Assembly: GCA_965208575.1 (NCBI GenBank)
Contig: CBDBOV010000002.1
Location: forward strand, 448,001-512,000
Length of the DNA: 64,000 nt
Origin: Spirochaetia bacterium
GTDB taxonomy: Bacteria > Spirochaetota > Spirochaetia > SZUA-6 > Bin103
Reading direction: 5' to 3'
Shown: positions 1 through 64,000 of the stretch, in pieces
Numbering within the stretch: the first letter of the stretch is position 1
Layout of the letters: each line of letters opens with the position of its first letter
Translations under genes and position numbers: made by a program
The notes under the pieces: generated by a model
What the model saw: only the letters and a program-made list of their open reading frames with translations
Database searches by the model: none
What the model was told of the DNA's origin: nothing

Positions 1-2
1 TG

Positions 3-227
3 GTATTCGCCGGACCAAGCAACACCGGCAAGTCCTATCTGGCGATGCTGGCGTGCGCGCCGCATCCGTGCTTCGGCCCAAACTTTCCTACGCGGCCCGG
101 GCAACTCCGAGCCCGGCACCTGTCCAGCCTCGGTGACGCTATCGTCGAGCGGATCAGATTCCGCAACAACGGTTACGAGGTCGTTACCGTGCCGTGTGAT
201 TCGCCGCTGAGCGTCGCGCTCGCGTAG
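3..227 (+). pseudogene. P-loop (AAA-type) ATPase fragment entering from the window edge
   Basis: Frame from nt 3 reads VFAGPSNTGKSYLAML (Walker A) and stops about 60 aa later. Confidence 0.45.
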
Positions 228-2684
228 ATGCAGGGGCCGGCAGGTGTCGCGGCGCAGGTGAACGGGGCCGGGAGGCGGGTGGCGTTGGCGGCGGTGCCGG
301 TGGCGGCGGCGCTGCTGGTGCTGTTGGCGGCGGTGGGGCGGCCGGCGGAGGTGGCGGTGCCGGCGGGCGGCCCGTCCGACCGGGCCGTGCTGCCGTCGCA
401 GGGCGAGAACGTGGTGGCGGTGGCCGTGGACTTCGGCGGCGCCGCCGGCGATGGGTTGGAGGCAGCCAACCTGGCGGTGCTGGCGGAGGTGGACGCATTC
501 CTTCGCGACACCGAGGGGCTGCGCGGATACTCCTCGCCGTTGCGCGCCACGGTGGTGCGCGCGACCGAATTCGACATCGTGGTGCGTCCGTTCGTGCCCG
601 CGGCGCTGCTGGACAACTACGACGAACGGGTGGCGGCGGAGTTGCGCGGCGCGTACGAACAGTTCCCGGAGATCCATCCCTACTGGAGCGCCGATTTCGG
701 GACCGCCGCGTTCTACCTGGAGCTGGGTTCGCGGTTGGTGCGGTCGCCGGCGGTGCTGGTCGAGGGCCTCGACGGGCTGCAGCGCAGGCTCGCGGAGCGG
801 CATGGGGCCGCACTGCACTACACCGGGGTGCGGCCGGTGGCGGAGCTGACCGGGCGGCTGATGGTGCGCGACCTGCGCGCGCTGCTGCCACTGGTGGGCG
901 CGGCCACGGTGCTGATTCTGCTGCTCACCTTCGGCGGCGCGCGCGGCGTGCTGGTGGCGTTGGCGGCGACGGCGAGCGCGGCGGCGGCCGGCGGCGCCCT
1001 GTTCGTGCTGCTGGCCGGCGCCGGCACTCCGCTGTTGATCCTGGCGCCGGTGTTCGCCGGCGGGTTGTTCACCGACTACGCGATTCACATGGGCTGTCAC
1101 GCCGGCTGGCGCGGCGACGGGTCGGGGCGCGCGGCGCGCGGCTACCTGCGCCTGCCGCTGGCGCTGACCGCGGCTACCACGGTGATCGGGTTCCTGGCCC
1201 TGGGCGGCTTGGGCAGCACCGTGCACCGGTTCGTGGCGGTCACGGTGAGCGCCGGCGCGCTGGCGGCGCTGGCGCTGGCGCTGTGGTGGATACCGGTCGC
1301 GGGGCGCCTGCGCGTGTCCCGCCGGCGCAACGCCGCCGGCTTGCTGGGTCGGCGCATCCACCGCCTGCTGGTGGGCGCGCTGCTGGCACTGTCGCGCCAT
1401 CGCGTGCCGGCGACGGTGCTGTTGGCGCTGCCGGTGGTGGTGGCCGCGCCGCAGATCGGCCGGCTGGCGCCGGAGCCGTATCCCCTGCACCAGCTCCCGG
1501 CGGCGTCCACCATCGTGCAGGCGGAGGGCATCTTCAACCGCGAGTTCGCCGGCACGGTGCCGTTCGCGGTGACGATCGACGCCGGGACGGCGGATGCCTT
1601 CCTGCGCCCGGAGGCAATGCAGCACCTGCGCACCGCGCACCGGATCCTGGGCGAGCTGCCGGCGGTGGGGCACCGGCACTCGCTGCTGACGGTGGTGGAG
1701 CGCATCCACCGCTACTTCGCCGCCGGCGACGCGGCCGCGCGGGAGCTGCCGGCGAGCGATGACCCGGAGCGGTTCGCGCGCATCGTGTCGCAGTACCTGC
1801 TGTTCTACAGCGCGTCGGCGACCCCGGCGGACTACGCGGCGCTGGCCGACGGCAGCCTGTCGGCGGTGCGGGTGCACGGCATCCTGCGCTACCGCGACTT
1901 CGCCACCCTGGGCGAGCTGCAGCGGGCGGTTGAGGCGATCCGGGAGGAGCTGCCGCGGCAGTGGCGCATCGCCATCGCCGGACCGGCGCGCGAGCTGATC
2001 GCGCACGGCGAACGGCTGCGGCGCAACTGGCTGAGCTCCCTGGCGGCGAGCGCCGTGCTGATCTTCGTGACCGTGCTGGCGGTATTCCGCAACCTGCGCG
2101 AGGCGCTGCTCAGCCTGGTCCCGGCGGCGGCGGTGCTGGTCGCGGTCACCGGCCTGGCTCCCGGCTTCGGGGTGCGCATCGACGACTACACGGTGATCGC
2201 CCTGGCCATCACCCTGGGGCTGACGGTGGACTACACCATCCACATGCTGAATGCCCTGCACCACACCGCCGCGCCGTCCGGGAGTCCGGCCCGCGCCGTC
2301 GGCGCGGCGGTCGCCGGCGGGCGTGCCTCGGCCGCTACCGCGGGACTCGCGGCCGCCCCGCAGGCTGCCACCGGACGCGCTGCCACCGGACGCGCTGCCG
2401 CCCGACAACCTGCCGCCGGGCAACCTGCCGCCGGGCAACCTGCCCCCGGGCCGGCGCACGCTAGGGTCGCCGCGGTGGGCCGGGCCGCGGCTGTCGTGCG
2501 CGGCTGCGGCGTGCCGATGTTCATGAGCTTCCTCACCTCGGTGGTGGCGTTCCTGTCCCTGGCGGTGTCTTCGTTTTCCGGCGCGGTACACTTCGGTATA
2601 ATGATCGCCGCAGCCATCCTGGGAGCTCTGCTGTTGAGTTTGCTGATTGCCGGATGGCAACTCGCCCGCATGGAGGTTGCATGA
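228..2684 (+). CDS. MMPL/RND-family membrane transporter
   Basis: 818 aa with two TM bundles separated by soluble loops; motifs GLFTDYAIH and GLTVDYTIH (MMPL GxxxDYxIH). Confidence 0.85.
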   Translation: MQGPAGVAAQVNGAGRRVALAAVPVAAALLVLLAAVGRPAEVAVPAGGPSDRAVLPSQGENVVAVAVDFGGAAGDGLEAANLAVLAEVDAFLRDTEGLRGYSSPLRATVVRATEFDIVVRPFVPAALLDNYDERVAAELRGAYEQFPEIHPYWSADFGTAAFYLELGSRLVRSPAVLVEGLDGLQRRLAERHGAALHYTGVRPVAELTGRLMVRDLRALLPLVGAATVLILLLTFGGARGVLVALAATASAAAAGGALFVLLAGAGTPLLILAPVFAGGLFTDYAIHMGCHAGWRGDGSGRAARGYLRLPLALTAATTVIGFLALGGLGSTVHRFVAVTVSAGALAALALALWWIPVAGRLRVSRRRNAAGLLGRRIHRLLVGALLALSRHRVPATVLLALPVVVAAPQIGRLAPEPYPLHQLPAASTIVQAEGIFNREFAGTVPFAVTIDAGTADAFLRPEAMQHLRTAHRILGELPAVGHRHSLLTVVERIHRYFAAGDAAARELPASDDPERFARIVSQYLLFYSASATPADYAALADGSLSAVRVHGILRYRDFATLGELQRAVEAIREELPRQWRIAIAGPARELIAHGERLRRNWLSSLAASAVLIFVTVLAVFRNLREALLSLVPAAAVLVAVTGLAPGFGVRIDDYTVIALAITLGLTVDYTIHMLNALHHTAAPSGSPARAVGAAVAGGRASAATAGLAAAPQAATGRAATGRAAARQPAAGQPAAGQPAPGPAHARVAAVGRAAAVVRGCGVPMFMSFLTSVVAFLSLAVSSFSGAVHFGIMIAAAILGALLLSLLIAGWQLARMEVA
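2361..2450 (+). repeat. Degenerate 15-bp coding tandem repeat (about 6 units, AATGR/QPAAG)
   Basis: gctgccaccggacgc x2 and caacctgccgccggg-like x3 inside the MMPL C-terminal loop. Confidence 0.75.
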
Positions 2685-3451
2685 TCCTCGTTACCGCGGC
2701 GCTGCTGGCCGCATTGGCGGCGGCGTCCCCGCTGGCGGCCCAGGACGCAGCCGAGGTCACCGCCCGCGCCGACGAACGCGGCGCGCCCGACAACATCAGC
2801 GCCACCATCAGCCTGACCATCACCGCCCCCAGCGGCGACCAGCGCGTGATCCGCGCCGACTCCTACCAGAAGCAGCGCAGCGCGGAGCGCGAGGACCGGC
2901 TGTTCGTGTTCACCTTCCCGCCCAACGTGCGCGGCATGGCGATGCTGGTGCACTCCTATATGGAGCAGGGCGACGACAGCATGTGGATCTACCTGCCCGA
3001 CATGGACCGCGTCAAGCGCGTCGATCTCGGCTCATCTGGGGGCGGCTACTTTCTGGGCAGCGATTTCACCTTCCGCGACCTGGTGAGCCGCGACCAGGCC
3101 GAGTACGAGCACGAGCTGTTGCTGTCCGACGATGACGCCTACCACGTCGTGCAGGTGCGCGGGCGTACCCCGGAGTTGCGCCGCTCGTTCGGTTATGCGC
3201 GCGAGGAGCACTTCATCCGCAAGGACAACTTCATGCGCGAGCGGATCGTGTTCTACGACCTGGCCGGCGACCTGCTGAAGGAGCTGATCGTTGACCAGGA
3301 GCACGAGGCGGACGGCTGGGCGTTCCCGTCGCGGGTGCGGATGCTGAACCACCAGACCGGGCACGTGTCGGAGATCGTGTTCGAGGATCTGTCGTTCTCC
3401 AGCCAGATCCCGGACCGCTACTTTACCCAGCGCTACCTGAGGCGGAGGTAA
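2681..3451 (+). CDS. Outer-membrane lipoprotein-sorting protein (LolA-like fold)
   Basis: ATGA overlap with MMPL; signal peptide; motifs FTFPPNVRG, WIYLP..RVKR, FLGSDFTFRDL, FTQRYL. Confidence 0.85.
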   Translation: MILVTAALLAALAAASPLAAQDAAEVTARADERGAPDNISATISLTITAPSGDQRVIRADSYQKQRSAEREDRLFVFTFPPNVRGMAMLVHSYMEQGDDSMWIYLPDMDRVKRVDLGSSGGGYFLGSDFTFRDLVSRDQAEYEHELLLSDDDAYHVVQVRGRTPELRRSFGYAREEHFIRKDNFMRERIVFYDLAGDLLKELIVDQEHEADGWAFPSRVRMLNHQTGHVSEIVFEDLSFSSQIPDRYFTQRYLRRR

Positions 3452-3457
3452 GCGGCG

Positions 3458-4843
3458 GTGAGGCTGGTCGATGCGCGCCTTGCGGCCATGCTTGCCCTGG
3501 TGGCGGCGGCGCTCCCGGTCGCGGTGGCCCAGGAGGTGGGGGTGGGCGGGTTCGTGCGGCTCGACCACTACGGCGGCATCGCGGAGGAGCGGTTCTACAG
3601 CAACGACCGGGTGCGGCTGACCGCCGTGAGCCAGTTCCAGGCGGAGGACGAGGCGGGCTTCTGGTCGGCGTTCCTGGAGCTGGTCGCCCACGTGCAGTAC
3701 GACGAGGCGGGATTCTCGGTAGCCCCCGGCGCGCTGACTGCACGCGACATCGACAACCTGATCCGGCAGGCGTACGGCACGTTCCGGTTCGACGCCTTCG
3801 ACGTCGAGGTGGGCAAGAAGTTCGTGCGCTGGGGCAAGACGGACTTCCTGAGCCCGCTGGACGTGGTCAACCACTTCAACACCGAGGTGCCGGCGCTGGT
3901 CGACGTGTTCGAAGGCCCGCTCGCCGACCCGCTGCTGCACCTCACCGTCTACCCCACCGACGAACTGGCACTCGAGCTGGTGTACGTGCCGTTCCTGGCG
4001 CCCTACGTGATCGCCGTCGACGAGTTGGACTTCGACTTCCAGGTCGGCCTGCTGGACGTCGACATGGAGTTCCGCCACCCGGAGGTGAAGCCGTTCTCGG
4101 AGCTCGCCCACTCGGTGCACGGCGCGATCTCCTACTCTACCTTCGTGGCCGATCTACAACTGAGCTACTCCTGGTTCCGCGACCAGATTCCCGACATCGA
4201 CCTGAGTGATCTGGAAGAGCGCAGCGGCGACCTGTACGAAATCGACGGTATGATCGTGCCCGCCTACGGGCGCGCCCACAACATCGGGCTCGGCGCCAGC
4301 GTGGGGCTCGACGGCTGGGTGATCTCGGCGGACGTCGGCGCCAAGTTCCTTCAGGACAACCTGGACGGCTCGCACATCGGGGTCAAGAACCCGGAGATCC
4401 GCACCGTGCTGCAGGTGGACCACCCGTTCGCGATCGGCGAGCAGCAACTGTTCGCCACCGCCGGAGCGATCCACCGGCTGGTGCTGTTCGACGAGGATGC
4501 CTGGAACTCCGAGTTCAGCCCGTTCCTGGAGTCGATCATCGGCAGGTTGCACGACCGCGAACTGTTCCAGGACGAGCCGTCGCACTGGTACCTGATCGCC
4601 CGCCTGCAGACCAGCTTCCTGCGCGAGCAGCTCAGCGTGGAGACCACGGGGGCGTGGGGCGTCAGCGAGGTCGCCCTGCACCTGGCGCCGCGGGCAAGCT
4701 ACGCGATATCGGATACGTGGTCGGTGGCCGCCGGCGCCAACCTGTGGTTCACGCTCGACGGCCCCGACAGCACCAAGGTGGGCCTGCTGCGCCGGGACGA
4801 CGCCAAGGACAACGTGTTCATCCAGACCACGCTCCGCTACTGA
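3458..4843 (+). CDS. Putative outer-membrane beta-barrel protein (DUF1302-like)
   Basis: Signal peptide; GKKFVRWGKTD..SPLDVVN motif; aromatic C-terminal residue; third gene of the MMPL-LolA-like operon. Confidence 0.7.
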   Translation: MRLVDARLAAMLALVAAALPVAVAQEVGVGGFVRLDHYGGIAEERFYSNDRVRLTAVSQFQAEDEAGFWSAFLELVAHVQYDEAGFSVAPGALTARDIDNLIRQAYGTFRFDAFDVEVGKKFVRWGKTDFLSPLDVVNHFNTEVPALVDVFEGPLADPLLHLTVYPTDELALELVYVPFLAPYVIAVDELDFDFQVGLLDVDMEFRHPEVKPFSELAHSVHGAISYSTFVADLQLSYSWFRDQIPDIDLSDLEERSGDLYEIDGMIVPAYGRAHNIGLGASVGLDGWVISADVGAKFLQDNLDGSHIGVKNPEIRTVLQVDHPFAIGEQQLFATAGAIHRLVLFDEDAWNSEFSPFLESIIGRLHDRELFQDEPSHWYLIARLQTSFLREQLSVETTGAWGVSEVALHLAPRASYAISDTWSVAAGANLWFTLDGPDSTKVGLLRRDDAKDNVFIQTTLRY

Positions 4844-4865
4844 CCCTCCCCGGCGTGCTGAGTCC

Positions 4866-5411
4866 TTAGTTGCTCGCCATCCCCTTGGTGAGCGTGAGGC
4901 TGGGCATATCCGGCTTGGCGACGCCCAGGACCGCAAGAAGGGCGTGGGTTATCGTTAGGGAGTTGCCGTCGAGTGCGTACCCGATGGTCTGCTCCTGATT
5001 GAGTAGGGCGGTCGCCTCAGGGGGAACCGTAGGACCGACGATCTGCGTGAGCGTGACCATCAATTTAGAACTGCTCGCGTCATTGATGCTACCGCTCCCC
5101 GTAGTCTGCGCCGACGTCGGCATCATTGTGGTTGGATCCACAGGGCCGGGTGTCGTTACCACAAGCGAGAACGTGCCCTTATTCACTCCCTCACCGTCCA
5201 CGATAGCCACCGTCACTTGGGCATCTATCTGAATTGTGGGCATGGTTGGTTGCGTCGCTGGGTCTGGATTCGGTACCGTCGCCTTCGTGGTGACGGTCCA
5301 GGTTCCTTCCAGTTTCTTCGCGTAGTCCGTTTTCATCGGGGTTTCGCAGCCCGACAGTAGTACCAGCGTCGCGACCGCCGCGACGCCCATGATTGAAGCG
5401 AATCTTGTCAT
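4866..5411 (-). CDS. Lipoprotein, lipocalin-like hypothetical
   Basis: Lipobox LLSGC; LEGTW motif; GGAGGA RBS upstream of ATG 5411. Confidence 0.65.
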   Translation of the reverse strand: MTRFASIMGVAAVATLVLLSGCETPMKTDYAKKLEGTWTVTTKATVPNPDPATQPTMPTIQIDAQVTVAIVDGEGVNKGTFSLVVTTPGPVDPTTMMPTSAQTTGSGSINDASSSKLMVTLTQIVGPTVPPEATALLNQEQTIGYALDGNSLTITHALLAVLGVAKPDMPSLTLTKGMASN

Positions 5412-5540
5412 TGCGCTTCCTCCTCCCAGTGCCCGTTTGGGCAAGTAATCGAGGACAGGATGTCAGATAACTCTCAACGGTGCAACATCCCGTCCGCAGG
5501 CTCGCCCGGTGGGTTCGCGGGTTCCCGATTAGCCGATCCA

Positions 5541-6230
5541 ATGGCGCGCTCGGACGCGGCCGGCGGGGCGGGGGTGGCGCGACCTCACCGGCAAGCTGGT
5601 GTTCCCGGGCCCGGTAGCGTTGTGCCGCGCCGATGCGCCGGGAGCCTGGCGAGGCGGCCTGCCGGCGACCACCGTGGCCGTGCCGGTGGCGAGCCTCGGG
5701 CCGCCGGCGGGGCAGCCGCCGCCGGTGGACGCGGTGCCGGTGCCGCTGCTGCGGGGCGTGGCGGCGGAGCTGGAGGTGGTGCCGGATGCGGTGTTCGGGC
5801 GCGGTTGCGCGGCGTTCGCGGTCGACGACCGCATCCTGGGCGAAGCGGGCTTCGACGGCGACCTGGTGCGGGTGACCGGCCACTGCGGGGCGACGCTGGT
5901 GGTGCTGAGCGACGATGCGCGCACCATGGAGCGCAGCGTCGGGGGGTTGCCGCTGCCGCTGGACGGCGGCCGGGTGGTGCTGGCCCCGTCCAACGAGGCG
6001 GGCATGCGGGCGGCGCTGGAAGTGGCGTTGCGCAGCGGCGAGCCGGGCAGCGGCAGCGCGGTCGCGGCACCGGCGCACCTGCTGCTCGCCGAGCCGCAGG
6101 CCGCGGCGGAGTGGTGGCCGGCGGTGCGCGCCGGGACGATACGCATGGTGAGCGTGGAGGCCGATGACGGCGCCGCGGACGGTCCAGCTCCTGGCATACC
6201 TGTGGCGGGCCGAAGTGGCGGCCGGCAACA
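5541..6230 (+). pseudogene. Internal duplicate fragment of the amidohydrolase-like gene at 8407-9495
   Basis: Near-identical to 8503-9190; extra G near 5571; both ends missing. Confidence 0.85.
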
Positions 6231-6362
6231 CCTCGGGGCTGTGGAGGTTTGACGATATAGGTACGGGTGCGCGAAGCGGCGGAGATTGCTAAATGGCCGA
6301 AGGAGACTCACGATGAAACGGCATAGATGGGTTTACGCCACACAGAGTGAAGGAGTTACGGC

Positions 6363-6611
6363 ATGAGTGAGAAGAAATCCGTGATACGGAGGCAGGCAGC
6401 GCGGCGAGATGAACGGCCTGCGGAGACAGAATTGAAGAACGCTACATTCGAGTGGGACAGGCACGAGAGGTGTGTCAAGATACGTGCTAGCTTCGTTCCT
6501 GACTTCAATACACCGTCAAAGCACAATTACACCGTGACGATACCATGGCACGAATGCAAGCGGATATTGGGTGCGTTTGCCGATGCCATGGTGAGCACCG
6601 ACGAGGGGTAG
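6363..6611 (+). CDS. Hypothetical protein (82 aa)
   Basis: AAGGAG RBS; lower-GC ORF; no recognised family. Confidence 0.5.
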   Translation: MSEKKSVIRRQAARRDERPAETELKNATFEWDRHERCVKIRASFVPDFNTPSKHNYTVTIPWHECKRILGAFADAMVSTDEG

Positions 6612-6731
6612 CTTGACACGGTAGCACCCCTTTGTTCGGGCCGATAGTTGCGAAGATTGATCCACGAGGCGTAACTCTTGGGTAAAGTACCATTCTCTAA
6701 CCACGCCCGTTCAAGGCCGTCAAGGGATGTT

Positions 6732-6986
6732 TCAGGATCTGGGCGCCTGCGAGGGCAACAGATAACGATCCTGCTCCGCGTCCACGGCAGCTGCGGTCCC
6801 GATCACCTCCGACCGCGCAGCGCGCGGAACAAAGATCCGCACCACGCGGTGCTTAGATACATCTTCGAGTTTCCTGCCGTCGAGATAGAACTCAAACACG
6901 TCGCCCTGCTCCACCATGCGATCTACGTGTACCTCGACTGGGGTGTTCGCGGTTGAACCGCGCCAAATTCTGAAAGGCTGCATCAT
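6732..6986 (-). CDS. Hypothetical protein (84 aa)
   Basis: Protein-like composition in a lower-GC patch; no family recognised. Confidence 0.35.
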   Translation of the reverse strand: MMQPFRIWRGSTANTPVEVHVDRMVEQGDVFEFYLDGRKLEDVSKHRVVRIFVPRAARSEVIGTAAAVDAEQDRYLLPSQAPRS

Positions 6987-7108
6987 GTCTTGGAATCTAT
7001 CGGAGCAGCCATCTTGCAGTCAAACGCTTGCAAGCCCCCGACACGGGGTGCCAAGGGGTTGTGGATAACCGTCTCAATTCCTTTACAAACAAAGGATAAA
7101 CTATCCTA

Positions 7109-7136
7109 TTGACATGGCTTCGCGCGCCACTATAGT
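7109..7136 (+). promoter_or_regulatory. Sigma70-type promoter
   Basis: TTGACA-16 nt-TATAGT upstream of the 7224 ORF. Confidence 0.65.
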
Positions 7137-7223
7137 AGAGCTATTCCTCTTACGTCCTGACGCATCGCAGGCTCCCCTCGCCAATCAAGGGTTTGATATG
7201 CCCAGCGCGCGAGGGGAAATATC

Positions 7224-7514
7224 ATGAACGGGCAGAACACCGACCGATGCGGATGGGACGATTATACCGTAGAAGACATTGAGGAGTTTACGGCACATCA
7301 GCGGGCCGTGCATCATCTCATCGACCATCACAAGGAATTGCTCGACCGGTATCCCGACCAGTGGGTTGGCGTCTGGGTCAGCGAGGACGGCGTACCACTT
7401 TTCGTGAACGGCGATAGCGTCGAAGACATCGTGCGAAAGGCTCATGACCGGGAATTGCCGCTCAAGCGCTCATATATTCGATTTATGGATACGCGACCTC
7501 GGACTGTCCCTTGA
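7224..7514 (+). CDS. DUF5678-like small protein
   Basis: ELLDRYPDQWVGV...GDSVEDIV pattern; lies directly upstream of an aspartyl protease, as is typical for this family. Confidence 0.6.
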   Translation: MNGQNTDRCGWDDYTVEDIEEFTAHQRAVHHLIDHHKELLDRYPDQWVGVWVSEDGVPLFVNGDSVEDIVRKAHDRELPLKRSYIRFMDTRPRTVP

Positions 7515-7630
7515 TCAGCGGACGTTTCGACGACGAAGACCGTCCTGTTGTGGCCGGATCGGTTGGACTGGACTGGTTCGATGTATCAGGACCGGTCACC
7601 TTTCTAGTTGATACCGGCTCCACCGGCGAA
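7511..7630 (+). pseudogene. Truncated retropepsin-like (clan AA) aspartyl protease
   Basis: MISGRFD..RPVV...FLVDTGSTG, after which similarity is lost. Confidence 0.65.
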
Positions 7631-7937
7631 GGGACGTGCTGGCAATCTCCAGGTGAATCGGCCGCAAGTTCGCCGGCTTCACGAGTGGTATACCGTGCTG
7701 GCCAGCTTCGTCGGCAGCAGGATTGACTGAGGCTCTGGGCTGGCTGACTCTTCCATTCAGGAACACGAGCTACTCCCGACCGACAGGATGGCAGCCACAC
7801 GCCCGTTGGCAGGCGAGGGCCAGTGGGCTGGAGTGGGCTGCGCTTGCGTTGTCGCCCTCCCGGTTACGGTGTACCGTAGCTGGTGACTGCTGCGATGGTG
7901 GCGATGGAATCCCAAGGAGGTACTGGCGGACTACAAG

Positions 7938-8171
7938 GTGCCGCTTCTCATGACGCCGCAACCTGAGGGCCGCTACACGGTCACCTCCCCCGTGCTGCCG
8001 GAGTTGATCACCGCGGGCGACTCCATTCGCGATGCGATGGAGTACGTGACCGACGCCCTGGCCGCGGTGGTCGAACTCTACGAAGAACTTGGACGCCCGT
8101 TGCCACAAAGCACGCAGCTATCAGTCACAGGCGACCCGGTGTGGTTTGAGACCGTCATTTCCACCGCGTGA
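7938..8171 (+). CDS. hicB: HicB-family antitoxin
   Basis: EGRYTVTSPVLPELITAGDSIRDA...ELYEELGRPLP. Confidence 0.8.
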   Translation: MPLLMTPQPEGRYTVTSPVLPELITAGDSIRDAMEYVTDALAAVVELYEELGRPLPQSTQLSVTGDPVWFETVISTA

Positions 8172-8397
8172 CCTATCGAGAGGTCGCGCGGAGGCTAACG
8201 CAGCTCGGGTGCCATGAACGCGAGCGACGGGGACGTGGATCCCACCGCAAGTGGTACAACCCGATTCCCAGCGAGCCACGGTGCTTCCCGACCGGGGTAG
8301 CCGCGACCTGAAGCTGGGCACGGTTCGCGCCGCGATCCGACAGTTGGTTGTGATTCGACGCACCGGAGGAAGCCGGCTATCGTGTCGCCGGATGTGA
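8168..8397 (+). pseudogene. hicA: HicA-family toxin, frameshifted
   Basis: MTYREVARRLTQLGC..RGSHRKWYNP, then a 1-nt loss near 8263; the other frame continues ATVLPDRGSRDLKLGTVRAAIRQL. Confidence 0.75.
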
Positions 8398-8406
8398 CAA
8401 GAAGCG

Positions 8407-9495
8407 GTGGGGGATACGCTGTATCAGGGGCTGTTGGTGCATGCCGACGGGCGGTTCGTAGCCGACCTGGAGATGGGCGGTGGCGTGGTGCGGGCGTTGC
8501 GCATGGCGCGCTCGGACGCGGCCGGCGGGGCGGGGTGGCGCGACCTCACCGGCAAGCTGGTGTTCCCGGGCCCGGTCGTGTTGAGCCGCTCCAATGCGCC
8601 GCGCGACTGGCGCGGCGGCCCGCCGGCCACCACCGTCGCCGTGCCGGTGGCGAGCCTCGGGCCGCCGGCGGGGCAGCCGCCGCCGGTGGATGCGGTGCCC
8701 GTTCCGCTGCTGCGGGGCGTGGCGGCAGAGCTGGAGGTGGTGCCGGATGCGGTGTTCGGGCGCGGCTGCGCGGCGTTCGCGGTCGACGACCGCATCCTGG
8801 GCGAAGCGGGCTTCGACGGCGACCTGGTGCGGGTGACCGGCCACTGCGGGGCGACGCTGGTGGTGCTGAGCGACGATGCGCGCACCATGGAGCGCAGCGT
8901 CGGCGGGCTGCCGCTGCCGCTGGACGGCGGCCGGGTGGTGCTGGCCCCGTCCAACGAAGCCGGCATGCGGGCGGCGCTGGAAGTGGCGCTGCGCAGCGGC
9001 GAGCCGGGCAGCGGTATCGCGGTGGCGGCGCCGACGCACCTGCTGCTCGCTGAGCCGAAGGCCGCGGCGGAGTGGTGGCCGGCGGTGCGCGCCGGGACGA
9101 TTCGCATGGTGAGCATCAAGGCCGGTGAGCAAACGGCGCACCGCCAACTCCTGGCATACCTGTGGCGGGCCGGAGTGGCGGCCGGCAACATCGCGCTCGA
9201 GGAGTTGGCGGCGCTGCTGTGCTGGCAGCCGGCGCGGCTGCTGGGCCTGCCGGCGAAGGGCCGCTTGCACCCCGGCTGCGACGCCGACTTGGCGGTGCTC
9301 GACCCGGAGCCGCCGGCACCCGGCAGCGGCGATGAAGGGGAGCGCGGATCAGGGCAGGCCGATGACGGCGGGATGGCGGCGGACGATGCCGAAGCAGTTC
9401 GCGGGGCCGTGGTGTGCATGCTGCGCGGCGGCGACGACGGGGCTGAAAAGGCGGGCCGCTGGATCCGCGCGACCCCGGTACGCGAGCCGCTGTAA
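8407..9495 (+). CDS. Degenerate cyclic amidohydrolase (dihydroorotase/hydantoinase-like) protein
   Basis: DLTGKLVFPG at the N-terminus and PARLLGLPAKGRLHPGCDADLAVLDP at the C-terminus; no HxH metal motif. Confidence 0.65.
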   Translation: MGDTLYQGLLVHADGRFVADLEMGGGVVRALRMARSDAAGGAGWRDLTGKLVFPGPVVLSRSNAPRDWRGGPPATTVAVPVASLGPPAGQPPPVDAVPVPLLRGVAAELEVVPDAVFGRGCAAFAVDDRILGEAGFDGDLVRVTGHCGATLVVLSDDARTMERSVGGLPLPLDGGRVVLAPSNEAGMRAALEVALRSGEPGSGIAVAAPTHLLLAEPKAAAEWWPAVRAGTIRMVSIKAGEQTAHRQLLAYLWRAGVAAGNIALEELAALLCWQPARLLGLPAKGRLHPGCDADLAVLDPEPPAPGSGDEGERGSGQADDGGMAADDAEAVRGAVVCMLRGGDDGAEKAGRWIRATPVREPL

Positions 9496-9800
9496 CGTCG
9501 GCGCCGAGGTGCGGTTCCGGGGTTCCGCGCCGGGTTGCGGCGGCGGAGTCGCGGGTATCGGCGTGGCGGGCCGGTGGCGTTCGCCGTCCGAATTCGGGGG
9601 TTGCGCATGGACGGCGCGGCAGGAGTCAGGCGCTCGTGGGTTCGCGACGCGGCTCGCGCATGCGTCGGTGGGAGGCGAAGAGGAGGCGGGGGCCGCCAAC
9701 GGGGTGAACATGACGCACCGGATCGCGCGGCGCCGGCGCCGGTTGGGGCCGCTGGAAGGCGGTGGAGCCGGGAGCTTCGAGCTCCGGCGCGGGTGTTGCT

Positions 9801-10259
9801 CTACTTGCCCTGCGCCATGCGGCGCTTGAGGGCGGCGAGTTCGGCGTCGGCGCGCTGCTCGGCGCCGAGGCGGTCGAGGTCGTCCTTGAGGGTATCGGGC
9901 TCGCCGGTAAGGGACTGGAGCTGCGCCAGGAGGGCCTCGGCGTCGGCGTTGACCACCGGGCCGTGCTGCATGCTCTTCAGGTGGCGCTTCATCACGGCGA
10001 CCTGGGCGGTCAACTCCGCCTCCTCCGACGCCACCCGGCCGAGGCCGTCCTGGATGCGCTGCATTTCGTTGCGGGCCGCGGTGCGCAGCGTTTCGTTGCC
10101 GGCATCCGTGGCCTGCTTGATGCGTTCCTCCCAGGTCTTCAGCGACACCTCCAGGCGCTGGCGCTTCTTGGCCGTGAGGCGCAGCGCGGTGATGTAGCCG
10201 AGCACGTACTCGCGGGCCGCGGCCGGATCGAGACCGGTGAGGTCGGTTTCGTTTTCCAT
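9801..10259 (-). CDS. Coiled-coil protein, PspA/IM30-like C-terminus
   Basis: 152-aa helical protein ending ADAELAALKRRM. Confidence 0.6.
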   Translation of the reverse strand: MENETDLTGLDPAAAREYVLGYITALRLTAKKRQRLEVSLKTWEERIKQATDAGNETLRTAARNEMQRIQDGLGRVASEEAELTAQVAVMKRHLKSMQHGPVVNADAEALLAQLQSLTGEPDTLKDDLDRLGAEQRADAELAALKRRMAQGK

Positions 10260-10334
10260 GCCTCGATTGTAGGAGGGCAGGCACCTTTTGGGTACCGTGT
10301 TACCGTGGGCGCCGAAGTGCGGGCTGGGCGGGCA

Positions 10335-10994
10335 GTGCGGGAACTGACGGATGGCGAGATGCTGGACGATGGACTGCGCCGGCTCGGCATGGGCGGCGAC
10401 CGGCGCCTGCGCGACCGGCTGCAACGGTACGCCGCGCTGATCGAGGCGGCCAACCCGGTGTACCGGCTGGTGGACGCGGATCGGCGGCGGCTGGTCTCCC
10501 ACCACCTGCTGGACAGCCTGGCGGCGGTGCCGGCGCTGCGCGAGGTCGAACCGCGCGCCACGCTGCTGGACGTGGGCAGCGGCGCCGGCCTGCCGGGCGT
10601 GCCGCTGGCCCTGGCCCTGGCCGGCACGCGGGTGATCCTGGTGGAGCGCAGCGCCCGGCGGGCCGCGTTCCTGAACCACGTGCGCCGCGAGTTGGCGCCG
10701 GCAGAGCTGGCCGTGGTCGCCCGCCCGCTGGCCGACGCGGCCCTGGCCCCGGTGGACGTCGTGACTTGGCGAGCGGTGGCGCCGCTGGCGCGCCTGCTGC
10801 CGGATCTGCTGCCGGTGCTGCACGCGCGGTCGACGGTTGCCCTGTACCAGGGCACCGCGGCGACCGTGCAGCGGGAACTGAAGGCCGCGCGCGAAGCGGC
10901 GGGTGCATTGCTGCGCGTGCAGGTGACCCGCCTTGCCGTCCCGCACCTGGACGCCGAGCGCCACCTCGTCCTGCTGCAAGGGTTAAGGAAGTGA
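10335..10994 (+). CDS. rsmG: 16S rRNA (guanine527-N7)-methyltransferase
   Basis: HLLDSL, LDVGSGAGLPGVPLA, VTWRAV, ERHLV motifs; start approximate. Confidence 0.9.
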   Translation: MRELTDGEMLDDGLRRLGMGGDRRLRDRLQRYAALIEAANPVYRLVDADRRRLVSHHLLDSLAAVPALREVEPRATLLDVGSGAGLPGVPLALALAGTRVILVERSARRAAFLNHVRRELAPAELAVVARPLADAALAPVDVVTWRAVAPLARLLPDLLPVLHARSTVALYQGTAATVQRELKAAREAAGALLRVQVTRLAVPHLDAERHLVLLQGLRK

Positions 10995-11384
10995 TTCCCG
11001 TTGCGGCAGGCGGGAGCGCGCGGTGCGCGGCACGCCGCCGCGGCGTGTTGCGCCGCCGCCGGCCTGCCGGCACCCGGTGGCTGCAGGGCGGCGCGCAGGG
11101 TGGCAGGTGCGCAACCTGGAACCATGTGTAGTGCTACGGTGCCGGCCCGCCATGAGGTGCTGAGCCGGGCCGGTCGGCACGCTGGACTTGGTGCCGACTT
11201 CCGCGAAACATACGGCAGGCATCCTTGAGGATGCTGCCCGACAACCCATGAGCAGTGCGTTCAACGTTCCTCCGCTGTCGCGTATCGGTGCACCGATCGC
11301 GCCGCACCGCCGCGGGCGCCGCTACCGCGAACTGATCGATCTTCGGGCGCCGGCAGCGAGCGAACGCGCCCCGGTGTCACTCGC

Positions 11385-12242
11385 ATGATGAGCTTCTGGC
11401 AGGCGGCGGCGCTGGGCGCGCTGCAGGGCATCACCGAATTCCTGCCGGTGTCCAGTTCCGGGCACCTGGTGCTGCTGCGCGAGGTGCTGGCGGTGGGCGA
11501 GGTGCCGCTGCTGTTCGACGTGCTGCTGCACCTGTCGACGCTGGCCGCGACGGTGGTGGTGTTCCGGACGCGGCTGGGCCGGCTGATTGCCGCGGCCATC
11601 GACCTGCTGCGCCCGCCGGCGCGGCGGCGGTGCGGGGCCGATGAGCGGCGTTTGGTGGGTCTGCTGCTGCTGTGCACGGTGGTGACGGGCGGCATCGGCG
11701 TGGCGTTCGGTTCAGTGTTCGGGCTGGTGCTGCTCGGGCCGCGCCAGGTGGCGGCGATGCTGCTGGTCACCGCGGCGCTGCTGCTCGCCGCCCGCTGGCT
11801 GCGCGGGGCCGCCGCCCCGCGCGCCGATGCGCCCGCCGAGGTACGCGCCGGCGCGCCGCGGGGTGCCGGCTGGCAGCCGCGCTGGCCGTGGGCGCTGCTG
11901 GTGGGCGTGGTGCAGGGGCTGGCGGTGATCCCCGGCATATCCCGCTCCGGCGCCACTATCGCGGCCGGCGTGCTGGCGGGAGCGGATCGCGAGACCGCGG
12001 CCGACTTCTCGTTCCTGGCCTCGGTGCCGGCCATCCTGGGCGCGCTGGCGGTGTCGCTGCCCGAGCTGTCCGCCCTGGAGGAGGCGGTCGACGCAACCGC
12101 GCTGGCCGCCGGCATGGCGGTGTCGTTCGCCGCCGGCTGGCTGGCGCTGACGGCGCTGCTGCGCATCGTGCGCCGCGGCCGGCTGCACCTGTTCTCCCTG
12201 TACCTGGTACCGGTCGGCATCATCGGCCTGACCGTGCTGTAG
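11385..12242 (+). CDS. uppP: Undecaprenyl-diphosphate phosphatase
   Basis: QGITEFLPVSSSGHL and PGISRSGATI motifs. Confidence 0.95.
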   Translation: MMSFWQAAALGALQGITEFLPVSSSGHLVLLREVLAVGEVPLLFDVLLHLSTLAATVVVFRTRLGRLIAAAIDLLRPPARRRCGADERRLVGLLLLCTVVTGGIGVAFGSVFGLVLLGPRQVAAMLLVTAALLLAARWLRGAAAPRADAPAEVRAGAPRGAGWQPRWPWALLVGVVQGLAVIPGISRSGATIAAGVLAGADRETAADFSFLASVPAILGALAVSLPELSALEEAVDATALAAGMAVSFAAGWLALTALLRIVRRGRLHLFSLYLVPVGIIGLTVL

Positions 12243-12379
12243 CGCGCTCCCCGGCCGGTGTCGAGGCTGCCGGTCGGGGCTCGGTTGGAGCGCCCGCATG
12301 CCGATACTTGGGATATGGGAACCCATGCGCAGCGGGCGGCGGCCGCGCCCTGCCCGCGCCCGGCAGCGGTACCGGCGCG

Positions 12380-14935
12380 ATGAACATTGCCAGGTGGACA
12401 CGGAGCTGGCGGAACTCCGGCCAGGGCATACAGCAGGTCTGCGCGGTGGCGCTGGCGGCCACCGGCACCTTTGCCCTCGCCTCGCTGATACCGTTCCTGG
12501 CGGCCGGGCGGCCGTCCACGGCGCCGTTTCCGCTCAACGTGCTGTACGCGCCCGCCTGGTTCCTGTTCGACTCGTTTCTCTGGTTCGGGCTGCTGATTCC
12601 CGTGCTCTGCTACGTGTACGTGATCGTGCTCTACAACGACCGCGTGACGCGCGAGGTGATGGCCTCGCTGGTCGCGGTGGGATTGTTCCTGCCGGTGCTC
12701 GGAGCGCTCAGCCACGTGTTGCTTGCCGAAGACGGCGCGTTCGCGGCCGTGGCGCTGGTGGAGGCGTTCGGCCGGGTGCCGGCGGCCATTCTGCTGATCC
12801 TGATCCTGATGCTGGAGAGCGTCGCCTTCTTCGCGCTGCTGAAGCGGTGGCGCGAGCGGGCGCGCCGTACCGCGTCCGAGCAGCCGCAGGACGCGCGGGA
12901 GGCTCGCGACCCGCACGAGGCGCACGAGGCGCACGGGGATACGGCTCCGGCCCGCACGGCGCCGGGCGGAAAGGAGGACCGCGACCGCACCGCGGATGGC
13001 CCGCCGCACTACGCGAACGGCGCCGCGCAGCCGTACGTGAACGGGCCGGCGCATGGCTACCTCGCCGGCGTCAACGGCGCGTCGCCGCCGCACCCCGACG
13101 GCGTGACGTCTTACGTCGACGGGGTCAACGGGACGGTCCCGCCGCCCGCGGGCGGCAATGAGGGCAACGAGGGCAATGAGTCCGTGGGCGAGTATGTAGA
13201 TGAGCCGGAGTACCCGGCCCACGACGGGTCCGCCGCCGTCCACGGCGGGCCGCCTACCCTGGCCGACGAGCCGCTGCCCGCGCGCGCCCTGCCCGAGGAA
13301 CCGGCGGCGTCCGCGGCACCCGGCAGCACGCAACCGGTCGAGGACACGGCCGCGGCCCTCGACCTGGCGCAACCGGACGGCTCCGAAGGCGAGCCGAACC
13401 CGGTGGCATTCGTGGTTCCGGCTGACGAGGAAGCGGAGGCCGAGCCGGACCCGGCGGCAAAGCCGGCCGCGAAGCCGCGCTCCGGGCGCCCCCGCCGCCG
13501 CGGCTACAGCGTGCCGCTGGAGATCCTCGACGAACACGAGTCGGAGGAGCCGTGGCAGGTGGAAAACGACACCCGCGAGGCGGCCGCCACGCTGATGACC
13601 ACGCTCGGCGAGTTTCGCATCGACGCCGAGGTCACCGGCGTGCGCCGCGGTCCGGTCATCACCATGTTCGAGATCCTGCCGGCGCCGGGGGTGAAGATCT
13701 CGCGCATCGTCAACCTGGCCGACAACATCGCCCTGCGCCTGGCGGCCTCGCGGGTGCGCATCGTGGCGCCGATTCCGGGCAAGCACGCGGTCGGCATCGA
13801 GGTGCCCAACCGCCACCGCGCCGTGGTCGGATTTCGCGACCTGGTCAGCCAGCGGGCGTTCCGGCCGGCACCGCGGTCGCTGGTCGACGGCGTGCCGATC
13901 GCGCTCGGCAAGGACATCACCGGCGAGACCCAGGTGATCGACCTGACGGCCACGCCACACCTGCTGATCGCGGGCGCCACCGGCGCCGGCAAGTCGGTGC
14001 TGGTCAACACACTGATCTGTTCGATTCTGTACTCGCGCACCCCGGAACAGGTGCGGCTGCTGCTGATCGATCCCAAGATCGTCGAGCTCAAGCTGTACAA
14101 CGACGTGCCGCACCTGCTCACGCCGGTGATCACCGACCCCAAGCGCGCGTTTCAGGCGCTGCAGTACTGCCTGTACGAGATGGAACGCCGCTACGCGCTG
14201 CTCGACCACCTCGGTGTGCGCGACATCCGTTCCTACAACCGCAAGCTGACCGAGCGCGACGACCCGCTCACCCATGGCCCGCTGCCTTACCTGGTGATCG
14301 TGATCGACGAGTTCGCCGACCTGATGGCCACCACCGGCAAGGAGCTGGAGGCGACCCTGGCGCGGCTGGCGGCGATGGCGCGCGCGGTGGGCATCCACAT
14401 CGTGCTGGCCACGCAGCGGCCCTCCATCGACGTGATCACCGGCCTGATCAAGGCCAACATCCCGTCGCGCATCGCGTTCATGGTGGCGAGCAAGTTCGAC
14501 TCGCGCATCATCATCGATGCGGTGGGCGCCGAGAAGCTGCTCGGGCGCGGCGACATGCTGTTCGTGCCGGCCTGGGACGCCAACCCGCTGCGCATCCAGG
14601 GTGCCCTGGTGTCGGAGGAAGAGGTGGAGCGGGTGACAGAGAAAGTGCGCGAACTGGGCGAGCCGGACTACATCGACGAGGACATCCTGTTCGACGACGA
14701 CGAGGCGGAGCTGGTCCTGGAGCCGGGAGCGGGCGACCCGATGATGGAGCAGGCGCTGGAGATCGTGGCCGGCGCCGGCAAGGCATCCGCCTCCTACCTG
14801 CAGCGCAAGCTCAAGATCGGCTACAACCGCGCCGCCCGCCTGGTCGAGGAGATGGAGCAGCGCGGCATCGTCGGTCCCGCCAACGGCAGCAAGCCGCGCG
14901 AAATCCTGCACCTGCCCAACCGCGACAAGAGCTGA
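12380..14935 (+). CDS. ftsK: DNA translocase FtsK/SpoIIIE
   Basis: N-terminal TMs, long linker, PHLLIAGATGAGKS, IDEFADLM, ATQRPS, gamma domain LQRKLKIGYNRAARL. Confidence 0.95.
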   Translation: MNIARWTRSWRNSGQGIQQVCAVALAATGTFALASLIPFLAAGRPSTAPFPLNVLYAPAWFLFDSFLWFGLLIPVLCYVYVIVLYNDRVTREVMASLVAVGLFLPVLGALSHVLLAEDGAFAAVALVEAFGRVPAAILLILILMLESVAFFALLKRWRERARRTASEQPQDAREARDPHEAHEAHGDTAPARTAPGGKEDRDRTADGPPHYANGAAQPYVNGPAHGYLAGVNGASPPHPDGVTSYVDGVNGTVPPPAGGNEGNEGNESVGEYVDEPEYPAHDGSAAVHGGPPTLADEPLPARALPEEPAASAAPGSTQPVEDTAAALDLAQPDGSEGEPNPVAFVVPADEEAEAEPDPAAKPAAKPRSGRPRRRGYSVPLEILDEHESEEPWQVENDTREAAATLMTTLGEFRIDAEVTGVRRGPVITMFEILPAPGVKISRIVNLADNIALRLAASRVRIVAPIPGKHAVGIEVPNRHRAVVGFRDLVSQRAFRPAPRSLVDGVPIALGKDITGETQVIDLTATPHLLIAGATGAGKSVLVNTLICSILYSRTPEQVRLLLIDPKIVELKLYNDVPHLLTPVITDPKRAFQALQYCLYEMERRYALLDHLGVRDIRSYNRKLTERDDPLTHGPLPYLVIVIDEFADLMATTGKELEATLARLAAMARAVGIHIVLATQRPSIDVITGLIKANIPSRIAFMVASKFDSRIIIDAVGAEKLLGRGDMLFVPAWDANPLRIQGALVSEEEVERVTEKVRELGEPDYIDEDILFDDDEAELVLEPGAGDPMMEQALEIVAGAGKASASYLQRKLKIGYNRAARLVEEMEQRGIVGPANGSKPREILHLPNRDKS

Positions 14936-14959
14936 CCGCGGCGCCGGCCGGCACCGGAT

Positions 14960-15898
14960 TCACCCGGCGGGCAGGTCCAGTTCGCGGCGCAGGGCGCCGT
15001 CCAGGGTCGGTTCCAGCCAGCGGAAGCCGAGCTCGGCGAGCCGCGCCGGGACCACGGCCCTGCCGTTGAGGATGAGCTGGTCGCCCATCTCGCCGAACAG
15101 CAGCCGGATGGCGATGCCGGGAACGGGCGCGAACGCCGGGCGGCGCAGCACGGCGGCGAGCGTGCGGGTGAACTCGCGGTTGGTGGCCGGCTCGGGAGCC
15201 ACCACGTTGAAGGCGCCGTGCGCCTGCTCGTTGCGAATCAGGAAGTGCAGGGCGGCCACCGCGTCATCCAGCCCGATCCAGCTTATCGCCTGCCGGCCGC
15301 TGCCCACCACGCCGCCGGCCCCGAGCCGGAACACCGGCAGCAGCCGCTTCAGCATGCCCGCCTCGCTGCTCAACACCGGGCCCAGGCGGGCGTGCGCAAC
15401 GCGGATGCCGGCCGCGCGCGCCGGGTCGGCGGCCTGCTCCCAGGCGGCCGTCACCTCGCTCAGGAAGCCGTGACCGGCCGGCGCCGATTCGTCCGCGGCG
15501 CCGTCGCCGTCGTCGTAGTAGCCGATCGCGGACGCCGACACCAGCACCGCCGGCGGGCGGCGCAGCGATGCGAGCGCGCCGCACAGCAGGGCGGTGGAGG
15601 TGACGCGGCTGTCGCGGATGCGCTGCCGGCGCGCCGCGGTCCAGCGGCCGGCGCCGATGTTCTCGCCGGACAGGTGGATCGCCGCGTCGAACCCCTCCAG
15701 TCCGTCCGCGTCGAGTTGCCCGGCGGCGGGATCCCAGCGGATCTCGGCGGTAGACGCGGGCGTCCGCCTCACCAGGCGTACCACCCGGTGGCCGCCGCCC
15801 TCCAGCGACTCGGCGAGGGCACGGCCGATCAATCCCGACGCGCCGGAGATGAGTACGCGCAACGGATCCGTGGAGTGTTCACCGGTGGCCATGTCCAT
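14960..15898 (-). CDS. TIGR01777 (YfcH-like) NAD-dependent epimerase
   Basis: ISGASGLIG, RWT..I..SRV, SASAIGYY, GSGRQAISWI. Confidence 0.9.
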   Translation of the reverse strand: MDMATGEHSTDPLRVLISGASGLIGRALAESLEGGGHRVVRLVRRTPASTAEIRWDPAAGQLDADGLEGFDAAIHLSGENIGAGRWTAARRQRIRDSRVTSTALLCGALASLRRPPAVLVSASAIGYYDDGDGAADESAPAGHGFLSEVTAAWEQAADPARAAGIRVAHARLGPVLSSEAGMLKRLLPVFRLGAGGVVGSGRQAISWIGLDDAVAALHFLIRNEQAHGAFNVVAPEPATNREFTRTLAAVLRRPAFAPVPGIAIRLLFGEMGDQLILNGRAVVPARLAELGFRWLEPTLDGALRRELDLPAG

Positions 15899-15966
15899 AC
15901 GCTACCGGAAAGCCGGCGTCGCAGCCACGCCGCGTGCGGACCGGTGGCGCGGGCAGCGGCGGCAGG

Positions 15967-16668
15967 TCAGGTGGCCGGCTTCATGGCGCCGACCGCCGAC
16001 GCGATGGCGGAGGCCGCCATGAAGGTGGAGGTGTGCTCGGAGTTGATCACCATGTGGTAGAGCGCGGTGTCGTCCCAGTTGACGTGATAGTTGCGCGATA
16101 CGAACGCGGACCGGCGCCGGTCGCTGGTGCGCACCAGGTGCAGCGCCTCGCGGAACGTGATGCCCTCCTCGCCCGCGTAGCGCTCGGCGCGGCTTTCCTC
16201 GGAGGCGACGATGCGTACCCGCAGCACGTCGGAGAAGTCGCGCAGCAGCACCATGCCGCCGCGCCCGACGACGATCACCCGGCCGCGTTCGCCGAGCCGG
16301 CGAATGGTCTGTTGAATGAGCCGGTGGTATTGCTGGCGGTCGAGAAAGTGCACCTCCTCGCCGATTTCGGGGTCGGAGGGCGGCACGAAGATGCCGCCCG
16401 GGCCGTGGTAGGACAGGTCGACCAGCGACGACGCGGAGGGCACGTTGGCCATGCTCTCCATGGTGAACCAGCGGGTCAGGAAACCGCGTACGCCGGGCTC
16501 CTCCACTTCGTCGATTTCAGCCACCTCTTCCGGATCGACGTGCGCCTCGCGCGCCACCTCGGTGATCAGCGCCTTGTCGACCACGTCGTAGCCGAGCAGT
16601 TCCGCGGCCCGGATGCCGATGGCGCGGGCGCCGCTGCCGAGTTGCCGGGAAATGGTTACCACTGCCAT
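15967..16668 (-). CDS. Cytidylate kinase-like family protein
   Basis: VVTISRQLGSGA, VIVVGRGG, D..R..F...Y..NW...YHMVINS. Confidence 0.85.
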   Translation of the reverse strand: MAVVTISRQLGSGARAIGIRAAELLGYDVVDKALITEVAREAHVDPEEVAEIDEVEEPGVRGFLTRWFTMESMANVPSASSLVDLSYHGPGGIFVPPSDPEIGEEVHFLDRQQYHRLIQQTIRRLGERGRVIVVGRGGMVLLRDFSDVLRVRIVASEESRAERYAGEEGITFREALHLVRTSDRRRSAFVSRNYHVNWDDTALYHMVINSEHTSTFMAASAIASAVGAMKPAT

Positions 16669-16799
16669 GTCACTCTCCCGCGCGCCGCCGATACCACCCC
16701 GCCAGGCGATGTCCGGGTGCGCGGTGCGGGCGCCGGGCGCACAAGGAGGGCCGGCAAACCGCGCGAACCGGGTGTGGCGGCTGACGGACAGCGCGCTTA

Positions 16800-16873
<74 letters not shown>

Positions 16874-16945
16874 GCGAGGAACCGGCATGGTACACGAACG
16901 CCATACCGGCTACTACCCCGAAAAACCGCGCCCGCCCGCCCGAAG

Positions 16946-18268
16946 TTACACCGCTCCGTGCGGCGCCGCTTCCGGTCCCGCCGGAAGCGTGGCGGCGTAG
17001 CGGTGCAGGGCGCGCAGGCGCTCGGTCAGGGTGGGGTGGGTGTAGTGGTAGGCGCTGTACCAGGGGTGTGGATGGGGATTGCTCAGGTTGTCGCGGCTGA
17101 GCGTGATGAGGGCGCCGGCCAGGGCGCCGGCGCCGCCGGTGGCGCGCGCGGCATAGCGGTCCGCCTCGTACTCGTGGCGCCGGATCCAGCCGTTGGCGGC
17201 CGGCTGCAGGAAGAAGGTGGCGGGGCCCGACAGCAGCGAGAGAATGACCAGCGCCGCGTGCGAACTCGGCTCGCCGGCGCCGGCGGCGTGGAAGCCGAAC
17301 GCCGCGAACAGCGCCGGCTGGTGCAGCAGCACGCTGATCAGCCACAGCCCGAGCAGGGTGAGCAGCAGGCTCAGGGCGACGTGCTTGAGGACGTGGCGCC
17401 GTTTCTCATGGCCGATCTCGTGCGCCAGCACCGCCTCCACCTGCGGCTCGTCGAGCGTGTTCAGCAGGGTGTCGAACAGCACGATGCGCTTGGCGCCGCC
17501 GAAGCCCGCGAAATAGGCGTTGCTGTGCTGCGAGCGCCGGCTGCCGTCCATCACCAGCACCGACCTGACCCGGAACCGCAGGCGTTCCGCCAGCGCCACC
17601 AGGCGCTGCTTGAGCGTGCCCTCGGCGAGCGGCCGGAACTTGTTGAACAGCGGCGCGATGAGCGGCTGGTACAGGTAGTTGACCAGCAGTTGGAAAGCGG
17701 CCACGAAGCAGAACGCCCAGACCCACCACAGCGCCCCGGTTTCGGCCATGAACCAGAACAGCCCGAGCAGCAGCGGTACGCCGAGGATCAGCGTGAGCAG
17801 CAGGCTCTTGAGCTGGTCGAGGAAGAAGGTGGCCATCGTCATGCGGTTGAAGCCGAACCGGGCCTCGATCACGAACTGGCCGTACAGGCGCAGGCCGAGT
17901 GTCAGCAACATGCTCGCCACCGCCAACAGCACCACGAACGCGGCCCCGGCCAGCAATGGCGAGGCGATGCCGTGCGCCGCCAGCCAGCCGGCGAGCGCGC
18001 GGTCGAGCGCGCCGAGGGCGCCGCCGGCCACCACCGCCAGCGTGACGGCGACGAGCAGCGCGCGGCGCACCAGGCCGAGGCGGCTGCGCGCGAGCTGGTA
18101 GTCGCGCATGCGCGCCACGGTGGCCGCGTCGAGTACCTCCTCCAACTCCGCGGGCGGCCGCGGGTGGCGGGCGCCGTGGCGCAGGTTGAGCAGGGTGAGC
18201 AGCGTCTCGCTGCCCTGCTGCACCAGGTACAGGACGATCCACAGCAGCAGAATGGCGCCGGCGTCCAT
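16946..18268 (-). CDS. M48 family (Ste24-like) membrane zinc metallopeptidase
   Basis: DGSRRSQHSNAYF, AHEIGHE, EYEAD, YTHPTLTER. Confidence 0.92.
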   Translation of the reverse strand: MDAGAILLLWIVLYLVQQGSETLLTLLNLRHGARHPRPPAELEEVLDAATVARMRDYQLARSRLGLVRRALLVAVTLAVVAGGALGALDRALAGWLAAHGIASPLLAGAAFVVLLAVASMLLTLGLRLYGQFVIEARFGFNRMTMATFFLDQLKSLLLTLILGVPLLLGLFWFMAETGALWWVWAFCFVAAFQLLVNYLYQPLIAPLFNKFRPLAEGTLKQRLVALAERLRFRVRSVLVMDGSRRSQHSNAYFAGFGGAKRIVLFDTLLNTLDEPQVEAVLAHEIGHEKRRHVLKHVALSLLLTLLGLWLISVLLHQPALFAAFGFHAAGAGEPSSHAALVILSLLSGPATFFLQPAANGWIRRHEYEADRYAARATGGAGALAGALITLSRDNLSNPHPHPWYSAYHYTHPTLTERLRALHRYAATLPAGPEAAPHGAV

Positions 18269-18375
18269 CAACCGGCCCTGACAGCCCGTGCGGCGCGAGT
18301 CGGTCTCGGCCGCGGGCCACGGTTCCATGCGATTGCCACGTTGGCAACAAGTATATTCTATAATTCGGCGGCAGG

Positions 18376-19386
18376 ATGATGAGCTACGGCCCGCAACCGT
18401 ACCTGAATGCGCTCGGCTCGCGCTACGCGGCGCCCGACGGGGGCGGCGTGGGCGTGGAGGCGGGCGGCACGGCCGACCCGCGGCTCGATCCCTACTCGCG
18501 AGCCGTGATCGAAGCGGTCGACGCGGTGTCGCCGGCGGTGGTCAACCTCGATACCGCGGACGGCGCGGCCTCCGGATTCATCTTCACGCCCGACGGCTTC
18601 ATCCTCACCAACAGCCACGTGGTGGCCGACGCCGAGTCGCTGACCGCCACGCTCGCGGACGGGCGGCAGTTCGAGGCGCACCTGGTAGGCGCCGATCCGG
18701 AGACCGACCTTGCGGTGGTGCGGATCTCCGGCGACGACCTGGTGGCGGCGCCGCTCGGCGACTCCTCGGCGATCCGCGTGGGTCAACTGGTGGTCGCCAT
18801 CGGCAACCCGTACGGGTTCCAGTACACGGTGACCGCGGGCGTGGTGAGCGCGATGGGCCGCACGCTGCGATCCGGCGGCGGGCGCCAGGTGAACGACGTG
18901 ATCCAGACCGACGCCCCGCTCAACCCCGGCAACTCGGGCGGACCGCTGGTCACCTCCTACGGCGAGGTGGTGGGGGTCAACACGGCGGCCATCGTGCCGG
19001 CGCAGGGCATCTGCTTCGCGACCGCCATCAACACGGCCAAGTACGTGAGCATGTACCTGATGCGCGAAGGCCGCGTGCGGCGCAGCTACATCGGCATCGG
19101 CGGCCACAACGTCGCCATTTCCCGGCAGGTGGTGCGCCACCTGAAGCTGCGGGTGGAGACCGGGGTGATGGTGGAATCGGTCATGGTGCGCGGGCCGGCC
19201 GGGCGCGCCGGGCTGCTGCGCGGCGACGTGATCATTGCCTTCGGAGACCGCCCGATATCCGCAATCGACCAGCTCGACAAGCTGCTCGACGACCGCGCGG
19301 TGGGGCAGCCGACGCCGGTGACCGTGCTGCGCCGCGCCAGCGTGCGCCACCTCACCATCACCCCCGACGAATACGACGGCGGCTGA
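18376..19386 (+). CDS. HtrA/DegS-like trypsin serine protease with PDZ domain
   Basis: TNSHVV, DLAV, IQTDAPLNPGNSGGPL, C-terminal PDZ. Confidence 0.92.
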   Translation: MMSYGPQPYLNALGSRYAAPDGGGVGVEAGGTADPRLDPYSRAVIEAVDAVSPAVVNLDTADGAASGFIFTPDGFILTNSHVVADAESLTATLADGRQFEAHLVGADPETDLAVVRISGDDLVAAPLGDSSAIRVGQLVVAIGNPYGFQYTVTAGVVSAMGRTLRSGGGRQVNDVIQTDAPLNPGNSGGPLVTSYGEVVGVNTAAIVPAQGICFATAINTAKYVSMYLMREGRVRRSYIGIGGHNVAISRQVVRHLKLRVETGVMVESVMVRGPAGRAGLLRGDVIIAFGDRPISAIDQLDKLLDDRAVGQPTPVTVLRRASVRHLTITPDEYDGG

Positions 19387-19494
19387 CCGCACCGACCGTC
19401 GGCAGGCGGTGCCGCAACGACAGCGGCACCAGCCGGCACATGCCGGGACAGCTCCGTGGTAGACAAACCCATATTTATGGCGCATGGTGGTCTG

Positions 19495-19746
19495 ATGAAG
19501 ACGACGATCGAAATTCCGGATCGGCTGTTCCGCGAAGTGAAGGTCAGCGCGGCCTCCCGGGGAGAGTCGCTCCGTCAGTTCTTCACGGAAGCAGTTGTCG
19601 AGAGACTGCGCCACGTGGACGCGCAATCGAGGAAGCCCTGGATGAAGCACTACGGCGCTCTCAGGGATTACTCGGACGAGTTGGACCGCATCGAGCGGAT
19701 CGTGGAGAATGAATTCGAGAGTGTCCGCCAGCACGATTGGGCATGA
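19495..19746 (+). CDS. VapB-type RHH antitoxin
   Basis: MKTTIEIPDRLFREVK..AA..G; ATGA-coupled to a PIN gene. Confidence 0.75.
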   Translation: MKTTIEIPDRLFREVKVSAASRGESLRQFFTEAVVERLRHVDAQSRKPWMKHYGALRDYSDELDRIERIVENEFESVRQHDWA

Positions 19747-20120
19747 TCCTCGACACGAACGCCCTGTCCGCATTCCTGAAGGAGGATCGGGCGGTCCTGC
19801 GCCACGTCGACGACGCCGACGCATTCTGCGTACCGGTGATCGTGCTCGGTGAATACCGATATGGACTGTCAGGATCGAGGGATCGTGCTCAGCTCACCGC
19901 GAAACTTGACGCGCTGATTGCTGACGCGACTGTGCTCATGGTCGATGAGTTCACGACACGCGTGTATGCCGCGGTTCGCGCGGAGCTCAAGAGTGCGGGC
20001 ACACCGATCCCGGAGAACGACGTCTGGATCGCCGCGCTCGTTCGCCAGCACCACATGCCGCTGCTGACCCGGGATCGGCATTTCGACCAAGTCGCGCAGC
20101 TCGAGCGAGTGAGTTGGTAG
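19743..20120 (+). CDS. vapC: VapC PIN-domain toxin
   Basis: ILDTN, IPENDVWIAA, LLTRDRHF. Confidence 0.9.
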   Translation: MILDTNALSAFLKEDRAVLRHVDDADAFCVPVIVLGEYRYGLSGSRDRAQLTAKLDALIADATVLMVDEFTTRVYAAVRAELKSAGTPIPENDVWIAALVRQHHMPLLTRDRHFDQVAQLERVSW

Positions 20121-20221
20121 CGGTGAGCGTCCCTGGGGCATGTCGGCGGCGTCCGCCGCCGTCGACATGCGAAATCCGCGGCTGACAACGGCGCGCGGGA
20201 CGCAGCATAATTGGCAGCGAT

Positions 20222-20512
20222 ATGGCCAGCATCGTTCCCATGGACCGAGAGGAGCTTCCCGCCGACTGCTACGTGTACAAGCACTCCACCGCTTGCCCGA
20301 TTTCGGCGGCGGCGGCGGCGGTCGTGCGCGACTACGTTTTTGACCGGCCGGTGTACTGGGTCAACGTGATCGAGCAGCGCCCGCTGTCCAACTGGGTCGC
20401 CGACGCTTACCGCGTGCGCCACCAGTCGCCGCAGCTCCTGAAGATCAGCGGCAGCCGCGTCGAGCGGCACTGGAGCCACTTCGACATCACCGCCGCCAAC
20501 CTGTCCTCCTGA
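20222..20512 (+). CDS. YtxJ/BrxC (DUF2847) thioredoxin-like protein
   Basis: KHSTACPIS, V.EQRPLSN, RHQSPQ, HWSHFDIT. Confidence 0.85.
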   Translation: MASIVPMDREELPADCYVYKHSTACPISAAAAAVVRDYVFDRPVYWVNVIEQRPLSNWVADAYRVRHQSPQLLKISGSRVERHWSHFDITAANLSS

Positions 20513-22181
20513 GAAACAACAATCAGGCGGCCTCCGGGACAAGCTCATAACCGAGTGCGTGTGCCTGCCTTCGGAGCCGGCGTTCAAAGCGGCGCCGGTC
20601 CTGGCGCTCCTCGGCGGCGAGGATGCTGTCATCGTAGGCCACGCGATGCGTGATCAGATGGTAGATGATCCGAGCCAGTTTATGCGCGACTGCAGTGGTC
20701 GCTTCGGGAGTACCCAGACGCGCCCGCATGCGGCGGAAGTGCTGGCCCAGGGCCGATGGGCTGCGGTACAACGACTGGGTCGCCCAGTGCAGCGCCTGGG
20801 CGGCCCGATTGGTGCCCCGACCGGTGTGCGAGCTGATGATCTTGCCGCCGGTGATCTGGTTGTGGGGGCACAGGTGCAGCCAGGAGGCGAATTGCGGTGC
20901 GGTCGGAAAGCGGGACAGTTCCGGGCCGAGTTCGGTGAACAGAACCAGCGCCGTACTTTCGCCGATGCCGGGAATCAGCGTCAGGTCAGTGCCGAACAGG
21001 TGCGTAAGGTGGCCGCGCAGGTCGAACCGCTTGGCCGGTGACTCGGTTGGCGCCTCGGGCTCCGCATCGATTCCCTCATCCGGTGGGTCGTCGCCCACCG
21101 CGCCGGGTGGCTCGCTGCTGGCTTCGAACGCGCGGATGCCGGCTTCGATTTCCTGATCGCACTCCGTGATGAGTTGTTGGTAGTGGGCATAGGTCGCTCG
21201 CGCGTGCCGCAACGCCAACAGGTGCTCGGCGCGCCAGTCGCCCTGCAGCGCCTTGATCAAGGTCTCGCGGCTGGCTTTGATCCGCCGGTCGGCCAGAGCG
21301 GCCAACCGCGCCGGATCCCGCTCACCCGCCAGGATAGCGTCCGTAATGGCCAGACCGGTCGTCCCCGTCAGGTCAGAGATGGCATGGTGCAGATGCACGT
21401 TCATCTGGCTGTACGCCTTCTGCATGTGCAACACGCTGCGCGACGCCATCTTGATCAAGGTGTCGCGATGGCGCAGCACCGAGCGCAGTGCACACACCTC
21501 GTCGGCAGGGCGGAATGAGCCGCGCAGCAATCCCACCGAGTGCAGGTAGCGCAACCACTCGCAGTCGGCCACGTCGGACTTCCGACCGGGTACCGAGTGC
21601 ACGTGACGCGCATTCACCAGCACCACGTCGAAGCCGTGTGCCTCCAGGATCTGATACACCGGAATCCAGTACACACCGGTGGACTCCATCGCCACCGTGG
21701 TGACCTCGCATTCCTTGAGCCAGTCGGCCAAGGCGTGCAGGTCCGCGGTGAACGTAGCAAAGTTCCGGATCGGGTCCGGGTCGCGCTCCGGGCGCACAGC
21801 CGCGTACACCTCGGTAGCGCCTATGTCCAAGCCGGCAGCGTCCGGGTGCATCACCTTTGGTTGCGCTGTGCGACTGCCCTTGCCCTTGCGTCTGTGTCTG
21901 CGTCGTGCCATGAAACCTCCGCTACGACTGAGTGGTGCGGCCAAGGCGTGTGTAGCAGGTATTCTCCTGAACGGGATGATCGCCACCCGGCCGCGCCGGC
22001 TGACAACCTCACCAATGACTACGCCACCCGCCCCGGGGCCAAGCTCTTGAACGGGTTCGCAGAACGTAACGCCAGTGACGCGCCGGCCTACTTTCGCGCT
22101 CCACCCAGAACTCTGCCCACACTATAGCTCACCCTTGTTTCTTTCATGACTGCGCCGGCCCAGGGGCCGGTGGGATAGCTC
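20506..22181 (-). mobile_element. IS110-family insertion sequence, copy 1 (1,676 bp including both GAG cores)
   Basis: Reverse-complement match to 45023-46698; same transposase translation; no long TIR or TSD. Confidence 0.93.
20523..21911 (-). CDS. IS110 DEDD transposase/recombinase
   Basis: AAGLDIG, VAMESTGVYW, KSDVAD, IPGIG, AVAHKLARIIY; GGAGG RBS before this ATG. Confidence 0.93.
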   Translation of the reverse strand: MARRRHRRKGKGSRTAQPKVMHPDAAGLDIGATEVYAAVRPERDPDPIRNFATFTADLHALADWLKECEVTTVAMESTGVYWIPVYQILEAHGFDVVLVNARHVHSVPGRKSDVADCEWLRYLHSVGLLRGSFRPADEVCALRSVLRHRDTLIKMASRSVLHMQKAYSQMNVHLHHAISDLTGTTGLAITDAILAGERDPARLAALADRRIKASRETLIKALQGDWRAEHLLALRHARATYAHYQQLITECDQEIEAGIRAFEASSEPPGAVGDDPPDEGIDAEPEAPTESPAKRFDLRGHLTHLFGTDLTLIPGIGESTALVLFTELGPELSRFPTAPQFASWLHLCPHNQITGGKIISSHTGRGTNRAAQALHWATQSLYRSPSALGQHFRRMRARLGTPEATTAVAHKLARIIYHLITHRVAYDDSILAAEERQDRRRFERRLRRQAHALGYELVPEAA

Positions 22182-22453
22182 TTGAGAGACTAAGTCAGGC
22201 GGCGTCCTGGTTTCTGCCGTGAACACGCCGGCCGCAGGCCGGTAGGAAGCTCCTGAGGAGCCGGCCCGCCAGACGCAGGGCTGCGCTGGTGGGCATGCGC
22301 AACGACCGCGAGCTGGCCGAGAACGTCGCCTCCACCGAGTGGCGGCTGAGCGATAACGGTGCCGCGCCGCCACGTCCGGCTCGACCACTCGTCAGCCGGC
22401 CAGGCAGCGCGCCGCAAGCGATCAGGCCGGCAACGCTCTTCGGCGGCAGGCCG

Positions 22454-24529
22454 TCAAGGGGCTTGGGAGCGGCTGCTTCCGGCTGCCTGCAGGGCGGCGA
22501 CGATGCGGTCCACGTCGTACACGGCGCCGCGCCAGGTGCCGCCGCTGGCGGCCTGCAGGGCGGCCCACAGGCGGGTGTCATCGGGCAGCGCGGCGTGGGC
22601 GGCCAGGTCCGGGTGGGCGGTGCGCCGTTCGAGCAGCGCGGCCGCCGCGGCCGGCTCGAGCGGGCCGTCGGCGGTGCCGGCCAGGTCGACGCGGCCCTCC
22701 AGGGCGGTGCGGTCCACCACGATCTCGATCAGGTCGCCGTCGCGCAGCTTGCCGAGCGGGCCGCCGGCGAGCGCCTCCGGGCCGATGTGGCCGATGCAGG
22801 CGCCGGTGGACACGCCGGAGAAGCGCGCGTCGGTAAGCACCGACACGGTCTTGCCCCAGGGCAGGAACTTGAGCGCCGAGGTGATCTGGTAGATCTCCTC
22901 CATGCCGGTGCCGGCCGGGCCGATGCCCATCACCACCACGATGTCGTGCGCCTTGACCGGGGCGGCGCCGGGGGAGCCCTTGATGGCGGCGATGGCGTCC
23001 GCCTCGCTGGTGAACACGCGCGCCGTGCCGCGGTGGGTGTAGACGCCGGCGTCGTCCACCACGCTCGGATCGATGGCGGTGGCCTTGATCACCGAGCCCT
23101 CCGGGGCCAGGTTGCCGACCGGGAACACCACGGTGCTGGTGAGGCCGCGCGCGCGGGCGTCGTCCGGGTCCATGATCACCTGCTCGGGGGCCACCCCGTC
23201 GGCGGTGCAGGCGGCGTGCGCGGCGGCGCGGCGCGGGCTGTCCTGCCAGCCGTCGAGCACCTCGTCCACGGTGCGCCCGGTGACCGTGCGCACGCCGGTG
23301 TGCAGCAGGCCGGCGCGGCGCAGGTGCAGCATCACCTCCGGCACGCCGCCGGCGGCGAACACGCGGATGGTGGGGTGGCCGACCGGGCCGTTGGGCAGCG
23401 CGTCCACCAGCCGCGGGGTGCTGCGGTTGACGCGCGCCCAGTCCGCCACCGTGGGGATGGGCAGGCCGGCGGCGTGCGCCACGGCGGGCAGGTGCAGCAG
23501 CAGGTTGGTGGAGCCGCCGAACGCGGCGTACACGACCATGGCGTTGTCCAGCGCCTGCTGCGTGAGCAGGTCGCCGGTGCGCAGCCCGGCGTCGGCCAGG
23601 GCCACCAGCGCCAGCGCGGAGCGGCGCGCCATGTCCAGCCACGACGGCTCGCCGGAGGGCGCCAGGGCGGCGTGCGGCAGCGACAGGCCGAGCCCCTCCG
23701 CCACCACCTGGGAGGTGGCCGCGGTGCCCAGGAACTGGCAGCCGCCGCCCGGGCTGCCGCACGCCCGGCAGCCCATGGTCTGGGCGTGCTCCAGGCTGAT
23801 CAGGCCGTGAGCGAAGCGGGCGCCAATGGTCTGCACCAGGCCGGTGTCCTCGGAGTCGGGCGCCGGCAGGGTAACGCCGCCGGGTACGATTACGCCCGGC
23901 TCGCCGCGCAGGCCGGCCACCGCCAGCAGCATCGCCGGCAGTCCCTTGTCGCAGGTGGCCACCCCCAGCACGCCGCTGCGCGTCGGCAGCGAGCGCGCCA
24001 GGCGGCGCAGCACCACGGCGGCGTCGTTGCGGTAGGGCAGGCTGTCGAACATGCCGGGGGTGCCCTGCGAGCGGCCGTCGCACGGGTCGGTGCAGAACGC
24101 CGCGAACGGGATGCAGCCCGAGTCGCGCAGGGCGTCGGCGGCCGCCTGCACCAGCAGGCCCACCTCCCAGTGGCCGGTGTGCAGGCCGAGCGCGATCGGC
24201 GACCCGTCCGGCGCGCGCACGCCGCCCTGCGTGCTCAGGATCATGAACGCCGGCTGGGTGGTCTCCGCCGGCTGCCAGCCCATCGCCACGTTGTGGGTGA
24301 GTCCGAACAGGTTGCCGCTCGGCTCCTCGCGCAGCATCTCCGCGGTGATCGGCAGCGCCCCCTCCGGCGCGGTGCCCATCGTGCGCAGCCCCGTCTCGGG
24401 GCCGCTGAGCCCCTCAAAGCCGAGAATCTCGTCGCCTCCGGCGATCCGCAGCGGCGCCTCGCGGTTGGGCCCGCGCGAGTCGCGGGGCGGGGCGGTGTCG
24501 GTGCTTCGGTTCTGATCGGTAGTGCTCAT
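22454..24529 (-). CDS. YjhG/YagF-family D-xylonate dehydratase (IlvD/Edd family)
   Basis: [39 protein letters not shown]. Confidence 0.9.
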
Positions 24530-24535
24530 GGGCGT

Positions 24536-25360
24536 TCAGCGGACCTGGTTGGTGAGGGTGCCGATCGCCGGGATGGTGATATCCACGGTGTCGCCGGGGG
24601 CGAGGGTGAAGCCGTCCGGGGGCACGATGCCGGTGCCGGTCATCAGGTAGCAGCCGTGCGGGAAGCTGTTGTCCCGGTACAGGTAGCCGAGCAGCTCCTC
24701 CGGCGTGCGCTTGAGTTCGGCGAGGGTGGTGCTGCCGGTGAACACCGCGGCGCCGCCGCGGCTGATTACCAGGCTGATTTCGGTGCTCGCCGGCAGCGGC
24801 TCGGCGCCCACCAGCAGCGCCGGTCCGAGCGCGCAACTGGCGTCGTATACCTTGGCCTGCGGCAGGTAGAGCGGGTTCTCGCCCTCGATGTCGCGCGAAC
24901 TGACGTCGTTGCCGATGGTGCAGCCGATCAGCGCACCGCCCGCGTCGGCGAGCAGCACCAGCTCCGGTTCCGGCACGTTCCAGCCGGCGTCGGCACGGAT
25001 CGCGATCTGCCCGCCGCTGCCCACCGCGGTGCGCGCGCTACCCTTGAAGAACAGCTCCGGGCGCGGCGCGCTGTACACGCGGTCGTAGAAGCTGTCGCCG
25101 CCGGCCTGCTCCGACTCCGCCATGCGCGCGTCGCGGCTGCGGTAGTAGGTGACCCCGGCCGCCCACACCTCCTGCGACACCAGCGGCACCAGCGCATCGG
25201 CCGGGTCGAACGCCTCCAGCGCGGTTCCCTGCGCCGCCAGGGCGGCGATCCGGTCGGGCAGGCCGGGCGGTCCGATCAGGCTGTCCCAACTCTCGGCCAG
25301 CAGTACGAAACGGTCTTCGGCGGCGGCCACGACGCCGCGCTGCGTACGGTACAGTAACAT
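24536..25360 (-). CDS. Fumarylacetoacetate hydrolase family, probable 2-keto-3-deoxy-xylonate dehydratase
   Basis: QEVWAAGVTY, RPELFFK, VPEPE, GNDVSSRDIEGENPLYLPQAKVY; adjacent to xylonate dehydratase. Confidence 0.85.
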   Translation of the reverse strand: MLLYRTQRGVVAAAEDRFVLLAESWDSLIGPPGLPDRIAALAAQGTALEAFDPADALVPLVSQEVWAAGVTYYRSRDARMAESEQAGGDSFYDRVYSAPRPELFFKGSARTAVGSGGQIAIRADAGWNVPEPELVLLADAGGALIGCTIGNDVSSRDIEGENPLYLPQAKVYDASCALGPALLVGAEPLPASTEISLVISRGGAAVFTGSTTLAELKRTPEELLGYLYRDNSFPHGCYLMTGTGIVPPDGFTLAPGDTVDITIPAIGTLTNQVR

Positions 25361-25394
25361 CGCCGGCGAATGTACCAGCCGGCAAAATCCGCCG

Positions 25395-25895
25395 TCAACG
25401 AACGCGCGTGCGGGATTCTTCGGCTGCCGTGCGCGTCCGGTCGCGCACGACGACATCGACTTCGCATTCCAGGACGTGAAGGAGGTGCAGTACGTGATCA
25501 ACGGACTTGCGGTAGTTGGTCTGATCCAGCAATCGATAGAGTTGAGCAGGCGAGGTTCCGAGTCGCCGGATGATTTCCCGTTTCGAGAGGGCCGTCACGG
25601 TCACTCTGCGCTGCGCCTCAAGCGTGAGCTTGTACAGCAACAGGTCGCGCAGGTAGCTCGGATCCTGGTTGAATTCCAGAACCTGCTCGACGTGGACCGT
25701 GGTCTCTCGCCCGGATTTCACGGTGAACACGAATGCCTCCTGAGCCAGTTCGTCGTCAACGCGGACCCGGGCCACCGGGTCTCCGGGCGCGGGAGCGGGA
25801 TCGGTCTTGACGTACGGGAACAGAAAGGACTCCGAGTCCGTCGTGATCTCGAACGATTTCTTGTGGTTGTTGAAAGTCACCGTACGAATCTTCAC
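25395..25895 (-). CDS. Putative antitoxin with C-terminal HTH
   Basis: LSKREIIRRLGTSPAQLYRLLDQTN HTH; GTGA-coupled to an upstream toxin remnant. Confidence 0.7.
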   Translation of the reverse strand: MKIRTVTFNNHKKSFEITTDSESFLFPYVKTDPAPAPGDPVARVRVDDELAQEAFVFTVKSGRETTVHVEQVLEFNQDPSYLRDLLLYKLTLEAQRRVTVTALSKREIIRRLGTSPAQLYRLLDQTNYRKSVDHVLHLLHVLECEVDVVVRDRTRTAAEESRTRVR

Positions 25896-26052
25896 AGCTC
25901 ACCCTCACGCTGCAGTTCCTCGATCAGATCCAGAATCCGCCGGGTCGCCGTGCCCTTCATCGCCATCCGATGCTACAGACATGCACATGACGCGGCGCGT
26001 GGTAGGAGACCCAAGTGATAAAGATATAGCCGCCGCGCCGAATCCGCGCCAC
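25892..26052 (-). pseudogene. DUF4160-like toxin remnant with internal deletion/frameshift
   Basis: MARIRRGGYIFITWVSYHAPRHVHV, then a frame change to MKGTATRRILDLIEELQREGEL. Confidence 0.6.
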
Positions 26053-26141
26053 AAGAAAGGCTACCCTGCACGGTAACATTTGTCAAAAGCGCGGGGCTGC
26101 CCCCGACGCCACGGCGGTAGCCCCGCCACGCAGACGGTGGG

Positions 26142-27062
26142 ATGGCGTATGATGGCGGCAGAGTGAAGCGACTGCTCCCGATAGTGGCAGCGGCTGCCGT
26201 ACTGGTGGCCGGCGGAGCGGCGTTCCTGGCGGTGCGCACGCCCTCGCCCGAGCAGGTGGCGACCCGCCTGCTGCACGCGCGCTACGTCAACGACGCGGCG
26301 GCGGTGTACGAGCTGGCGTCGGCGGAAGACCGGCGCTGGCGCACGCTGGAGCAGCACCTGGCGGGCCACCCGCAGTTTCCGGCGGAGTTCCAGGAGCTGA
26401 TCGTGGAGTTGGGCGAGTTCATCGAGATACGCGAAACCGAGGGCGAACTGCAGGGCGACGCCGGCGTGGTGACCGTGCACGGCGCGGTGCCGAACGCCAA
26501 CCATCCGGAGCTGCGCGACCTGCTGTACGGCGAGGGCGCCGCCGACGGCAGCGGTGTGGAGGAGCGCCGCGCCGAGTTGCGCCGCCGCGGAGAGGCCGGC
26601 ACGCTGCCGGTGATCGAGTTCTCGCAGCGGGTGGAACTGGTGCGGGAAGGCGAGCACTGGAAGGTGTTCCTGGACTGGGCGGTAGGCTTCACGATCCGGT
26701 TCCGCGCCGAGGTGCGCGAGGAGCTCCCGTTCGAGTTCAGCGTGGAGCCGGAGAGCATCACGCTGAGACCGGGTGAGACCGGCGCGGCGGTGTTCCGCGC
26801 GCGCAACGCTTCCGACGCCACGGTCAAGGCCAAGGCGGGCCACCTGTTCGAGCCGCCGGCGGCGTTCCTGCACACCGAGCTGCTGCAGTGTTTCTGTTTC
26901 TTCGAGGACACCTACGCGCCGGGTGAGGAGCGCGAGCTGCCGGTAGCCATACGCCTCGGCTGGGACACTCCGCCCGATATCGGCGAGATCACCATGCTGT
27001 ACGAGTACTATCCGCTGGCGCAGTTCCAGGACCGCCGCCCCGCCGAGGCGCGCGATGAGTAG
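26142..27062 (+). CDS. Membrane-anchored protein with C-terminal CtaG/Cox11 copper-chaperone domain
   Basis: IRFRAEV..LPFEF..P, LRPGET..FRARN, LQCFCFFEDTYAPGEERELPV. Confidence 0.75.
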   Translation: MAYDGGRVKRLLPIVAAAAVLVAGGAAFLAVRTPSPEQVATRLLHARYVNDAAAVYELASAEDRRWRTLEQHLAGHPQFPAEFQELIVELGEFIEIRETEGELQGDAGVVTVHGAVPNANHPELRDLLYGEGAADGSGVEERRAELRRRGEAGTLPVIEFSQRVELVREGEHWKVFLDWAVGFTIRFRAEVREELPFEFSVEPESITLRPGETGAAVFRARNASDATVKAKAGHLFEPPAAFLHTELLQCFCFFEDTYAPGEERELPVAIRLGWDTPPDIGEITMLYEYYPLAQFQDRRPAEARDE

Positions 27063-28293
27063 CAACGGCAACACGGTAAGGATGACCGAGGGATACTCGG
27101 ATCGAGAACTGGAAGCGATGATGGCGGACCTGGAGTCCGACCTGGTCGAGCGCAAGGAGTCGCTACGCGGCGACAGCGCGGCGCGCATTCGGGAGGCGGT
27201 GTGCGCGTTCGCCAACGACCTGCCGGACCATCGGCGTCCGGGGGTGGTGTTCGTCGGCGCGGACGACGCCGGCGACCCCACCGGGCTGGACATCACCGAC
27301 CAGCTTCTGTTGCAGCTCTCCGATATCAAGACCGACGGCAACATCGTACCGCCGCCGACCCTGACCGTCGCAAAGCACGTGCTCGGCGGTCTGGCGGTGG
27401 CGGTGGTAACCGTGCGGCCCTCCGACTCGCCGCCGGTACGCTGCCGGGGGCGCACCTGGATTCGCGTCGGTCCGCGGCGCGCGATTGCCAGTGCACAGGA
27501 TGAGCGGATCCTGAACGAGCGGCGCCGGTACCGGGATTCGCACTACGACTCCTCCGCGGTCCGCATGGCCACGATCGACGACCTGCGGGTGGGGCGCTTC
27601 ATGGACGAGTACCTGCCGGCCGCGGTCGACGCCGAGACGCTGGCCGCGAACGACCGCACCGAGGAGGAGCGCCTAGCCGCCGCGAAGATGATCGTCTCCG
27701 TGGATGAGCCGGTGCCGAGCGTGGCCGGCATGCTGGTCCTGGGCCGGCAGCCGCAGCAGTTCCTGCCGGGGGCTTACGTGCAGTTTCTGCGCATCGCCGG
27801 CCGGGAGTGGGGCGGCGAGGTGCTGGACGAGGCGCGCTGCGACGGGCCGGTGGCCGACCTGGTGCGCCGGGTGGACGACAAGCTGATCGCGCACAACCGC
27901 ACCGCGGTGGAGTTCATATCGGCCCCCACCGAGACCCGCCGGTCGACCTATCCGCTCGGTGCACTGCAGCAGCTCGTGCGCAACGCGGTGATGCACCGCA
28001 CCTACGACGGCACCAACGCGCCGGTGCACGTGTACTGGTTCGACGACCGGATAGAAATCAACAGTCCGGGCGGCCCGTACGGCGCGCTCACGCCGGAGAA
28101 CTTCGGGCGGCCGGGCGTGATCGACTATCGCAACCCGACGCTGGCGGAGGCGATGCGCGTACTCGGCCTGGTGCAGCGCTACGGGTTCGGCATACCGGCG
28201 GCGCGGCGCGAGTTGCGCGCCGCCGGCCAGGGCGACCCCGAATTCCAGGTCGACACCCACTGGGTGCACTGCACGGTGCGCGCACTTCGATAG
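27055..28293 (+). CDS. AlbA_2 (Schlafen-like) domain + RecG-C/HATPase_c_4 protein
   Basis: ESDLVERKES, VCAFAND..G...VG..D, NAVMHRTY, DRIEINSPGG, YRNP.LA. Confidence 0.85.
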   Translation: MSSNGNTVRMTEGYSDRELEAMMADLESDLVERKESLRGDSAARIREAVCAFANDLPDHRRPGVVFVGADDAGDPTGLDITDQLLLQLSDIKTDGNIVPPPTLTVAKHVLGGLAVAVVTVRPSDSPPVRCRGRTWIRVGPRRAIASAQDERILNERRRYRDSHYDSSAVRMATIDDLRVGRFMDEYLPAAVDAETLAANDRTEEERLAAAKMIVSVDEPVPSVAGMLVLGRQPQQFLPGAYVQFLRIAGREWGGEVLDEARCDGPVADLVRRVDDKLIAHNRTAVEFISAPTETRRSTYPLGALQQLVRNAVMHRTYDGTNAPVHVYWFDDRIEINSPGGPYGALTPENFGRPGVIDYRNPTLAEAMRVLGLVQRYGFGIPAARRELRAAGQGDPEFQVDTHWVHCTVRALR

Positions 28294-28313
28294 CCGCGAT
28301 CCCTTGCTGCGAA

Positions 28314-29195
28314 CTAAGCGAGCTGGGTGCGGTAGACGGTTTCCGGGGTGTTCTCGATGCGCGTCCACCAGAGGGCGACGTCGAAGTCGGGGTCGCCGGC
28401 GAGGTAGCGCCACAGGCGGATGCGGTTCATCACCTCGATGCGGTGGCGCTGGCCGTGCCACGGGATCCGTTCGCTGAGGATCTTGGCGACGTCGGTGCGG
28501 GTGCCCGGGTGGTCGAGGTCGGCGGTGTTCCACAGCCGCTGCTGGCGCACGGTCGGGTTGAGGCGCAGCTTGAACATGTAGCGGTCGCGGCCGGTCCGGT
28601 TGCTGCGCGCCGCGTGCCACACGTTGGTGTGCCAGAAGAACATGGTGCCGGCGTCGCACACCGCCTGCACCTGGCCGAGCACGTCCTGGTAGCGGCTGGT
28701 GGTGGACTCGTATACGCGCCGGAACTGGCTGCCCGGCAGGAACAGCGTGCCGCCCGACTCGGCCGGCGTGTCCTCCGGGAAAAACGAGATCTGGATGTCG
28801 AAGTGGTGGCGCCGCACGTCGTACTCGGCGTCCTGGTGCAGATTGGCGCCCTTGCGCGTGTGCGCCGGGGTCAGGTGCGCGGCATGGTGGTCGTAGCGCG
28901 GGTCCGGGCCCACCAGGCTGTGGATGATCGCCGCCACCCGAGGCAGCCGGAACGCCTGTCCGAGCGCCGAGTCGGGCTGTGTCCAGATGTCCCGGAACGG
29001 TGCGCCGCCCTGGCCGCGGTCGCGCATGTGGCGCCCGGACTCGATCTCGGCCATCACCGCCGCGCACAACTCGCGCGGCACCAGGCCGTCGAAGCGCAGG
29101 AAGCCGTCGCGCACGAAGCGCGCCATGTCGCGGCTGGTCAGCCGCAGGTCGCCGGCAGTGCCGTTACCGCCGTTCCCGTCGTTACCGCTTGCCAT
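28314..29195 (-). CDS. Phytanoyl-CoA dioxygenase (PhyH) family protein
   Basis: FVRDGFL, LHQD, GGTLFLPGS, WHAARSN..R. Confidence 0.85.
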   Translation of the reverse strand: MASGNDGNGGNGTAGDLRLTSRDMARFVRDGFLRFDGLVPRELCAAVMAEIESGRHMRDRGQGGAPFRDIWTQPDSALGQAFRLPRVAAIIHSLVGPDPRYDHHAAHLTPAHTRKGANLHQDAEYDVRRHHFDIQISFFPEDTPAESGGTLFLPGSQFRRVYESTTSRYQDVLGQVQAVCDAGTMFFWHTNVWHAARSNRTGRDRYMFKLRLNPTVRQQRLWNTADLDHPGTRTDVAKILSERIPWHGQRHRIEVMNRIRLWRYLAGDPDFDVALWWTRIENTPETVYRTQLA

Positions 29196-29502
29196 CGGTC
29201 GCCTCCAGTTTCTCCAACACGAATTCGAACTCCAGGTAGGAGAGGTCGTACTCCTGGCCGGGACTCGGCGGGAGCAGGTCGGGGTACTTGATTACCCGCC
29301 AGCCGTCGCGCATGGCATCGAGGACGGTGGCGTAGGGCGGTACCGCATCGCCGGCGGCCTCGTAGGTGTCCCGGCCGGTGCCGTCGTACAGCGACCAGGC
29401 CACCACCTCGGTGTCGGGACTGGAGTTGGCCGCGTACAGCACCAGCAGCTTCTGCCGGAGCGCTGCACGGTCGGTGGGGCTCGCCATCATCCGCTGCTCC
29501 AT
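29182..29502 (-). CDS. Hypothetical protein coupled to the PhyH gene
   Basis: 106-aa globular-looking ORF overlapping the PhyH start. Confidence 0.6.
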   Translation of the reverse strand: MEQRMMASPTDRAALRQKLLVLYAANSSPDTEVVAWSLYDGTGRDTYEAAGDAVPPYATVLDAMRDGWRVIKYPDLLPPSPGQEYDLSYLEFEFVLEKLEATDGKR

Positions 29503-29693
29503 GTCGCACTAGGGGTAGTCCTCGCCCGAAAGGCGGCGGACGCGAGGGAGTCTGTACCAACGGCGCAACGAGGCGCAACCACCGCAACCACCGCCACCAC
29601 CGGGTGCAGCGGCATCGGCAGTGCAACGGGAACGGGTGTCGAGGCGCGACGCCGGCGCAGGTGCGGCGCCGGTGTGCCGAAAACCACATTGTA

Positions 29694-30299
29694 ATGAAGC
29701 GGCACCGCACACAGACTTCGTTGAACGGGACGTGGAAGTTCCGCACCGACCCCGACGGCATGGGCGACGTCTCCCCCGACATCGTCCGCAATACGATCGG
29801 CGCGACCGCGCAGGGAAGCTGTGCCACGCGCTGGTGATCGCCGCCGGCGAGGAGGACCCGACCCGCTTTCTGCAGCAGGGCGCGTGCGTGTGGGAGTGGC
29901 AGATCGCGAAGGAGAAGTACGACTGGCCGATCGACTACCACCTGCTGTGCAGGCTGGTTCCCGCCCGACATGAACTACCTGATCAAGCCGTTCCGGACGC
30001 TGCCCGATTCCGAGGGGCCGGCGGTCGGCTCGGTGGCCGACCTGGCGAACAAGAAGCGCAACCTGCTGGAGTTCATCGGCGAGTTCGGGCCGCCCGAGTC
30101 GCTGCCCAACCTGGAGTCGCTGTGCCGCTTCCTGCCGGAGAACGAGCGCTGGCCGCTGGACTGGAAGGCGCTGGAGCGGCGCTGCCTGCACGGCGACATC
30201 CTGCTGCGCTGGATTCCGGAGCCGCAGAGCCTGCAGCAGTTGATCCGCGACAGCCAGGACTACCAGGCGTTCCTGTACAAGTACCACGTGGAGAGTTGA
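29694..30299 (+). pseudogene. Glycoside hydrolase family 2 remnant with large deletions
   Basis: SLNGTWKF N-terminus; IGEFG..SLP...SQDYQAFLYKYHVE segment in another frame. Confidence 0.6.
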
Positions 30300-30312
30300 G
30301 CATACTTTGCCG

Positions 30313-30449
30313 GTGCGCTTCTTCAACACTACCGGCCCGGTACGCGCCCACAAGCACTACTGTGTGCCGGCAGGAGGAGGGACGAGAAGATATTCCACTA
30401 CCGCCGCGAGTCCGGCGCCGGCGCCGACATCCACGTGTGGGGCATGTAG
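30313..30449 (+). pseudogene. Collapsed AAA-ATPase gene (N- and C-termini only)
   Basis: MRFFNTTGPVRAHKHYCVP joined out of frame to DEKIFHY...IHVWGM*. Confidence 0.55.
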
Positions 30450-30546
30450 CCGAGACCCCGATTCGGCGCCGATACCGTTGAATTACTGATAAAATCAACG
30501 GCAGCGCCGTGGATTATTGGGCCGAATCCCGGTAGGCTGGGTTGGC

Positions 30547-31358
30547 ATGTACGCGCGAACGCTGGATGTCAGGAAGATCGCAGCACGAAAGTCGCTGTTT
30601 CTGTTCGGGCCGAGGAGCACCGGCAAGACGACGCTGCTGAGGGCGCAGTTCGCCTCGCGCGCGATTGTCAACCTGCTGCGCAGCAGCGAGTACCTGCCGC
30701 TGGCCGAGAACCCGTCGCGGCTGCGCGAGATCGTGGCCGAGGGCCGCGTCGGCACAATTTCGTCCACTTCGCGCGCTTCCTGAACGTCGCGGCGGCTTGC
30801 AACGGTCAACAGCTCAACTTCGCCAACGTGTCGCGCGACACCGGCGTGCCGGCCACCTCCGTACGCTCCTACTTCGACATCCTGGCCGACACGTTCATCG
30901 GGTTCCTGGTGCAACCCTGGCGCGGGTCGCGGCGCAAGGCGGTGGCAACCGCCAAGTTCTACTTTTTCGACGTTGGCGTCGCCAACTTCCTGCGCGGCGT
31001 CGCCGTGCTGAACCGGAACAGCAGCGAGTACGGCATCGCGTTCGAGCACTTCATCGCCATGGAACTGCGCAGCTACCTGTCCTACCGCCGTCTCCGGCTC
31101 GAGCTCACCTACTGGCGCACGCAGGGCGGCGTCGAGGTGGACTTCCTCGTCGGTTCAGCGGCGGCGGTCGAGGTCAAGGCGTCCGCCCGCGTCTCCGACC
31201 GCGACCTCAGAGGCCTGCGCGCCCTGGCCGACGAGGGCTCCACCGCGGTGCGGTACCTGGTCTCCTTCGACGCACTGGACCGCCGCACCGACGACGCCAT
31301 CCGCCTCTTGCATTGGCGCACCTTTCTCGCCAACCTCTGGACCGACTCGTTGTTCTGA
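30547..31358 (+). pseudogene. AAA_14/DUF4143 ATPase with internal deletion
   Basis: FLFGPRSTGKTT, frame break near 30750, then KFYFFDVG, FEHFI, YWRT..EVDF..EVK. Confidence 0.8.
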
Positions 31359-31479
31359 CCGACTCTGTATGCTCGCCTGACCTTGGAAAGTGTATCGCTG
31401 GCGCATCGCACCGCTTCCCTCGGCTGTCGAACCCTGTGCTCGCTTTGATGTCAAAAACGAGCACCGGCTTGTTGGACGG

Positions 31480-31667
31480 GTGGCCTGGCGCGGCACCAGC
31501 AGGCCGTAGTAGACGATGTCGTTGATCTCGGCGCGGTTGATGGCCAGCGACAGGGCGCGCCGGAAGCGCAGGTCCCGGAACAGGGCCCGCATCGCCGGGT
31601 CGGGGTCGTTCTGGTTGAGGCCGAACATCACCTCGGAGCCGTAGATGCCGGGCACCGGGACCACCAC
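31480..31667 (-). pseudogene. Peptide ABC substrate-binding protein fragment
   Basis: LFRDLRFRRALSLAINRAEI..Y.G motif without flanking sequence. Confidence 0.6.
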
Positions 31668-31772
31668 GAGGGCACCATCACCGGCAACCTGGCCGCCGGC
31701 TTTGCCTTGCCTCTTCCTGTGCTTGTACAGATACTGGTCAGATAAGTAGTCATCAGCCGGACGGAGGGAGCA

Positions 31773-32033
31773 ATGGGCAGGTCATGGCAGGTGCAGGAGG
31801 CCAAGGCGCGCTTCAGCGAGTTTCTCGAGACGAGCCTCATCGAAGGGCCGCAGATCGTCACCAAGCGCGGCGTTGAGACCGCGGTACTGGTTTCCATCGA
31901 TCAGTGGCGGCGACTGGAACGGCGGACGGCGCCGGACATCAAGGAGTTGCTGTTCGCCCCGGATGCGCGCACGGAGATGCTGACCCCGCCACGGTCACTG
32001 CAGGGGCACCGATCTGTTCCAGATTTCGAATAG
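31773..32033 (+). CDS. Phd/YefM antitoxin
   Basis: WQVQEAKARFSE, GPQIVTKRGVETAVLVS. Confidence 0.88.
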   Translation: MGRSWQVQEAKARFSEFLETSLIEGPQIVTKRGVETAVLVSIDQWRRLERRTAPDIKELLFAPDARTEMLTPPRSLQGHRSVPDFE

Positions 32034-32039
32034 ACCGCA

Positions 32040-32471
32040 ATGTATCTCCTGGACACGAACGTGATTTCGGAACTGCGCCGACCGCGACCGAACAGGGCGG
32101 TTGTTGGTTGGGTTGGCGAGCAGGCGGCCGACCGATTGTTCCTGTCTGCGGTGACCATCGGCGAGATACAAGCCGGTATCGAGATCACCCGCGAGCAGGA
32201 TGGCACCAAGGCCGATGAGATCGAGGCGTGGCTCGAAGACGTGTTGGCGTCACGCAACGTACTGCCCGTGGCTTCGGCGGAGTTCAGGGCATGGGCGCGG
32301 CTCAAGCACCGGCAGTCGAACACACTGCTCGAGGATGCCATGATTGCCGCCACCGCGGTGGTCCACCGGCTGACCGTCGTAACCCGCAACATCCGTGATT
32401 TCCGGCAGCTCGGCGTGCCGGTGCTCGATCCGTTCGGTCCGGTTTCCGGCAACGGCACGCCGACCGCATAA
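32040..32471 (+). CDS. vapC: VapC PIN-domain toxin
   Basis: YLLDTNVISE, DAMIAATA, VVTRNIRDF. Confidence 0.92.
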   Translation: MYLLDTNVISELRRPRPNRAVVGWVGEQAADRLFLSAVTIGEIQAGIEITREQDGTKADEIEAWLEDVLASRNVLPVASAEFRAWARLKHRQSNTLLEDAMIAATAVVHRLTVVTRNIRDFRQLGVPVLDPFGPVSGNGTPTA

Positions 32472-32556
32472 GCGGTCACGGCACACTGCTCGCTCCTACC
32501 GTTCGAAGAAGAACTGTGTCAGTCAGGGCGGGAGCCCTCGGCGGCCACCCTCGGTG

Positions 32557-32845
32557 TCATGTGCCGGCCCGCCGTACGTTCGCCGGGGGAGCGTCGAACA
32601 CCGCCGTTACGTCTACGGCAAAGCCTTCCAACAGCGGCGAAGTGGCGGTGTCGCCGCGAACGAATACGCCATGCTCCACGTACGCGTCTTCCCACAGCGA
32701 AAGCACGGTGATGGTCTCGTCGCGCGGGTCGGCGATCCAGTACTCCGGTATGCCCGCTTCGGCGTAGTCGATGCGTTTTTCCACCAGGTCCCGTCCCGGG
32801 TTGTCCGGACTGACGACCTCCGCTACCAAGTCGGCGCCCGTCCCG
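32557..32845 (-). pseudogene. Uma2 (DUF820) endonuclease C-terminal fragment
   Basis: DLVAEVVSP..D..EK..DYAEAGIPEYWIADP; N-terminus absent. Confidence 0.75.
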
Positions 32846-32909
32846 GCGGTGAGCCGCGGCGCGTCTTTGCCGGCACGATTCCGCGACGGCGCCCCGGCCC
32901 GGCCGCGGG

Positions 32910-34151
32910 TCACGTGATGGCAGCGCCGTCGGGACCGGGCGGCCTCCAGAGGCGCAGCGCCACAACCACCGCGAGCACCAGGATGAGCCCGAGGCCGCTC
33001 ATTCCGGCCACGGCCAGCGGCGCCCCGGCCACTTCCGCCAGCCCGCCGAGCGCGAGCGCACCGAACGGCTGCGAGCCGATGCCCAGGGTCACCGCGCCGA
33101 GGGCGCGCCCGCGTAGCGCCGGATCGGTGCCCTGCAGGACGACCGATGTCTGCAGCACGGCGAAGGAGGCGAAGCCGAGGCCGCCCACGCACAGGACGGC
33201 GATCGACAGCGGGTAGCTGCGCGACAGCGCGAACACGAAAATGCAGGACAGCAGCAGCAGGGAGCCGCCGCTGAACACGCGTCCGGCCAGCCGCGGCGGC
33301 ACCGCGCCGGCGGCGAGCGCGCTGAACAGGGCGCCGAGCCCGGCGGCGCTGCCGAGCAGGCCGTAGGCGACCGGACCGACGGCCAGTTCGTCGCGCGCGA
33401 TTACCGGCAGCATGAACTGGTACGGGAAGGCGCAGGCGTTCATCACCATGGTGATCAGCAGCACCGCCAGCACGGAGCGGTTGGCGGCCACCGCGCGCAA
33501 CGCCTGCAGCAGGCGCAGCCGGCGCGCCGGCGGTCCGCCGGGTACGTCGCGCGGCACGCCCAGCACCAGCGCGAGCGAGCAGCCGACCAGGGCCAGCAGC
33601 AGCGCATAGGCGCCGCTAAAGCCGAGCGTTGCGATGGCCAGCCCGGCAAGCGAGGGACCGAGCAGGTAGCTGCCGGTGAGGGTGGTGGTGTCCAGGGCGG
33701 CCACCGTGCCGAGCGCGGTGCGCGGCACCAGGTGGGCCATCAGCGCGCGGTGCGCCGAGAAGTCGGCGGCGAAGCCGATGCCGCTCGCGAACACCGCCAG
33801 GTAGAGGTGCAGCGGAGTCGCGGCTCCGAACGCGGTGGCCACCACGACGGAGGCGATGGCGGCCAGCACGAGCGCGTGCGCGACGGCGACCAGGCGGCGC
33901 TTCGAGGCGCGGTCCACCACGGCGCCGATGCCGAGCCCGAACAGCAGCAAGGGCGTCATCCGCACCACGCCGACCAGCGCCACCCGCGACGGCGACCCCG
34001 TGAGGTCGAACATCAGCCACCCGAGCACCGCCAACTCGCCGGTGCGGACGATGTAGAACAGCGCCGCCGCCAGCAGCAGGCGGCGGAACGGGCCTTCGCG
34101 CAGCAGGGCGGCGGCGCGCCCCAGCGGTCCGGCCGGCTGGGCGCCGGTCAG
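32910..34151 (-). CDS. MFS transporter (start uncertain)
   Basis: Multi-TM protein with G..VDR..KRR and LRGR motifs; frame stays open upstream of 34034 with no ATG. Confidence 0.75.
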   Translation of the reverse strand: MTGAQPAGPLGRAAALLREGPFRRLLLAAALFYIVRTGELAVLGWLMFDLTGSPSRVALVGVVRMTPLLLFGLGIGAVVDRASKRRLVAVAHALVLAAIASVVVATAFGAATPLHLYLAVFASGIGFAADFSAHRALMAHLVPRTALGTVAALDTTTLTGSYLLGPSLAGLAIATLGFSGAYALLLALVGCSLALVLGVPRDVPGGPPARRLRLLQALRAVAANRSVLAVLLITMVMNACAFPYQFMLPVIARDELAVGPVAYGLLGSAAGLGALFSALAAGAVPPRLAGRVFSGGSLLLLSCIFVFALSRSYPLSIAVLCVGGLGFASFAVLQTSVVLQGTDPALRGRALGAVTLGIGSQPFGALALGGLAEVAGAPLAVAGMSGLGLILVLAVVVALRLWRPPGPDGAAIT

Positions 34152-34199
34152 GGGAGGGGAACCGGCGGGACCGCGGCCGGCGCGCGGGTGGACGGCCTA

Positions 34200-35252
34200 C
34201 TAGTCATCCTGTGCCCGCAGCAGGGAGTAGATGGAGGTGAGCAGGTCCATGGCGTGCAGGGACTCCTCCTTGCCGTACTGCGGGCACTCGCGCAGCCCGG
34301 CAGCCAGGCAGCGGTGCACCGCCTCCGCCTGGTACAGGAAGCCGTGTTGATTGGGATGCGGGCGCCGCATGCCGAACGTGCCGGGCAGCGGATACTCGAA
34401 TACCTGCACCGGCAGCGGTACGTTGGCGGTGGCGTACAGGGAGGGTACCTGGTCATCGGCGGCCTGGCAGACCGACATGCGGGTCGGGCTGTGCGCCGGG
34501 CGGTGCAGGGTAATCCGCCCGCCGCTGCCGGCGATCTCGGTCACCTCGGGGAACTCGCTACGCCGCGCCGGGAAGGTGAGCATGGCGCAGCGGTCGGGGC
34601 CGTACTCGACCACCGCTCCGCGCACGTTGCGGCCGGCCACGCCGATCGCGGTCGGCCTGGCGGCGGCGCCGAACGCCAGCGGCGCCGCCTGCACGGCGTA
34701 GATCGGGTCGAAGAAGTCCGACTGCACCAGCGACACCTGGCCGATGGCGCCCTCCTCGATCAGCGTGCGGGCGTGCTCGACCGCCGGGAAGAAGCGCGTC
34801 CACACGGCGTCCTGCAGCATGACGCCCCGCTCCCCCGCCGCCGCGTACATGGCGCGCGCGTCGGCGGCGTTCTCGGCCAGCGGCTTCTCGCACAGCACGT
34901 GCTTGCCGGCCGCGACGGCGAGCAGGGTGTGCTCCTTGTGCACGCTGTTGACGGTGCCGACGTACACGATGTCCACCTCCGGCGCGGCGACCATGGCGGC
35001 GTAGTCGCCGTACGCGGCGGCAATGCCGAAGCGTGCCGCGAACCGCTCGGCGCGTGCCCGGTCGCGCGCCGCCACGGCGGTCACCGTGGCCCCGGGGCAG
35101 GCCACTAGGGCCTCCACCCACTGGGTCGAGATGCGGCCCGCGCCGAGGATGCCCCAGCGCAGCGGGTAGGCGGTGTCGGCGGCGTCGGTCAGGCCGCGGC
35201 GCAGGTCGAGTGGCAGGGAGGGCGGCAGGGTGCGCGCCGTGGAGTCGGTCAT
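34200..35252 (-). CDS. Gfo/Idh/MocA oxidoreductase
   Basis: WGILGAGRI, GKHVLCEKP, WTRFFP. Confidence 0.88.
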   Translation of the reverse strand: MTDSTARTLPPSLPLDLRRGLTDAADTAYPLRWGILGAGRISTQWVEALVACPGATVTAVAARDRARAERFAARFGIAAAYGDYAAMVAAPEVDIVYVGTVNSVHKEHTLLAVAAGKHVLCEKPLAENAADARAMYAAAGERGVMLQDAVWTRFFPAVEHARTLIEEGAIGQVSLVQSDFFDPIYAVQAAPLAFGAAARPTAIGVAGRNVRGAVVEYGPDRCAMLTFPARRSEFPEVTEIAGSGGRITLHRPAHSPTRMSVCQAADDQVPSLYATANVPLPVQVFEYPLPGTFGMRRPHPNQHGFLYQAEAVHRCLAAGLRECPQYGKEESLHAMDLLTSIYSLLRAQDD

Positions 35253-35426
35253 GACGCCGCCACCCTACCCCGGCCCCCGCCGCAACGTCGATGCAGCCGT
35301 ATGCAGCCGCGGCAACCGTTGACGGTCGCGCCGATCGTGTGTGATCAACCGAGACAGGGGCAGCACGGATGGCACTCTCGCGCCGGCGTCGACAGGGAAG
35401 GAGCCGGAGGCGGGCTTGATGCGAAC

Positions 35427-35530
35427 ATGAAACTTGGCATGAGACTGCAGGTCGACAAGACCTTGAACGACGACAACCTGGCGTTCCTGAAGCAACTCGG
35501 CGTAGATCACCTCATCGTCGGTGTCGGTGC
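35427..35530 (+). pseudogene. Mannonate dehydratase-like N-terminal fragment
   Basis: MKLGMRL...DDNLAFLKQLGVDH, after which similarity is lost. Confidence 0.45.
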
Positions 35531-35630
35531 GGCTGCCGGTTACCCGGAGCGACTCCCGTCAACGGCGGCCGGCTCATGCTGTAACGACACGCTCGCCGGC
35601 CGGGCGCGGCGCGGCGCGGGAGGGGGCGGA

Positions 35631-36689
35631 CTAGGCGGTCGCCCGGAGGCCGGGAACGACGTACGGGGTGGCGCCGGCGGGCAGCGGTGGGGTGAAGAAG
35701 TAGGTCGAATCGCGGCGCTGGCGCCGCACCGTGTCCACCAGTTCCTTCCAGGTAGCCGGCAGGCCCCTGGCGGCAATCGGTAGGTCCCAGCCGATCGCCT
35801 CGCGCAGCTTGGGGAGGTTGTAGTAGGGCACCGCGGCGTACATGTGGTGCTCCACGTGGTACTGCAGGTTCCAGTAGAAGAACGCGGAGACCGGATCGCT
35901 GAGGTAGGTGCGGGTGTTCTGCCGCCAGTCGGCCACGTCGGGGCGCATGCCGATGTGCTGCGGGGAGTGGGTGAGCACCCGGTACCACTGGTTGGCGAAC
36001 GGCGCCAACTGCACCAGCACGACCAGGTACCAGTTGCCGCTGGCGACGAACAGTACCAGCAGCGCCGCGTGCACCAGCAGCGTGAAACGGGCGAAGCGGC
36101 GCAGCGAGCGGATGCCGCGGGCATCGTCCGGCGGGAAGATGCGGCGCTCCCACTCGGCGGTGAACATCTTCTCCCAATCCCGCCGGAGAGCCCAGCGAAG
36201 CTGCTGCCGCACCAGGGCGTAGAGCCCGGGGACGTTGAGGGTGAGCACCCAGACCAGGTTCTTCCAGCGCAGCGGGTCGCCCGGCAGGACCACTTCCATC
36301 TCGTGCTCGTGGTGGGTGGTGTAGCGGTGATGCGCGCCGTGGCTGTGGCGCATGTGCACGCCGTTCTTCCAGTTCAGCAGACACGAGATAGCGTAGAAGA
36401 ACTCGTTCAGCCAGCGTGTCCTGAACACCGTCTTGTGGGACAGCTCGTGGTGGCCGGCGCTGCCGTAGTGGCCGGAGAAGGTGGTGTGCAGGAACAGGGT
36501 CAGCACCACCAGCGGCCAGCTCCAGTGCTGAAAGGCGTGCAGCGCGAGCACGGCCGTCGCCGCCATGAAGCCGAGCTGACCGAGGTTGTCCAGCAGCGGG
36601 CGCAGGTCGCGGCGCCGGTTCAGTTCGGCCAGTACGGCCTTGTCGATCGGCGTCCGGTGCCACGGAATCTTTACGGCAGCCGTGTGCAT
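35631..36689 (-). CDS. Fatty acid desaturase-family (MocD-like) membrane di-iron enzyme
   Basis: His boxes HELSH, H..HH, YHVEHH. Confidence 0.88.
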   Translation of the reverse strand: MHTAAVKIPWHRTPIDKAVLAELNRRRDLRPLLDNLGQLGFMAATAVLALHAFQHWSWPLVVLTLFLHTTFSGHYGSAGHHELSHKTVFRTRWLNEFFYAISCLLNWKNGVHMRHSHGAHHRYTTHHEHEMEVVLPGDPLRWKNLVWVLTLNVPGLYALVRQQLRWALRRDWEKMFTAEWERRIFPPDDARGIRSLRRFARFTLLVHAALLVLFVASGNWYLVVLVQLAPFANQWYRVLTHSPQHIGMRPDVADWRQNTRTYLSDPVSAFFYWNLQYHVEHHMYAAVPYYNLPKLREAIGWDLPIAARGLPATWKELVDTVRRQRRDSTYFFTPPLPAGATPYVVPGLRATA

Positions 36690-36726
36690 TGACTCAAGTC
36701 CACCCTAATGCATCGCGGTCACGTGG

Positions 36727-37017
36727 TCACGTGGCCACGTTCAGGTTCGGGCTGCAGGCCGCCGCGAACAGAGGTGGCTCGAACGCCTCGAACGAGATCG
36801 CCTGCCCGATCGTCAACGGGAGCAGCGGATCGCCGGACTCGGCTTCGATCCCTTCCCATAGCGCAAAGCACTCGGCGCTCGTGATCGTCTTCCGGCCGCT
36901 CGCGAACAGGTCACGCGGAAGCCCGGACCGCCGCAGCACGTTTTCGGTGCTGATCCCGGCATCGTTCATCAGCAGCGCCCACCCCGGGCTCAATGCGTAT
37001 TCGGTCCGAGTGTTCAT
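36727..37017 (-). pseudogene. AraC regulator N-terminal ligand-binding fragment
   Basis: VLRRSGLPRDLF...FEPPLFAAACSPNL, truncated before the HTH. Confidence 0.7.
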
Positions 37018-37045
37018 GACTCAGAGTTGGGGCACGAGTGACCCT

Positions 37046-37879
37046 TCAGCCCGCGAACCGTCGCATTATCCGGTCATAGATCCGGTCGGTTGTCCAGCGA
37101 CGCAGGAACAGGAACATCCTGGCGCCGTAGCCGGTCACGTACCGGGTCTTGGGCCGACGCGCCTTCAGCGCGTCCGAGATGGTGGCGGCGATCACCGCGG
37201 GCGGCGACCCCATCGGCCGCGATCCTCCCTCGGACCGCTCCATCATTCCCCGGAACCGCTCCATCATCGGAAGGACCTGCTTGGCGTACGCGCCGTCGGC
37301 TGATCGCTCCATCGCCGGACCGAAGGCGACATCGCCGAACTCGGTGCGGACACCACCCGGCTCTATGACGACGACGTCGATCCCGAACGGCGCGACCTCG
37401 TAGCGCAGGCAGTCGGACCAGCCCTCGAGGGCATGCTTGGTGGCGTGATACCACGCGCCGAACGGGGTCCAGATCTTGCCCCCCATCGACGAGACATTGA
37501 TCACCGTCCCCTTCCCTCTCTGGCGCATGTAAGGCAGCGCCAACTGAGTAAGCCGCGCCAATCCGAACAGATTCACCTCGAACTGGTACCGTGCGTCCTC
37601 CAGCGCAACGTCCTCCACTGCACCGTAGAGGGCGAAGCCGGCGTTGTTCACCAGGACGTCGATGCCTCCTTCCTCGGCCTTGATGCGATCCATCACCATC
37701 CGGACGTCCTCTTCGCTGGTGACATCCATCTGCAACACCCTCGCACCCAGCTCCTCGAGACTGCGCATCCTGTCGAGACGACGAGCGGCCGCATAGACGG
37801 TGCAACCGTCCTCCAAGAGCCTCACGGCCGTTGCTGCGCCGATCCCCGACGACGCTCCCGTGACGAGTACCGTCTTCAT
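37046..37879 (-). CDS. Short-chain dehydrogenase/reductase
   Basis: TGASSGIG, NNAG, YHATK. Confidence 0.93.
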   Translation of the reverse strand: MKTVLVTGASSGIGAATAVRLLEDGCTVYAAARRLDRMRSLEELGARVLQMDVTSEEDVRMVMDRIKAEEGGIDVLVNNAGFALYGAVEDVALEDARYQFEVNLFGLARLTQLALPYMRQRGKGTVINVSSMGGKIWTPFGAWYHATKHALEGWSDCLRYEVAPFGIDVVVIEPGGVRTEFGDVAFGPAMERSADGAYAKQVLPMMERFRGMMERSEGGSRPMGSPPAVIAATISDALKARRPKTRYVTGYGARMFLFLRRWTTDRIYDRIMRRFAG

Positions 37880-38082
37880 CGTGACCTTCCTTCCATTGGG
37901 CTGGACTGTACTGCCGGCATACCTTCAGGTAACTGGCGAATTACGCCACTCCAGAGACAAAAAGCGCCAACTTGATTCGTGGTCCCAGTGTTCCAGTTGC
38001 CAGGAGCGAACGTAGGTGCCCTCGTCGCGCAGCGGATTCGCCGGCCGGGGGCGCTCCGTGTGAGGGGTTCCCGCCGTGGAGG

Positions 38083-38466
38083 TCAGAACAGGGCGCGCCG
38101 GTAGTGGCGGCGCATCGCCCGGTCCCTGGTCACGAGAAGCGCCGCGGCGGCGGAGGCATTCGCGGTGATCAACCGGTCGAACGGATCCCTTGTCCACGTC
38201 TGCAACAGTGCGGCGCCAACAATGGGAGCGGTCGGCAGCGTGCACATCCTCAGGTCGATGCGATCTTGCAGATAGCCGAGCACGACATCCGGGGGTTCAT
38301 TCAGACGCCCGATCTCCAGCAGATACTGAAGCTCGAGACGGACGAATTGCGAAGCGATCAGTCGATGGCTCTCGATAACGTGTGCGGCGGCGGGTGACAG
38401 CTTGGCAGTCTCCCCGTCGCGCAGCCAGATTACCACGTGGGTGTCTAGGTGGGCAGCCGGTTCCAT
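38083..38466 (-). CDS. PIN-domain toxin
   Basis: LDTHVVIW, TRDPFDRLI, LVTRD. Confidence 0.85.
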   Translation of the reverse strand: MEPAAHLDTHVVIWLRDGETAKLSPAAAHVIESHRLIASQFVRLELQYLLEIGRLNEPPDVVLGYLQDRIDLRMCTLPTAPIVGAALLQTWTRDPFDRLITANASAAAALLVTRDRAMRRHYRRALF

Positions 38467-38675
38467 TCGCTCTCCCACGACATGCCGATCACCTCGTCGG
38501 AGTCGCCGATGTATGCCCTGATCGTTGGTTCCTGCAGCCGCGCAAGGCGCGATGGCGACTCCTCGCGCTCGATCACGACCACCGTCCCTTTGCGCTCGAT
38601 CCTGACCGGCCCCTCGCCGGCGGCAACGCGGTCGAACACTGCATAGAGATTCTTCCGTAGCTGCGTCAGAGTCAC
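38445..38675 (-). CDS. Phd/YefM-like antitoxin
   Basis: TQLRKNLYAVFDRV..GPVRIERKG; overlaps the PIN gene. Confidence 0.78.
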   Translation of the reverse strand: MTLTQLRKNLYAVFDRVAAGEGPVRIERKGTVVVIEREESPSRLARLQEPTIRAYIGDSDEVIGMSWESEWNRLPT

Positions 38676-38841
38676 CCGGTCACGGTACAGCGCGTACGCT
38701 GCACGGTCAAGAACGCGCATTGACTCATCGAAAATCTAACCGTAGCGAAAGCATGCCTCATCTAAAAATCTAACCGAACGGGCTGGACCTTCCGGGTCCG
38801 GTTGGAGCCTCTCCGAGGGACGTGAGGAGGTTCCGGAGGAG

Positions 38842-40116
38842 ATGGGGTTGAAGATGAGTTCAAGGCGAGAGCTCACCGAGCAGCACGCGCAGCGGTATCG
38901 TCGGGCGGGCAAGAAGGAGAAGGGGCGCATACTCGACGAGTTCGTCGAGTCGACCGGGTACCAGCGCAAGTACGCGATCCATCTGTTGACCTGGTGGGGA
39001 CGGACCCGCATGGTGCGAGTCGACGGCACACTGGTGAAGCTGGTGGTCGGGCGTCCGCGGCCTGCCCAGCGCCGCGTGCGACCGCGGCGCTACGACCAGG
39101 AGGTGCTGGTCGCTCTGAAGCTGATCTGGTACGTGTTCGACTGCATGTGCGGCAAGCGCCTGGTGGTCGTGCTGCGCACCATGCTGCCGACGCTGGAGTC
39201 GTTCGGCGAGATCGAGCTGACCGCAGCGGTGCGCGGCAAGCTGCAGACCATCAGCGCCGCGACCATCGACCGGCTGCTGCAGCAGGAGCGCGCACGGCTG
39301 CGCCTGAAGGGTCGCACGCACACCAAGCCGGGCACCCTCCTGAAGGATCAGATCGCGATCCGAACCTTCGCTGACTGGGACGAGCAGGAGCCGGGCTTCT
39401 TCGAGATCGACTTGGTGGGCCATGAAGGCGGCAACGCGTCAGGCGACTTCTGCCACACGCTCACCATCACCGACGTTGACACCGGCTGGGTCGACCTGTA
39501 CGGCGTGCAGAACAAGGCGCAGCGCTGGACCCACGAGGCGATCGACGCTGCCCGGCAGAGCCTGCCGATCGTGATGCGGGGGATCGACACCGACAACGGC
39601 AGCGAGTTCATCAATCATCATTTGCTGCGCTATTGCGAAGCGCACGGCATCACGTTCACTCGGGGTCGCCCGCATCGCAAGAACGACACCTGCTACGTCG
39701 AGCAGAAGAATGGCCACGTGGTGCGACGGGCGGTCGGCCACCTGCGTTACGACACCGACCGGGAACTGGCTGCCCTCAACGCGATATACCGCCCGCTGTG
39801 CCTGCTGGTGAACTTCTTCTATCCCTCGGTGAAGCTGGTGAAGAAAACCCGCACCGGCAGCAAGGTGCGCCGCATCTATGACGACCCGCAGACGCCGTAT
39901 CACCGCATGCTGGCCTCCGAGTCGGTGAGCGAGAAGGTGAAGAACCGCCTCAAGCAGCAGTACGCGACGTTGAATCCGGTCGCCCTCAAGCGCGAGCTGA
40001 CCAGGTTGACCGAGGATCTGCTGCAGCTGAACGTCAGCAAGACCGCCAAGGCCGCACCAAGCACGGTGCAAACACCGAGCGAGGAGCGTGGTGGCAGCGG
40101 TCGCACGGCAAAATGA
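38842..40116 (+). CDS. rve-type DDE transposase (Rv2807-like)
   Basis: KKEKGRILDEF, SAATIDRLL, EIDLVGH, DTDNGSEFIN, KND..VEQKN. Confidence 0.88.
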   Translation: MGLKMSSRRELTEQHAQRYRRAGKKEKGRILDEFVESTGYQRKYAIHLLTWWGRTRMVRVDGTLVKLVVGRPRPAQRRVRPRRYDQEVLVALKLIWYVFDCMCGKRLVVVLRTMLPTLESFGEIELTAAVRGKLQTISAATIDRLLQQERARLRLKGRTHTKPGTLLKDQIAIRTFADWDEQEPGFFEIDLVGHEGGNASGDFCHTLTITDVDTGWVDLYGVQNKAQRWTHEAIDAARQSLPIVMRGIDTDNGSEFINHHLLRYCEAHGITFTRGRPHRKNDTCYVEQKNGHVVRRAVGHLRYDTDRELAALNAIYRPLCLLVNFFYPSVKLVKKTRTGSKVRRIYDDPQTPYHRMLASESVSEKVKNRLKQQYATLNPVALKRELTRLTEDLLQLNVSKTAKAAPSTVQTPSEERGGSGRTAK

Positions 40117-40176
40117 CCCTCTCAGGCGGGTCTGACGGTCGATAATCGGAGAATGGGCGGTCAGCGATGAGAAAAC

Positions 40177-40240
40177 GTCGCCTCAGCCGCGCTGTAAGGC
40201 CCCTCCACGACACGAGGTGGTGTCTGGATACCCCCGTGTC
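40177..40240 (+). repeat. 64-bp direct repeat, copy A
   Basis: 60/64 identical to 42149-42212 by eye. Confidence 0.85.
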
Positions 40241-40258
40241 TATGCATAACCATGCAAT

Positions 40259-41803
40259 TCAGTGCAACTTTATCCGCGACCGTAAGCCGGGTGGCGGAGT
40301 CCCGGTGCCGTCCCTGCAGTGCCTCGGCGAGGCGATTGCGGACCGCTGCCAGCCGGCTGCGTACCCGCCTGATGCTCTTTTCCAGGGCCCGGCGCACCGG
40401 TTCACGACCCGTGCGTCGGGCTCCGGCGGCGCAAGGTCATGGCTCGGCAGCGCGTCAAGGTTGAACTGCTCGCGCAGGTACTTGAAGAAGTTCTCCTGCG
40501 ACCAGCGCGAGAACATGGCGCCGGCGACCTGCGCCAACGGCATCTGCGGGTGCGTGGTGATCACCGCCACCTGACGACCGTTGGCCAGACGCCGCCGGAT
40601 CTGGCGCACCACCAGCCCGTTGCGCAGCATGATCGGCTGCTCGGCCAGATCAACCGCAGTCGTGCTGGTGCCGGCGGGACCATGGATCGGTACCTCGAAG
40701 GTGTGGAAGTCTTCCGGCAGCCAGTCCGCGCCGTTGAAGTTCTTGTGCCAGGTGATGCAGGCGATGCCACGCCGGGCCAGGCGCTTGAACAGGTCCGGGC
40801 TCCAGCCCTCGCGGTCGAACACCAGGGTCAGCTGCGGGGTACCGGCCGGTGCTCCGGTCAGGTCGGGGGCCGCTTCGGTCACCACCCCCAGGTGCTGCAA
40901 CTGCGGCACCACGTCGTGCTTGATCGCATTCACCGGCTTCGGGTCCAGCGCCTTGTGCAGGCACAGCAGCGGTGCGCCGCCGAGGGCGTTGATCCAGTAG
41001 CTCACCGACGCCGGCAGACACAGCTTCTGGCGTGCGACGAAGTGTTTCGGCAACCGCCCGTTGCGCCCGGTGTACACCTTCACGTGGCCATCCACGGCCA
41101 GCGTCGTCCAGTCGTCGTCGTGCTCGCTGGCCCAGGTACGCGCCAGTACCGATTGCCAATCGCGCACGGTGTGCTCGGCGCTGGCCAGCAGCCTGATCTT
41201 GCGGCGCAGCGTCTTGGTCTCCGGACAGCGGTCGAGGCCGAGGATGGCGCCCCACTCGCCGGGTGCCTGGTAGCGCAGGCTCTCGGGGTTGCGCACCCGG
41301 GCCAGGGTCATGCAGGCGACGAACAGGAGGATGGTGGTCAGGCCGTAGAATCCGGCCGGCAGGCGGAACAGGCGGTTGGCGGCGGTGAGCAGGCCCTCGC
41401 GCAGCAGCATCGCCAGTGCGGCCAGCACGCCGCCGCCAGCGACCGCGTGGGCGGGCTCGACGAACGCTGGTGTGGCCTCGGTCAGCAGGCCGGCTCTGGC
41501 GAGCGTGCGGCGTTCCACGTCGCGCGCCGCGCGGCCCATGGGCGCGTGCTTGTCGCGGGCGTCGCGGCTGGCGCGCTCAGTGGCGACCGCCGGGTCGCTG
41601 ACCGCGGCGGCGGTGCTGACCGGGTGATCAGTGGTGGTGGCCGCCGGCGCAACCTCGGCGCTGGCGGCGGGCTCCCGGGTGGGATCTGTGATGACGCCGG
41701 CGCGGCGGTTCTCGTTGAAGGTGCTCACCGGGATGCCGAGTTCGCGAGCGCAGGCTGAGCCGCTCATCCCGGAAGCGAGCAGCTTGGCTGCCTGGTCCGC
41801 CAT
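40259..41803 (-). pseudogene. Second DDE-type transposase, frameshifted near 40400 and truncated
   Basis: LGLDRCPETKTLRRK, VDGHVKVY, VFDREG, RWSQENFFKY. Confidence 0.75.
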
Positions 41804-42148
41804 CTCGGCGTCGTCCACGGTGGCCTCCACGGCACCGCGCCGGCTGACTCCGGTCGGGCTACGCCCTCCGTCCGTCAGCGGGGTACAGCATCTCCTCCGC
41901 CCCGTTCGATCCCGACGGCTCCGGTGTCGCAACCTCGTCGCCTACCCCGTCCCGGCGGTGGGGAATTGTCATGACCCTGCCCCGGGCAACGCACCTCGGT
42001 GCAGTTGTCCGGGGCGCCTCGCTCCGTGCGCTCCGCAGCAACCTGCGCGCCGCTCGCGGCGTGGGCGGCATCACCCGGCTCGGCAAATGACTTCTGAGCG
42101 TCTCTGACGCCCGTATATCCGTGAGCCAGACGGTCGGCGTCAAGAAAT

Positions 42149-42212
42149 GTCGCCTCAGCCGCGCTGTAAGGCCTCTCCGCGACACGAGGTGGTGTCTGGA
42201 CATCCCCGTGTC
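42149..42212 (+). repeat. 64-bp direct repeat, copy B
   Basis: Matches 40177-40240. Confidence 0.85.
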
Positions 42213-42729
42213 ACCAGCACCGAAGTCGCCTCCAGACCCGTCCGCCCCCTCTTCGGTCAGCGACACGACACGGCACCGACCACCTCCCTGCCGTTGACGC
42301 CTCCTCATCCGCGCCGACCAACCAGATACGCCCCCGGTCGCGTTGGTGTGCTTGAATCAACCCGGCCGGTCGCCCAGCAGCCTATCCACTTATCCACAAT
42401 TTATGAGTCTCCCCCCTCGCGCTCCCCCCTCGTTCTCCGCCTCCCTTTCGGTTAGATTCTTACGTGAGGCACGCTCACCGTAAGGTTAGATTTTTACGTG
42501 AGGCAATAGGGAACGTACGTCGGAGAAACGGCGAGCGCCCGGCCCTCTCAAGCATGCCGCGCGGTGCAGTACGACGCTGAGCCGAGGCCAACGTGTTGCA
42601 TTGCGTGCGGGATCGAGTCGATGCTGGCGGAGGGGTGCAGCGGCAACCGTGAGATTGCAGGTGTCGAGGAGCGGCGGGCTCGGAGCGGGCGCGTCCGCCC
42701 CCGCGGGGAGAGCGACGGGGTCAGCCCGG

Positions 42730-43731
42730 ATGCGGGCCGCGACTCTGGTGGTCGGAGCTGTGCTGCACGTCGCGGCGGTCGCGGTCGCCGAGTCGCCGGC
42801 CCAGGACGCTGCTGCGGCGGCCAACCGGCTGCTGCAAGCGCTCGGTCCGGACCAGGCCCCCGCCGCAGTGCTGCCGCGGGACAGCAGGCTCATCGTCAAC
42901 TGGTCGAACCTGCCGGCGGGCCGGACGGGTTTCGAGCGCAACGGCATTCGCATCGGCGACCTCGGCGTTGGCGCACGCGCCGCGCTGTTCGACTTTCTGG
43001 CGACGGCGCTCAGCGCGGCGGGGGCGGAACTGGTACGGGGGATCATCGCCGCTGAGGACGTGCTGGCGGATTCGCCGCGTGCTTCCGGGCTTGGCTGGCA
43101 CCCCGACAACTACTGGCTGGCGTTCTTCGGCGAGCCGGCGGCGGGCGCTGACTGGAGCTGGCAGTTCGGCGGTCATCACCTCGCGATCAACGTGGCGGTG
43201 ACCGCCGCCGGCGTCATGAGCATGTCGCCGTCGTTCATCGGCATCGAACCGGCGGCGTTCCTGCTGGCCGGCGCCGCCGTGGCGCCGATGCGCGACCACG
43301 CTGCCGGCGGCGCGGCCCTGCTGGGCGCCCTGCCCGGCGACCAGCGCAGCGCGGCGATCGAGGCGGGCCGGCCGCGGGATTTGTACGCGGGCGCCGGCCG
43401 CGACGGCGTGGTCCCGCCGGTAGAGGGCAGCCGTGTGGCCGGCTGGCCGGCGGAACGGCAGCGCCAGCTCCTCGACCTGATCGGCCTGTGGGTGGGGGTC
43501 ATGCCGCCGGCAGCCGCCGAGCACCGGCTCGCGGCGATCGAGGCGGAACTGCCTCAGTTGCGCTTCGCCTGGCATGGACCGGTCGACGGTTCGGGCTCCA
43601 TCTACTACCGCATTCAGGGCCCGACGCTGCTCATCGAGTTCTCGACCCGCGGTTCGCTCGGCGCCGAGGGCGGCCACTACCACTCGATCTACCGCAACCC
43701 CACCAACGAATACGGACGCGGAGATTCGTAG
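42730..43731 (+). CDS. DUF3500 domain secreted protein
   Basis: Signal peptide; WSNLP, FFGEP, WQFGGHHLAIN, YYRIQGPTLLIEF, H.HSIYRNP.NEYG. Confidence 0.88.
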   Translation: MRAATLVVGAVLHVAAVAVAESPAQDAAAAANRLLQALGPDQAPAAVLPRDSRLIVNWSNLPAGRTGFERNGIRIGDLGVGARAALFDFLATALSAAGAELVRGIIAAEDVLADSPRASGLGWHPDNYWLAFFGEPAAGADWSWQFGGHHLAINVAVTAAGVMSMSPSFIGIEPAAFLLAGAAVAPMRDHAAGGAALLGALPGDQRSAAIEAGRPRDLYAGAGRDGVVPPVEGSRVAGWPAERQRQLLDLIGLWVGVMPPAAAEHRLAAIEAELPQLRFAWHGPVDGSGSIYYRIQGPTLLIEFSTRGSLGAEGGHYHSIYRNPTNEYGRGDS

Positions 43732-43882
43732 GGCGGCTGAACCCGTGCCCTCGGACGAACGTACCTGGTCGGCGAGGCGGTCGAGGCCACGGGCGGCTTG
43801 GCAAGCCCGGTGGTCGGTTGTGGTCGGTGCTCGCGGCCATGCCGCCGCGGCTCGATGTGATATGGTTGGAGAGGGATCGGCC

Positions 43883-44272
43883 ATGGGCCACGTATTCGCC
43901 GAACTGGAACTCAGCAATCCGCGGCGTGCCGACTTCGTGCCGGTGCGTGTGAATGCGCTGGTGGACACGGGGGCGCTGATGCTGTGCATCCCGGAGCACG
44001 TCGCCCGCCAGCTCGACCTGCATACCGAATCGGTGCGCGAGGTGTCGGTGGCCGACGGCCGCACGGCGACCGTACCGTACTTGGGCCCGGTGAAGGTCGC
44101 CTTCGGGACGCGGTTCTGCTACGTCGGCGCGCTGGTGATCGGCGGCGAAGTGCTGCTGGGGTCAGTACCCATGGAAGACATGGACCTGGTGGTGAACCCC
44201 GGCCGCCGGCAACTAACGGTCGACCCGGCCAGTCCCAACATCCCCCACGCCCGCGTCAAGCGCTCCGGATGG
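43883..44272 (+). CDS. Clan AA aspartic protease (AF_0612-like); expected stop reads TGG and the frame runs on to 44593
   Basis: ALVDTGA, VLLGSVPMEDMDLVVNP; the paralogous copy has TGA at the equivalent position (54241). Confidence 0.8.
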
Positions 44273-45089
44273 AGCCGTGGAGTTGCCAGAATCGGTAGCA
44301 TGATCGGCAGCGGTGCTGATGCGGCTTGTGGTTCGGTTTCCCTTTTCGACGAACAGATCGGCATCCTGGACTCATGTCGGGGAACCGAGAAGGATGGCAA
44401 CGGACGTAGTATGCTCAGCCCTGCAACGTCCGGCGTACTTTTGCCTCGGTCTCACTATCCAGACGTGCGTTGGCCAGCATGGAAAGAAACCGGTCCCGGT
44501 CGACTTCCGGGGCTATCTTGGGTATGCCCGGGATCTCGATGTGCGTCGATCCGCCTTTCACCGAGAGCTTGTACTCGCCGGGGGCCAAGGTGATACGGGT
44601 ATGAACGCAGTCCCACTGGTGCAGATGAGCGAGCTCCAGCGCGGCGGCCCTCTCCCTCGCGCGCCAGTCAGCATCATCACCAAACAACTCTCGCAAAGGG
44701 ACAGGCATGGCGGGGGCGTCGCCGAGATCGAGCTCCGAGCCGGCTAGCCGATGGGCCAGTTGGGCCATGCGGTGAGATACCGCGGCGGAGAGGTACTGTG
44801 GCCCCCGGAGCCGGAGCGGAAGGTTGAGCCACCCGTCTCGTACACCGAATAGGATTGCCGCTGCCAGCCAATCCATCTCGCCGAGCCGGTCGCTGTAGTA
44901 GTCGAAGAGGTCTCCACAGTCTCGGTACAGGAAGAACAACGTCATGGCATGCGCAAGGGGAGTGTTGTGCCGTGCGAAGAGCTCGCTGGCCGTGGAGTCC
45001 GCGATGCCGCTCAGTGACTCAAGAGCTATCCCACCGGCCCCTGGGCCGGCGCAGTCATGAAAGAAACAAGGGTGAGCTATAGTGTGGGC

Positions 45090-45285
45090 AGAGTTCTGGG
45101 TGGAGCGCGAAAGTAGGCCGGCGCGTCACTGGCGTTACGTTCTGCGAACCCGTTCAAGAGCTTGGCCCCGGGGCGGGTGGCGTAGTCATTGGTGAGGTTG
45201 TCAGCCGGCGCGGCCGGGTGGCGATCATCCCGTTCAGGAGAATACCTGCTACACACGCCTTGGCCGCACCACTCAGTCGTAGCGG
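45090..45285 (+). ncRNA. Candidate IS110 bridge RNA (boundaries approximate; equivalent in copy 1 at about 21919-22114, minus strand)
   Basis: Non-coding left end with CCCGTTCAAGAG (45149-60) and CCCGTTCAGGAG (45229-40) in predicted stem-loops; TATAGT at 45078-83. Confidence 0.6.
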
Positions 45286-45292
45286 AGGTTTC

Positions 45293-46681
45293 ATGGCACG
45301 ACGCAGACACAGACGCAAGGGCAAGGGCAGTCGCACAGCGCAACCAAAGGTGATGCACCCGGACGCTGCCGGCTTGGACATAGGCGCTACCGAGGTGTAC
45401 GCGGCTGTGCGCCCGGAGCGCGACCCGGACCCGATCCGGAACTTTGCTACGTTCACCGCGGACCTGCACGCCTTGGCCGACTGGCTCAAGGAATGCGAGG
45501 TCACCACGGTGGCGATGGAGTCCACCGGTGTGTACTGGATTCCGGTGTATCAGATCCTGGAGGCACACGGCTTCGACGTGGTGCTGGTGAATGCGCGTCA
45601 CGTGCACTCGGTACCCGGTCGGAAGTCCGACGTGGCCGACTGCGAGTGGTTGCGCTACCTGCACTCGGTGGGATTGCTGCGCGGCTCATTCCGCCCTGCC
45701 GACGAGGTGTGTGCACTGCGCTCGGTGCTGCGCCATCGCGACACCTTGATCAAGATGGCGTCGCGCAGCGTGTTGCACATGCAGAAGGCGTACAGCCAGA
45801 TGAACGTGCATCTGCACCATGCCATCTCTGACCTGACGGGGACGACCGGTCTGGCCATTACGGACGCTATCCTGGCGGGTGAGCGGGATCCGGCGCGGTT
45901 GGCCGCTCTGGCCGACCGGCGGATCAAAGCCAGCCGCGAGACCTTGATCAAGGCGCTGCAGGGCGACTGGCGCGCCGAGCACCTGTTGGCGTTGCGGCAC
46001 GCGCGAGCGACCTATGCCCACTACCAACAACTCATCACGGAGTGCGATCAGGAAATCGAAGCCGGCATCCGCGCGTTCGAAGCCAGCAGCGAGCCACCCG
46101 GCGCGGTGGGCGACGACCCACCGGATGAGGGAATCGATGCGGAGCCCGAGGCGCCAACCGAGTCACCGGCCAAGCGGTTCGACCTGCGCGGCCACCTTAC
46201 GCACCTGTTCGGCACTGACCTGACGCTGATTCCCGGCATCGGCGAAAGTACGGCGCTGGTTCTGTTCACCGAACTCGGCCCGGAACTGTCCCGCTTTCCG
46301 ACCGCACCGCAATTCGCCTCCTGGCTGCACCTGTGCCCCCACAACCAGATCACCGGCGGCAAGATCATCAGCTCGCACACCGGTCGGGGCACCAATCGGG
46401 CCGCCCAGGCGCTGCACTGGGCGACCCAGTCGTTGTACCGCAGCCCATCGGCCCTGGGCCAGCACTTCCGCCGCATGCGGGCGCGTCTGGGTACTCCCGA
46501 AGCGACCACTGCAGTCGCGCATAAACTGGCTCGGATCATCTACCATCTGATCACGCATCGCGTGGCCTACGATGACAGCATCCTCGCCGCCGAGGAGCGC
46601 CAGGACCGGCGCCGCTTTGAACGCCGGCTCCGAAGGCAGGCACACGCACTCGGTTATGAGCTTGTCCCGGAGGCCGCCTGA
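45293..46681 (+). CDS. IS110 DEDD transposase/recombinase
   Basis: Translation identical to copy 1. Confidence 0.93.
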   Translation: MARRRHRRKGKGSRTAQPKVMHPDAAGLDIGATEVYAAVRPERDPDPIRNFATFTADLHALADWLKECEVTTVAMESTGVYWIPVYQILEAHGFDVVLVNARHVHSVPGRKSDVADCEWLRYLHSVGLLRGSFRPADEVCALRSVLRHRDTLIKMASRSVLHMQKAYSQMNVHLHHAISDLTGTTGLAITDAILAGERDPARLAALADRRIKASRETLIKALQGDWRAEHLLALRHARATYAHYQQLITECDQEIEAGIRAFEASSEPPGAVGDDPPDEGIDAEPEAPTESPAKRFDLRGHLTHLFGTDLTLIPGIGESTALVLFTELGPELSRFPTAPQFASWLHLCPHNQITGGKIISSHTGRGTNRAAQALHWATQSLYRSPSALGQHFRRMRARLGTPEATTAVAHKLARIIYHLITHRVAYDDSILAAEERQDRRRFERRLRRQAHALGYELVPEAA

Positions 46682-47674
46682 TTGTTGTTTCTCAGGAGTG
46701 TCCTGCAGCTTCCTGACGCCCGCCTGCACCCGCGGGTCCAGGGTCGCCGAGGTCTCAGCCAAGTAGTCGAGCAGCACAGTCTCGGGGTTCTTGGCGTTGC
46801 CCGCCTCGCGCCACTTCGCAAGCCGCTCTACGGCTCCCCAGAAGAGGGCTCCCTGATAGGCGTTCTGCAAACTCGTCCGGTCCGTCTCGGGGTCGCGAGA
46901 AGCCAGAAGCGTCGCGGTTCCTTCCCGCATCCAGGGTTCAAGCCCGGCGAGTATCGCGCCGTCATCCGCCGGCACCGGGGAGACGCCCGGCTCGAATGCA
47001 GTCCGGCACGCTCGAACCGCCTGGTCGCCGAGGTTGCCGAAGAGAAACAGCATCGCCGTGACAGCGCCCGCGGCGAGCGGGCGTTCAAGTGGTACGCTCC
47101 GTTCGCGGGGACCATTCTCGGGCGGCCACTCCGTATCACCACCCCTGGCGAACAGCGCCTTCTTCGTCGCGTCCCTCCTGAAGTCCCCCAGAGGAACGTT
47201 GCCGAAGTCCTTCGCGCTCCTCTCGCACACCAGCCTGTCGTCGCGTGACTGGAAAAGAATCGACTCGATCCGGGACGTGGGGAGCGGCGCGGGTACCAGG
47301 AACACCCACTCGGTCCCGTCGACCTCGTGCGGAAACTGGATCTCCCTCAGGCCACCTTGCCCCACAGCAGCTACTCTGCCCGACAACCCGGTGAGGCCGA
47401 TTCGCACAATGACCGGCATGAGGTGTCCCTCCTGCGTGGCCGACTCGACCGCTGTTGCAGGCGCTTGGTCGACGAACAGGGGTATCCAGCCTGGAAAGCA
47501 CTCCAGCGAGTCGCGATAGTACTTCTCGCCAAACCCGGAGGGCGGCATCACCAGACCGGCCGCGAGCATGTACATCAGGTTGAGGTGATTGGTCACCAGG
47601 AGCGCCGATTTGGGCGCTGGAACTTCCTCCTTGGCATCGGACTTGATCAACATCAACTGGTCAGAGTCGGCCAC

Positions 47675-48839
47675 CTACAGCTCCTTGCGCCGCAGCACTT
47701 CCCGGTCGGTGGGCAGAATACTCTCGATGTCACTGCTACGGCCCCGCTTCATGAACATGAACACCCGGTCCCTGGCCCGGGCGATCATCACGTAGAACAG
47801 ACGCCGAGTAACATCGGGATCGTTCCGTCGAAAGTAGTGTTCGTCGATGTCCGCAAGCACTACCGTGTCGAACTCAAGACCCTTGCACGCCTGCGCGTTG
47901 ATCACCAGGATGCCGCCTTCGTCAAAGCGCACCTGGGGACGTTCATCGCCCCAGAACGTGATGATTTTCGGGGGCGCGTTGTCGAGCTGAACGTCTACTG
48001 ACCGAAGCTGCTGCACGTAACGTCGTCTCACTGTGTTCTTTGGCGTGATGATCCCTACGAGCTGGCGCGGGTTTCGGTCGGCAAAACGCACGACAGCGCG
48101 TGCAACCTTGTTCAATCCCCGTTCGTCGTATCGGTAGAGAAGCGGAGTGGGGCCCCGATCGACCGGGGGAATCTCCGGTGGCGGGCTCGCCGGATCGCCG
48201 GTGTAGAACTCTCGCGCCAACCGTGCCACGTGGTAGCGATTGCGATAGTTCCGCTTGAGTTCGACCACCGCGTCCGTATCGATGGCCAAACAGTCCTGGA
48301 TATCCTTCCGACTGCTGTTTTTTTTCGGTAATCTGCTGATTCTGGTCGGCGACGACGAAGAAACGGTCGAAACCAAGTCCCACCAGTGAGTCATAGAACT
48401 GCCGCGGCATGTCCTGTCCTTCGTCAATCACGAGAAACGGACGCTCGCCGTCATCATTCTTGGGCAAGTCCTGGACGATCTGTTCGACACCGCACCACTC
48501 GATCGCCCGGTAGCCGTTGTCGTTCGCATCCTCCAGGGGAGCGGGTCGACCCGTGACCTCCTTGAAGACCTCCCGGAACCAGGCATCCCATGTCCTGCCC
48601 TCGAGCCGGCCGCCGAACAACTGGCCGCTCGCGCGGTCGAGGAGATGATTGAAGACGAGGAACACGTAGCGGTCCCGATCTCTTTGGTGGCGCCTTGCGC
48701 GGAGCAGAGCGAGCACGGTTTTGCCCGTTCCGGGGCCACCGATGACCAGGTGCTGCCCGGCGCTCGGTAGGGCGCGTACTCTCTCCTGCTCCTTGCTCAA
48801 ATCCTGGATACGTGGCAGCACGAATCTGCGATTGGCCAT
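47675..48839 (-). pseudogene. SF1 (UvrD-like) helicase/ATPase with +1 frameshift in an A8 tract
   Basis: GGPGTGKT, VIDEGQD, ADQNQQI / NYRN, KGLEFDTV, FYVMIARAR; T8 at 48318-48325 on the + strand. Confidence 0.85.
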
Positions 48840-50677
48840 CAGACGGTCGACTCCGCGTGGTCAGTAAGGGGAGCGATATCGGGCGCGGCGCCGGTGACGA
48901 ATGCGCGGTCGAGGAGAACGTTACCGATAGGACAGCTTGGTTCCGGTACGAGCGCACAAGCGTGGCATGCTGCGCGATTAAGCAGATCCGGCCCATGCCC
49001 TTCCTGTTCCGCGCATACTGGGTCCATCGAACACCAGCTCGCTGCCTCGAATGCTGCGGTCAGCAGGCGAAGGAATTTTAAGGGCTTTGCCATCTCCATC
49101 AGGCCGCCCAGCGATCCCTCCTGGTCGGCGACGGCCACGTAGATCAGAATCCCCGCCATCGGCGCCTTGCCGGTGCGGCTGTAGACGCGTTCTTTCAATG
49201 CGGCGGCCGGATATCCTGCTTCCGCGTCGAGCCGGCGAATGATCAGGTGGGCGAGTGTGTGGCACAGCAGGAAGCGCGGCGACACCTCGACGTGGCCTTC
49301 CGGCGTTGCCTGACCATTGCGGTGGTCGTACCGCTGAGCAAAGGCGTCTGCTCGTCGTTGGAGCGCTTTGCCGGCCTCCCAACGCTGCAGCATCGCCTCG
49401 TCGAGGGTAAAGAAAATCCCCTCTCCATACAGCTCCAGGGCGGGAAGCCAGTCGCTCTCTCCAGTCAGGTCCGGCGGCGTCACGCTCCCGCCCACACGCT
49501 GGAACCCCTTGAGCACCAGGACTTCCTTCAGCCTGTTGATGGCGATGAGCCGCGAGACCGTGCTCGCGACACGTCGCGCGCCGCCTGGAGCGACCTCATT
49601 GCGTAGAGCCTTCCACCCGTCAGTGTGGTGCTCAGTGACGAAGTCCTCGTCTTCCCTCAGGTCGGGGATTCTCTCGGCCAGCGCCCGGTATTCATCCGCC
49701 ATCAGATCCCCGTCCGTAATTGTCTGGTCGTAGAGCGGGTAGCCACCGTCGATCTTCGCAAGCGCGGCCTCGATCTGCTCGGGAGCGCAGCGATACTCGG
49801 TGGCGAGCTGTCTGACCGCGGCCTTCCGTGCCAGGCTGTTCCGAGCGTTCCGAACCCGGTCCTGATTTCGGGCGCTGCCGTACAAGTGGTCGAGGACCGT
49901 GCCGCGCCGGATTCTCGACTCCGGCGGAATGACGAGCGCAGTGCGGGTCATCGGGTAGTGGACCCGCACATTGTTGATATCCATCACCCAAGCCAGCTCC
50001 GCAGATGACTGCGCCGGCCGTTCGCGAAACCAGGGCTGCCGCCACGCGCCGGACGGGAATGCGGTTCGGGGCAGCGAGCCCGACCTCAGGCTGGCGCTCG
50101 ACCTGCAACGCTCGCAGATGATCCGGCGGCCGGCCGGTGTGTCGCTCAGTCGTAGGTAGGGTTCGGTCCAATCAGGGGGACACTGGCGCCGCGCCGGGTC
50201 GCGAGAATCAGCGTGGGCCAAGTCGTGCCAGGGCACGTCTGCCAGATAGCCCTCTTCGTGAACGAGAACCCAGGGCACCTGCTCCAGTCGCCCGCTGCAC
50301 GCACTACTTTCTCCTTCGTGTCCCCAACACTCGCGCGCCCCTCTCCGTGCTCGCCACGGCGCCGGGTGCAGCAAGCCGCACTTCAGACAGCGCATCCAGG
50401 TAGGGAACTTCAGGGCCGGAATCCATCCAAGGGTCTTCCCGTCTCGCTCTGTCGCGCGCGGCGGGCTGCAGAGTGCCTGGTGAATACCGAGGGCGCTCCG
50501 TACCCGCTCCACGTAGCGAATCTCCCGATCCATGGGATCGCTCCCCGGACGATCCCAGGTGCTGGTGTCCTGCACCACCATCAGACTGTCCGCGCCGTCG
50601 CGTACGATAGCGCCGACCGAGCACTCGCGTAACAGGTGGGACAGGCGAACGGGTACGTCTACGTCCTTGTCAGTCAT
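48839..50677 (-). CDS. DUF1998 domain protein (DrmB-like)
   Basis: FPTWMRCLKC, HTLAHLII, GYPAAALKERVY, EGSLGGL, CSMDPVC...ACHAC..PEPSC. Confidence 0.9.
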   Translation of the reverse strand: MTDKDVDVPVRLSHLLRECSVGAIVRDGADSLMVVQDTSTWDRPGSDPMDREIRYVERVRSALGIHQALCSPPRATERDGKTLGWIPALKFPTWMRCLKCGLLHPAPWRARRGARECWGHEGESSACSGRLEQVPWVLVHEEGYLADVPWHDLAHADSRDPARRQCPPDWTEPYLRLSDTPAGRRIICERCRSSASLRSGSLPRTAFPSGAWRQPWFRERPAQSSAELAWVMDINNVRVHYPMTRTALVIPPESRIRRGTVLDHLYGSARNQDRVRNARNSLARKAAVRQLATEYRCAPEQIEAALAKIDGGYPLYDQTITDGDLMADEYRALAERIPDLREDEDFVTEHHTDGWKALRNEVAPGGARRVASTVSRLIAINRLKEVLVLKGFQRVGGSVTPPDLTGESDWLPALELYGEGIFFTLDEAMLQRWEAGKALQRRADAFAQRYDHRNGQATPEGHVEVSPRFLLCHTLAHLIIRRLDAEAGYPAAALKERVYSRTGKAPMAGILIYVAVADQEGSLGGLMEMAKPLKFLRLLTAAFEAASWCSMDPVCAEQEGHGPDLLNRAACHACALVPEPSCPIGNVLLDRAFVTGAAPDIAPLTDHAESTV

Positions 50678-53600
50678 GGACACGTTCGTTCCGCGCCGTC
50701 GCGCGCGGCCACTCATGGATTCTCAACGCCGCGGTGCCTTCCACGTTCCGCATCGAGTGCAAGGTCGCCCACAGGCCGGGACGCGCGTCGCCGTGCGCGT
50801 AGAGCAGTCGGTCGGCGTTTCGTTCGCTGGCCGGCGCTTGGTACTTGAGCTGTCGTCGGCCTTGTTCACAGCGCCGCGCTTCGTCGTGCCACTGTTCGAC
50901 CAGACGTTCGAGATGGCGCTTGGTGTCAGACCGCTGGCCGGAGTCAGCAGCAGCGTGTCCACAACGCCGCTCGAGCTCGGCGATCGCAGCCCGCACTTCG
51001 GGCGCGTTCCGGTCGAAGTTCCCCGCGGATGCATTGCCACGCAGGTCGATGCACGTATGTCGGAGAGCAATGACGAGGACGGCATGGAGCGCACGCGATC
51101 GAACCTGGTGGGTAAAGGGCGTCACACTGCTCGGCTCCACGAAGCGGTAGAAGGATTCGTGGTAGGGGCGGAAGCTCTCGTAGTGAGACAGACTCCGAGC
51201 TTGGTGCCGGTAGTAGTTGGCAAAGATGAGACCAGGAACGTCCCCGCGCCCGACTCGGCTGGTCGCCTGGATGTATTCTGCGGTGGTAAGCGGCTGGCCG
51301 TTCACGACCATCAGTGCAAGGCGCGCCACGTCGAGGCCGACCGATATCATGTTGGTTGCGAGCACCGCGTCCAGGCAGCCATCGGCCTCCCGGCTCCTCG
51401 TTAGTCGCTGAAACGTCTCGGCATTCTCCTCGGCCGGCCGCCGACTTGTGAGCTGAGCAACGCGTGCGTACTGCAACCGCCGTGCCGTGCCGTCCGGTTG
51501 ATGGTCTTGATCGACGAAATCGGGAGCATACTCGTTGTCTCGCTGTTCGGCACGCCCGCCGGTGAGCCACCGTCCGAAGTCGCGTACGTCAGTCATGAAC
51601 GCGTTGTGACTGTTGCCCACTCCTTTGAGGCTACCGTGGTAGATCACCTGGGTCCACCACGCATCGAGCAACGCGTCCCGGTCGGGACGTCCGTCGAACA
51701 CTGCCGGCGGGGCGGCAAGCAACGCCGCGGCGAGCGGCGCGAGGCAACGCTGTTGATCGAGCATCGGCGACAGATAGCCGACATAGAGCCGCCCCGGATG
51801 CTCCCGGTCCGCGCGTGCGAAGTAGGAGTCGTCGTGTGACAGTCCCGGCGGCGGAAGCACGGCAAGCTCGCGCGCATACAGGCGCCGAACCTGCTGCTCC
51901 GCCAACCGGATGGTGGCGGTGGAGGCGACGTACTTTGGACGAACACCGCGCTGGACCAGCAGCGTTTCCAGTCCCGCTTCGTACAGCCCCGCTACCGAAC
52001 CGAGCGGCCCCGTGATCAGGTGCAACTCGTCCTGGATCACCAGCTCCGGCGGACGCGAGCCGTTGCTGACACCGAAGAACGCGCCGGCCCGGTCATCCCA
52101 TGCGAGACGCGCAAACTTGTCGATGGTTCCGACCAGCAGAGAAGGCGGGCGTCGATAGAGCGCTTCGTCCACGACGTTGCAGGGCAGCGGGAGTGAATCG
52201 ATGCCGAAGGCACACTGCCCGGCTGAGCACTGGAAACCGAAGTCATCTCCGGTTGCATGGTAACCCAACTCGACGTCGAACGAGGTGCCGCACCACGGAC
52301 AACGCTCCAGGAGCAGCTTGTAGCGCGCATCCGGTCTTCCATCCCTGATCTCGTCCACCAGCTCCCGAGCCTGGACGAACGTGTTGGGGCTGATCTCGCG
52401 GCCGACCCAGATGCCGATGTCGATGGGTGCCTCACCGAGCCGCGCTGGATTTCCCCTTCGGATCAGTTCCAATGCGCCAACCATGCGCGCCGCACGTTCG
52501 AACTGCTGGCGCGTAAGCAGTCGCAGCGTGTAACGCATGAGGGCGCACGTCCCGCCTCCCGAAGAGGGATGCTTCAGGCGTCGCCATACGATGAGAAACG
52601 CGATGATGCCAAGGTAGGCTTCGGTCTTGCCGCCACCAGTGGGAAACCAGATGAGGTCCAGCACGTCGCGAAACGCGTCTTGTTCCCGGATCACGGACTC
52701 CATGGTCGTGAGCAGGAATGCCAACTGAAACGGACGCCAGCGGTAGGTGCCGGTGTCCCGGCCGGCCACCCGATCTGCCTGGCGCATCTGATCGAGCATG
52801 GCGCGGTTCGCCAACCGAAACGCCTCTTCGGCGAGCGGGTCCGTGCGTAACATCTCGATGCAGGCGCGCATCCGTTTGAGGGCAATGTCCATCCTGCCGC
52901 AGATTCGGTTCGCGGTAGCCCGTTCCTCCCCGTTCGGGAACGCCGACGCGACGCGGATCTGCTCGGCAACCCAGTCGGCGTATCGGTCGACAAAGCGACC
53001 GAGCTCATCCGGTATCGGCGCCGCGGCGAGCCGGGCGAGGGAAAGGACGCCCTCTTCTCCGCACGTTTCGACGGTGATCAGCGGCACTTCAGCTTGGGGC
53101 ATGAATTCGGACCAGATCCGCGCTGGTTGGCCATGTTTCAGGTCCCAGTCCGCCGCAGCACCGTGACCGATGGCGTAGATTCGTAGTCGCCGGTACTGAA
53201 GCTCAAGCTCCTGCTCCTCCTCAGTGAGCAGACTCGGGTCGACTCGTGGGTAGTCGACAAGCTCGCCGTTCTCGATCACGCACTCCAGGCGAGCCTCGAA
53301 CAATGAGTTCTCTACCCGATCGCTTGTTCGGTCGCGACCCGGAGCGGTGGCGTCGAGTTCGGCGCGGTTCGACAGGGTAACGGTCAAGATGAGGCCGTCT
53401 CGATAAGGCCGGGCGCGAGTGTTTATGCTGGCGCGACCTTCCCAGATCCGATTGCTGGTCACGTTGCTTGGAGCAGCGGACCGCGTCCATGTAACGACGC
53501 ACTCCGGAAGCTTTGACCGCTCGTACTGCGGTGGGAGGAATCGGCCCTGCTCGTCACGCCCATGGTTGCGATCCTGGTAGACTGCGGCAAATGGCACGAT

Positions 53601-53930
53601 TGAGAGGCGAATATTTCCCCGGACGAAAAACGAGAAGCCAACTGAGGACGGCGGCACGTACCGCCGCCGGCGTGCCGGTTGGGCAACCTGATCATCCTGC
53701 ACGTCGTCTGATGGTGCCGTGTCCTCCTGGTCGTCGAGGAGGGCTCCCTCCGCTTCCTCTAACCCGGCCGAAGCCGGGTCGATCCCGGCGCGGTCGGAGC
53801 CGATGGGATGCAGCACCCCGGCCGGAAATCGATCCAGCGGGGAGATCCGCAGGCTTCCGTCCCTGGCCGATCCCATGAGCTGGCGGCGCAACCACGCGAC
53901 GAGCACGTTCCTTTCTTCGACGTAGTTCAC
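50670..53930 (-). CDS. SF2 helicase (DrmA-like)
   Basis: YAIGHG, WRPFQLAF, LIWFPTGGGKTEAY, RYTLRLLT.QQF, IQDELHL, ATNMISVG.D..RL, EYIQATSRVGR, VEPSSVTPF. Confidence 0.9.
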   Translation of the reverse strand: MNYVEERNVLVAWLRRQLMGSARDGSLRISPLDRFPAGVLHPIGSDRAGIDPASAGLEEAEGALLDDQEDTAPSDDVQDDQVAQPARRRRYVPPSSVGFSFFVRGNIRLSIVPFAAVYQDRNHGRDEQGRFLPPQYERSKLPECVVTWTRSAAPSNVTSNRIWEGRASINTRARPYRDGLILTVTLSNRAELDATAPGRDRTSDRVENSLFEARLECVIENGELVDYPRVDPSLLTEEEQELELQYRRLRIYAIGHGAAADWDLKHGQPARIWSEFMPQAEVPLITVETCGEEGVLSLARLAAAPIPDELGRFVDRYADWVAEQIRVASAFPNGEERATANRICGRMDIALKRMRACIEMLRTDPLAEEAFRLANRAMLDQMRQADRVAGRDTGTYRWRPFQLAFLLTTMESVIREQDAFRDVLDLIWFPTGGGKTEAYLGIIAFLIVWRRLKHPSSGGGTCALMRYTLRLLTRQQFERAARMVGALELIRRGNPARLGEAPIDIGIWVGREISPNTFVQARELVDEIRDGRPDARYKLLLERCPWCGTSFDVELGYHATGDDFGFQCSAGQCAFGIDSLPLPCNVVDEALYRRPPSLLVGTIDKFARLAWDDRAGAFFGVSNGSRPPELVIQDELHLITGPLGSVAGLYEAGLETLLVQRGVRPKYVASTATIRLAEQQVRRLYARELAVLPPPGLSHDDSYFARADREHPGRLYVGYLSPMLDQQRCLAPLAAALLAAPPAVFDGRPDRDALLDAWWTQVIYHGSLKGVGNSHNAFMTDVRDFGRWLTGGRAEQRDNEYAPDFVDQDHQPDGTARRLQYARVAQLTSRRPAEENAETFQRLTRSREADGCLDAVLATNMISVGLDVARLALMVVNGQPLTTAEYIQATSRVGRGDVPGLIFANYYRHQARSLSHYESFRPYHESFYRFVEPSSVTPFTHQVRSRALHAVLVIALRHTCIDLRGNASAGNFDRNAPEVRAAIAELERRCGHAAADSGQRSDTKRHLERLVEQWHDEARRCEQGRRQLKYQAPASERNADRLLYAHGDARPGLWATLHSMRNVEGTAALRIHEWPRATARNERVHD

Positions 53931-54042
53931 GAGGTGAGTGGTGCCTTGCGTATAGGGAGTGGATACTCCCGTGCGCTATTCTGTACTTATAGTTCACATT
54001 TCGGCAAGTAGTGTAACGCATCGGTGAATCGGGATCATTTGC

Positions 54043-54243
54043 GTGGGCCAAGCGTTACTGAGCTGCAACTCAGCAGTCCGCGGCGCACCGACTTCGTGCC
54101 GGTGCGGATGAATGTGCTGGTGGAGCGATCGAGCCGACGCTCTGCATTCTCGGTGGCGAAGCCCGACAGCGGGCGAACGACGGTAGATGGTCGACCCGGA
54201 TAGTCCCACCATCCCCCACACCCGCGTCAAGCGCTCCGGATGA
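54043..54243 (+). pseudogene. Degenerate, internally deleted copy of the aspartic protease at 43883
   Basis: 5' and 3' segments align with about 43883-43965 and 44218-44272; DTG motif lost. Confidence 0.8.
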
Positions 54244-54643
54244 AGCGGTGCGAATGCGACAAGCGGTGGTGGCGGGCGACGAAGTCGGCACCCACCGCTC
54301 CGGTCGGCACGGCAGCAGATGGGGGACCGAGCGGGCTGCCGCGGGTGGCGGTGGTCGTGAGGGCCCACGCACCGGGCGGGTCGGACCATCTTTTGCAGCG
54401 CGGGGCGGGTTCCTGTCGACCTGCACCAAAATAACTGCAGAAAATCGGGCGCAGGGGTTGACGCACTTTTCCGCTGCCGCTGAGGGCCGCTGGCGGGCCG
54501 TGAAGCCCGGCAATGGTCTGCGACCGTCAAGTGGCCGACCGCGTGCCCCTGGAGCCGCCGATTCGCGCCCCAGTGGCGCTGCAGGTGCCGGATCGAGGAC
54601 CTGCCAAGAAGTGCTATCTACCGGCCAGTGGTATATTTAAGGC

Positions 54644-57469
54644 ATGACAAACATGACCGGCGGGACCGCCAGACGACCCTTCAGCTCACTCGGCGATCAG
54701 CAGCTCCTGGAGCAGACCCGGCGCCTGGCGGCCAACCAGCGCGGCCTCGAAGTGCACATCCTGGACCATCTCGACGAGATCGACCGGCGTGGGCTGGCGC
54801 TGCGGCGCGGGTTCTCGAGCCTGTTCGACTACGCGGTGCGGGAGTTGCGGTTCACCGATGCGGCCGCGCAACGGCGTATTCAGACCATGAGGTTGTGCCG
54901 GCGGCATGGCTGGGTGCGGGCCATGCTGCACAGCGGCGAGTTGAGTGTGACGTCGGCGGCGCAGTTGGAGACCGCGTTTGGCGCCGCCGAGCGCCAGTGC
55001 CGGAGAGCGAGCGCGCCCGTCGATCAGGAGCGCTGCCAAGCTCTGCATGGGCTGCCTGCGGTGCCGAGCGGAGCGGGAGATCAGGATGCCGAAGCGTCGG
55101 GAGCGGGGATGGCCGGTGCCGCGGCGGTGGCGGCATCGGCGCCGCCCGGCGTGGCCGCCGTCGCCCAGGAGCTCGGTGACGCCAGAGGCTGCGGGGCCCG
55201 GCATACCGGGAGTGACGGCTGCAGGCGACTGTCGGTCGAGCCGGAGGTGCGGTCGCTCGATGACGCCGGAAGCCGCGAGGAGCGGCATGCAGAGCGCGAC
55301 CGTTGCAGGCGATCGTCGGCCGACTCGGAGGCGCAGTCGCTCGGTGACGCCGGCGGCCGCGGGGACCGGCATACCGAGAGCGACCGTTGCAGACCATCGT
55401 CGGACGGCTTGGCGGCGCAGTCGTCCCGTGGCGTCGGGGGCCGCGAGGACCGGTATGACGGGAACGACGGCTGCAGACGGCTGTCGGCCGGGCCGGAGGC
55501 GCGGTCGCTCGGTGACGCCGGCGGCCGCGAGGAGCGGGATGCCGAGAGCGACCGTTGCAGGCGATCGTCGGACGGCTCGGCGGCGGTCGGTGCCCGCCCG
55601 GCAGCGGCGGGTGCGCAGCCGGTGGGCCGATGGGACTCGAGTGCGGCCACCTCGGGCGCTGCACCGGCTTCGACGGCCGCCACGCTGCACGCGCCGCCGC
55701 CTGCGGCGCCGGGGCGTGTACCGCGGCCCGGGCTCACGGGTACTGAGGCCGCGACCACGCCGGTGGTGCCGGTGACGAGCCACGCGGCTGCGCAGCACCG
55801 CGGCGCCCGGCATGGCGATGCGCTGCCGGCGCGCCGGGAGTCGAGCGGAGCCGCCGGGCACTCTCCGGCACCGTTGCGCGCTTCCGGTGCCGCCGTGGCC
55901 TCCTCGGACCAGGGCCCGGCGGCGCCACTGCTGCCGCCGGCGAGGGGCGCCGAGCCGGGACCGTTGCCGGTCGTGGCCCCATCGGAGCCGCGGCTCACCG
56001 CTGCGCTCGCACCGGCGCCGTCGCGGGGTGATCGGAACCCGGAACCGTGTTCCGACCCGGAACTGCGGTCCGGCCCGGAGCGGTCCGCCGGGCCGGTGTC
56101 CGCCGCCGCGCTGCTGCACCCGCGGCGGCAGCGCGAGCTGATCGAGCAGGCCGCCGGCATGACCACGCGCCAGGTCGCCGGCCTGCTGGCCAGTGCCGCT
56201 CCGCAGGTGGCGCCGCCGCGCGACACGCTGCGTGCGGTGGCGCCGGACCGCTACACGTTGAAGGTGAGCATCGACCAGGAGTGCGAGCAGGGACTGCGCC
56301 ACCTGAAGGACCTGCGGTCGCACGTCGACCCGCGCATGTCGTGGGGAGACCTGGTGGCGCGCCTGGTGCGCGAGGCGGTGGCGCGGCACGACCCGCGCGG
56401 CGGCGGTGGCAGGCGGGGGCGTACGGGCGGCACGGCAGCATCGTCGCGGCGGGAGCGGACCGGCACACCCTCGGTCGTGGCGGCGGCCGCGGCCGGCGGG
56501 GAGCAGCCGCGGGCCGCGACGATCCGCAACGCTGCCGGGGTGCGCGGCGTTGCGCCCGCCGCCCCGACGGGCGGTGCAAGGTCGGTTGGCGCCCGCGCAG
56601 GTGCCGCTGTTTCGGCCCCGCCCGCCGTTACAGCGGCGCCGGAGGGTCGGAGCGCCGGCGGCGGCCCCGCCCACGGCACTGGTGCGACGCGGATCCCGCG
56701 GGCCACGACTGCGCCGCCGAGGTTGGCCAGCGGCGGGCCCGCCGGCGGCGCTGATGCCACGGGGATCCGGCGGGCCACGAGTGCGGCGCCGAAGTTGGTC
56801 AGCGGCGGCTCTGCCGACGGTGCAGATGCGACGCCGATCCGATCGGCAACGACTGCGGCGCCGGAGTTGGTCAGCGGCGGCTCTGCCGACGGTGCAGATG
56901 CGACGCCGATCCGGTCGGCAACGACTGCGGCGCCGGAGTTGGTCAGCGGCGGCTCTGCCGACGGTGCAGATGCGACGCCGATCCGGTCGGCAACGACTGC
57001 GGCGCCGGAGTTGGCCAGCGGCGGCTCTGCCGACGGTGCAGATGCGACGCCGATCCGATCGGCAACGACTGCGGCGCCGAGGTTGGTCAGCGGCGACCCC
57101 GCCGACGACGCTGGTGCCACGCGGATCCCGCGGGCAACGACTGCGGCGCCGAAGTTGGCCGGCGGCGTGCCGCCTGCGCGTGGTGCGGGCGGCACGCCGG
57201 GGAGAGCATCGCCGCAGTGCACCCGCGATGCTCCGCTCGGCCCGCGCCGGTCGCCGCCGCGGCGCACCATTCCGGCGGCTGTCCGGCGTTACGTCTGGCT
57301 GCGCGACGGGGGGCGCTGCCGCTATCGGGATCCGCTCACCGGTCGCCGCTGCAATTCGTCTCACCTGCTACAGATCCACCACCTGCTGCCAGTTGCCGAG
57401 GGGGGCGGCCCGGAGCCGGAGAACCTGGTTCTCGCGTGCCTGGCGCACCACCGCATGTGTCACGCCTAA
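54644..57469 (+). CDS. HNH endonuclease-domain protein with DUF222-like N-terminus and repeat linkers
   Basis: HLDEIDRR...GFSSLFDYAVREL; C-terminal VWLRDGGRC...C...IHH...GG...NL...C..HH. Confidence 0.8.
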   Translation: MTNMTGGTARRPFSSLGDQQLLEQTRRLAANQRGLEVHILDHLDEIDRRGLALRRGFSSLFDYAVRELRFTDAAAQRRIQTMRLCRRHGWVRAMLHSGELSVTSAAQLETAFGAAERQCRRASAPVDQERCQALHGLPAVPSGAGDQDAEASGAGMAGAAAVAASAPPGVAAVAQELGDARGCGARHTGSDGCRRLSVEPEVRSLDDAGSREERHAERDRCRRSSADSEAQSLGDAGGRGDRHTESDRCRPSSDGLAAQSSRGVGGREDRYDGNDGCRRLSAGPEARSLGDAGGREERDAESDRCRRSSDGSAAVGARPAAAGAQPVGRWDSSAATSGAAPASTAATLHAPPPAAPGRVPRPGLTGTEAATTPVVPVTSHAAAQHRGARHGDALPARRESSGAAGHSPAPLRASGAAVASSDQGPAAPLLPPARGAEPGPLPVVAPSEPRLTAALAPAPSRGDRNPEPCSDPELRSGPERSAGPVSAAALLHPRRQRELIEQAAGMTTRQVAGLLASAAPQVAPPRDTLRAVAPDRYTLKVSIDQECEQGLRHLKDLRSHVDPRMSWGDLVARLVREAVARHDPRGGGGRRGRTGGTAASSRRERTGTPSVVAAAAAGGEQPRAATIRNAAGVRGVAPAAPTGGARSVGARAGAAVSAPPAVTAAPEGRSAGGGPAHGTGATRIPRATTAPPRLASGGPAGGADATGIRRATSAAPKLVSGGSADGADATPIRSATTAAPELVSGGSADGADATPIRSATTAAPELVSGGSADGADATPIRSATTAAPELASGGSADGADATPIRSATTAAPRLVSGDPADDAGATRIPRATTAAPKLAGGVPPARGAGGTPGRASPQCTRDAPLGPRRSPPRRTIPAAVRRYVWLRDGGRCRYRDPLTGRRCNSSHLLQIHHLLPVAEGGGPEPENLVLACLAHHRMCHA
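55172..55580 (+). repeat. 84-nt (28-aa) coding tandem repeat, about 5 units
   Basis: Units start at 55172, 55256, 55340, 55424, 55508 (LGDAGGREERxxESDRCRRSS..). Confidence 0.85.
56681..57165 (+). repeat. 72-nt (24-aa) coding tandem repeat, about 6.5 units
   Basis: ATTAAPELVSGGSADGADATPIRS; central units nearly identical. Confidence 0.92.
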
Positions 57470-57614
57470 CGGACAGCTCCGCCGCCCGAGCCGTCGCGGT
57501 AGCGCCGCCTCCACGCCGTGGCCGCATGGGAGTTGGCTGCCCGTCGCGCGTTCCTGCAAGCTGTTTGTCGTTGATCCCGGCCATGCGAATTCTGCCGTTT
57601 CCGGCGTTCGGACC

Positions 57615-57960
57615 CGGATGAAGCCGCCTCGAGGCCGCCCATGGAGTGGGGGCACGTGCCGAGCGGAATCCAACAGGTCCACACCTCGGGTGTCCCCTGG
57701 ATGAAAATGAAGTCCTGATGCGGCGGAGTCGTGTGGGCGATGCCACTGGCGAAGATCACTCGCGCACGAATGCCGGGCTGGGGCATCGCCGGCTTACCGA
57801 GCAGGCTCTCGGCGATGTCGAGCAGCTCCTGATTGTGTGCCAGGGCGTGAAACGACTCCAGCCGCTGAACGGTATCGTAGACCGGGTTGAAATCGGGCGT
57901 GCCCATGACCTTCGCATCTCGCGTGGAAATGGCGTCCATGCGGCCGTGTGAAGCCGTCTC
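57615..57960 (-). pseudogene. PhyH-family dioxygenase fragment
   Basis: TPPHQD..IQG...TCWIPLG...MGGL; both ends missing. Confidence 0.7.
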
Positions 57961-58055
57961 CTTGTATGGGTCGGCCGCGTTGAACAGACCGCCTACGCTC
58001 CAGCCGGAGTACTTGGAGCCCCTCGATGGGCTACCCGAACGCCAACTGACCGCAG

Positions 58056-59075
58056 TCAGGGGGACCCGCGGAGGAGCTGCGCTGCCGCAACCTCGTTCTT
58101 GAGCTTGGTGTAGACCTCGTCGATGCTGACCTCCGCCGCCGAGCCGGGTGCGAAGCCGCAGTCGGGGTTGAGGGTGATGCGCTCGGCGGGCACGTGGCGC
58201 AGTGCCTGCTCGACACGGCCGACGATCGCCTCACGGGAGTCCACCTGCCCGGGGGTCACGCTGACACAACCGAGACCGATCTCCAGGTCCTCGCGCAGCA
58301 GGCGCAGCACCTCGACGTCGCCCGCCTGGGGTGCCGTGAACTCCATCGCCAGGTGCTGCACGCGCAGCCGGTTCAACTGGCCGACGATCGGCCCGTACCC
58401 GCCGCTGAACACCTCCTCTCCGCGCATCCGCGCACCCGCACGCCGGCACAGGTGCACCGCGGTGCGGATCCCGTCGATGCCATCCACCACCTCGTTCACC
58501 ATGTCGACCGAGAAATCGGCCGCGCGATCGGCATCGTCATACCCGGCACGCACCACCGGGTCCACGAACAGGCACAAGTGCGGATCGTCGATCTGGGCGA
58601 TGTCGGCACCGGCGTCGCGGATCAGCTCCAGCTCGCGGCGGAGGACAGGTACGCAGTCACGAACGAATGACTCGCGCGTGGGATACGCGTGCGCGGACCG
58701 CTCGGCGTCCCACAGCCGCTCTCCCAGCAACGCGGGTGCCGGGAGCGTGGCCTTGACCTGCCGGTCGGTGATGCCGCGCAGGAACGAGATCTCCCTGGCG
58801 ATGAAACCTGGCTGCTTGGGCGCCAGGCGGTCGACCACTACGGTCCAGGGGCGTCCGTCGGCGGGGTTGGTGCCGAGCTCGAAGCCATGAGCGAGTTCGG
58901 CAATCACGCCGATGTACGAACGGCGCCGCCACTCTCCGTCAGTCACCACGTCGAGACCGGCGTGCTCCTGCAGGCGCACGATGTAGCCGACGGCGGCGTC
59001 CATCGCCCGCTGGTACTCACCCGCGTCCAGCCGCTGCTCGGCGCCGAGCAGATCGCGCACGAACGCGGACCGTGG
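58056..59075 (-). pseudogene. Cobalamin-independent methionine synthase II family, 5' end lost
   Basis: GLDVVTDGEWRR, QIDDP, HLCR, LNPDCGFA; no proper start. Confidence 0.75.
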
Positions 59076-59217
59076 CATCGATACCGTTCGCGGCCAAGGC
59101 GTCCAGGACCCAATCGAGGATGCGCTTGCCCCGTACCTCGGCAAAGCACTTCGGCGTGTCCGCGGTGGCGGGCATGAGTCGCTGTCCGCGACCGGCTCCG
59201 ATGATGATCGCTCGCAC
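59076..59217 (-). pseudogene. Nucleotidyltransferase (NTP_transferase) N-terminal fragment
   Basis: MRAIIIGAGRGQRLMP.T..TPKC...GKRILD. Confidence 0.7.
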
Positions 59218-59309
59218 GACGGTGGCTCGGCGGGACGCTGGCACGTCCCGCCCCGGCCCGTCAAGCGAGCTGACGACGACTCACTGGTTTTTCAACCCCG
59301 GTCCGCTTA

Positions 59310-59425
59310 TCGTGTCGGACATTGCCGGCACTTGGAGCGACGACGAGCAGTGGGAGTTCGAAGCCAACACGCGGGTGTTCGAGCAACTCGACGACGAGAT
59401 GTGGGAGCGATGAGAATCTGCGCCA
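59310..59425 (+). pseudogene. TA remnant: antitoxin C-terminus plus first codons of a coupled gene
   Basis: AGTWSDDEQWEFE...FEQLDDEMWER* with ATGA overlap into MRIC. Confidence 0.45.
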
Positions 59426-59459
59426 TTCCCGGCGTGTTCGCCACCGGCTGCGAGGCGTG

Positions 59460-60986
59460 ATGGCCCACACCCGGCCCAACGTGGTGTTCATTCTGGCCGA
59501 CGACCTGGGGTGGTGCGACCTCGGCATCGAGGGGAGCCGCTTCTACGAGAGCCCGCACCTCGACCGGCTGGCGCGCGGCGGGATGCGCTTTACCCAGGGC
59601 TACGCCGCCTGCCAGGTGTGCAGCCCGTCGCGCGCCAGCATCCTGACCGGCAAGTACCCGCCGAGCCACGGGATCACCGATTGGATCGGTGCGCCGTCCG
59701 GCGAGGCGTGGCGTGAGCTGGGGCGGCACAGCAGGATGCTGCCCGCCGAGTACGAGCGGGGCCTGCGGGCGGACGAGGCGACCTTTGCCGAGGTGTTCCG
59801 AAGGGCCGGCTACCGTACCTTCTTCGCCGGCAAGTGGCACCTCGGCGATACCGGCGCCGACCCGGAGGACTTCGGCTTCCAGGTCAACAGGGGCGGCTGG
59901 AAGGTGGGCTCGCCGATCGGCGGCTACTTCGCCCCGTGGGACAACCCGAAGCTGGCGCCGGGTCCGGACGGCGAGTCGCTGCCGCTGCGGCTGGGCCGGG
60001 AGACGGCGCGGTTTATCGGCGACCATCGCGACGAGCCGTTTCTCGCCTACCTGTCGTTCTACTCCGTGCACGGGCCGATCCAGACCAGCCGCGACCGCTG
60101 GCAGCGGTTCCGCGCCAAGGCGGCCGCCCAGGGAGCGGCGCAGCGGCGGCAGCGGTTTCGGTTCGACGGCAGCCGGCCGGTGCGGCTGGTGGAGGACTGC
60201 CCGATCTACGCCGGCATGATCGAGGCGATGGACGAGGCGGTCGGCCTGGTGCTCGACGCCCTGGATCGCTTCGGACTGGCCGACAACACGATTGTCTGCT
60301 TCACCTCCGACAACGGCGGCGCCGCGACCGGCGATGCCTTCTCCGCCTCGATGCTGCCGCTGCGCGGCGGCAAGGGGCGGCAGTGGGAGGGCGGCATCCG
60401 CGAGCCGCTGTACGTCCGCTTTCCCGGCGTGGTGGAGCCGGGGACCACGTGCGACGTGCCGGTGTCGGGCATCGACTTCTCCCCCACGCTCCTGGAGCTG
60501 GCCGGTCTGGAGGTGCCGCCCGAGCAGGTGGTCGACGGGCTCAGCCTGGTCCCGCTGCTGCGCGGCATTCCCGACCCGGCGATCGCCGACCGCGACCTGT
60601 TCTGGCACTACCCCCACTACGGCAACCAGGGCGGCTCCCCGTCATCGATGATTCGCCGCGGCCCCTGGAAGCTGATCCATTACCACGAGGACGGCCACCA
60701 CGAGCTGTACCACCTGGAGGCCGATCCGGGCGAGCGCCATGACGTGCGCAACGAGCAGCGAACCACCGCCGCGGACCTGTGGGAGCGGTTGCACCGTTGG
60801 CTCGACGAGACGGGCGCCAGGTTCCCGGCGCACGACCCGCACTACGACGCGGCCGCGGAGCGGGCGTTCCTGCACCACTTCGAGCACCAACGGATGCCCG
60901 AGCTGGAAGCGCAGCACGCCGCCTGCCTCGACCCCGACTGGCAGCCGAACCCCGACTGGTGGGGCAGCCAGGTAGTCGCCGATTAG
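59460..60986 (+). CDS. Sulfatase (Cys-type formylglycine)
   Basis: PNVVFILADDLG, CSPSRASILTG, GKWHLG, TSDNG, EGGIR. Confidence 0.95.
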   Translation: MAHTRPNVVFILADDLGWCDLGIEGSRFYESPHLDRLARGGMRFTQGYAACQVCSPSRASILTGKYPPSHGITDWIGAPSGEAWRELGRHSRMLPAEYERGLRADEATFAEVFRRAGYRTFFAGKWHLGDTGADPEDFGFQVNRGGWKVGSPIGGYFAPWDNPKLAPGPDGESLPLRLGRETARFIGDHRDEPFLAYLSFYSVHGPIQTSRDRWQRFRAKAAAQGAAQRRQRFRFDGSRPVRLVEDCPIYAGMIEAMDEAVGLVLDALDRFGLADNTIVCFTSDNGGAATGDAFSASMLPLRGGKGRQWEGGIREPLYVRFPGVVEPGTTCDVPVSGIDFSPTLLELAGLEVPPEQVVDGLSLVPLLRGIPDPAIADRDLFWHYPHYGNQGGSPSSMIRRGPWKLIHYHEDGHHELYHLEADPGERHDVRNEQRTTAADLWERLHRWLDETGARFPAHDPHYDAAAERAFLHHFEHQRMPELEAQHAACLDPDWQPNPDWWGSQVVAD

Positions 60987-61003
60987 CGTACCATGTCGAC
61001 TCC

Positions 61004-61372
61004 ATGGGCACCTTCACCGTCGACTGCGAACTGCAGGAACTGACCGCAAATCATCCGCCGGCGACGATCGCGGGCGTGATGGTCGATACCGGGTCCGAGT
61101 ACACGTGGCTGCCGGAAGACCTGCTCCAGAAAGCCGGCGTCGCGGTTACCAAGAAAGACATCGCGTTCGTGATGGCCAACGGCGCGACCATCACCAGAGA
61201 CATCGGCTACGCGTACCTCCGCAGCGGCGGGTTCGAGACCGTCGATGAGGTCGTATTCGCGCGTCCGGACGACTTGCGCCTGCTCGGTGCCCGAACGCTG
61301 GAAGGGTTTGCCGCGCGCGTAGACTCGCGCGCGAAGAGCTTGGTGGCGGCGGGGCCGCTGCCGGTAGCGTAG
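61004..61372 (+). CDS. Retropepsin-like aspartyl protease
   Basis: VMVDTGSEYTW, LLGARTLEGF. Confidence 0.8.
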   Translation: MGTFTVDCELQELTANHPPATIAGVMVDTGSEYTWLPEDLLQKAGVAVTKKDIAFVMANGATITRDIGYAYLRSGGFETVDEVVFARPDDLRLLGARTLEGFAARVDSRAKSLVAAGPLPVA

Positions 61373-61418
61373 CGACGTCGGGCGGCAGACCGGCGGTACC
61401 GCGGGAAGTTGGGTGCGG

Positions 61419-61607
61419 TCAGGCGCGGTCAGCGCCTTTGCCCGCGTTGGGCGGCGTGCTCCGAGCCGGCTGGCGGCGAGCCGAAGCGAGTGCGCGCGCT
61501 ATCCGGTCGAGTTCAACCAGTATGTCGAACCGTCGGGAGATGGCCTCCGGCGACATGTCCCGGGACTCACCGCGGCTCTCGGCCTTGACGTCGTCGACCG
61601 TTCTCAT
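61419..61607 (-). CDS. Small hypothetical protein (62 aa)
   Basis: DMSPEAISRR motif; ATGA-coupled to an upstream remnant ending RDQDLSDVEHL. Confidence 0.4.
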   Translation of the reverse strand: MRTVDDVKAESRGESRDMSPEAISRRFDILVELDRIARALASARRQPARSTPPNAGKGADRA

Positions 61608-61742
61608 GGCCCCCTCTCGAGGTGCTCCACGTCGCTCAGGTCCTGGTCACGCTGGTCACTACCGGCGCGTCCCGGCGATGATCTTGGGCCGGTGGCGTAG
61701 CCCCATGCCGCGAGTGCGGTACGATGGGAACAGGAGGCGGAA

Positions 61743-63125
61743 GTGGCACACTTGTACGACGCGATCGTTATCGGTACCGGGCAGGCGGGGCCGGGTCTGG
61801 CGGCGGACCTGTCGGCGGCCGGCATGCGCACGGCGGTGATCGAGCGCCACCTGTTCGGGGGGACGTGCGTCAACGTCGGCTGCATTCCGACCAAGGCGCT
61901 GGTGGCGAGCGCCCGCGCGGCCCACGTTGCTCGCCGCGCTGCGGAGTTCGGAGTGGTGATCGGGGGAGAGGTCGGGGTGGACATGGCGCGGGTGAAGGCG
62001 CGCAAGGATGCCATTGTGCGGCGCTCGGCCACCGGCGTGGAACGCTGGATGGGGTCGCTGGCCAACTGCACCGTGTACCGGGGCCACGGGCGGTTCGAGG
62101 GCGACCACCGGGTGCGGGTGGGCGGCGACGTGTTGGAGGCGGAGCGGATCTTCATCAACGTGGGTGCGCGCGCGTTCGTGCCGCCGCTTGCGGGCGTGGC
62201 GGAGGTGGACTACCTGACCAACTCCACGATCATGGAGCTGGACACGCTGCCGGAGCACCTGGTGATCGTGGGTGGCGGCTACATCGGGCTGGAGTTCGCG
62301 CAGATGTTCCGCCGCTTCGGCAGCGAGGTGACGCTGATCGACCGCGGCGACCGGCTGATCGGGCGCGAGTCGGAGGACGTGTCGGCGGCGGTGGCGGCGA
62401 TCCTGGAGGGCGAGGGGGTGCGGCTGCGGCTGGGCGCCGAGTGCATGGCGTTCGAGCGGCGTGGGGCGGCGGTGGCGGCCACCCTGGAGTGCCGCGGCGA
62501 CGAGCCGGAGGTGGCCGGCTCGCACCTGCTGCTGGCGGTGGGCCGGCGCCCCAACACCGACGACCTGGGGCTGGAGACCACCGGCATCGAGGTGAACGCG
62601 CGCGGCCACATTCAGGTGGACGATGCCCTGCAGACCGGCGTGCCGGGGGTGTGGGCGCTCGGCGAGTGCAACGGGCGCGGCGCCTTTACCCACACCGCCT
62701 ACCACGACTACGAGATCGTCGCCGGCAACCTGCTGCACGGCGATCCGCGCCGGGTCACCGACCGCATCGACTGCTACGCGCTGTACATCGACCCGCCGCT
62801 CGGCCGCGTCGGCATGACCGAGGCGCAGGTGCGCGCCTCCGGCCGCCCCGCCCTGGTCGCCACCCGCGCCATGACGCGCGTCGGGCGCGCCGTCGAGAAG
62901 AGCGAGACGCAGGGCTTCATGAAGGTGCTGGTGGACGCGGAAACCGAGCGCATCCTGGGCGCCGCCATCCTCGGCGTCGGCGGCGACGAGGTGATCCACT
63001 CGATCCTGGACGTGATGTACGCCGACGCCCCCTGCACCGTGATCCGCCGCGCGGTGCACATCCACCCCACCGTCGCCGAGCTGATCCCCACCATGCTCGC
63101 CGATCTCAGGCCGCTTGCATATTAG
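61743..63125 (+). CDS. Class I pyridine nucleotide-disulfide oxidoreductase (RclA/YkgC-like)
   Basis: IGTGQAG, GGTCVNVGCIPTK, GGGYIGLE, HIHPTVAE. Confidence 0.9.
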   Translation: MAHLYDAIVIGTGQAGPGLAADLSAAGMRTAVIERHLFGGTCVNVGCIPTKALVASARAAHVARRAAEFGVVIGGEVGVDMARVKARKDAIVRRSATGVERWMGSLANCTVYRGHGRFEGDHRVRVGGDVLEAERIFINVGARAFVPPLAGVAEVDYLTNSTIMELDTLPEHLVIVGGGYIGLEFAQMFRRFGSEVTLIDRGDRLIGRESEDVSAAVAAILEGEGVRLRLGAECMAFERRGAAVAATLECRGDEPEVAGSHLLLAVGRRPNTDDLGLETTGIEVNARGHIQVDDALQTGVPGVWALGECNGRGAFTHTAYHDYEIVAGNLLHGDPRRVTDRIDCYALYIDPPLGRVGMTEAQVRASGRPALVATRAMTRVGRAVEKSETQGFMKVLVDAETERILGAAILGVGGDEVIHSILDVMYADAPCTVIRRAVHIHPTVAELIPTMLADLRPLAY

Positions 63126-63195
63126 GACACCACTGGATGGGCCGCGCCCGGCGCCTTCCCGCCTCCCGCACCGGCGCGGTCAGTGGTGAACGACT

Positions 63196-64000
63196 CTACT
63201 GGCGGGTTGCGCTGAATGCACCCACCACGGAGAAGGGGAAGGGATTGTCGGTGGTCACCCCCCACGTGCCGGCTGCCACGCCGTCCTCGAAGAACGCCGC
63301 ACCCCACTTGCCGCTCGCGCCCTGCTGCCGGGCGCCACCGATCAGGAATGCGGTGTCCCCCTTCCGCAGGCCGTCCACCGGCGCCGCGCCCGCGATCTCG
63401 AGCGCAATGGTGGGAAGCGCATCGCCGATTTGCACCGGCCCGCCGTCGACGGACCGGACCTGATCGATGGTACCGGTAAGGGATTCGTCCTCAGCCAGTT
63501 CGAGCTCGACCCGGGCGGTGAAGAAATCCACAATGCCGGCGGCATCCGTGTACACGCCGATGGTGGTGCCGCGATAGGTGCCGGGGACGGGGGTGGCGTC
63601 TGCCTCATTGGCCAGACCGTCGGCGAACATTCCCCAGACGAACTGGTCGCTTGGCGTGCGGTACATCCAGGGGCCGAACACCACCGCATCGCTCGTATCG
63701 AAGTGTGGCCTCGGCTGCCCGTCGGACCCGCTCGACACGCTGGAGACAACGGCCGCCACCGCGTTTCGGGAGCGGTCCGTGAAGTATCTCAAGCCGCTGA
63801 CGGGATCGAGATCGCCGGTAACATCCTGAGTCAGAAGGCGGTTCTCGATCCGGACGCCGGAGCCGGTCCACCGCACACGGTCCGCGGTGGTTCCCGCCTC
63901 GCCTCGGCTGCCCTGGGTCACGCTGCCGGCGCGCGGCGCGTTGCGGGCGGCAGCGGACATCAGGTCGGTGGATGGGTTGCCCACCTCCGGCGGTGTCCCC
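63196..64000 (-). CDS. Putative TbpB-like beta-barrel surface protein (5' end probably outside the window)
   Basis: FGPWM, TYRGTTIGVY, FTARVEL, GKWGAAFF...AGTWG...GAFSA. Confidence 0.5.
   Translation of the reverse strand, partial: GTPPEVGNPSTDLMSAAARNAPRAGSVTQGSRGEAGTTADRVRWTGSGVRIENRLLTQDVTGDLDPVSGLRYFTDRSRNAVAAVVSSVSSGSDGQPRPHFDTSDAVVFGPWMYRTPSDQFVWGMFADGLANEADATPVPGTYRGTTIGVYTDAAGIVDFFTARVELELAEDESLTGTIDQVRSVDGGPVQIGDALPTIALEIAGAAPVDGLRKGDTAFLIGGARQQGASGKWGAAFFEDGVAAGTWGVTTDNPFPFSVVGAFSATRQ

Follow-up and report, generated by a model that had tools for sequence, protein, structure and literature searches.

A spirochaetal IS110-family insertion sequence whose left end very probably encodes a guide RNA, with the IS621 arrangement apparently seen from the other DNA strand

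The bridge RNA of IS621 is described in passages of PMC11208158 as a stem followed by a left target guide (LTG, nucleotides 50–58), a stem loop, a right target guide (RTG, 77–80), and a handshake guide (81–82). The core of IS621 is CT, in which, according to passages of PMC11208160 and PMC11208158, the T is almost invariant and the first base is less conserved. A second type of guide RNA is found in the IS1111-type elements ISEc11, ISPa11, and ISKpn4, whose seekRNAs are placed downstream of the gene in the text of PMC11187229 and whose transposases have 330–350 amino acids. The same text names an IS110 subgroup with proteins of 395–455 amino acids, and no RNA for this subgroup was found described in the searchable texts, with figures and supplements outside the search. 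More recently, half-match recombination was described for IS621 in bioRxiv 10.64898/2026.08.31.748434, in which a substrate matching half of the RNA suffices.

In the present study, a 64-kb stretch of spirochaetal DNA (the window) was analyzed. The window contains two identical copies of a 1673-bp IS110-family element in inverted orientation (Table 1), and the arms of the window repeat, as delimited by a repeat search, measure 1689 nt. The element is made up of a 267-nt non-coding left end, a gene for a protein of 462 amino acids, and 17 nt past the stop codon. In both copies the left joint reads ...CTCAAGAG|CTATCC and the right joint reads ...TTTCTCAGGAG|, beyond which the two flanks are unrelated (TGTCC and GACAG). 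We are dealing with an active insertion sequence of the IS110 family. Fifteen full copies, identical or nearly so, are present in the genome (6.50 Mb in 6 contigs), and the right ends of all of them are ...TTTCTCAGGAG, again followed by unrelated sequence. An earlier reading of the DNA from sequence only had expected TCAAGAG at further insertions, and (C/A/G)TCAAGAG indeed ends 14 of 14 independent left flanks genome-wide, the preceding base being C in 11, G in 2, and A in 1.

Table 1. Features of the element, its ends, and its putative bridge RNA (positions in the window)
Feature	Position	Strand	Description
IS copy A	45026..46698	+	1673 bp; joints and empty site
IS copy B	20506..22178	-	same sequence as copy A, inverted
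Left target plus core, copy A	45018..45025	+	CTCAAG-AG; 14/14 independent flanks; empty site
Right donor	45026..45035	+	first element bases, CTATCCCACC
Hairpin near left tip	45034..45049	+	CCGGCCC-CT-GGGCCGG
Subterminal inverted repeat, inner copy	45062..45069	+	AGAAACAA; 8 bp
-10-like hexamer	45078..45083	+	TATAGT; TAnnnT-like words in the corresponding alignment column of homologues (by eye)
P1 5′ strand, target-loop closing helix	45116..45121	+	GGCCGG
Right target guide position	45121..45127	+	GCGCGUC, 5′ side of target loop; placed by family covariation
P2, target-loop upper helix and hairpin	45130..45152	+	UGGCGU...ACCCG
Left target guide (LTG)	45153..45160	+	U-UCAAG-AG, 3′ side of target loop
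Handshake-like dinucleotide	45161..45162	+	CU; same as first two element bases CT (45026-45027)
P1 3′ strand	45162..45167	+	UUGGCC
P3 5′ strand, donor-loop closing helix	45168..45175	+	CCGGGGCG
Candidate right donor guide	45175..45186	+	direct reading; two registers
P4, donor-loop upper helix and hairpin	45190..45232	+	UGGUGAGG...GAUCAUCCCG
Left donor guide (LDG)	45233..45240	+	U-UCAGG-AG, 3′ side of donor loop
P3 3′ strand	45256..45263	+	CGCCUUGG
Recombinase gene	45293..46681	+	462 aa; DEDD domain plus Transposase_20 domain
Subterminal inverted repeat, outer copy	46685..46692	+	TTGTTTCT; overlaps start of left donor
Left donor plus core	46691..46698	+	CTCAGG-AG

On contig C4, two units of the element stand head to tail, and the second of them is the fifteenth copy. 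The joint within this tandem pair, TTTCTCAGGAG|CTATCC, is identical to the circle junction that had been predicted from the two copies in the window, so the predicted junction is physically present. In a genome of the same genus (G006), an empty site was found that reads ...GTGACTCAAGAG|TGTCCTGCAGC..., with a left flank of 326 nt at 95% identity. Written as ...GACTCAAGAG|TGTCC..., this uninterrupted site bears out the reconstructed target, and it indicates that CTCAAGAG is part of the target and that the crossover takes place in or beside the shared AG. An empty site for copy B was also sought in G006, and partial matches of 62–120 nt only were obtained. Copy A has the AG at each of its joints, at 45024-45025 and at 46697-46698, and either AG may be used to draw the boundary of the element.

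The encoded protein matches PF01548 (N-terminal DEDD, RuvC-like) over residues 26–166 (E 6.4e-20) and PF02371 (C-terminal Tnp) over residues 310–385 (E 1.5e-11). It scores 251 bits against a cut-off of 140 with the NCBIfam model NF033542, "IS110 family RNA-guided transposase"; as that name itself says, the kind of system is already known. The sole PDB relative by sequence is the IS621 transposase, a distant one (E 1.3e-7), in which chain residues 200–321 align with the Tnp domain. Counting from this alignment, T354 would lie opposite the catalytic serine of IS621, and T354-G355 stands at the S-G motif of most homologues (consensus ISGG). The length of 462 amino acids fits the 395–455 aa subgroup named in the text of PMC11187229. 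Species-representative genomes served as the source of homologues. An initial search yielded 52 loci; a profile search gave 562 matching stretches, 558 of them confirmed, and the best 80 were retained.

Comparison of these homologues suggested that the left end very probably makes a guide RNA that reads the insertion site and the element's own ends. Nineteen left ends were aligned first, and the consensus fold derived from them shows compensatory changes. A covariance model of the left end had been proposed as a check by the sequence-only reading, and the model built from this 19-sequence alignment (R1) detected the RNA, which has four covarying helices, ahead of the gene in 93 of 96 sources. 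Among 94 distinct sequences, 97.0% of the paired cells in the stored structure could pair, compared to 80.8% in shuffles and 36–45% when the partners were slid, and changes on both sides occurred in 20 of 23 pairs; these pair counts lean towards the structure because the alignment (A3) was fitted to the model, and all counts over homologues overstate independence because the homologues are related. G-U pairs are abundant, in 88 to 94 of the 94 sequences at three pairs and in 33 and 29 at two others. As a G-U pair corresponds to C-A on the opposite strand, these pairs mark the + strand as the folded strand.

The RNA extends over at least about 148 nt (45116-45263) and folds into two adjacent stem-loops, each with an internal loop. 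From 5′ to 3′, each stem-loop consists of a closing helix, a 5′ loop strand with a CA end, an upper helix, a 3′ loop strand, and the second strand of the closing helix. The upper helix follows the pattern YUGGUG ... CCCG with a variable hairpin, and is followed by one base and then the 8-nt 3′ loop strand. When the guides were constrained to be unpaired, the window RNA folded to exactly the comparative structure (-58.0 kcal/mol). Single-sequence folding of 270-nt and 165-nt stretches was no better than that of shuffles (z -0.61 and -0.21), the comparative target loop was absent from the minimum-energy fold of the single sequence, and Rfam gave no match at E up to 10 in 44700-47000.

The sequence-only reading had singled out two 12-mers in the left end, CCCGTTCAAGAG (45149-45160) and CCCGTTCAGGAG (45229-45240), and these are present as described in both copies, 80 nt apart from start to start. 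The pattern CCCGTTCARGAG occurs four times in the window, two per copy, compared to 0.02 occurrences expected from 100 shuffles. Each motif had been thought to lie inside a predictable stem. This did not hold up, as only CCCG is helical (the 3′ strand of the upper helix), and the variable 8 nt of each motif form the single-stranded 3′ strand of the internal loop.

The assignment of the first motif as left target guide and of the second as left donor guide is upheld by 14 of 14 insertions, by the empty site, and by covariation in homologues. With the search region set to the stretch 55–130 nt upstream of the RNA, 50 of 85 elements carry the 7-mer of their left target guide exactly in their own left flank, and 71 of 85 carry it with at most one mismatch; non-cognate guides were found exactly in 0.5% of 7,496 comparisons. 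For the left donor guide, 71 of 81 elements have an exact copy of the 7-mer at their own right end, close to the stop codon, compared to 1.1% of 6,687 non-cognate comparisons. Thus both motifs covary with flanks and junctions in homologues, as had been expected, and the proposed order of a target loop before a donor loop stands, with motif 1 matching the target and motif 2 the element end. The one-base difference between the two guides, which had been considered unusual, is real but is not a special feature; a distance of at most one base is found in 5 of 77 elements compared to 7.1% of non-cognate pairs, which is the chance level.

The proposed AG core was likewise confirmed, by AG at both joints and by the same letters in both loops of homologues. 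Among 90 homologues, the core letters in the target and donor loops are AG/AG in 81 and AA/AA in 9, and mixed in none. Relatives in which only AG is common to both joints indicated that the core is a dinucleotide. In the L025 group, for example, the left joint ...ATA-AG|CGTGC and the right joint ...GGG-AG|TCGGC have only AG in common.

Relatives reach enterobacterial plasmids, as illustrated by a copy on a Citrobacter plasmid with 45.9% identity and an RNA score of 41.8 bits. In three actinobacterial relatives (from M. avium, Streptomyces, and Rhodococcus) with 30–32% identity, the first RNA loop can be recognized, and the left flank contains its 3′ strand along with the two bases that follow (7/7+2, 8/8+2, and 6/7+2). 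The covariance model gave no match in an Enterococcus relative with 26% identity.

The right-hand guides had been left unassigned by the sequence-only reading. The target one can now be placed 5′ of the left guide (Table 1). Pairs between this segment and the right flank were counted from the C that faces the core G, using 67 elements with an exact right joint. At least five contiguous pairs were found in 19 of 67 elements compared to 2.0% of non-cognate combinations, and these 19 cases span at least 12 lineages besides the L025 group; two or fewer pairs were found in 33 of the 67. Only register 0 is enriched. Columns of the alignment form an antiparallel ladder to right target positions +1 to +5 with z of 2.8–4.9. 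The z-scores that the same column scan gives for the left guides are circular because the rows were chosen by their left-guide matches, and the unbiased test of the left guides is the comparison of 7-mers with own flanks and own ends versus non-cognates. Since family covariation places the right target guide 5′ of the left one, the order within the loop is the reverse of that in IS621; an order with the top-strand guide first and the bottom-strand guide second is supported by the sequence comparison. A right guide downstream of the left target guide was considered and rejected, as the segment GCCGGU after the donor loop is constant in the L025 group while the right flank changes (judged by eye).

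The frame of IS621, applied to the opposite strand, leads to the expectation of two handshake bases after the 3′ guide, and this expectation was borne out. In 50 of 71 elements, the dinucleotide directly after the left target guide repeats the one with which the element begins, involving at least 10 dinucleotide types, and the two base matches have z of 7.7 and 7.9 relative to shuffles. A weaker correspondence is seen between the bases after the donor guide and the right flank, with both bases matching in 13 of 72 elements and the first in 35 of 72.

Collectively, these results are best explained by an IS110-family element whose left end encodes a bridge RNA in the arrangement of IS621 seen from the other DNA strand and whose insertion is left-directed, a reading to which we give a probability of roughly 0.8. 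We infer from sequence comparison that the RNA is produced, is bound by the recombinase, and pairs with DNA in an IS621-like manner. Of the two loops, the first would read the target and the second would read the joined ends of the element itself. The 3′ strand of each loop would comprise a 7-nt guide plus the AG core and would repeat the top-strand sequence on the left of the crossover. The left guides would pair with the bottom strand, UCAAG-AG reading the target and UCAGG-AG reading the right element end. The 5′ strand of the target loop would hold the family's short guide, whose complement is the top strand on the right of the crossover. Viewed on the opposite DNA strand, the 5′ guide would pair with the bottom strand on the left and the 3′ guide with the top strand on the right, as in IS621; in such an arrangement the genes point the opposite way relative to the crossover site.

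The choice of targets by this particular element was analyzed with respect to both sides of the core. The segment GCGCGUC predicts ACGCGC to the right of the core, which is found at 0 of 15 right flanks (14 of them independent), and the pairing of GCGCGUC with these 15 flanks never goes beyond three positions. As the segment has no partner in any insertion, insertion appears to be directed almost wholly by about 8 left bases plus the core. Such left-only reading would fit the presence of 15 copies at unrelated loci and of one tandem pair, which can arise because the left joint retains the full left target and can be hit again. Sister variants in related genomes show similar behavior. The G020 variant has the same 5′ guide, and its left flanks are exact in 6 of 7 cases with unrelated right flanks; the G003 variant has another 5′ guide, and partial right-flank matches are found in 2–3 of its 5 copies.

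The earlier suggestion of one-sided recognition is therefore supported for this element by the missing ACGCGC, with weak preferences at neighboring positions remaining. Genomic TCAAGAG sites number 346, of which 14 are occupied, 15 lie in the element's own guide-coding DNA, and 317 are free. C at position -8 is found at 11 of 14 occupied sites compared to 93 of 317 free ones. To the right of the core, YG at +1/+2 is weakly enriched, at 9 of 15 right flanks (8 of 14 without the duplicated flank) compared to 70 of 317 free sites (Fisher p 0.0023 on 15). Further to the left, occupied sites prefer T at -11 (8/14 compared to 15%), A at -13 (11/14 compared to 31%), and T at -15 (7/14 compared to 13%), with p of 4e-4 to 1e-3 in a small sample and uncorrected for 80 tests.

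These preferences, together with the fact that only 14 of the 331 genomic TCAAGAG sites outside the element are occupied, would be accommodated if the same RNA recognized its target on two sides, with a one-base shift in register that allows a very short Y-G contact at +1/+2, and with additional contacts at -11, -13, and -15. We consider two-sided recognition doubtful. The register that fits YG differs from that of the family, in which shift 0 alone is enriched, and the sample is small. Furthermore, selection against insertions in essential genes could equally explain the low occupancy, and a genomic site near 192867 on contig C3, to which the right guide is fully complementary, carries no insertion. 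Targeting in this element is best described as essentially one-sided, with a minor contribution of neighboring bases possible.

The order of the guides could also be that of the standard IS621 layout, in which the two motifs would be 5′-side guides and the right-hand guides would lie downstream of each. The bottom-strand guide comes first in IS621, ISEc21, and ISPpu10 alike, as far as the passages on these elements describe them. However, the covarying helices put the motifs directly 5′ of the 3′ strand of the closing helix, the sole columns that covary with the right flank are 5′ of the upper helix, and in the L025 group no segment 3′ of the left target guide matches the right flanks by eye. 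The standard layout is thus very improbable here. Guide–flank covariation alone cannot separate DNA from RNA, the left end is uncovered by RNA contigs, and a promoter scan found nothing, but a role of the motifs as DNA, either as internal target-like or end-like copies bound by the recombinase or in DNA–DNA pairing, is scarcely credible given four helices with compensatory changes, abundant G-U pairs that would be C-A on the complementary strand and therefore indicate selection on one strand in single-stranded form, and a protein from a family for which RNA guidance was shown experimentally in the passages cited above.

The preferred reading, a bridge RNA with left-directed insertion, is less complete on the donor side. 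Direct reading suggests a candidate right donor guide with two registers, GGGUGGC with G|CTATCC or GGUGGCGUAGU with G|CTATCCCACC. In the family, the longest complementary run averages 4.34 for own sequences compared to 4.44 for non-cognate ones, core-anchored runs of at least five occur in 15 of 70 elements compared to 13.5% of non-cognate combinations and are not enriched, and the column scan gave no clean ladder for a right donor guide. The element ends carry a subterminal inverted repeat whose inner copy lies 36 nt inside the left end. This repeat covaries in the family, with a shared word of at least 7 nt in 50 of 62 elements compared to 26% of non-cognate combinations. A hairpin near the left tip was seen at the same place in the homologues inspected by eye. 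With regard to expression, a promoter consensus scan found no sigma-70-like promoter and no -35 element in the left end or across the tandem joint. RNA contigs from two runs (X15 and X16) cover parts of the gene only, at 95–99% likeness, and leave the left end uncovered. Two raw-read RNA runs (X23 and X24) yielded no reads and so have no bearing on expression.

Compared to IS621, as it is described in the passages of PMC11208160 and PMC11208158, the present system shares several features. First, the RNA comes from the left end, upstream of a recombinase with DEDD and Tnp domains. Second, it has two stem-loops with internal loops, target first and donor second. Third, one guide addresses the bottom strand left of a 2-nt core and the other the top strand right of it, and one core is common to both loops. 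Fourth, a dinucleotide beside the guide matches the non-cognate partner, as the handshake bases do. The differences are also clear. The guide order is reversed, with the bottom-strand guide on the 3′ side, and the long guide and the handshake-like bases are 3′. The core is AG or AA instead of CT; on the other strand it reads CT or TT, so that the invariant A would correspond to the nearly invariant T of IS621 and the variable second base to its less conserved first base. The recombinase has 462 amino acids compared to 326, with a sequence match of E only 1.3e-7. Finally, no junction promoter was found, and an 8-bp subterminal inverted repeat is present.

Compared to the IS1111-type elements in the text of PMC11187229, the system resembles them in having the top-strand complement 5′ of the bottom-strand match (here shown for the target loop), and in its S/T-G motif, here T354-G355. 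It differs in that the long non-coding region is upstream (267 nt, with 17 nt downstream) and in the 462-aa protein. The 8-bp subterminal inverted repeat is within the 7–17 bp size range of IS1111 repeats, but its left copy lies well inside the end, whereas the repeats are near-terminal in IS1111. The ISEc21 seekRNA and the ISPpu10 bridge RNA, as covered by parts of PMC11187229 and bioRxiv 10.64898/2026.03.19.712850, are similar in coming from an upstream non-coding region and in guiding the choice of target. However, both are in the IS621 order, and in ISPpu10 the core is CT and almost all positions of the right guide are required, in contrast to the unused right guide of the present element. 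The left-only target match has a counterpart in the half-match recombination of IS621, which accounts there for excision and off-target events, whereas the present element would use a half match as its regular way of inserting. The text of the literature yielded no upstream RNA whose top-strand guide comes first, and figures or supplements (Durrant 2024 Fig. 6d, Extended Data Fig. 10c, Supplementary Data) may show one.

What appears to be new is the arrangement, in which an upstream RNA is combined with an IS1111-like guide order, an AG core, 3′ handshake-like bases, and, in this element, left-only targeting. The element may typify a very large clade of long (about 420–460 aa) IS110-family recombinases, so far not presented in this way, that would employ IS621 chemistry with reversed crossover polarity, an AG core, and a 3′ long guide and handshake, and the clade would then represent a third natural configuration beside those of IS621/ISEc21 and IS1111, with this element as a natural half-match system. 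We regard the odds of this broader proposal as even. The clade would comprise at least 558 matching stretches in species-representative genomes, with members on enterobacterial plasmids and relatives in Streptomyces, Mycobacterium, and Rhodococcus.

Bridge recombinases are currently mined with a view to programmable DNA insertion, and the design rules have so far been derived from IS621-like RNAs. If a clade of reversed polarity exists, it would need its own rules for guide assignment, since the rules of IS621 would mislabel its guides and could miss some of them. Such a clade would also provide a natural test of the RNA features that set the order of strand exchange. That an element spreads on about 8 matching nucleotides to the left and the core illustrates the degree to which natural specificity can be relaxed, which bears on the risk of off-target insertion. 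In this genome, left-guided targeting would account for the 15 identical copies that interrupt unrelated loci.

The subterminal inverted repeat of the IS110-family element (Table) covaries across the family. Its inner copy lies 36 nt in from the left end. Its outer copy runs into the start of the left donor (the element's right-end bases 46691-46698, which include the AG core). As RNA, this repeat could form a helix within a transcript that spans the junction of the two ends. Those homologues that were inspected by eye also carry a hairpin, of another sequence, where this element has the one close to its left tip.

Repeats and other features located in the window
Feature	Window coordinates	Remark
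Subterminal inverted repeat, 8 bp, AGAAACAA/TTGTTTCT	45062-45069 and 46685-46692	
Perfect 7-bp hairpin close to left tip	45034-45049	
Recombinase residue T354	46352-46354	
Tandem array, 84-nt period, 4 copies	55163-55585	unrelated to the element
Tandem array, 72-nt period, 7 copies	56586-57233	unrelated to the element
Direct repeat, 300 nt, 94% identity, 2961 nt apart	5566-5865 and 8527-8826	

Base preferences at the insertion sites in the genome extended beyond the guide match. Across positions -15 to -9 of the 14 insertion sites, counted leftward from the insertion joint, the preferred bases were T (-11), A (-13) and T (-15), and no RNA partner was found for these three preferences. The genome holds a single TCAAGAG site (left target plus AG core) whose right side is fully complementary to the 5′ target guide (45121-45127, the proposed right target guide). 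This site, near 192867 on the minus strand of contig C3, is empty, and its position -8 is G, not C.

Copies of the element were also seen in other arrangements outside the window. On contig C4 (1265899-1269244), two elements are arranged head to tail and have a single AG in common. The joint of this tandem pair is identical to the predicted circle junction, and a PCR designed for the circle would therefore amplify the chromosomal joint on C4 as well. Contig C2 (51407-53790) carries a full copy and, some 390 bp downstream of it, a piece of the element's 3′ end that is about 300 bp long. Roughly 290 bp of the full copy's right flank also recurs there with 97.6% identity. The C2 arrangement resembles a local duplication in which the 3′ end of the element was copied together with its flank.

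In the recombinase, residue 354 is Thr in place of the Ser of the S-G motif that most homologues carry. The element encoding this T354 recombinase is nonetheless present in 15 identical copies.

Among more distant relatives, the elements on plasmids of M. avium (L192), Streptomyces (L193) and Rhodococcus (L194) encode proteins of 30-32% identity, and a module resembling the target loop precedes the gene in all three. The left flank of each element repeats the 3′ strand of its module together with the next two bases. The covariance model does not match the second loop in any of the three. The closest homologue (L022) shows 69% identity, and its element begins immediately downstream of a remnant of the target loop of another element (1170-1215 of the locus). 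This remnant is guide-coding DNA that mimics a target.

Follow-up and report, generated by a model that had tools for sequence, protein, structure and literature searches.

DISARM systems comprise drmABC together with either drmD and drmMI (class 1) or drmE and drmMII (class 2), and suspicion as to how phage DNA is killed and self is avoided usually falls on their nuclease and methylase. DarT is an ssDNA ADP-ribosyltransferase. The DISARM DrmAB complex is autoinhibited and a 5′ single-stranded DNA overhang switches it on, as described in the abstract of PMC9142583. According to the main text of Bell et al. (2025), ARMADA systems encode, beside a YprA-family helicase, a BrxHII-like helicase, a PglX-like methylase and a RelE-GajB fusion. 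Here, we analysed a DrmAB-like locus in a stretch of 64,000 nucleotides (the window) and conclude that it likely represents, in decayed form, a DISARM-like cassette that lacks a methylase, is conserved and moves horizontally. From homology and genomic context we infer that the cassette has a defence role, and likewise that one of its proteins, G4, has an ADP-ribosylation chemistry.

A DrmAB-like operon and its decay in the window

In the ORF reading of the window, positions 44415-53930 hold the genes of a DrmA-like helicase, a DrmB-like protein, HEL1 and G4, which lie co-directionally on the minus strand and overlap or abut. The first gene (g1, 50670..53930) is an open frame of 1086 aa encoding a DrmA-like SF2 (DExH) helicase that matches the PADLOC DrmA model PDLC02575 (E 9.1e-195), the solved DrmA structure (PDB 7s9v_A, E 3e-121) and Pfam Helicase_C. 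Its score with NCBIfam DISARM_DrmAS is 787.9 bits, under the 950-bit cut-off; judged by sequence, g1 is thus a DrmA homologue but not an equivalog, since it falls below the NCBI DrmA equivalog cut-offs. The second gene (g2, 48839..50677) is open over 612 aa from the chosen ATG and encodes a DrmB-like DUF1998/MZB protein, with matches to PADLOC DrmB (E 3.8e-56), NCBIfam DrmB_fam (324 bits, over the 240-bit cut-off), PDB 7s9v_B (E 1.5e-53) and Pfam MZB/DUF1998. When the junctions were read in the sequence, g1 and g2 were found to overlap by 8 nt (ATGACTGA, common to both), g2 and g3 to meet in TGATG, and the TAG of g3 to be followed by the GTG start of g4 with zero gap. The G+C content per kilobase is 61–67% in the block versus 69–77% in most flanking kilobases, and the cassette is surrounded by transposases.

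Of the DISARM components, the DrmA SF2 helicase and, adjoining it, the DrmB DUF1998 protein were found in the window; the PLD-family nuclease DrmC, DrmMI or DrmMII, and DrmD (SNF2) or DrmE were not. Indeed, no methyltransferase, PLD, DrmC, DrmD or DrmE was matched among the window ORFs scanned. The initial annotation had placed four minus-strand genes at 44415..53930, and their sizes and identities agree with the coordinates and with the profile and structure-sequence matches; its three junctions, its less GC-rich block and its lack of drmC, drmD, drmE or a methyltransferase nearby were all borne out. Its phrase "repaired operon" was also apt, because g3 is frameshifted at a run of eight A residues and g4 is interrupted by an IS110 element.

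The third gene (g3, 47675..48839, minus strand) encodes HEL1, a small SF1/UvrD-like helicase of ~388 aa in relatives. In the window, it is read in two frames instead of one, an N part (47943-48839) and a C part (47675-48427), which meet at the A8 run (48318..48325, minus strand). Using tblastn with intact orthologues from two other loci (L009 and L023), we found that the frame switches at orthologue residue ~172. Either a genuine slippage mutation or an error in sequencing the homopolymer could account for the frameshift. The fourth gene (g4) is split on the minus strand into an N-terminal part of 325 codons (46699..47674), with the ADP-ribosyltransferase-like domain and the start of a helical domain, and a C-terminal part of 200 codons and a stop (44415..45017), which completes the helical domain and adds a small beta domain. 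Omitting ~1673 nt restores an open 528-codon frame that is colinear with an intact 528-aa relative, P0001, to which the N part is 81% identical (residues 1-326) and the C part 92% (residues 327-527).

The intervening 1681 bp (45018..46698, plus strand, boundaries uncertain by at most ~8 nt) carry a transposase ORF (45218-46681) that matches Pfam DEDD_Tnp_IS110 (7.3e-20) and Transposase_20 and scores 250.9 bits with NCBIfam transpos_IS110, over the 140-bit cut-off; the element inside g4 thus encodes a DEDD transposase of the IS110 type. A second copy, in reverse orientation and 100% identical over 1681 bp, lies 23 kb away (20506-22186). Given the frameshift in HEL1, the IS110 element that splits G4 and the absence from the window of the NERD-helicase gene found in many related loci, the system is probably dead in this genome.

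Predicted folds and partnership of HEL1 and G4

By Pfam, the N part of HEL1, which also has a Walker A motif, contains AAA_19 and the C part UvrD_C_2; HEL1 also matched several GajB models partially (E 1e-8 to 8e-14). No match to G4 was found in PADLOC-DB v2.0.0, Pfam-A or NCBIfam release 20. The initial annotation had called the 528-aa protein unknown; structure prediction and Foldseek gave it ADP-ribosyltransferase-like and ADP-ribosylhydrolase-like domains. The G4 model (pLDDT 92, pTM 0.92) had DarT structures as its top Foldseek matches (7omx: E 4.5e-5, probability 1.0, target TM 0.59, ~200 columns), and language-model leads for residues 20-185 included DarT, PARP/DarT, OspC and Arr clusters at 0.84–0.88. 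Among 62 family members (28–85% identical to the first one), the ADP-ribosyltransferase domain 2CompART of Pfam was matched below threshold in 13 (best E 1.4e-5, residues ~21-165) and Pfam DarT (PF14487) in one (E 0.21); the N-domain stayed below every Pfam gathering score, and sequence comparison with the PDB did not link it to DarT. When the middle domain was modelled by itself (pLDDT 88.8), its top matches were all ADP-ribosylglycohydrolases, and all were weak (probability 0.96–1.0, E 0.03–0.07, TM 0.33–0.45); two neighbouring acidic residues that are both conserved were not seen in it. Macro and NADAR domains were matched in no cassette protein. In its predicted structure, G4 therefore resembles a DarT-like ADP-ribosyltransferase-fold domain followed by an ADP-ribosylglycohydrolase-like (ARH-like) helical domain and then by a small beta domain.

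Modelling HEL1 and G4 together gave a complex score of 0.81 (runs 0.80–0.82), versus 0.00 for the best of three controls; 58 of 80 solved complexes attain this mark, as do 2 of 110 mismatched pairs, counts that are rough because our own alignments were used. At least 92% of the contacts agreed between runs and partner pLDDT was at least 86. The modelling supports binding of HEL1 to G4. Six polar residues of G4 (N29, N32, K51, D55, E82 and N159, P0001 numbering) are 90–100% conserved over the 62 sequences and are located within the predicted interface with HEL1 or beside it, and therefore may serve partner binding rather than catalysis.

Is G4 an enzyme at all? It is possible, if on balance doubtful, that in the same defence cassette G4 is a pseudo-enzyme whose ART- and ARH-like folds only scaffold HEL1, or clamp it in a regulatory way, and possibly do so for DrmAB as well, with helicase or nuclease action as the effector. 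Such a role would fit several features of G4: (i) neither a canonical ART motif nor the H-Y-E catalytic residues could be assigned, and the similarity is at the level of the fold only; (ii) the ARH-like domain has no conserved di-acidic site; and (iii) an invariant N-terminal segment of HEL1 (residues 7-23) is predicted to dock onto the very patch of conserved polar residues in the N-domain. However, conservation as strong as that of the six residues is what one usually sees at a ligand site or an active site, and the nuclease gene of the cassette is missing in about half of the loci, where another effector activity would therefore be needed.

How might the preferred defence cassette act? DrmAB would recognise and unwind invading DNA, and the HEL1-G4 module would target the exposed single strand or NAD+, through ADP-ribosylation or NAD+ consumption. 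The NERD-helicase, where present, would cut DNA, and self would be spared through the structure of the substrate, not through methylation. A tentative and rather unlikely form of this scheme is defence by helicase-guided DNA ADP-ribosylation. Here, DrmAB would recognise and unwind foreign DNA ends, self and non-self would be told apart with no need of methylation, and the DarT-like domain of HEL1-G4 would modify the single strand or burn NAD+ and so block replication; until activation, the enzyme would be held off by its ARH-like domain and by the HEL1 N-terminal segment lying on the conserved surface of the transferase-like domain.

A conserved cassette in unrelated flanks

For the N-terminal part of G4, 656 relatives were found; the family has at least 411 clusters at 50% identity, and we used G4 to locate 80 related loci, all in metagenome-assembled genomes from several phyla. 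DrmA, DrmB, HEL1 and G4 follow each other in the same order and on the same strand in 74 of them; two of the other six are at contig ends and four carry partial deletions. Among 39 loci measured, there are 25 in which the stop of HEL1 runs into or directly meets the start of G4 (-4, -1 or 0 nt), and both proteins have been kept alongside DrmAB at 40–70% identity. By contrast, the flanks are unrelated between lineages, each non-cassette gene cluster being found in at most 7 of the 80 loci. Neither DrmC, DrmE, DrmMI nor DrmMII was matched in any of 291 representatives of the 366 flank ORFs. The sole PLD domain seen (L001/L002) is part of a type IV restriction enzyme, the one type IIG enzyme-methylase (L060) is unrelated, and one SNF2 protein (L018) is closer to ZorD/DpdE than to DrmD. 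DNA ligase genes adjoin two loci (L019, L043), and LigA is found at a further group (L044).

A fusion of a NERD nuclease and an SF1 helicase (Pfam NERD and AAA_30) lies directly downstream of G4 in 36 of the 80 loci and upstream of DrmA in two. Its product matches the PADLOC model RTasNERD-Hel over the whole length (E 2.5e-35 to 1.3e-60). The window DrmA belongs to a clade of 25 rows (SH-aLRT 100), 21 of which have the NERD-helicase, and the gene was therefore probably lost from the window locus. Thus, the four-gene unit proposed in the initial annotation stands as a core, but many relatives have a fifth gene that is missing in the window. The initial proposal, in which DrmAB is combined with another helicase/effector module, is supported: its synteny check gave the same gene order amid non-conserved flanks.

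The cassette could instead be a DNA-repair or genome-maintenance module, similar to the MrfA/YprA repair branch and involved, for example, in processing or reversing ADP-ribosylated DNA; we regard this as quite improbable. According to the text of Bell et al., the YprA family does include a repair branch, and both the ADP-ribosylhydrolase-like domain of G4 and the ligase neighbours would suit such a role. However, the cassette has the split DrmA/DrmB form, and in the same text DISARM systems are the only branch with a consistent split. Its spread over phyla is patchy, its flanks are unrelated, some genomes have two loci (L058/L060, L039/L067, L002/L013), and its G+C content is low in the window, all of which argue against a repair role. 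Moreover, the NERD-helicase partner matches a defence-associated model, and at least 23 loci have a match (E<=1e-10) to some other PADLOC defence family no more than 5 kb away, by raw count of neighbours.

The system might also have been named already in a newer release of DefenseFinder or PADLOC, an article in a subscription journal or supplementary material, which would make the window locus a new member only. We think this improbable too. Table S1 of Bell et al. lists 3487 "DISARM-like helicase" rows without sub-classes, a separate paper on DISARM-like cassettes is promised by the same authors, and the 2CompART domain exists in Pfam. On the other hand, G4 was unmatched in the profile collections, no PADLOC-DB v2 system model was matched as a whole by G4 and HEL1, a full-text literature search returned no description of the cassette, and neither "ADP-ribos" nor "DarT" occurs in the main text of Bell et al., where a G4-like protein is likewise unmentioned. 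The initial annotation had likewise proposed a candidate undescribed defence system.

Finally, a classical DISARM that lost its methylase, DrmC and DrmD/E and has two unrelated genes after DrmB by chance, as the visible decay in the window (frameshift, IS insertion, nearby transposases) and the true homology of g1 and g2 to DISARM DrmA and DrmB might suggest, is scarcely credible, because it is contradicted by the synteny, the coupled junctions in several phyla, the conservation of HEL1 and G4 with DrmAB and the 291 flank representatives without a match to DrmC, DrmE, DrmMI or DrmMII, in line with the initial proposal. The cassette is best read as an undescribed DISARM-like variant.

DrmAB as a probable reusable sensor

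In this natural and widely conserved cassette only DrmAB is kept, and the remaining DISARM parts are replaced by an SF1 helicase, an ART/ARH-like protein and, in many loci, a NERD nuclease. DrmAB is thus evidently a motor that can be reused as a sensor module, and the cassette offers a clean test of whether DrmAB can tell self from non-self when methylation is absent. An active DNA or NAD+ ADP-ribosyl enzyme, should G4 prove to be one, would add a new type of effector to helicase-based immunity. The 80 loci examined all come from uncultured lineages, which may explain why the cassette was overlooked.

How does the cassette compare with known systems? Like DISARM, it has split DrmA and DrmB genes in the same order, homologous to the solved DrmAB complex, and probably has the same DNA-sensing motor; unlike DISARM, it has HEL1, G4 and often the NERD-helicase instead of DrmC, DrmD, DrmE and a methyltransferase. 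With ARMADA type II (ArmA-D; main text of Bell et al. 2025) it shares the presence, in a single operon, of a YprA-family helicase and a further SF1 helicase resembling UvrD/GajB. The cassette helicase, however, is in the split DrmA/DrmB form and the RelE-GajB fusion is unmatched, as are BrxHII and PglX among the cassette proteins and the window neighbours. HEL1 resembles GajB of Gabija as a UvrD-like helicase, but its matches are limited to the conserved helicase ends, it has ~388 aa versus ~600, and GajA is unmatched among the cassette proteins. The fifth gene of 36 loci matches RTasNERD-Hel, a model for NERD-helicase partners of defence-associated reverse transcriptases, whereas the cassette has no reverse transcriptase.

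From DarTG, G4 differs in that its sequence has no significant Pfam DarT match, the likeness being at the level of the fold; in that its second domain is ARH/DraG-like versus the macrodomain or NADAR of DarG; and in that both domains are in one polypeptide inside a helicase operon. Yet the best structural matches of its N-domain are DarT, and this domain is joined to an ADP-ribose-removing fold, an echo of the writer/eraser logic of DarTG. Helicase-guided ADP-ribosylation, if true, would thus join DISARM sensing and DarT chemistry, which have so far been known separately.

A DrmAB cassette and its damaged copy in the window

Our ORF reading of the window gave four co-directional genes on the minus strand at 44415–53930. 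The first (50670–53930, 1086 aa) encodes a DrmA-like DExH helicase that matched the PADLOC DrmA model (E 9.1e-195) and the solved DrmA chain 7s9v_A (E 3e-121), and scored 787.9 bits against NCBIfam DISARM_DrmAS, below the 950-bit cut-off. The second (48839–50677, 612 aa) encodes a DUF1998 protein of the DrmB family (NCBIfam DrmB_fam, 324 bits, cut-off 240; PADLOC DrmB, E 3.8e-56; 7s9v_B, E 1.5e-53). The third encodes a small SF1/UvrD-like helicase (HEL1) and the fourth a protein that we call G4. The first two genes overlap by 8 nt (ATGACTGA), the second and third meet at TGATG, and the TAG of the third is followed directly by the GTG of the fourth. Per kilobase, the G+C content of the block is 61–67%, against 69–77% in most flanking kilobases, and neither Pfam nor PADLOC scans of the window ORFs turned up a methyltransferase, PLD nuclease, DrmC, DrmD or DrmE. 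The initial annotation had described the four genes with each of these junctions, the lower G+C of the block and the lack of drmC, drmD, drmE and a methyltransferase nearby, all of which was borne out. Scans of 43600–54700 for promoter-like sites (0 found, 1.4 expected) and terminator-like sites (5 found, 5.9 expected) were uninformative.

The two distal genes are broken in the window. HEL1 (ATG start at 48839, minus strand) is split across two frames, with the N-terminal half (Walker A, AAA_19) in one and the C-terminal half (UvrD_C_2) in the other. Tblastn with intact 387–388-aa orthologues placed the switch at about orthologue residue 172, inside a run of eight A (48318–48325); either a genuine slippage mutation or a sequencing error in the homopolymer would explain it. 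The G4 gene (GTG start at 47674, minus strand) is interrupted by 1681 bp (45018–46698) that are 100% identical to 20506–22186, 23 kb apart and in opposite orientation, and that encode an IS110-family transposase (Pfam DEDD_Tnp_IS110 and Transposase_20; NCBIfam transpos_IS110, 250.9 bits, cut-off 140). Without about 1673 nt, an open frame of 528 codons results, colinear with P0001, an intact 528-aa relative (identity 81% in the N part and 92% in the C part); the initial annotation was therefore right to give 528 aa and to speak of a repaired operon. The complete identity of the two IS110-family copies suggests recent transposition. The copy outside the cassette is flanked by a bacilliredoxin-like gene and an ilvD-like gene, and the sequences directly bordering the two copies differ.

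Part of the related loci carry a fifth gene, a fusion of a NERD nuclease with an SF1 helicase (NERD-helicase), of which tblastn found no remnant in the window at E ≤ 1e-3. A DrmA tree built only from ORFs of 1000–1250 aa (51 rows) placed the DrmA of the window in a 25-row clade (SH-aLRT 100), within which its place is not fixed. Because 21 of these 25 rows have the NERD-helicase, the gene was probably lost from the window copy. The frameshift in HEL1, the IS110-family element in G4 and the missing NERD-helicase make it very likely that this copy is non-functional.

Around the cassette, the window encodes an rve integrase, a Transposase_29 protein, a Phd antitoxin, a DUF3500 protein and ordinary metabolic genes. 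The ORFs of the Phd/YefM-type antitoxin, the rve integrase and Transposase_29 lie a few kilobases from the cassette, at 38445–41941, within a lower-G+C stretch (about 36–54 kb of the window) that looks like a variable region. Further away are a Schlafen/AlbA_2 plus HATPase_c_4 protein and a DUF4143 ATPase fragment (26947–28293 and 30450–31358), the latter matching the PADLOC candidate PDC-S01 (E 2.7e-35); members of both families are again found next to the cassette in several of the related loci (e.g., L019, L023 and L024). A 941-aa ORF (54644–57469, plus strand, 77% G+C) diverges from the DrmA gene. It matched nothing but an HNH motif at its C-terminus (Pfam HNH, 1.2e-4; weakly IscB-like, 1.1e-5), and an antisense ORF (54686–57364) is nearly as long, leaving the true gene uncertain. 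We rejected the 941-aa ORF as a component of the system because the related loci share no conserved gene upstream of DrmA.

The cassette and its flanks in other genomes

A word-indexed search returned 656 G4 relatives, and an exhaustive search of 50%-identity representatives returned 411 at E ≤ 0.001, including 172 at E ≤ 1e-30. Scanning one genome per species with a narrower G4 alignment, we found 161 stretches that encode a G4 relative and analysed the best 80. By their record titles all 80 loci are from metagenome-assembled genomes, of Alpha- and Gammaproteobacteria, Acidobacteriota and, as single records, Caldilineaceae, Verrucomicrobiae, Latescibacterota, Binatia, Syntrophobacterales, Clostridia and others.

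Tblastn with six pieces of the window matched all six in 74 of the 80 loci, on one strand and in the order DrmA, DrmB, HEL1 and G4. The other six are either cut by contig ends (L069 and L080) or partially deleted, lacking DrmA and DrmB (L029 and L031), DrmA (L038) or DrmB (L071). The HEL1 stop and the G4 start overlapped or abutted (−4, −1 or 0 nt) in 25 of the 39 loci measured. Such conserved four-gene synteny upholds the proposal, made from the window alone, of a DrmAB core joined to a different helicase/effector module without a methylase. The NERD-helicase gene (about 527 aa; Pfam NERD plus the SF1 helicase core AAA_30) lies directly 3′ of G4 in 36 loci and matches PADLOC RTasNERD-Hel over its whole length (E 2.5e-35 to 1.3e-60); in two further loci (L055 and L073) a gene of this type lies just upstream of DrmA.

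When we clustered 1072 non-overlapping ORFs from all loci, no cluster outside the cassette, antisense shadows aside, occurred in more than 7 of the 80, and the few recurrent flank clusters were common to closely related Acidobacteriota. Because the four-gene order is kept while the flanks are not shared, we infer from the sequences that the cassette moves as a unit into unrelated contexts. P0001 had no match among plasmid or phage records in protein mode. Some genomes have two cassette loci (L058 and L060 in OZ251506.1; L039 and L067 in OY282353.1), L067 looking degraded with DrmB and G4 in pieces, and L002 and L013 are on two contigs of one assembled genome. We set aside as fusion evidence a single 1370-aa protein (P0271) that joins part of DrmB, HEL1 and G4 in one chain, being either gene-calling read-through over overlapping stops or a rare fusion.

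Could the cassette be a DISARM locus that has lost parts? Homologous loci would then be expected to carry a methylase or drmC. Within 5 kb of the cassettes there are 366 ORFs with a length of 180 aa or more, which fall into 291 clusters. We compared one representative of each cluster with PADLOC; none matched DrmC, DrmE, DrmMI or DrmMII, which argues against a deleted DISARM. An SNF2 protein in L018 hit DrmD models, though less well than ZorD and DpdE, and in L060 a type IIG enzyme-methylase is encoded 3 kb away from the cassette. Other defence families matched at E ≤ 1e-10 in at least 23 loci, a count that gives genomic context, not an enrichment; they include type II, III and IV restriction enzymes, AbiE, AbiL, AbiT, PD-Lambda-4, PD-T4-4, ZorB, DruE, PsyrA and several PDC candidates.

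In two alphaproteobacterial loci (L001:1–3033 and L002:2–2965), DrmA is immediately preceded, on its own strand, by the gene for a type IV methyl-directed restriction enzyme (PADLOC mREase_IV, E 4.7e-250; PLD, helicase and DUF3427 domains), which has the sole PLD domain seen near any cassette. In two separate locus groups (L019:13454–14293, L043 and L016; and L044, L047, L048, L052, L053 and L064), a DNA ligase gene, ATP-dependent or NAD-dependent (LigA), follows the cassette at a short distance downstream. The flanks may have this arrangement by common descent, or the ligase and the cassette may be functionally linked.

Predicted fold of G4 and predicted contact with HEL1

What is the fourth protein? 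The initial annotation called it unknown, and no family of Pfam-A, PADLOC-DB v2.0.0 or NCBIfam release 20 covers it. Its predicted fold resembles known proteins. The AlphaFold2 model (62-sequence alignment; pLDDT 92, pTM 0.92) consists of an alpha/beta domain (residues ~22–170), a helical domain (~195–460) and a small beta domain (~465–527). Its top Foldseek matches in the PDB were DarT structures (7omx; E 4.5e-5, probability 1.0, target TM 0.59, about 200 columns). A tRNA 2′-phosphotransferase ranked next, and ADP-ribosylhydrolases came after it with E about 0.1. Folded alone (36 sequences, pLDDT 88.8), the middle domain had only ADP-ribosylglycohydrolases among the matches listed (ARH3, DraG, 2yzv and others), a weak similarity (probability mostly 0.8–1.0, E 0.03–0.25, TM 0.23–0.45). 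Viral models yielded nothing usable (best E 7.3e-4, rmsd 18.9), with faint RNA 2′-phosphotransferase and ADP-ribosylglycohydrolase rows only. At the sequence level, the ADP-ribosyltransferase domain PF22546 (2CompART) matched 13 of 62 family members below threshold (best E 1.4e-5, 25.7 bits, cut-off 27) and DarT matched 1 of 62 (E 0.21); the sub-threshold ADP-ribosyltransferase matches fall at residues ~21–165. A language-model search with residues 20–185 returned DarT, DarT/PARP, OspC and Arr clusters at 0.84–0.88, as leads only, and the G4 profile found only three designed or helical proteins among PDB sequences at E up to 10 (E 0.021–0.65), which we regard as noise.

The most conserved polar residues of the family lie in the N-terminal domain (N29, N32, K51, D55, E82 and N159 in P0001 numbering; 90–100% of 62 rows), where a PAPLP motif is also conserved; the helical domain has no conserved adjacent acidic pair in this alignment. 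The first His of DarT's N-terminal motif may be replaced in G4. For the catalytic features of DarT (H-Y-E, Arg and ARTT) we refer to PMC11543638.

Complex modelling of HEL1 and G4 from L009 (alignments of 22 and 30 rows, respectively) scored 0.81 (runs 0.80, 0.81 and 0.82), and the best of three controls 0.00. Of solved complexes, 58 of 80 score this high, as do 2 of 110 mismatched pairs; with custom alignments, these counts are a rough guide here. The runs shared at least 92% of contacts, with partner pLDDT of at least 86. From these models, HEL1 and G4 probably bind each other, and we know of no solved complex that resembles theirs. The predicted interface comprises an invariant N-terminal segment of HEL1 (residues 7–23) and G4 residues 29–36, 47–51, 81–83 and 151–159 (L009 numbering); these G4 residues are part of the conserved polar patch or adjoin it. 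Because of this overlap, the patch may be a putative active site covered by HEL1, or a plain binding surface, and this double reading is the main uncertainty about G4 chemistry. An ADP-ribosylation mechanism is an attractive, if rather unlikely, reading.

Relation to known systems

DrmAB is autoinhibited by a trigger loop and activated by 5′-overhang DNA (PMC9142583). A DISARM-like cassette beside McrBC was left to a later paper by Bell et al. 2024 (PMC11090510), and Bell et al. 2025 (bioRxiv 10.1101/2025.09.15.676423; PMC12458937) define ARMADA, BRIGADE and TALON. A term search of Table S1 of the latter gave 3487 occurrences of "DISARM-like", the passages retrieved listing "DISARM-like helicase" rows without subdivision; the main text does not mention ADP-ribosylation or DarT. 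A 2022 NAD+-ADPr survey has no passage on DISARM, DrmA or DUF1998. A full-text search of open-access papers for DISARM, DrmA or DUF1998 with NERD, UvrD, DarT or ADP-ribosyl found no description of the cassette.

Defence is the most likely role of the cassette, and we hold it to be reasonably probable. For DISARM class 1 and class 2, ARMADA, DarTG and Gabija, some defining parts were looked for in each case and not found (for DarTG, the DarG macrodomain or NADAR antitoxin), and we therefore place the cassette outside all of these systems. It is a distinct, conserved, methylase-less DISARM-like cassette built from DrmA, DrmB, an SF1 helicase and an ART/ARH-like protein, to which a NERD-helicase is often added.
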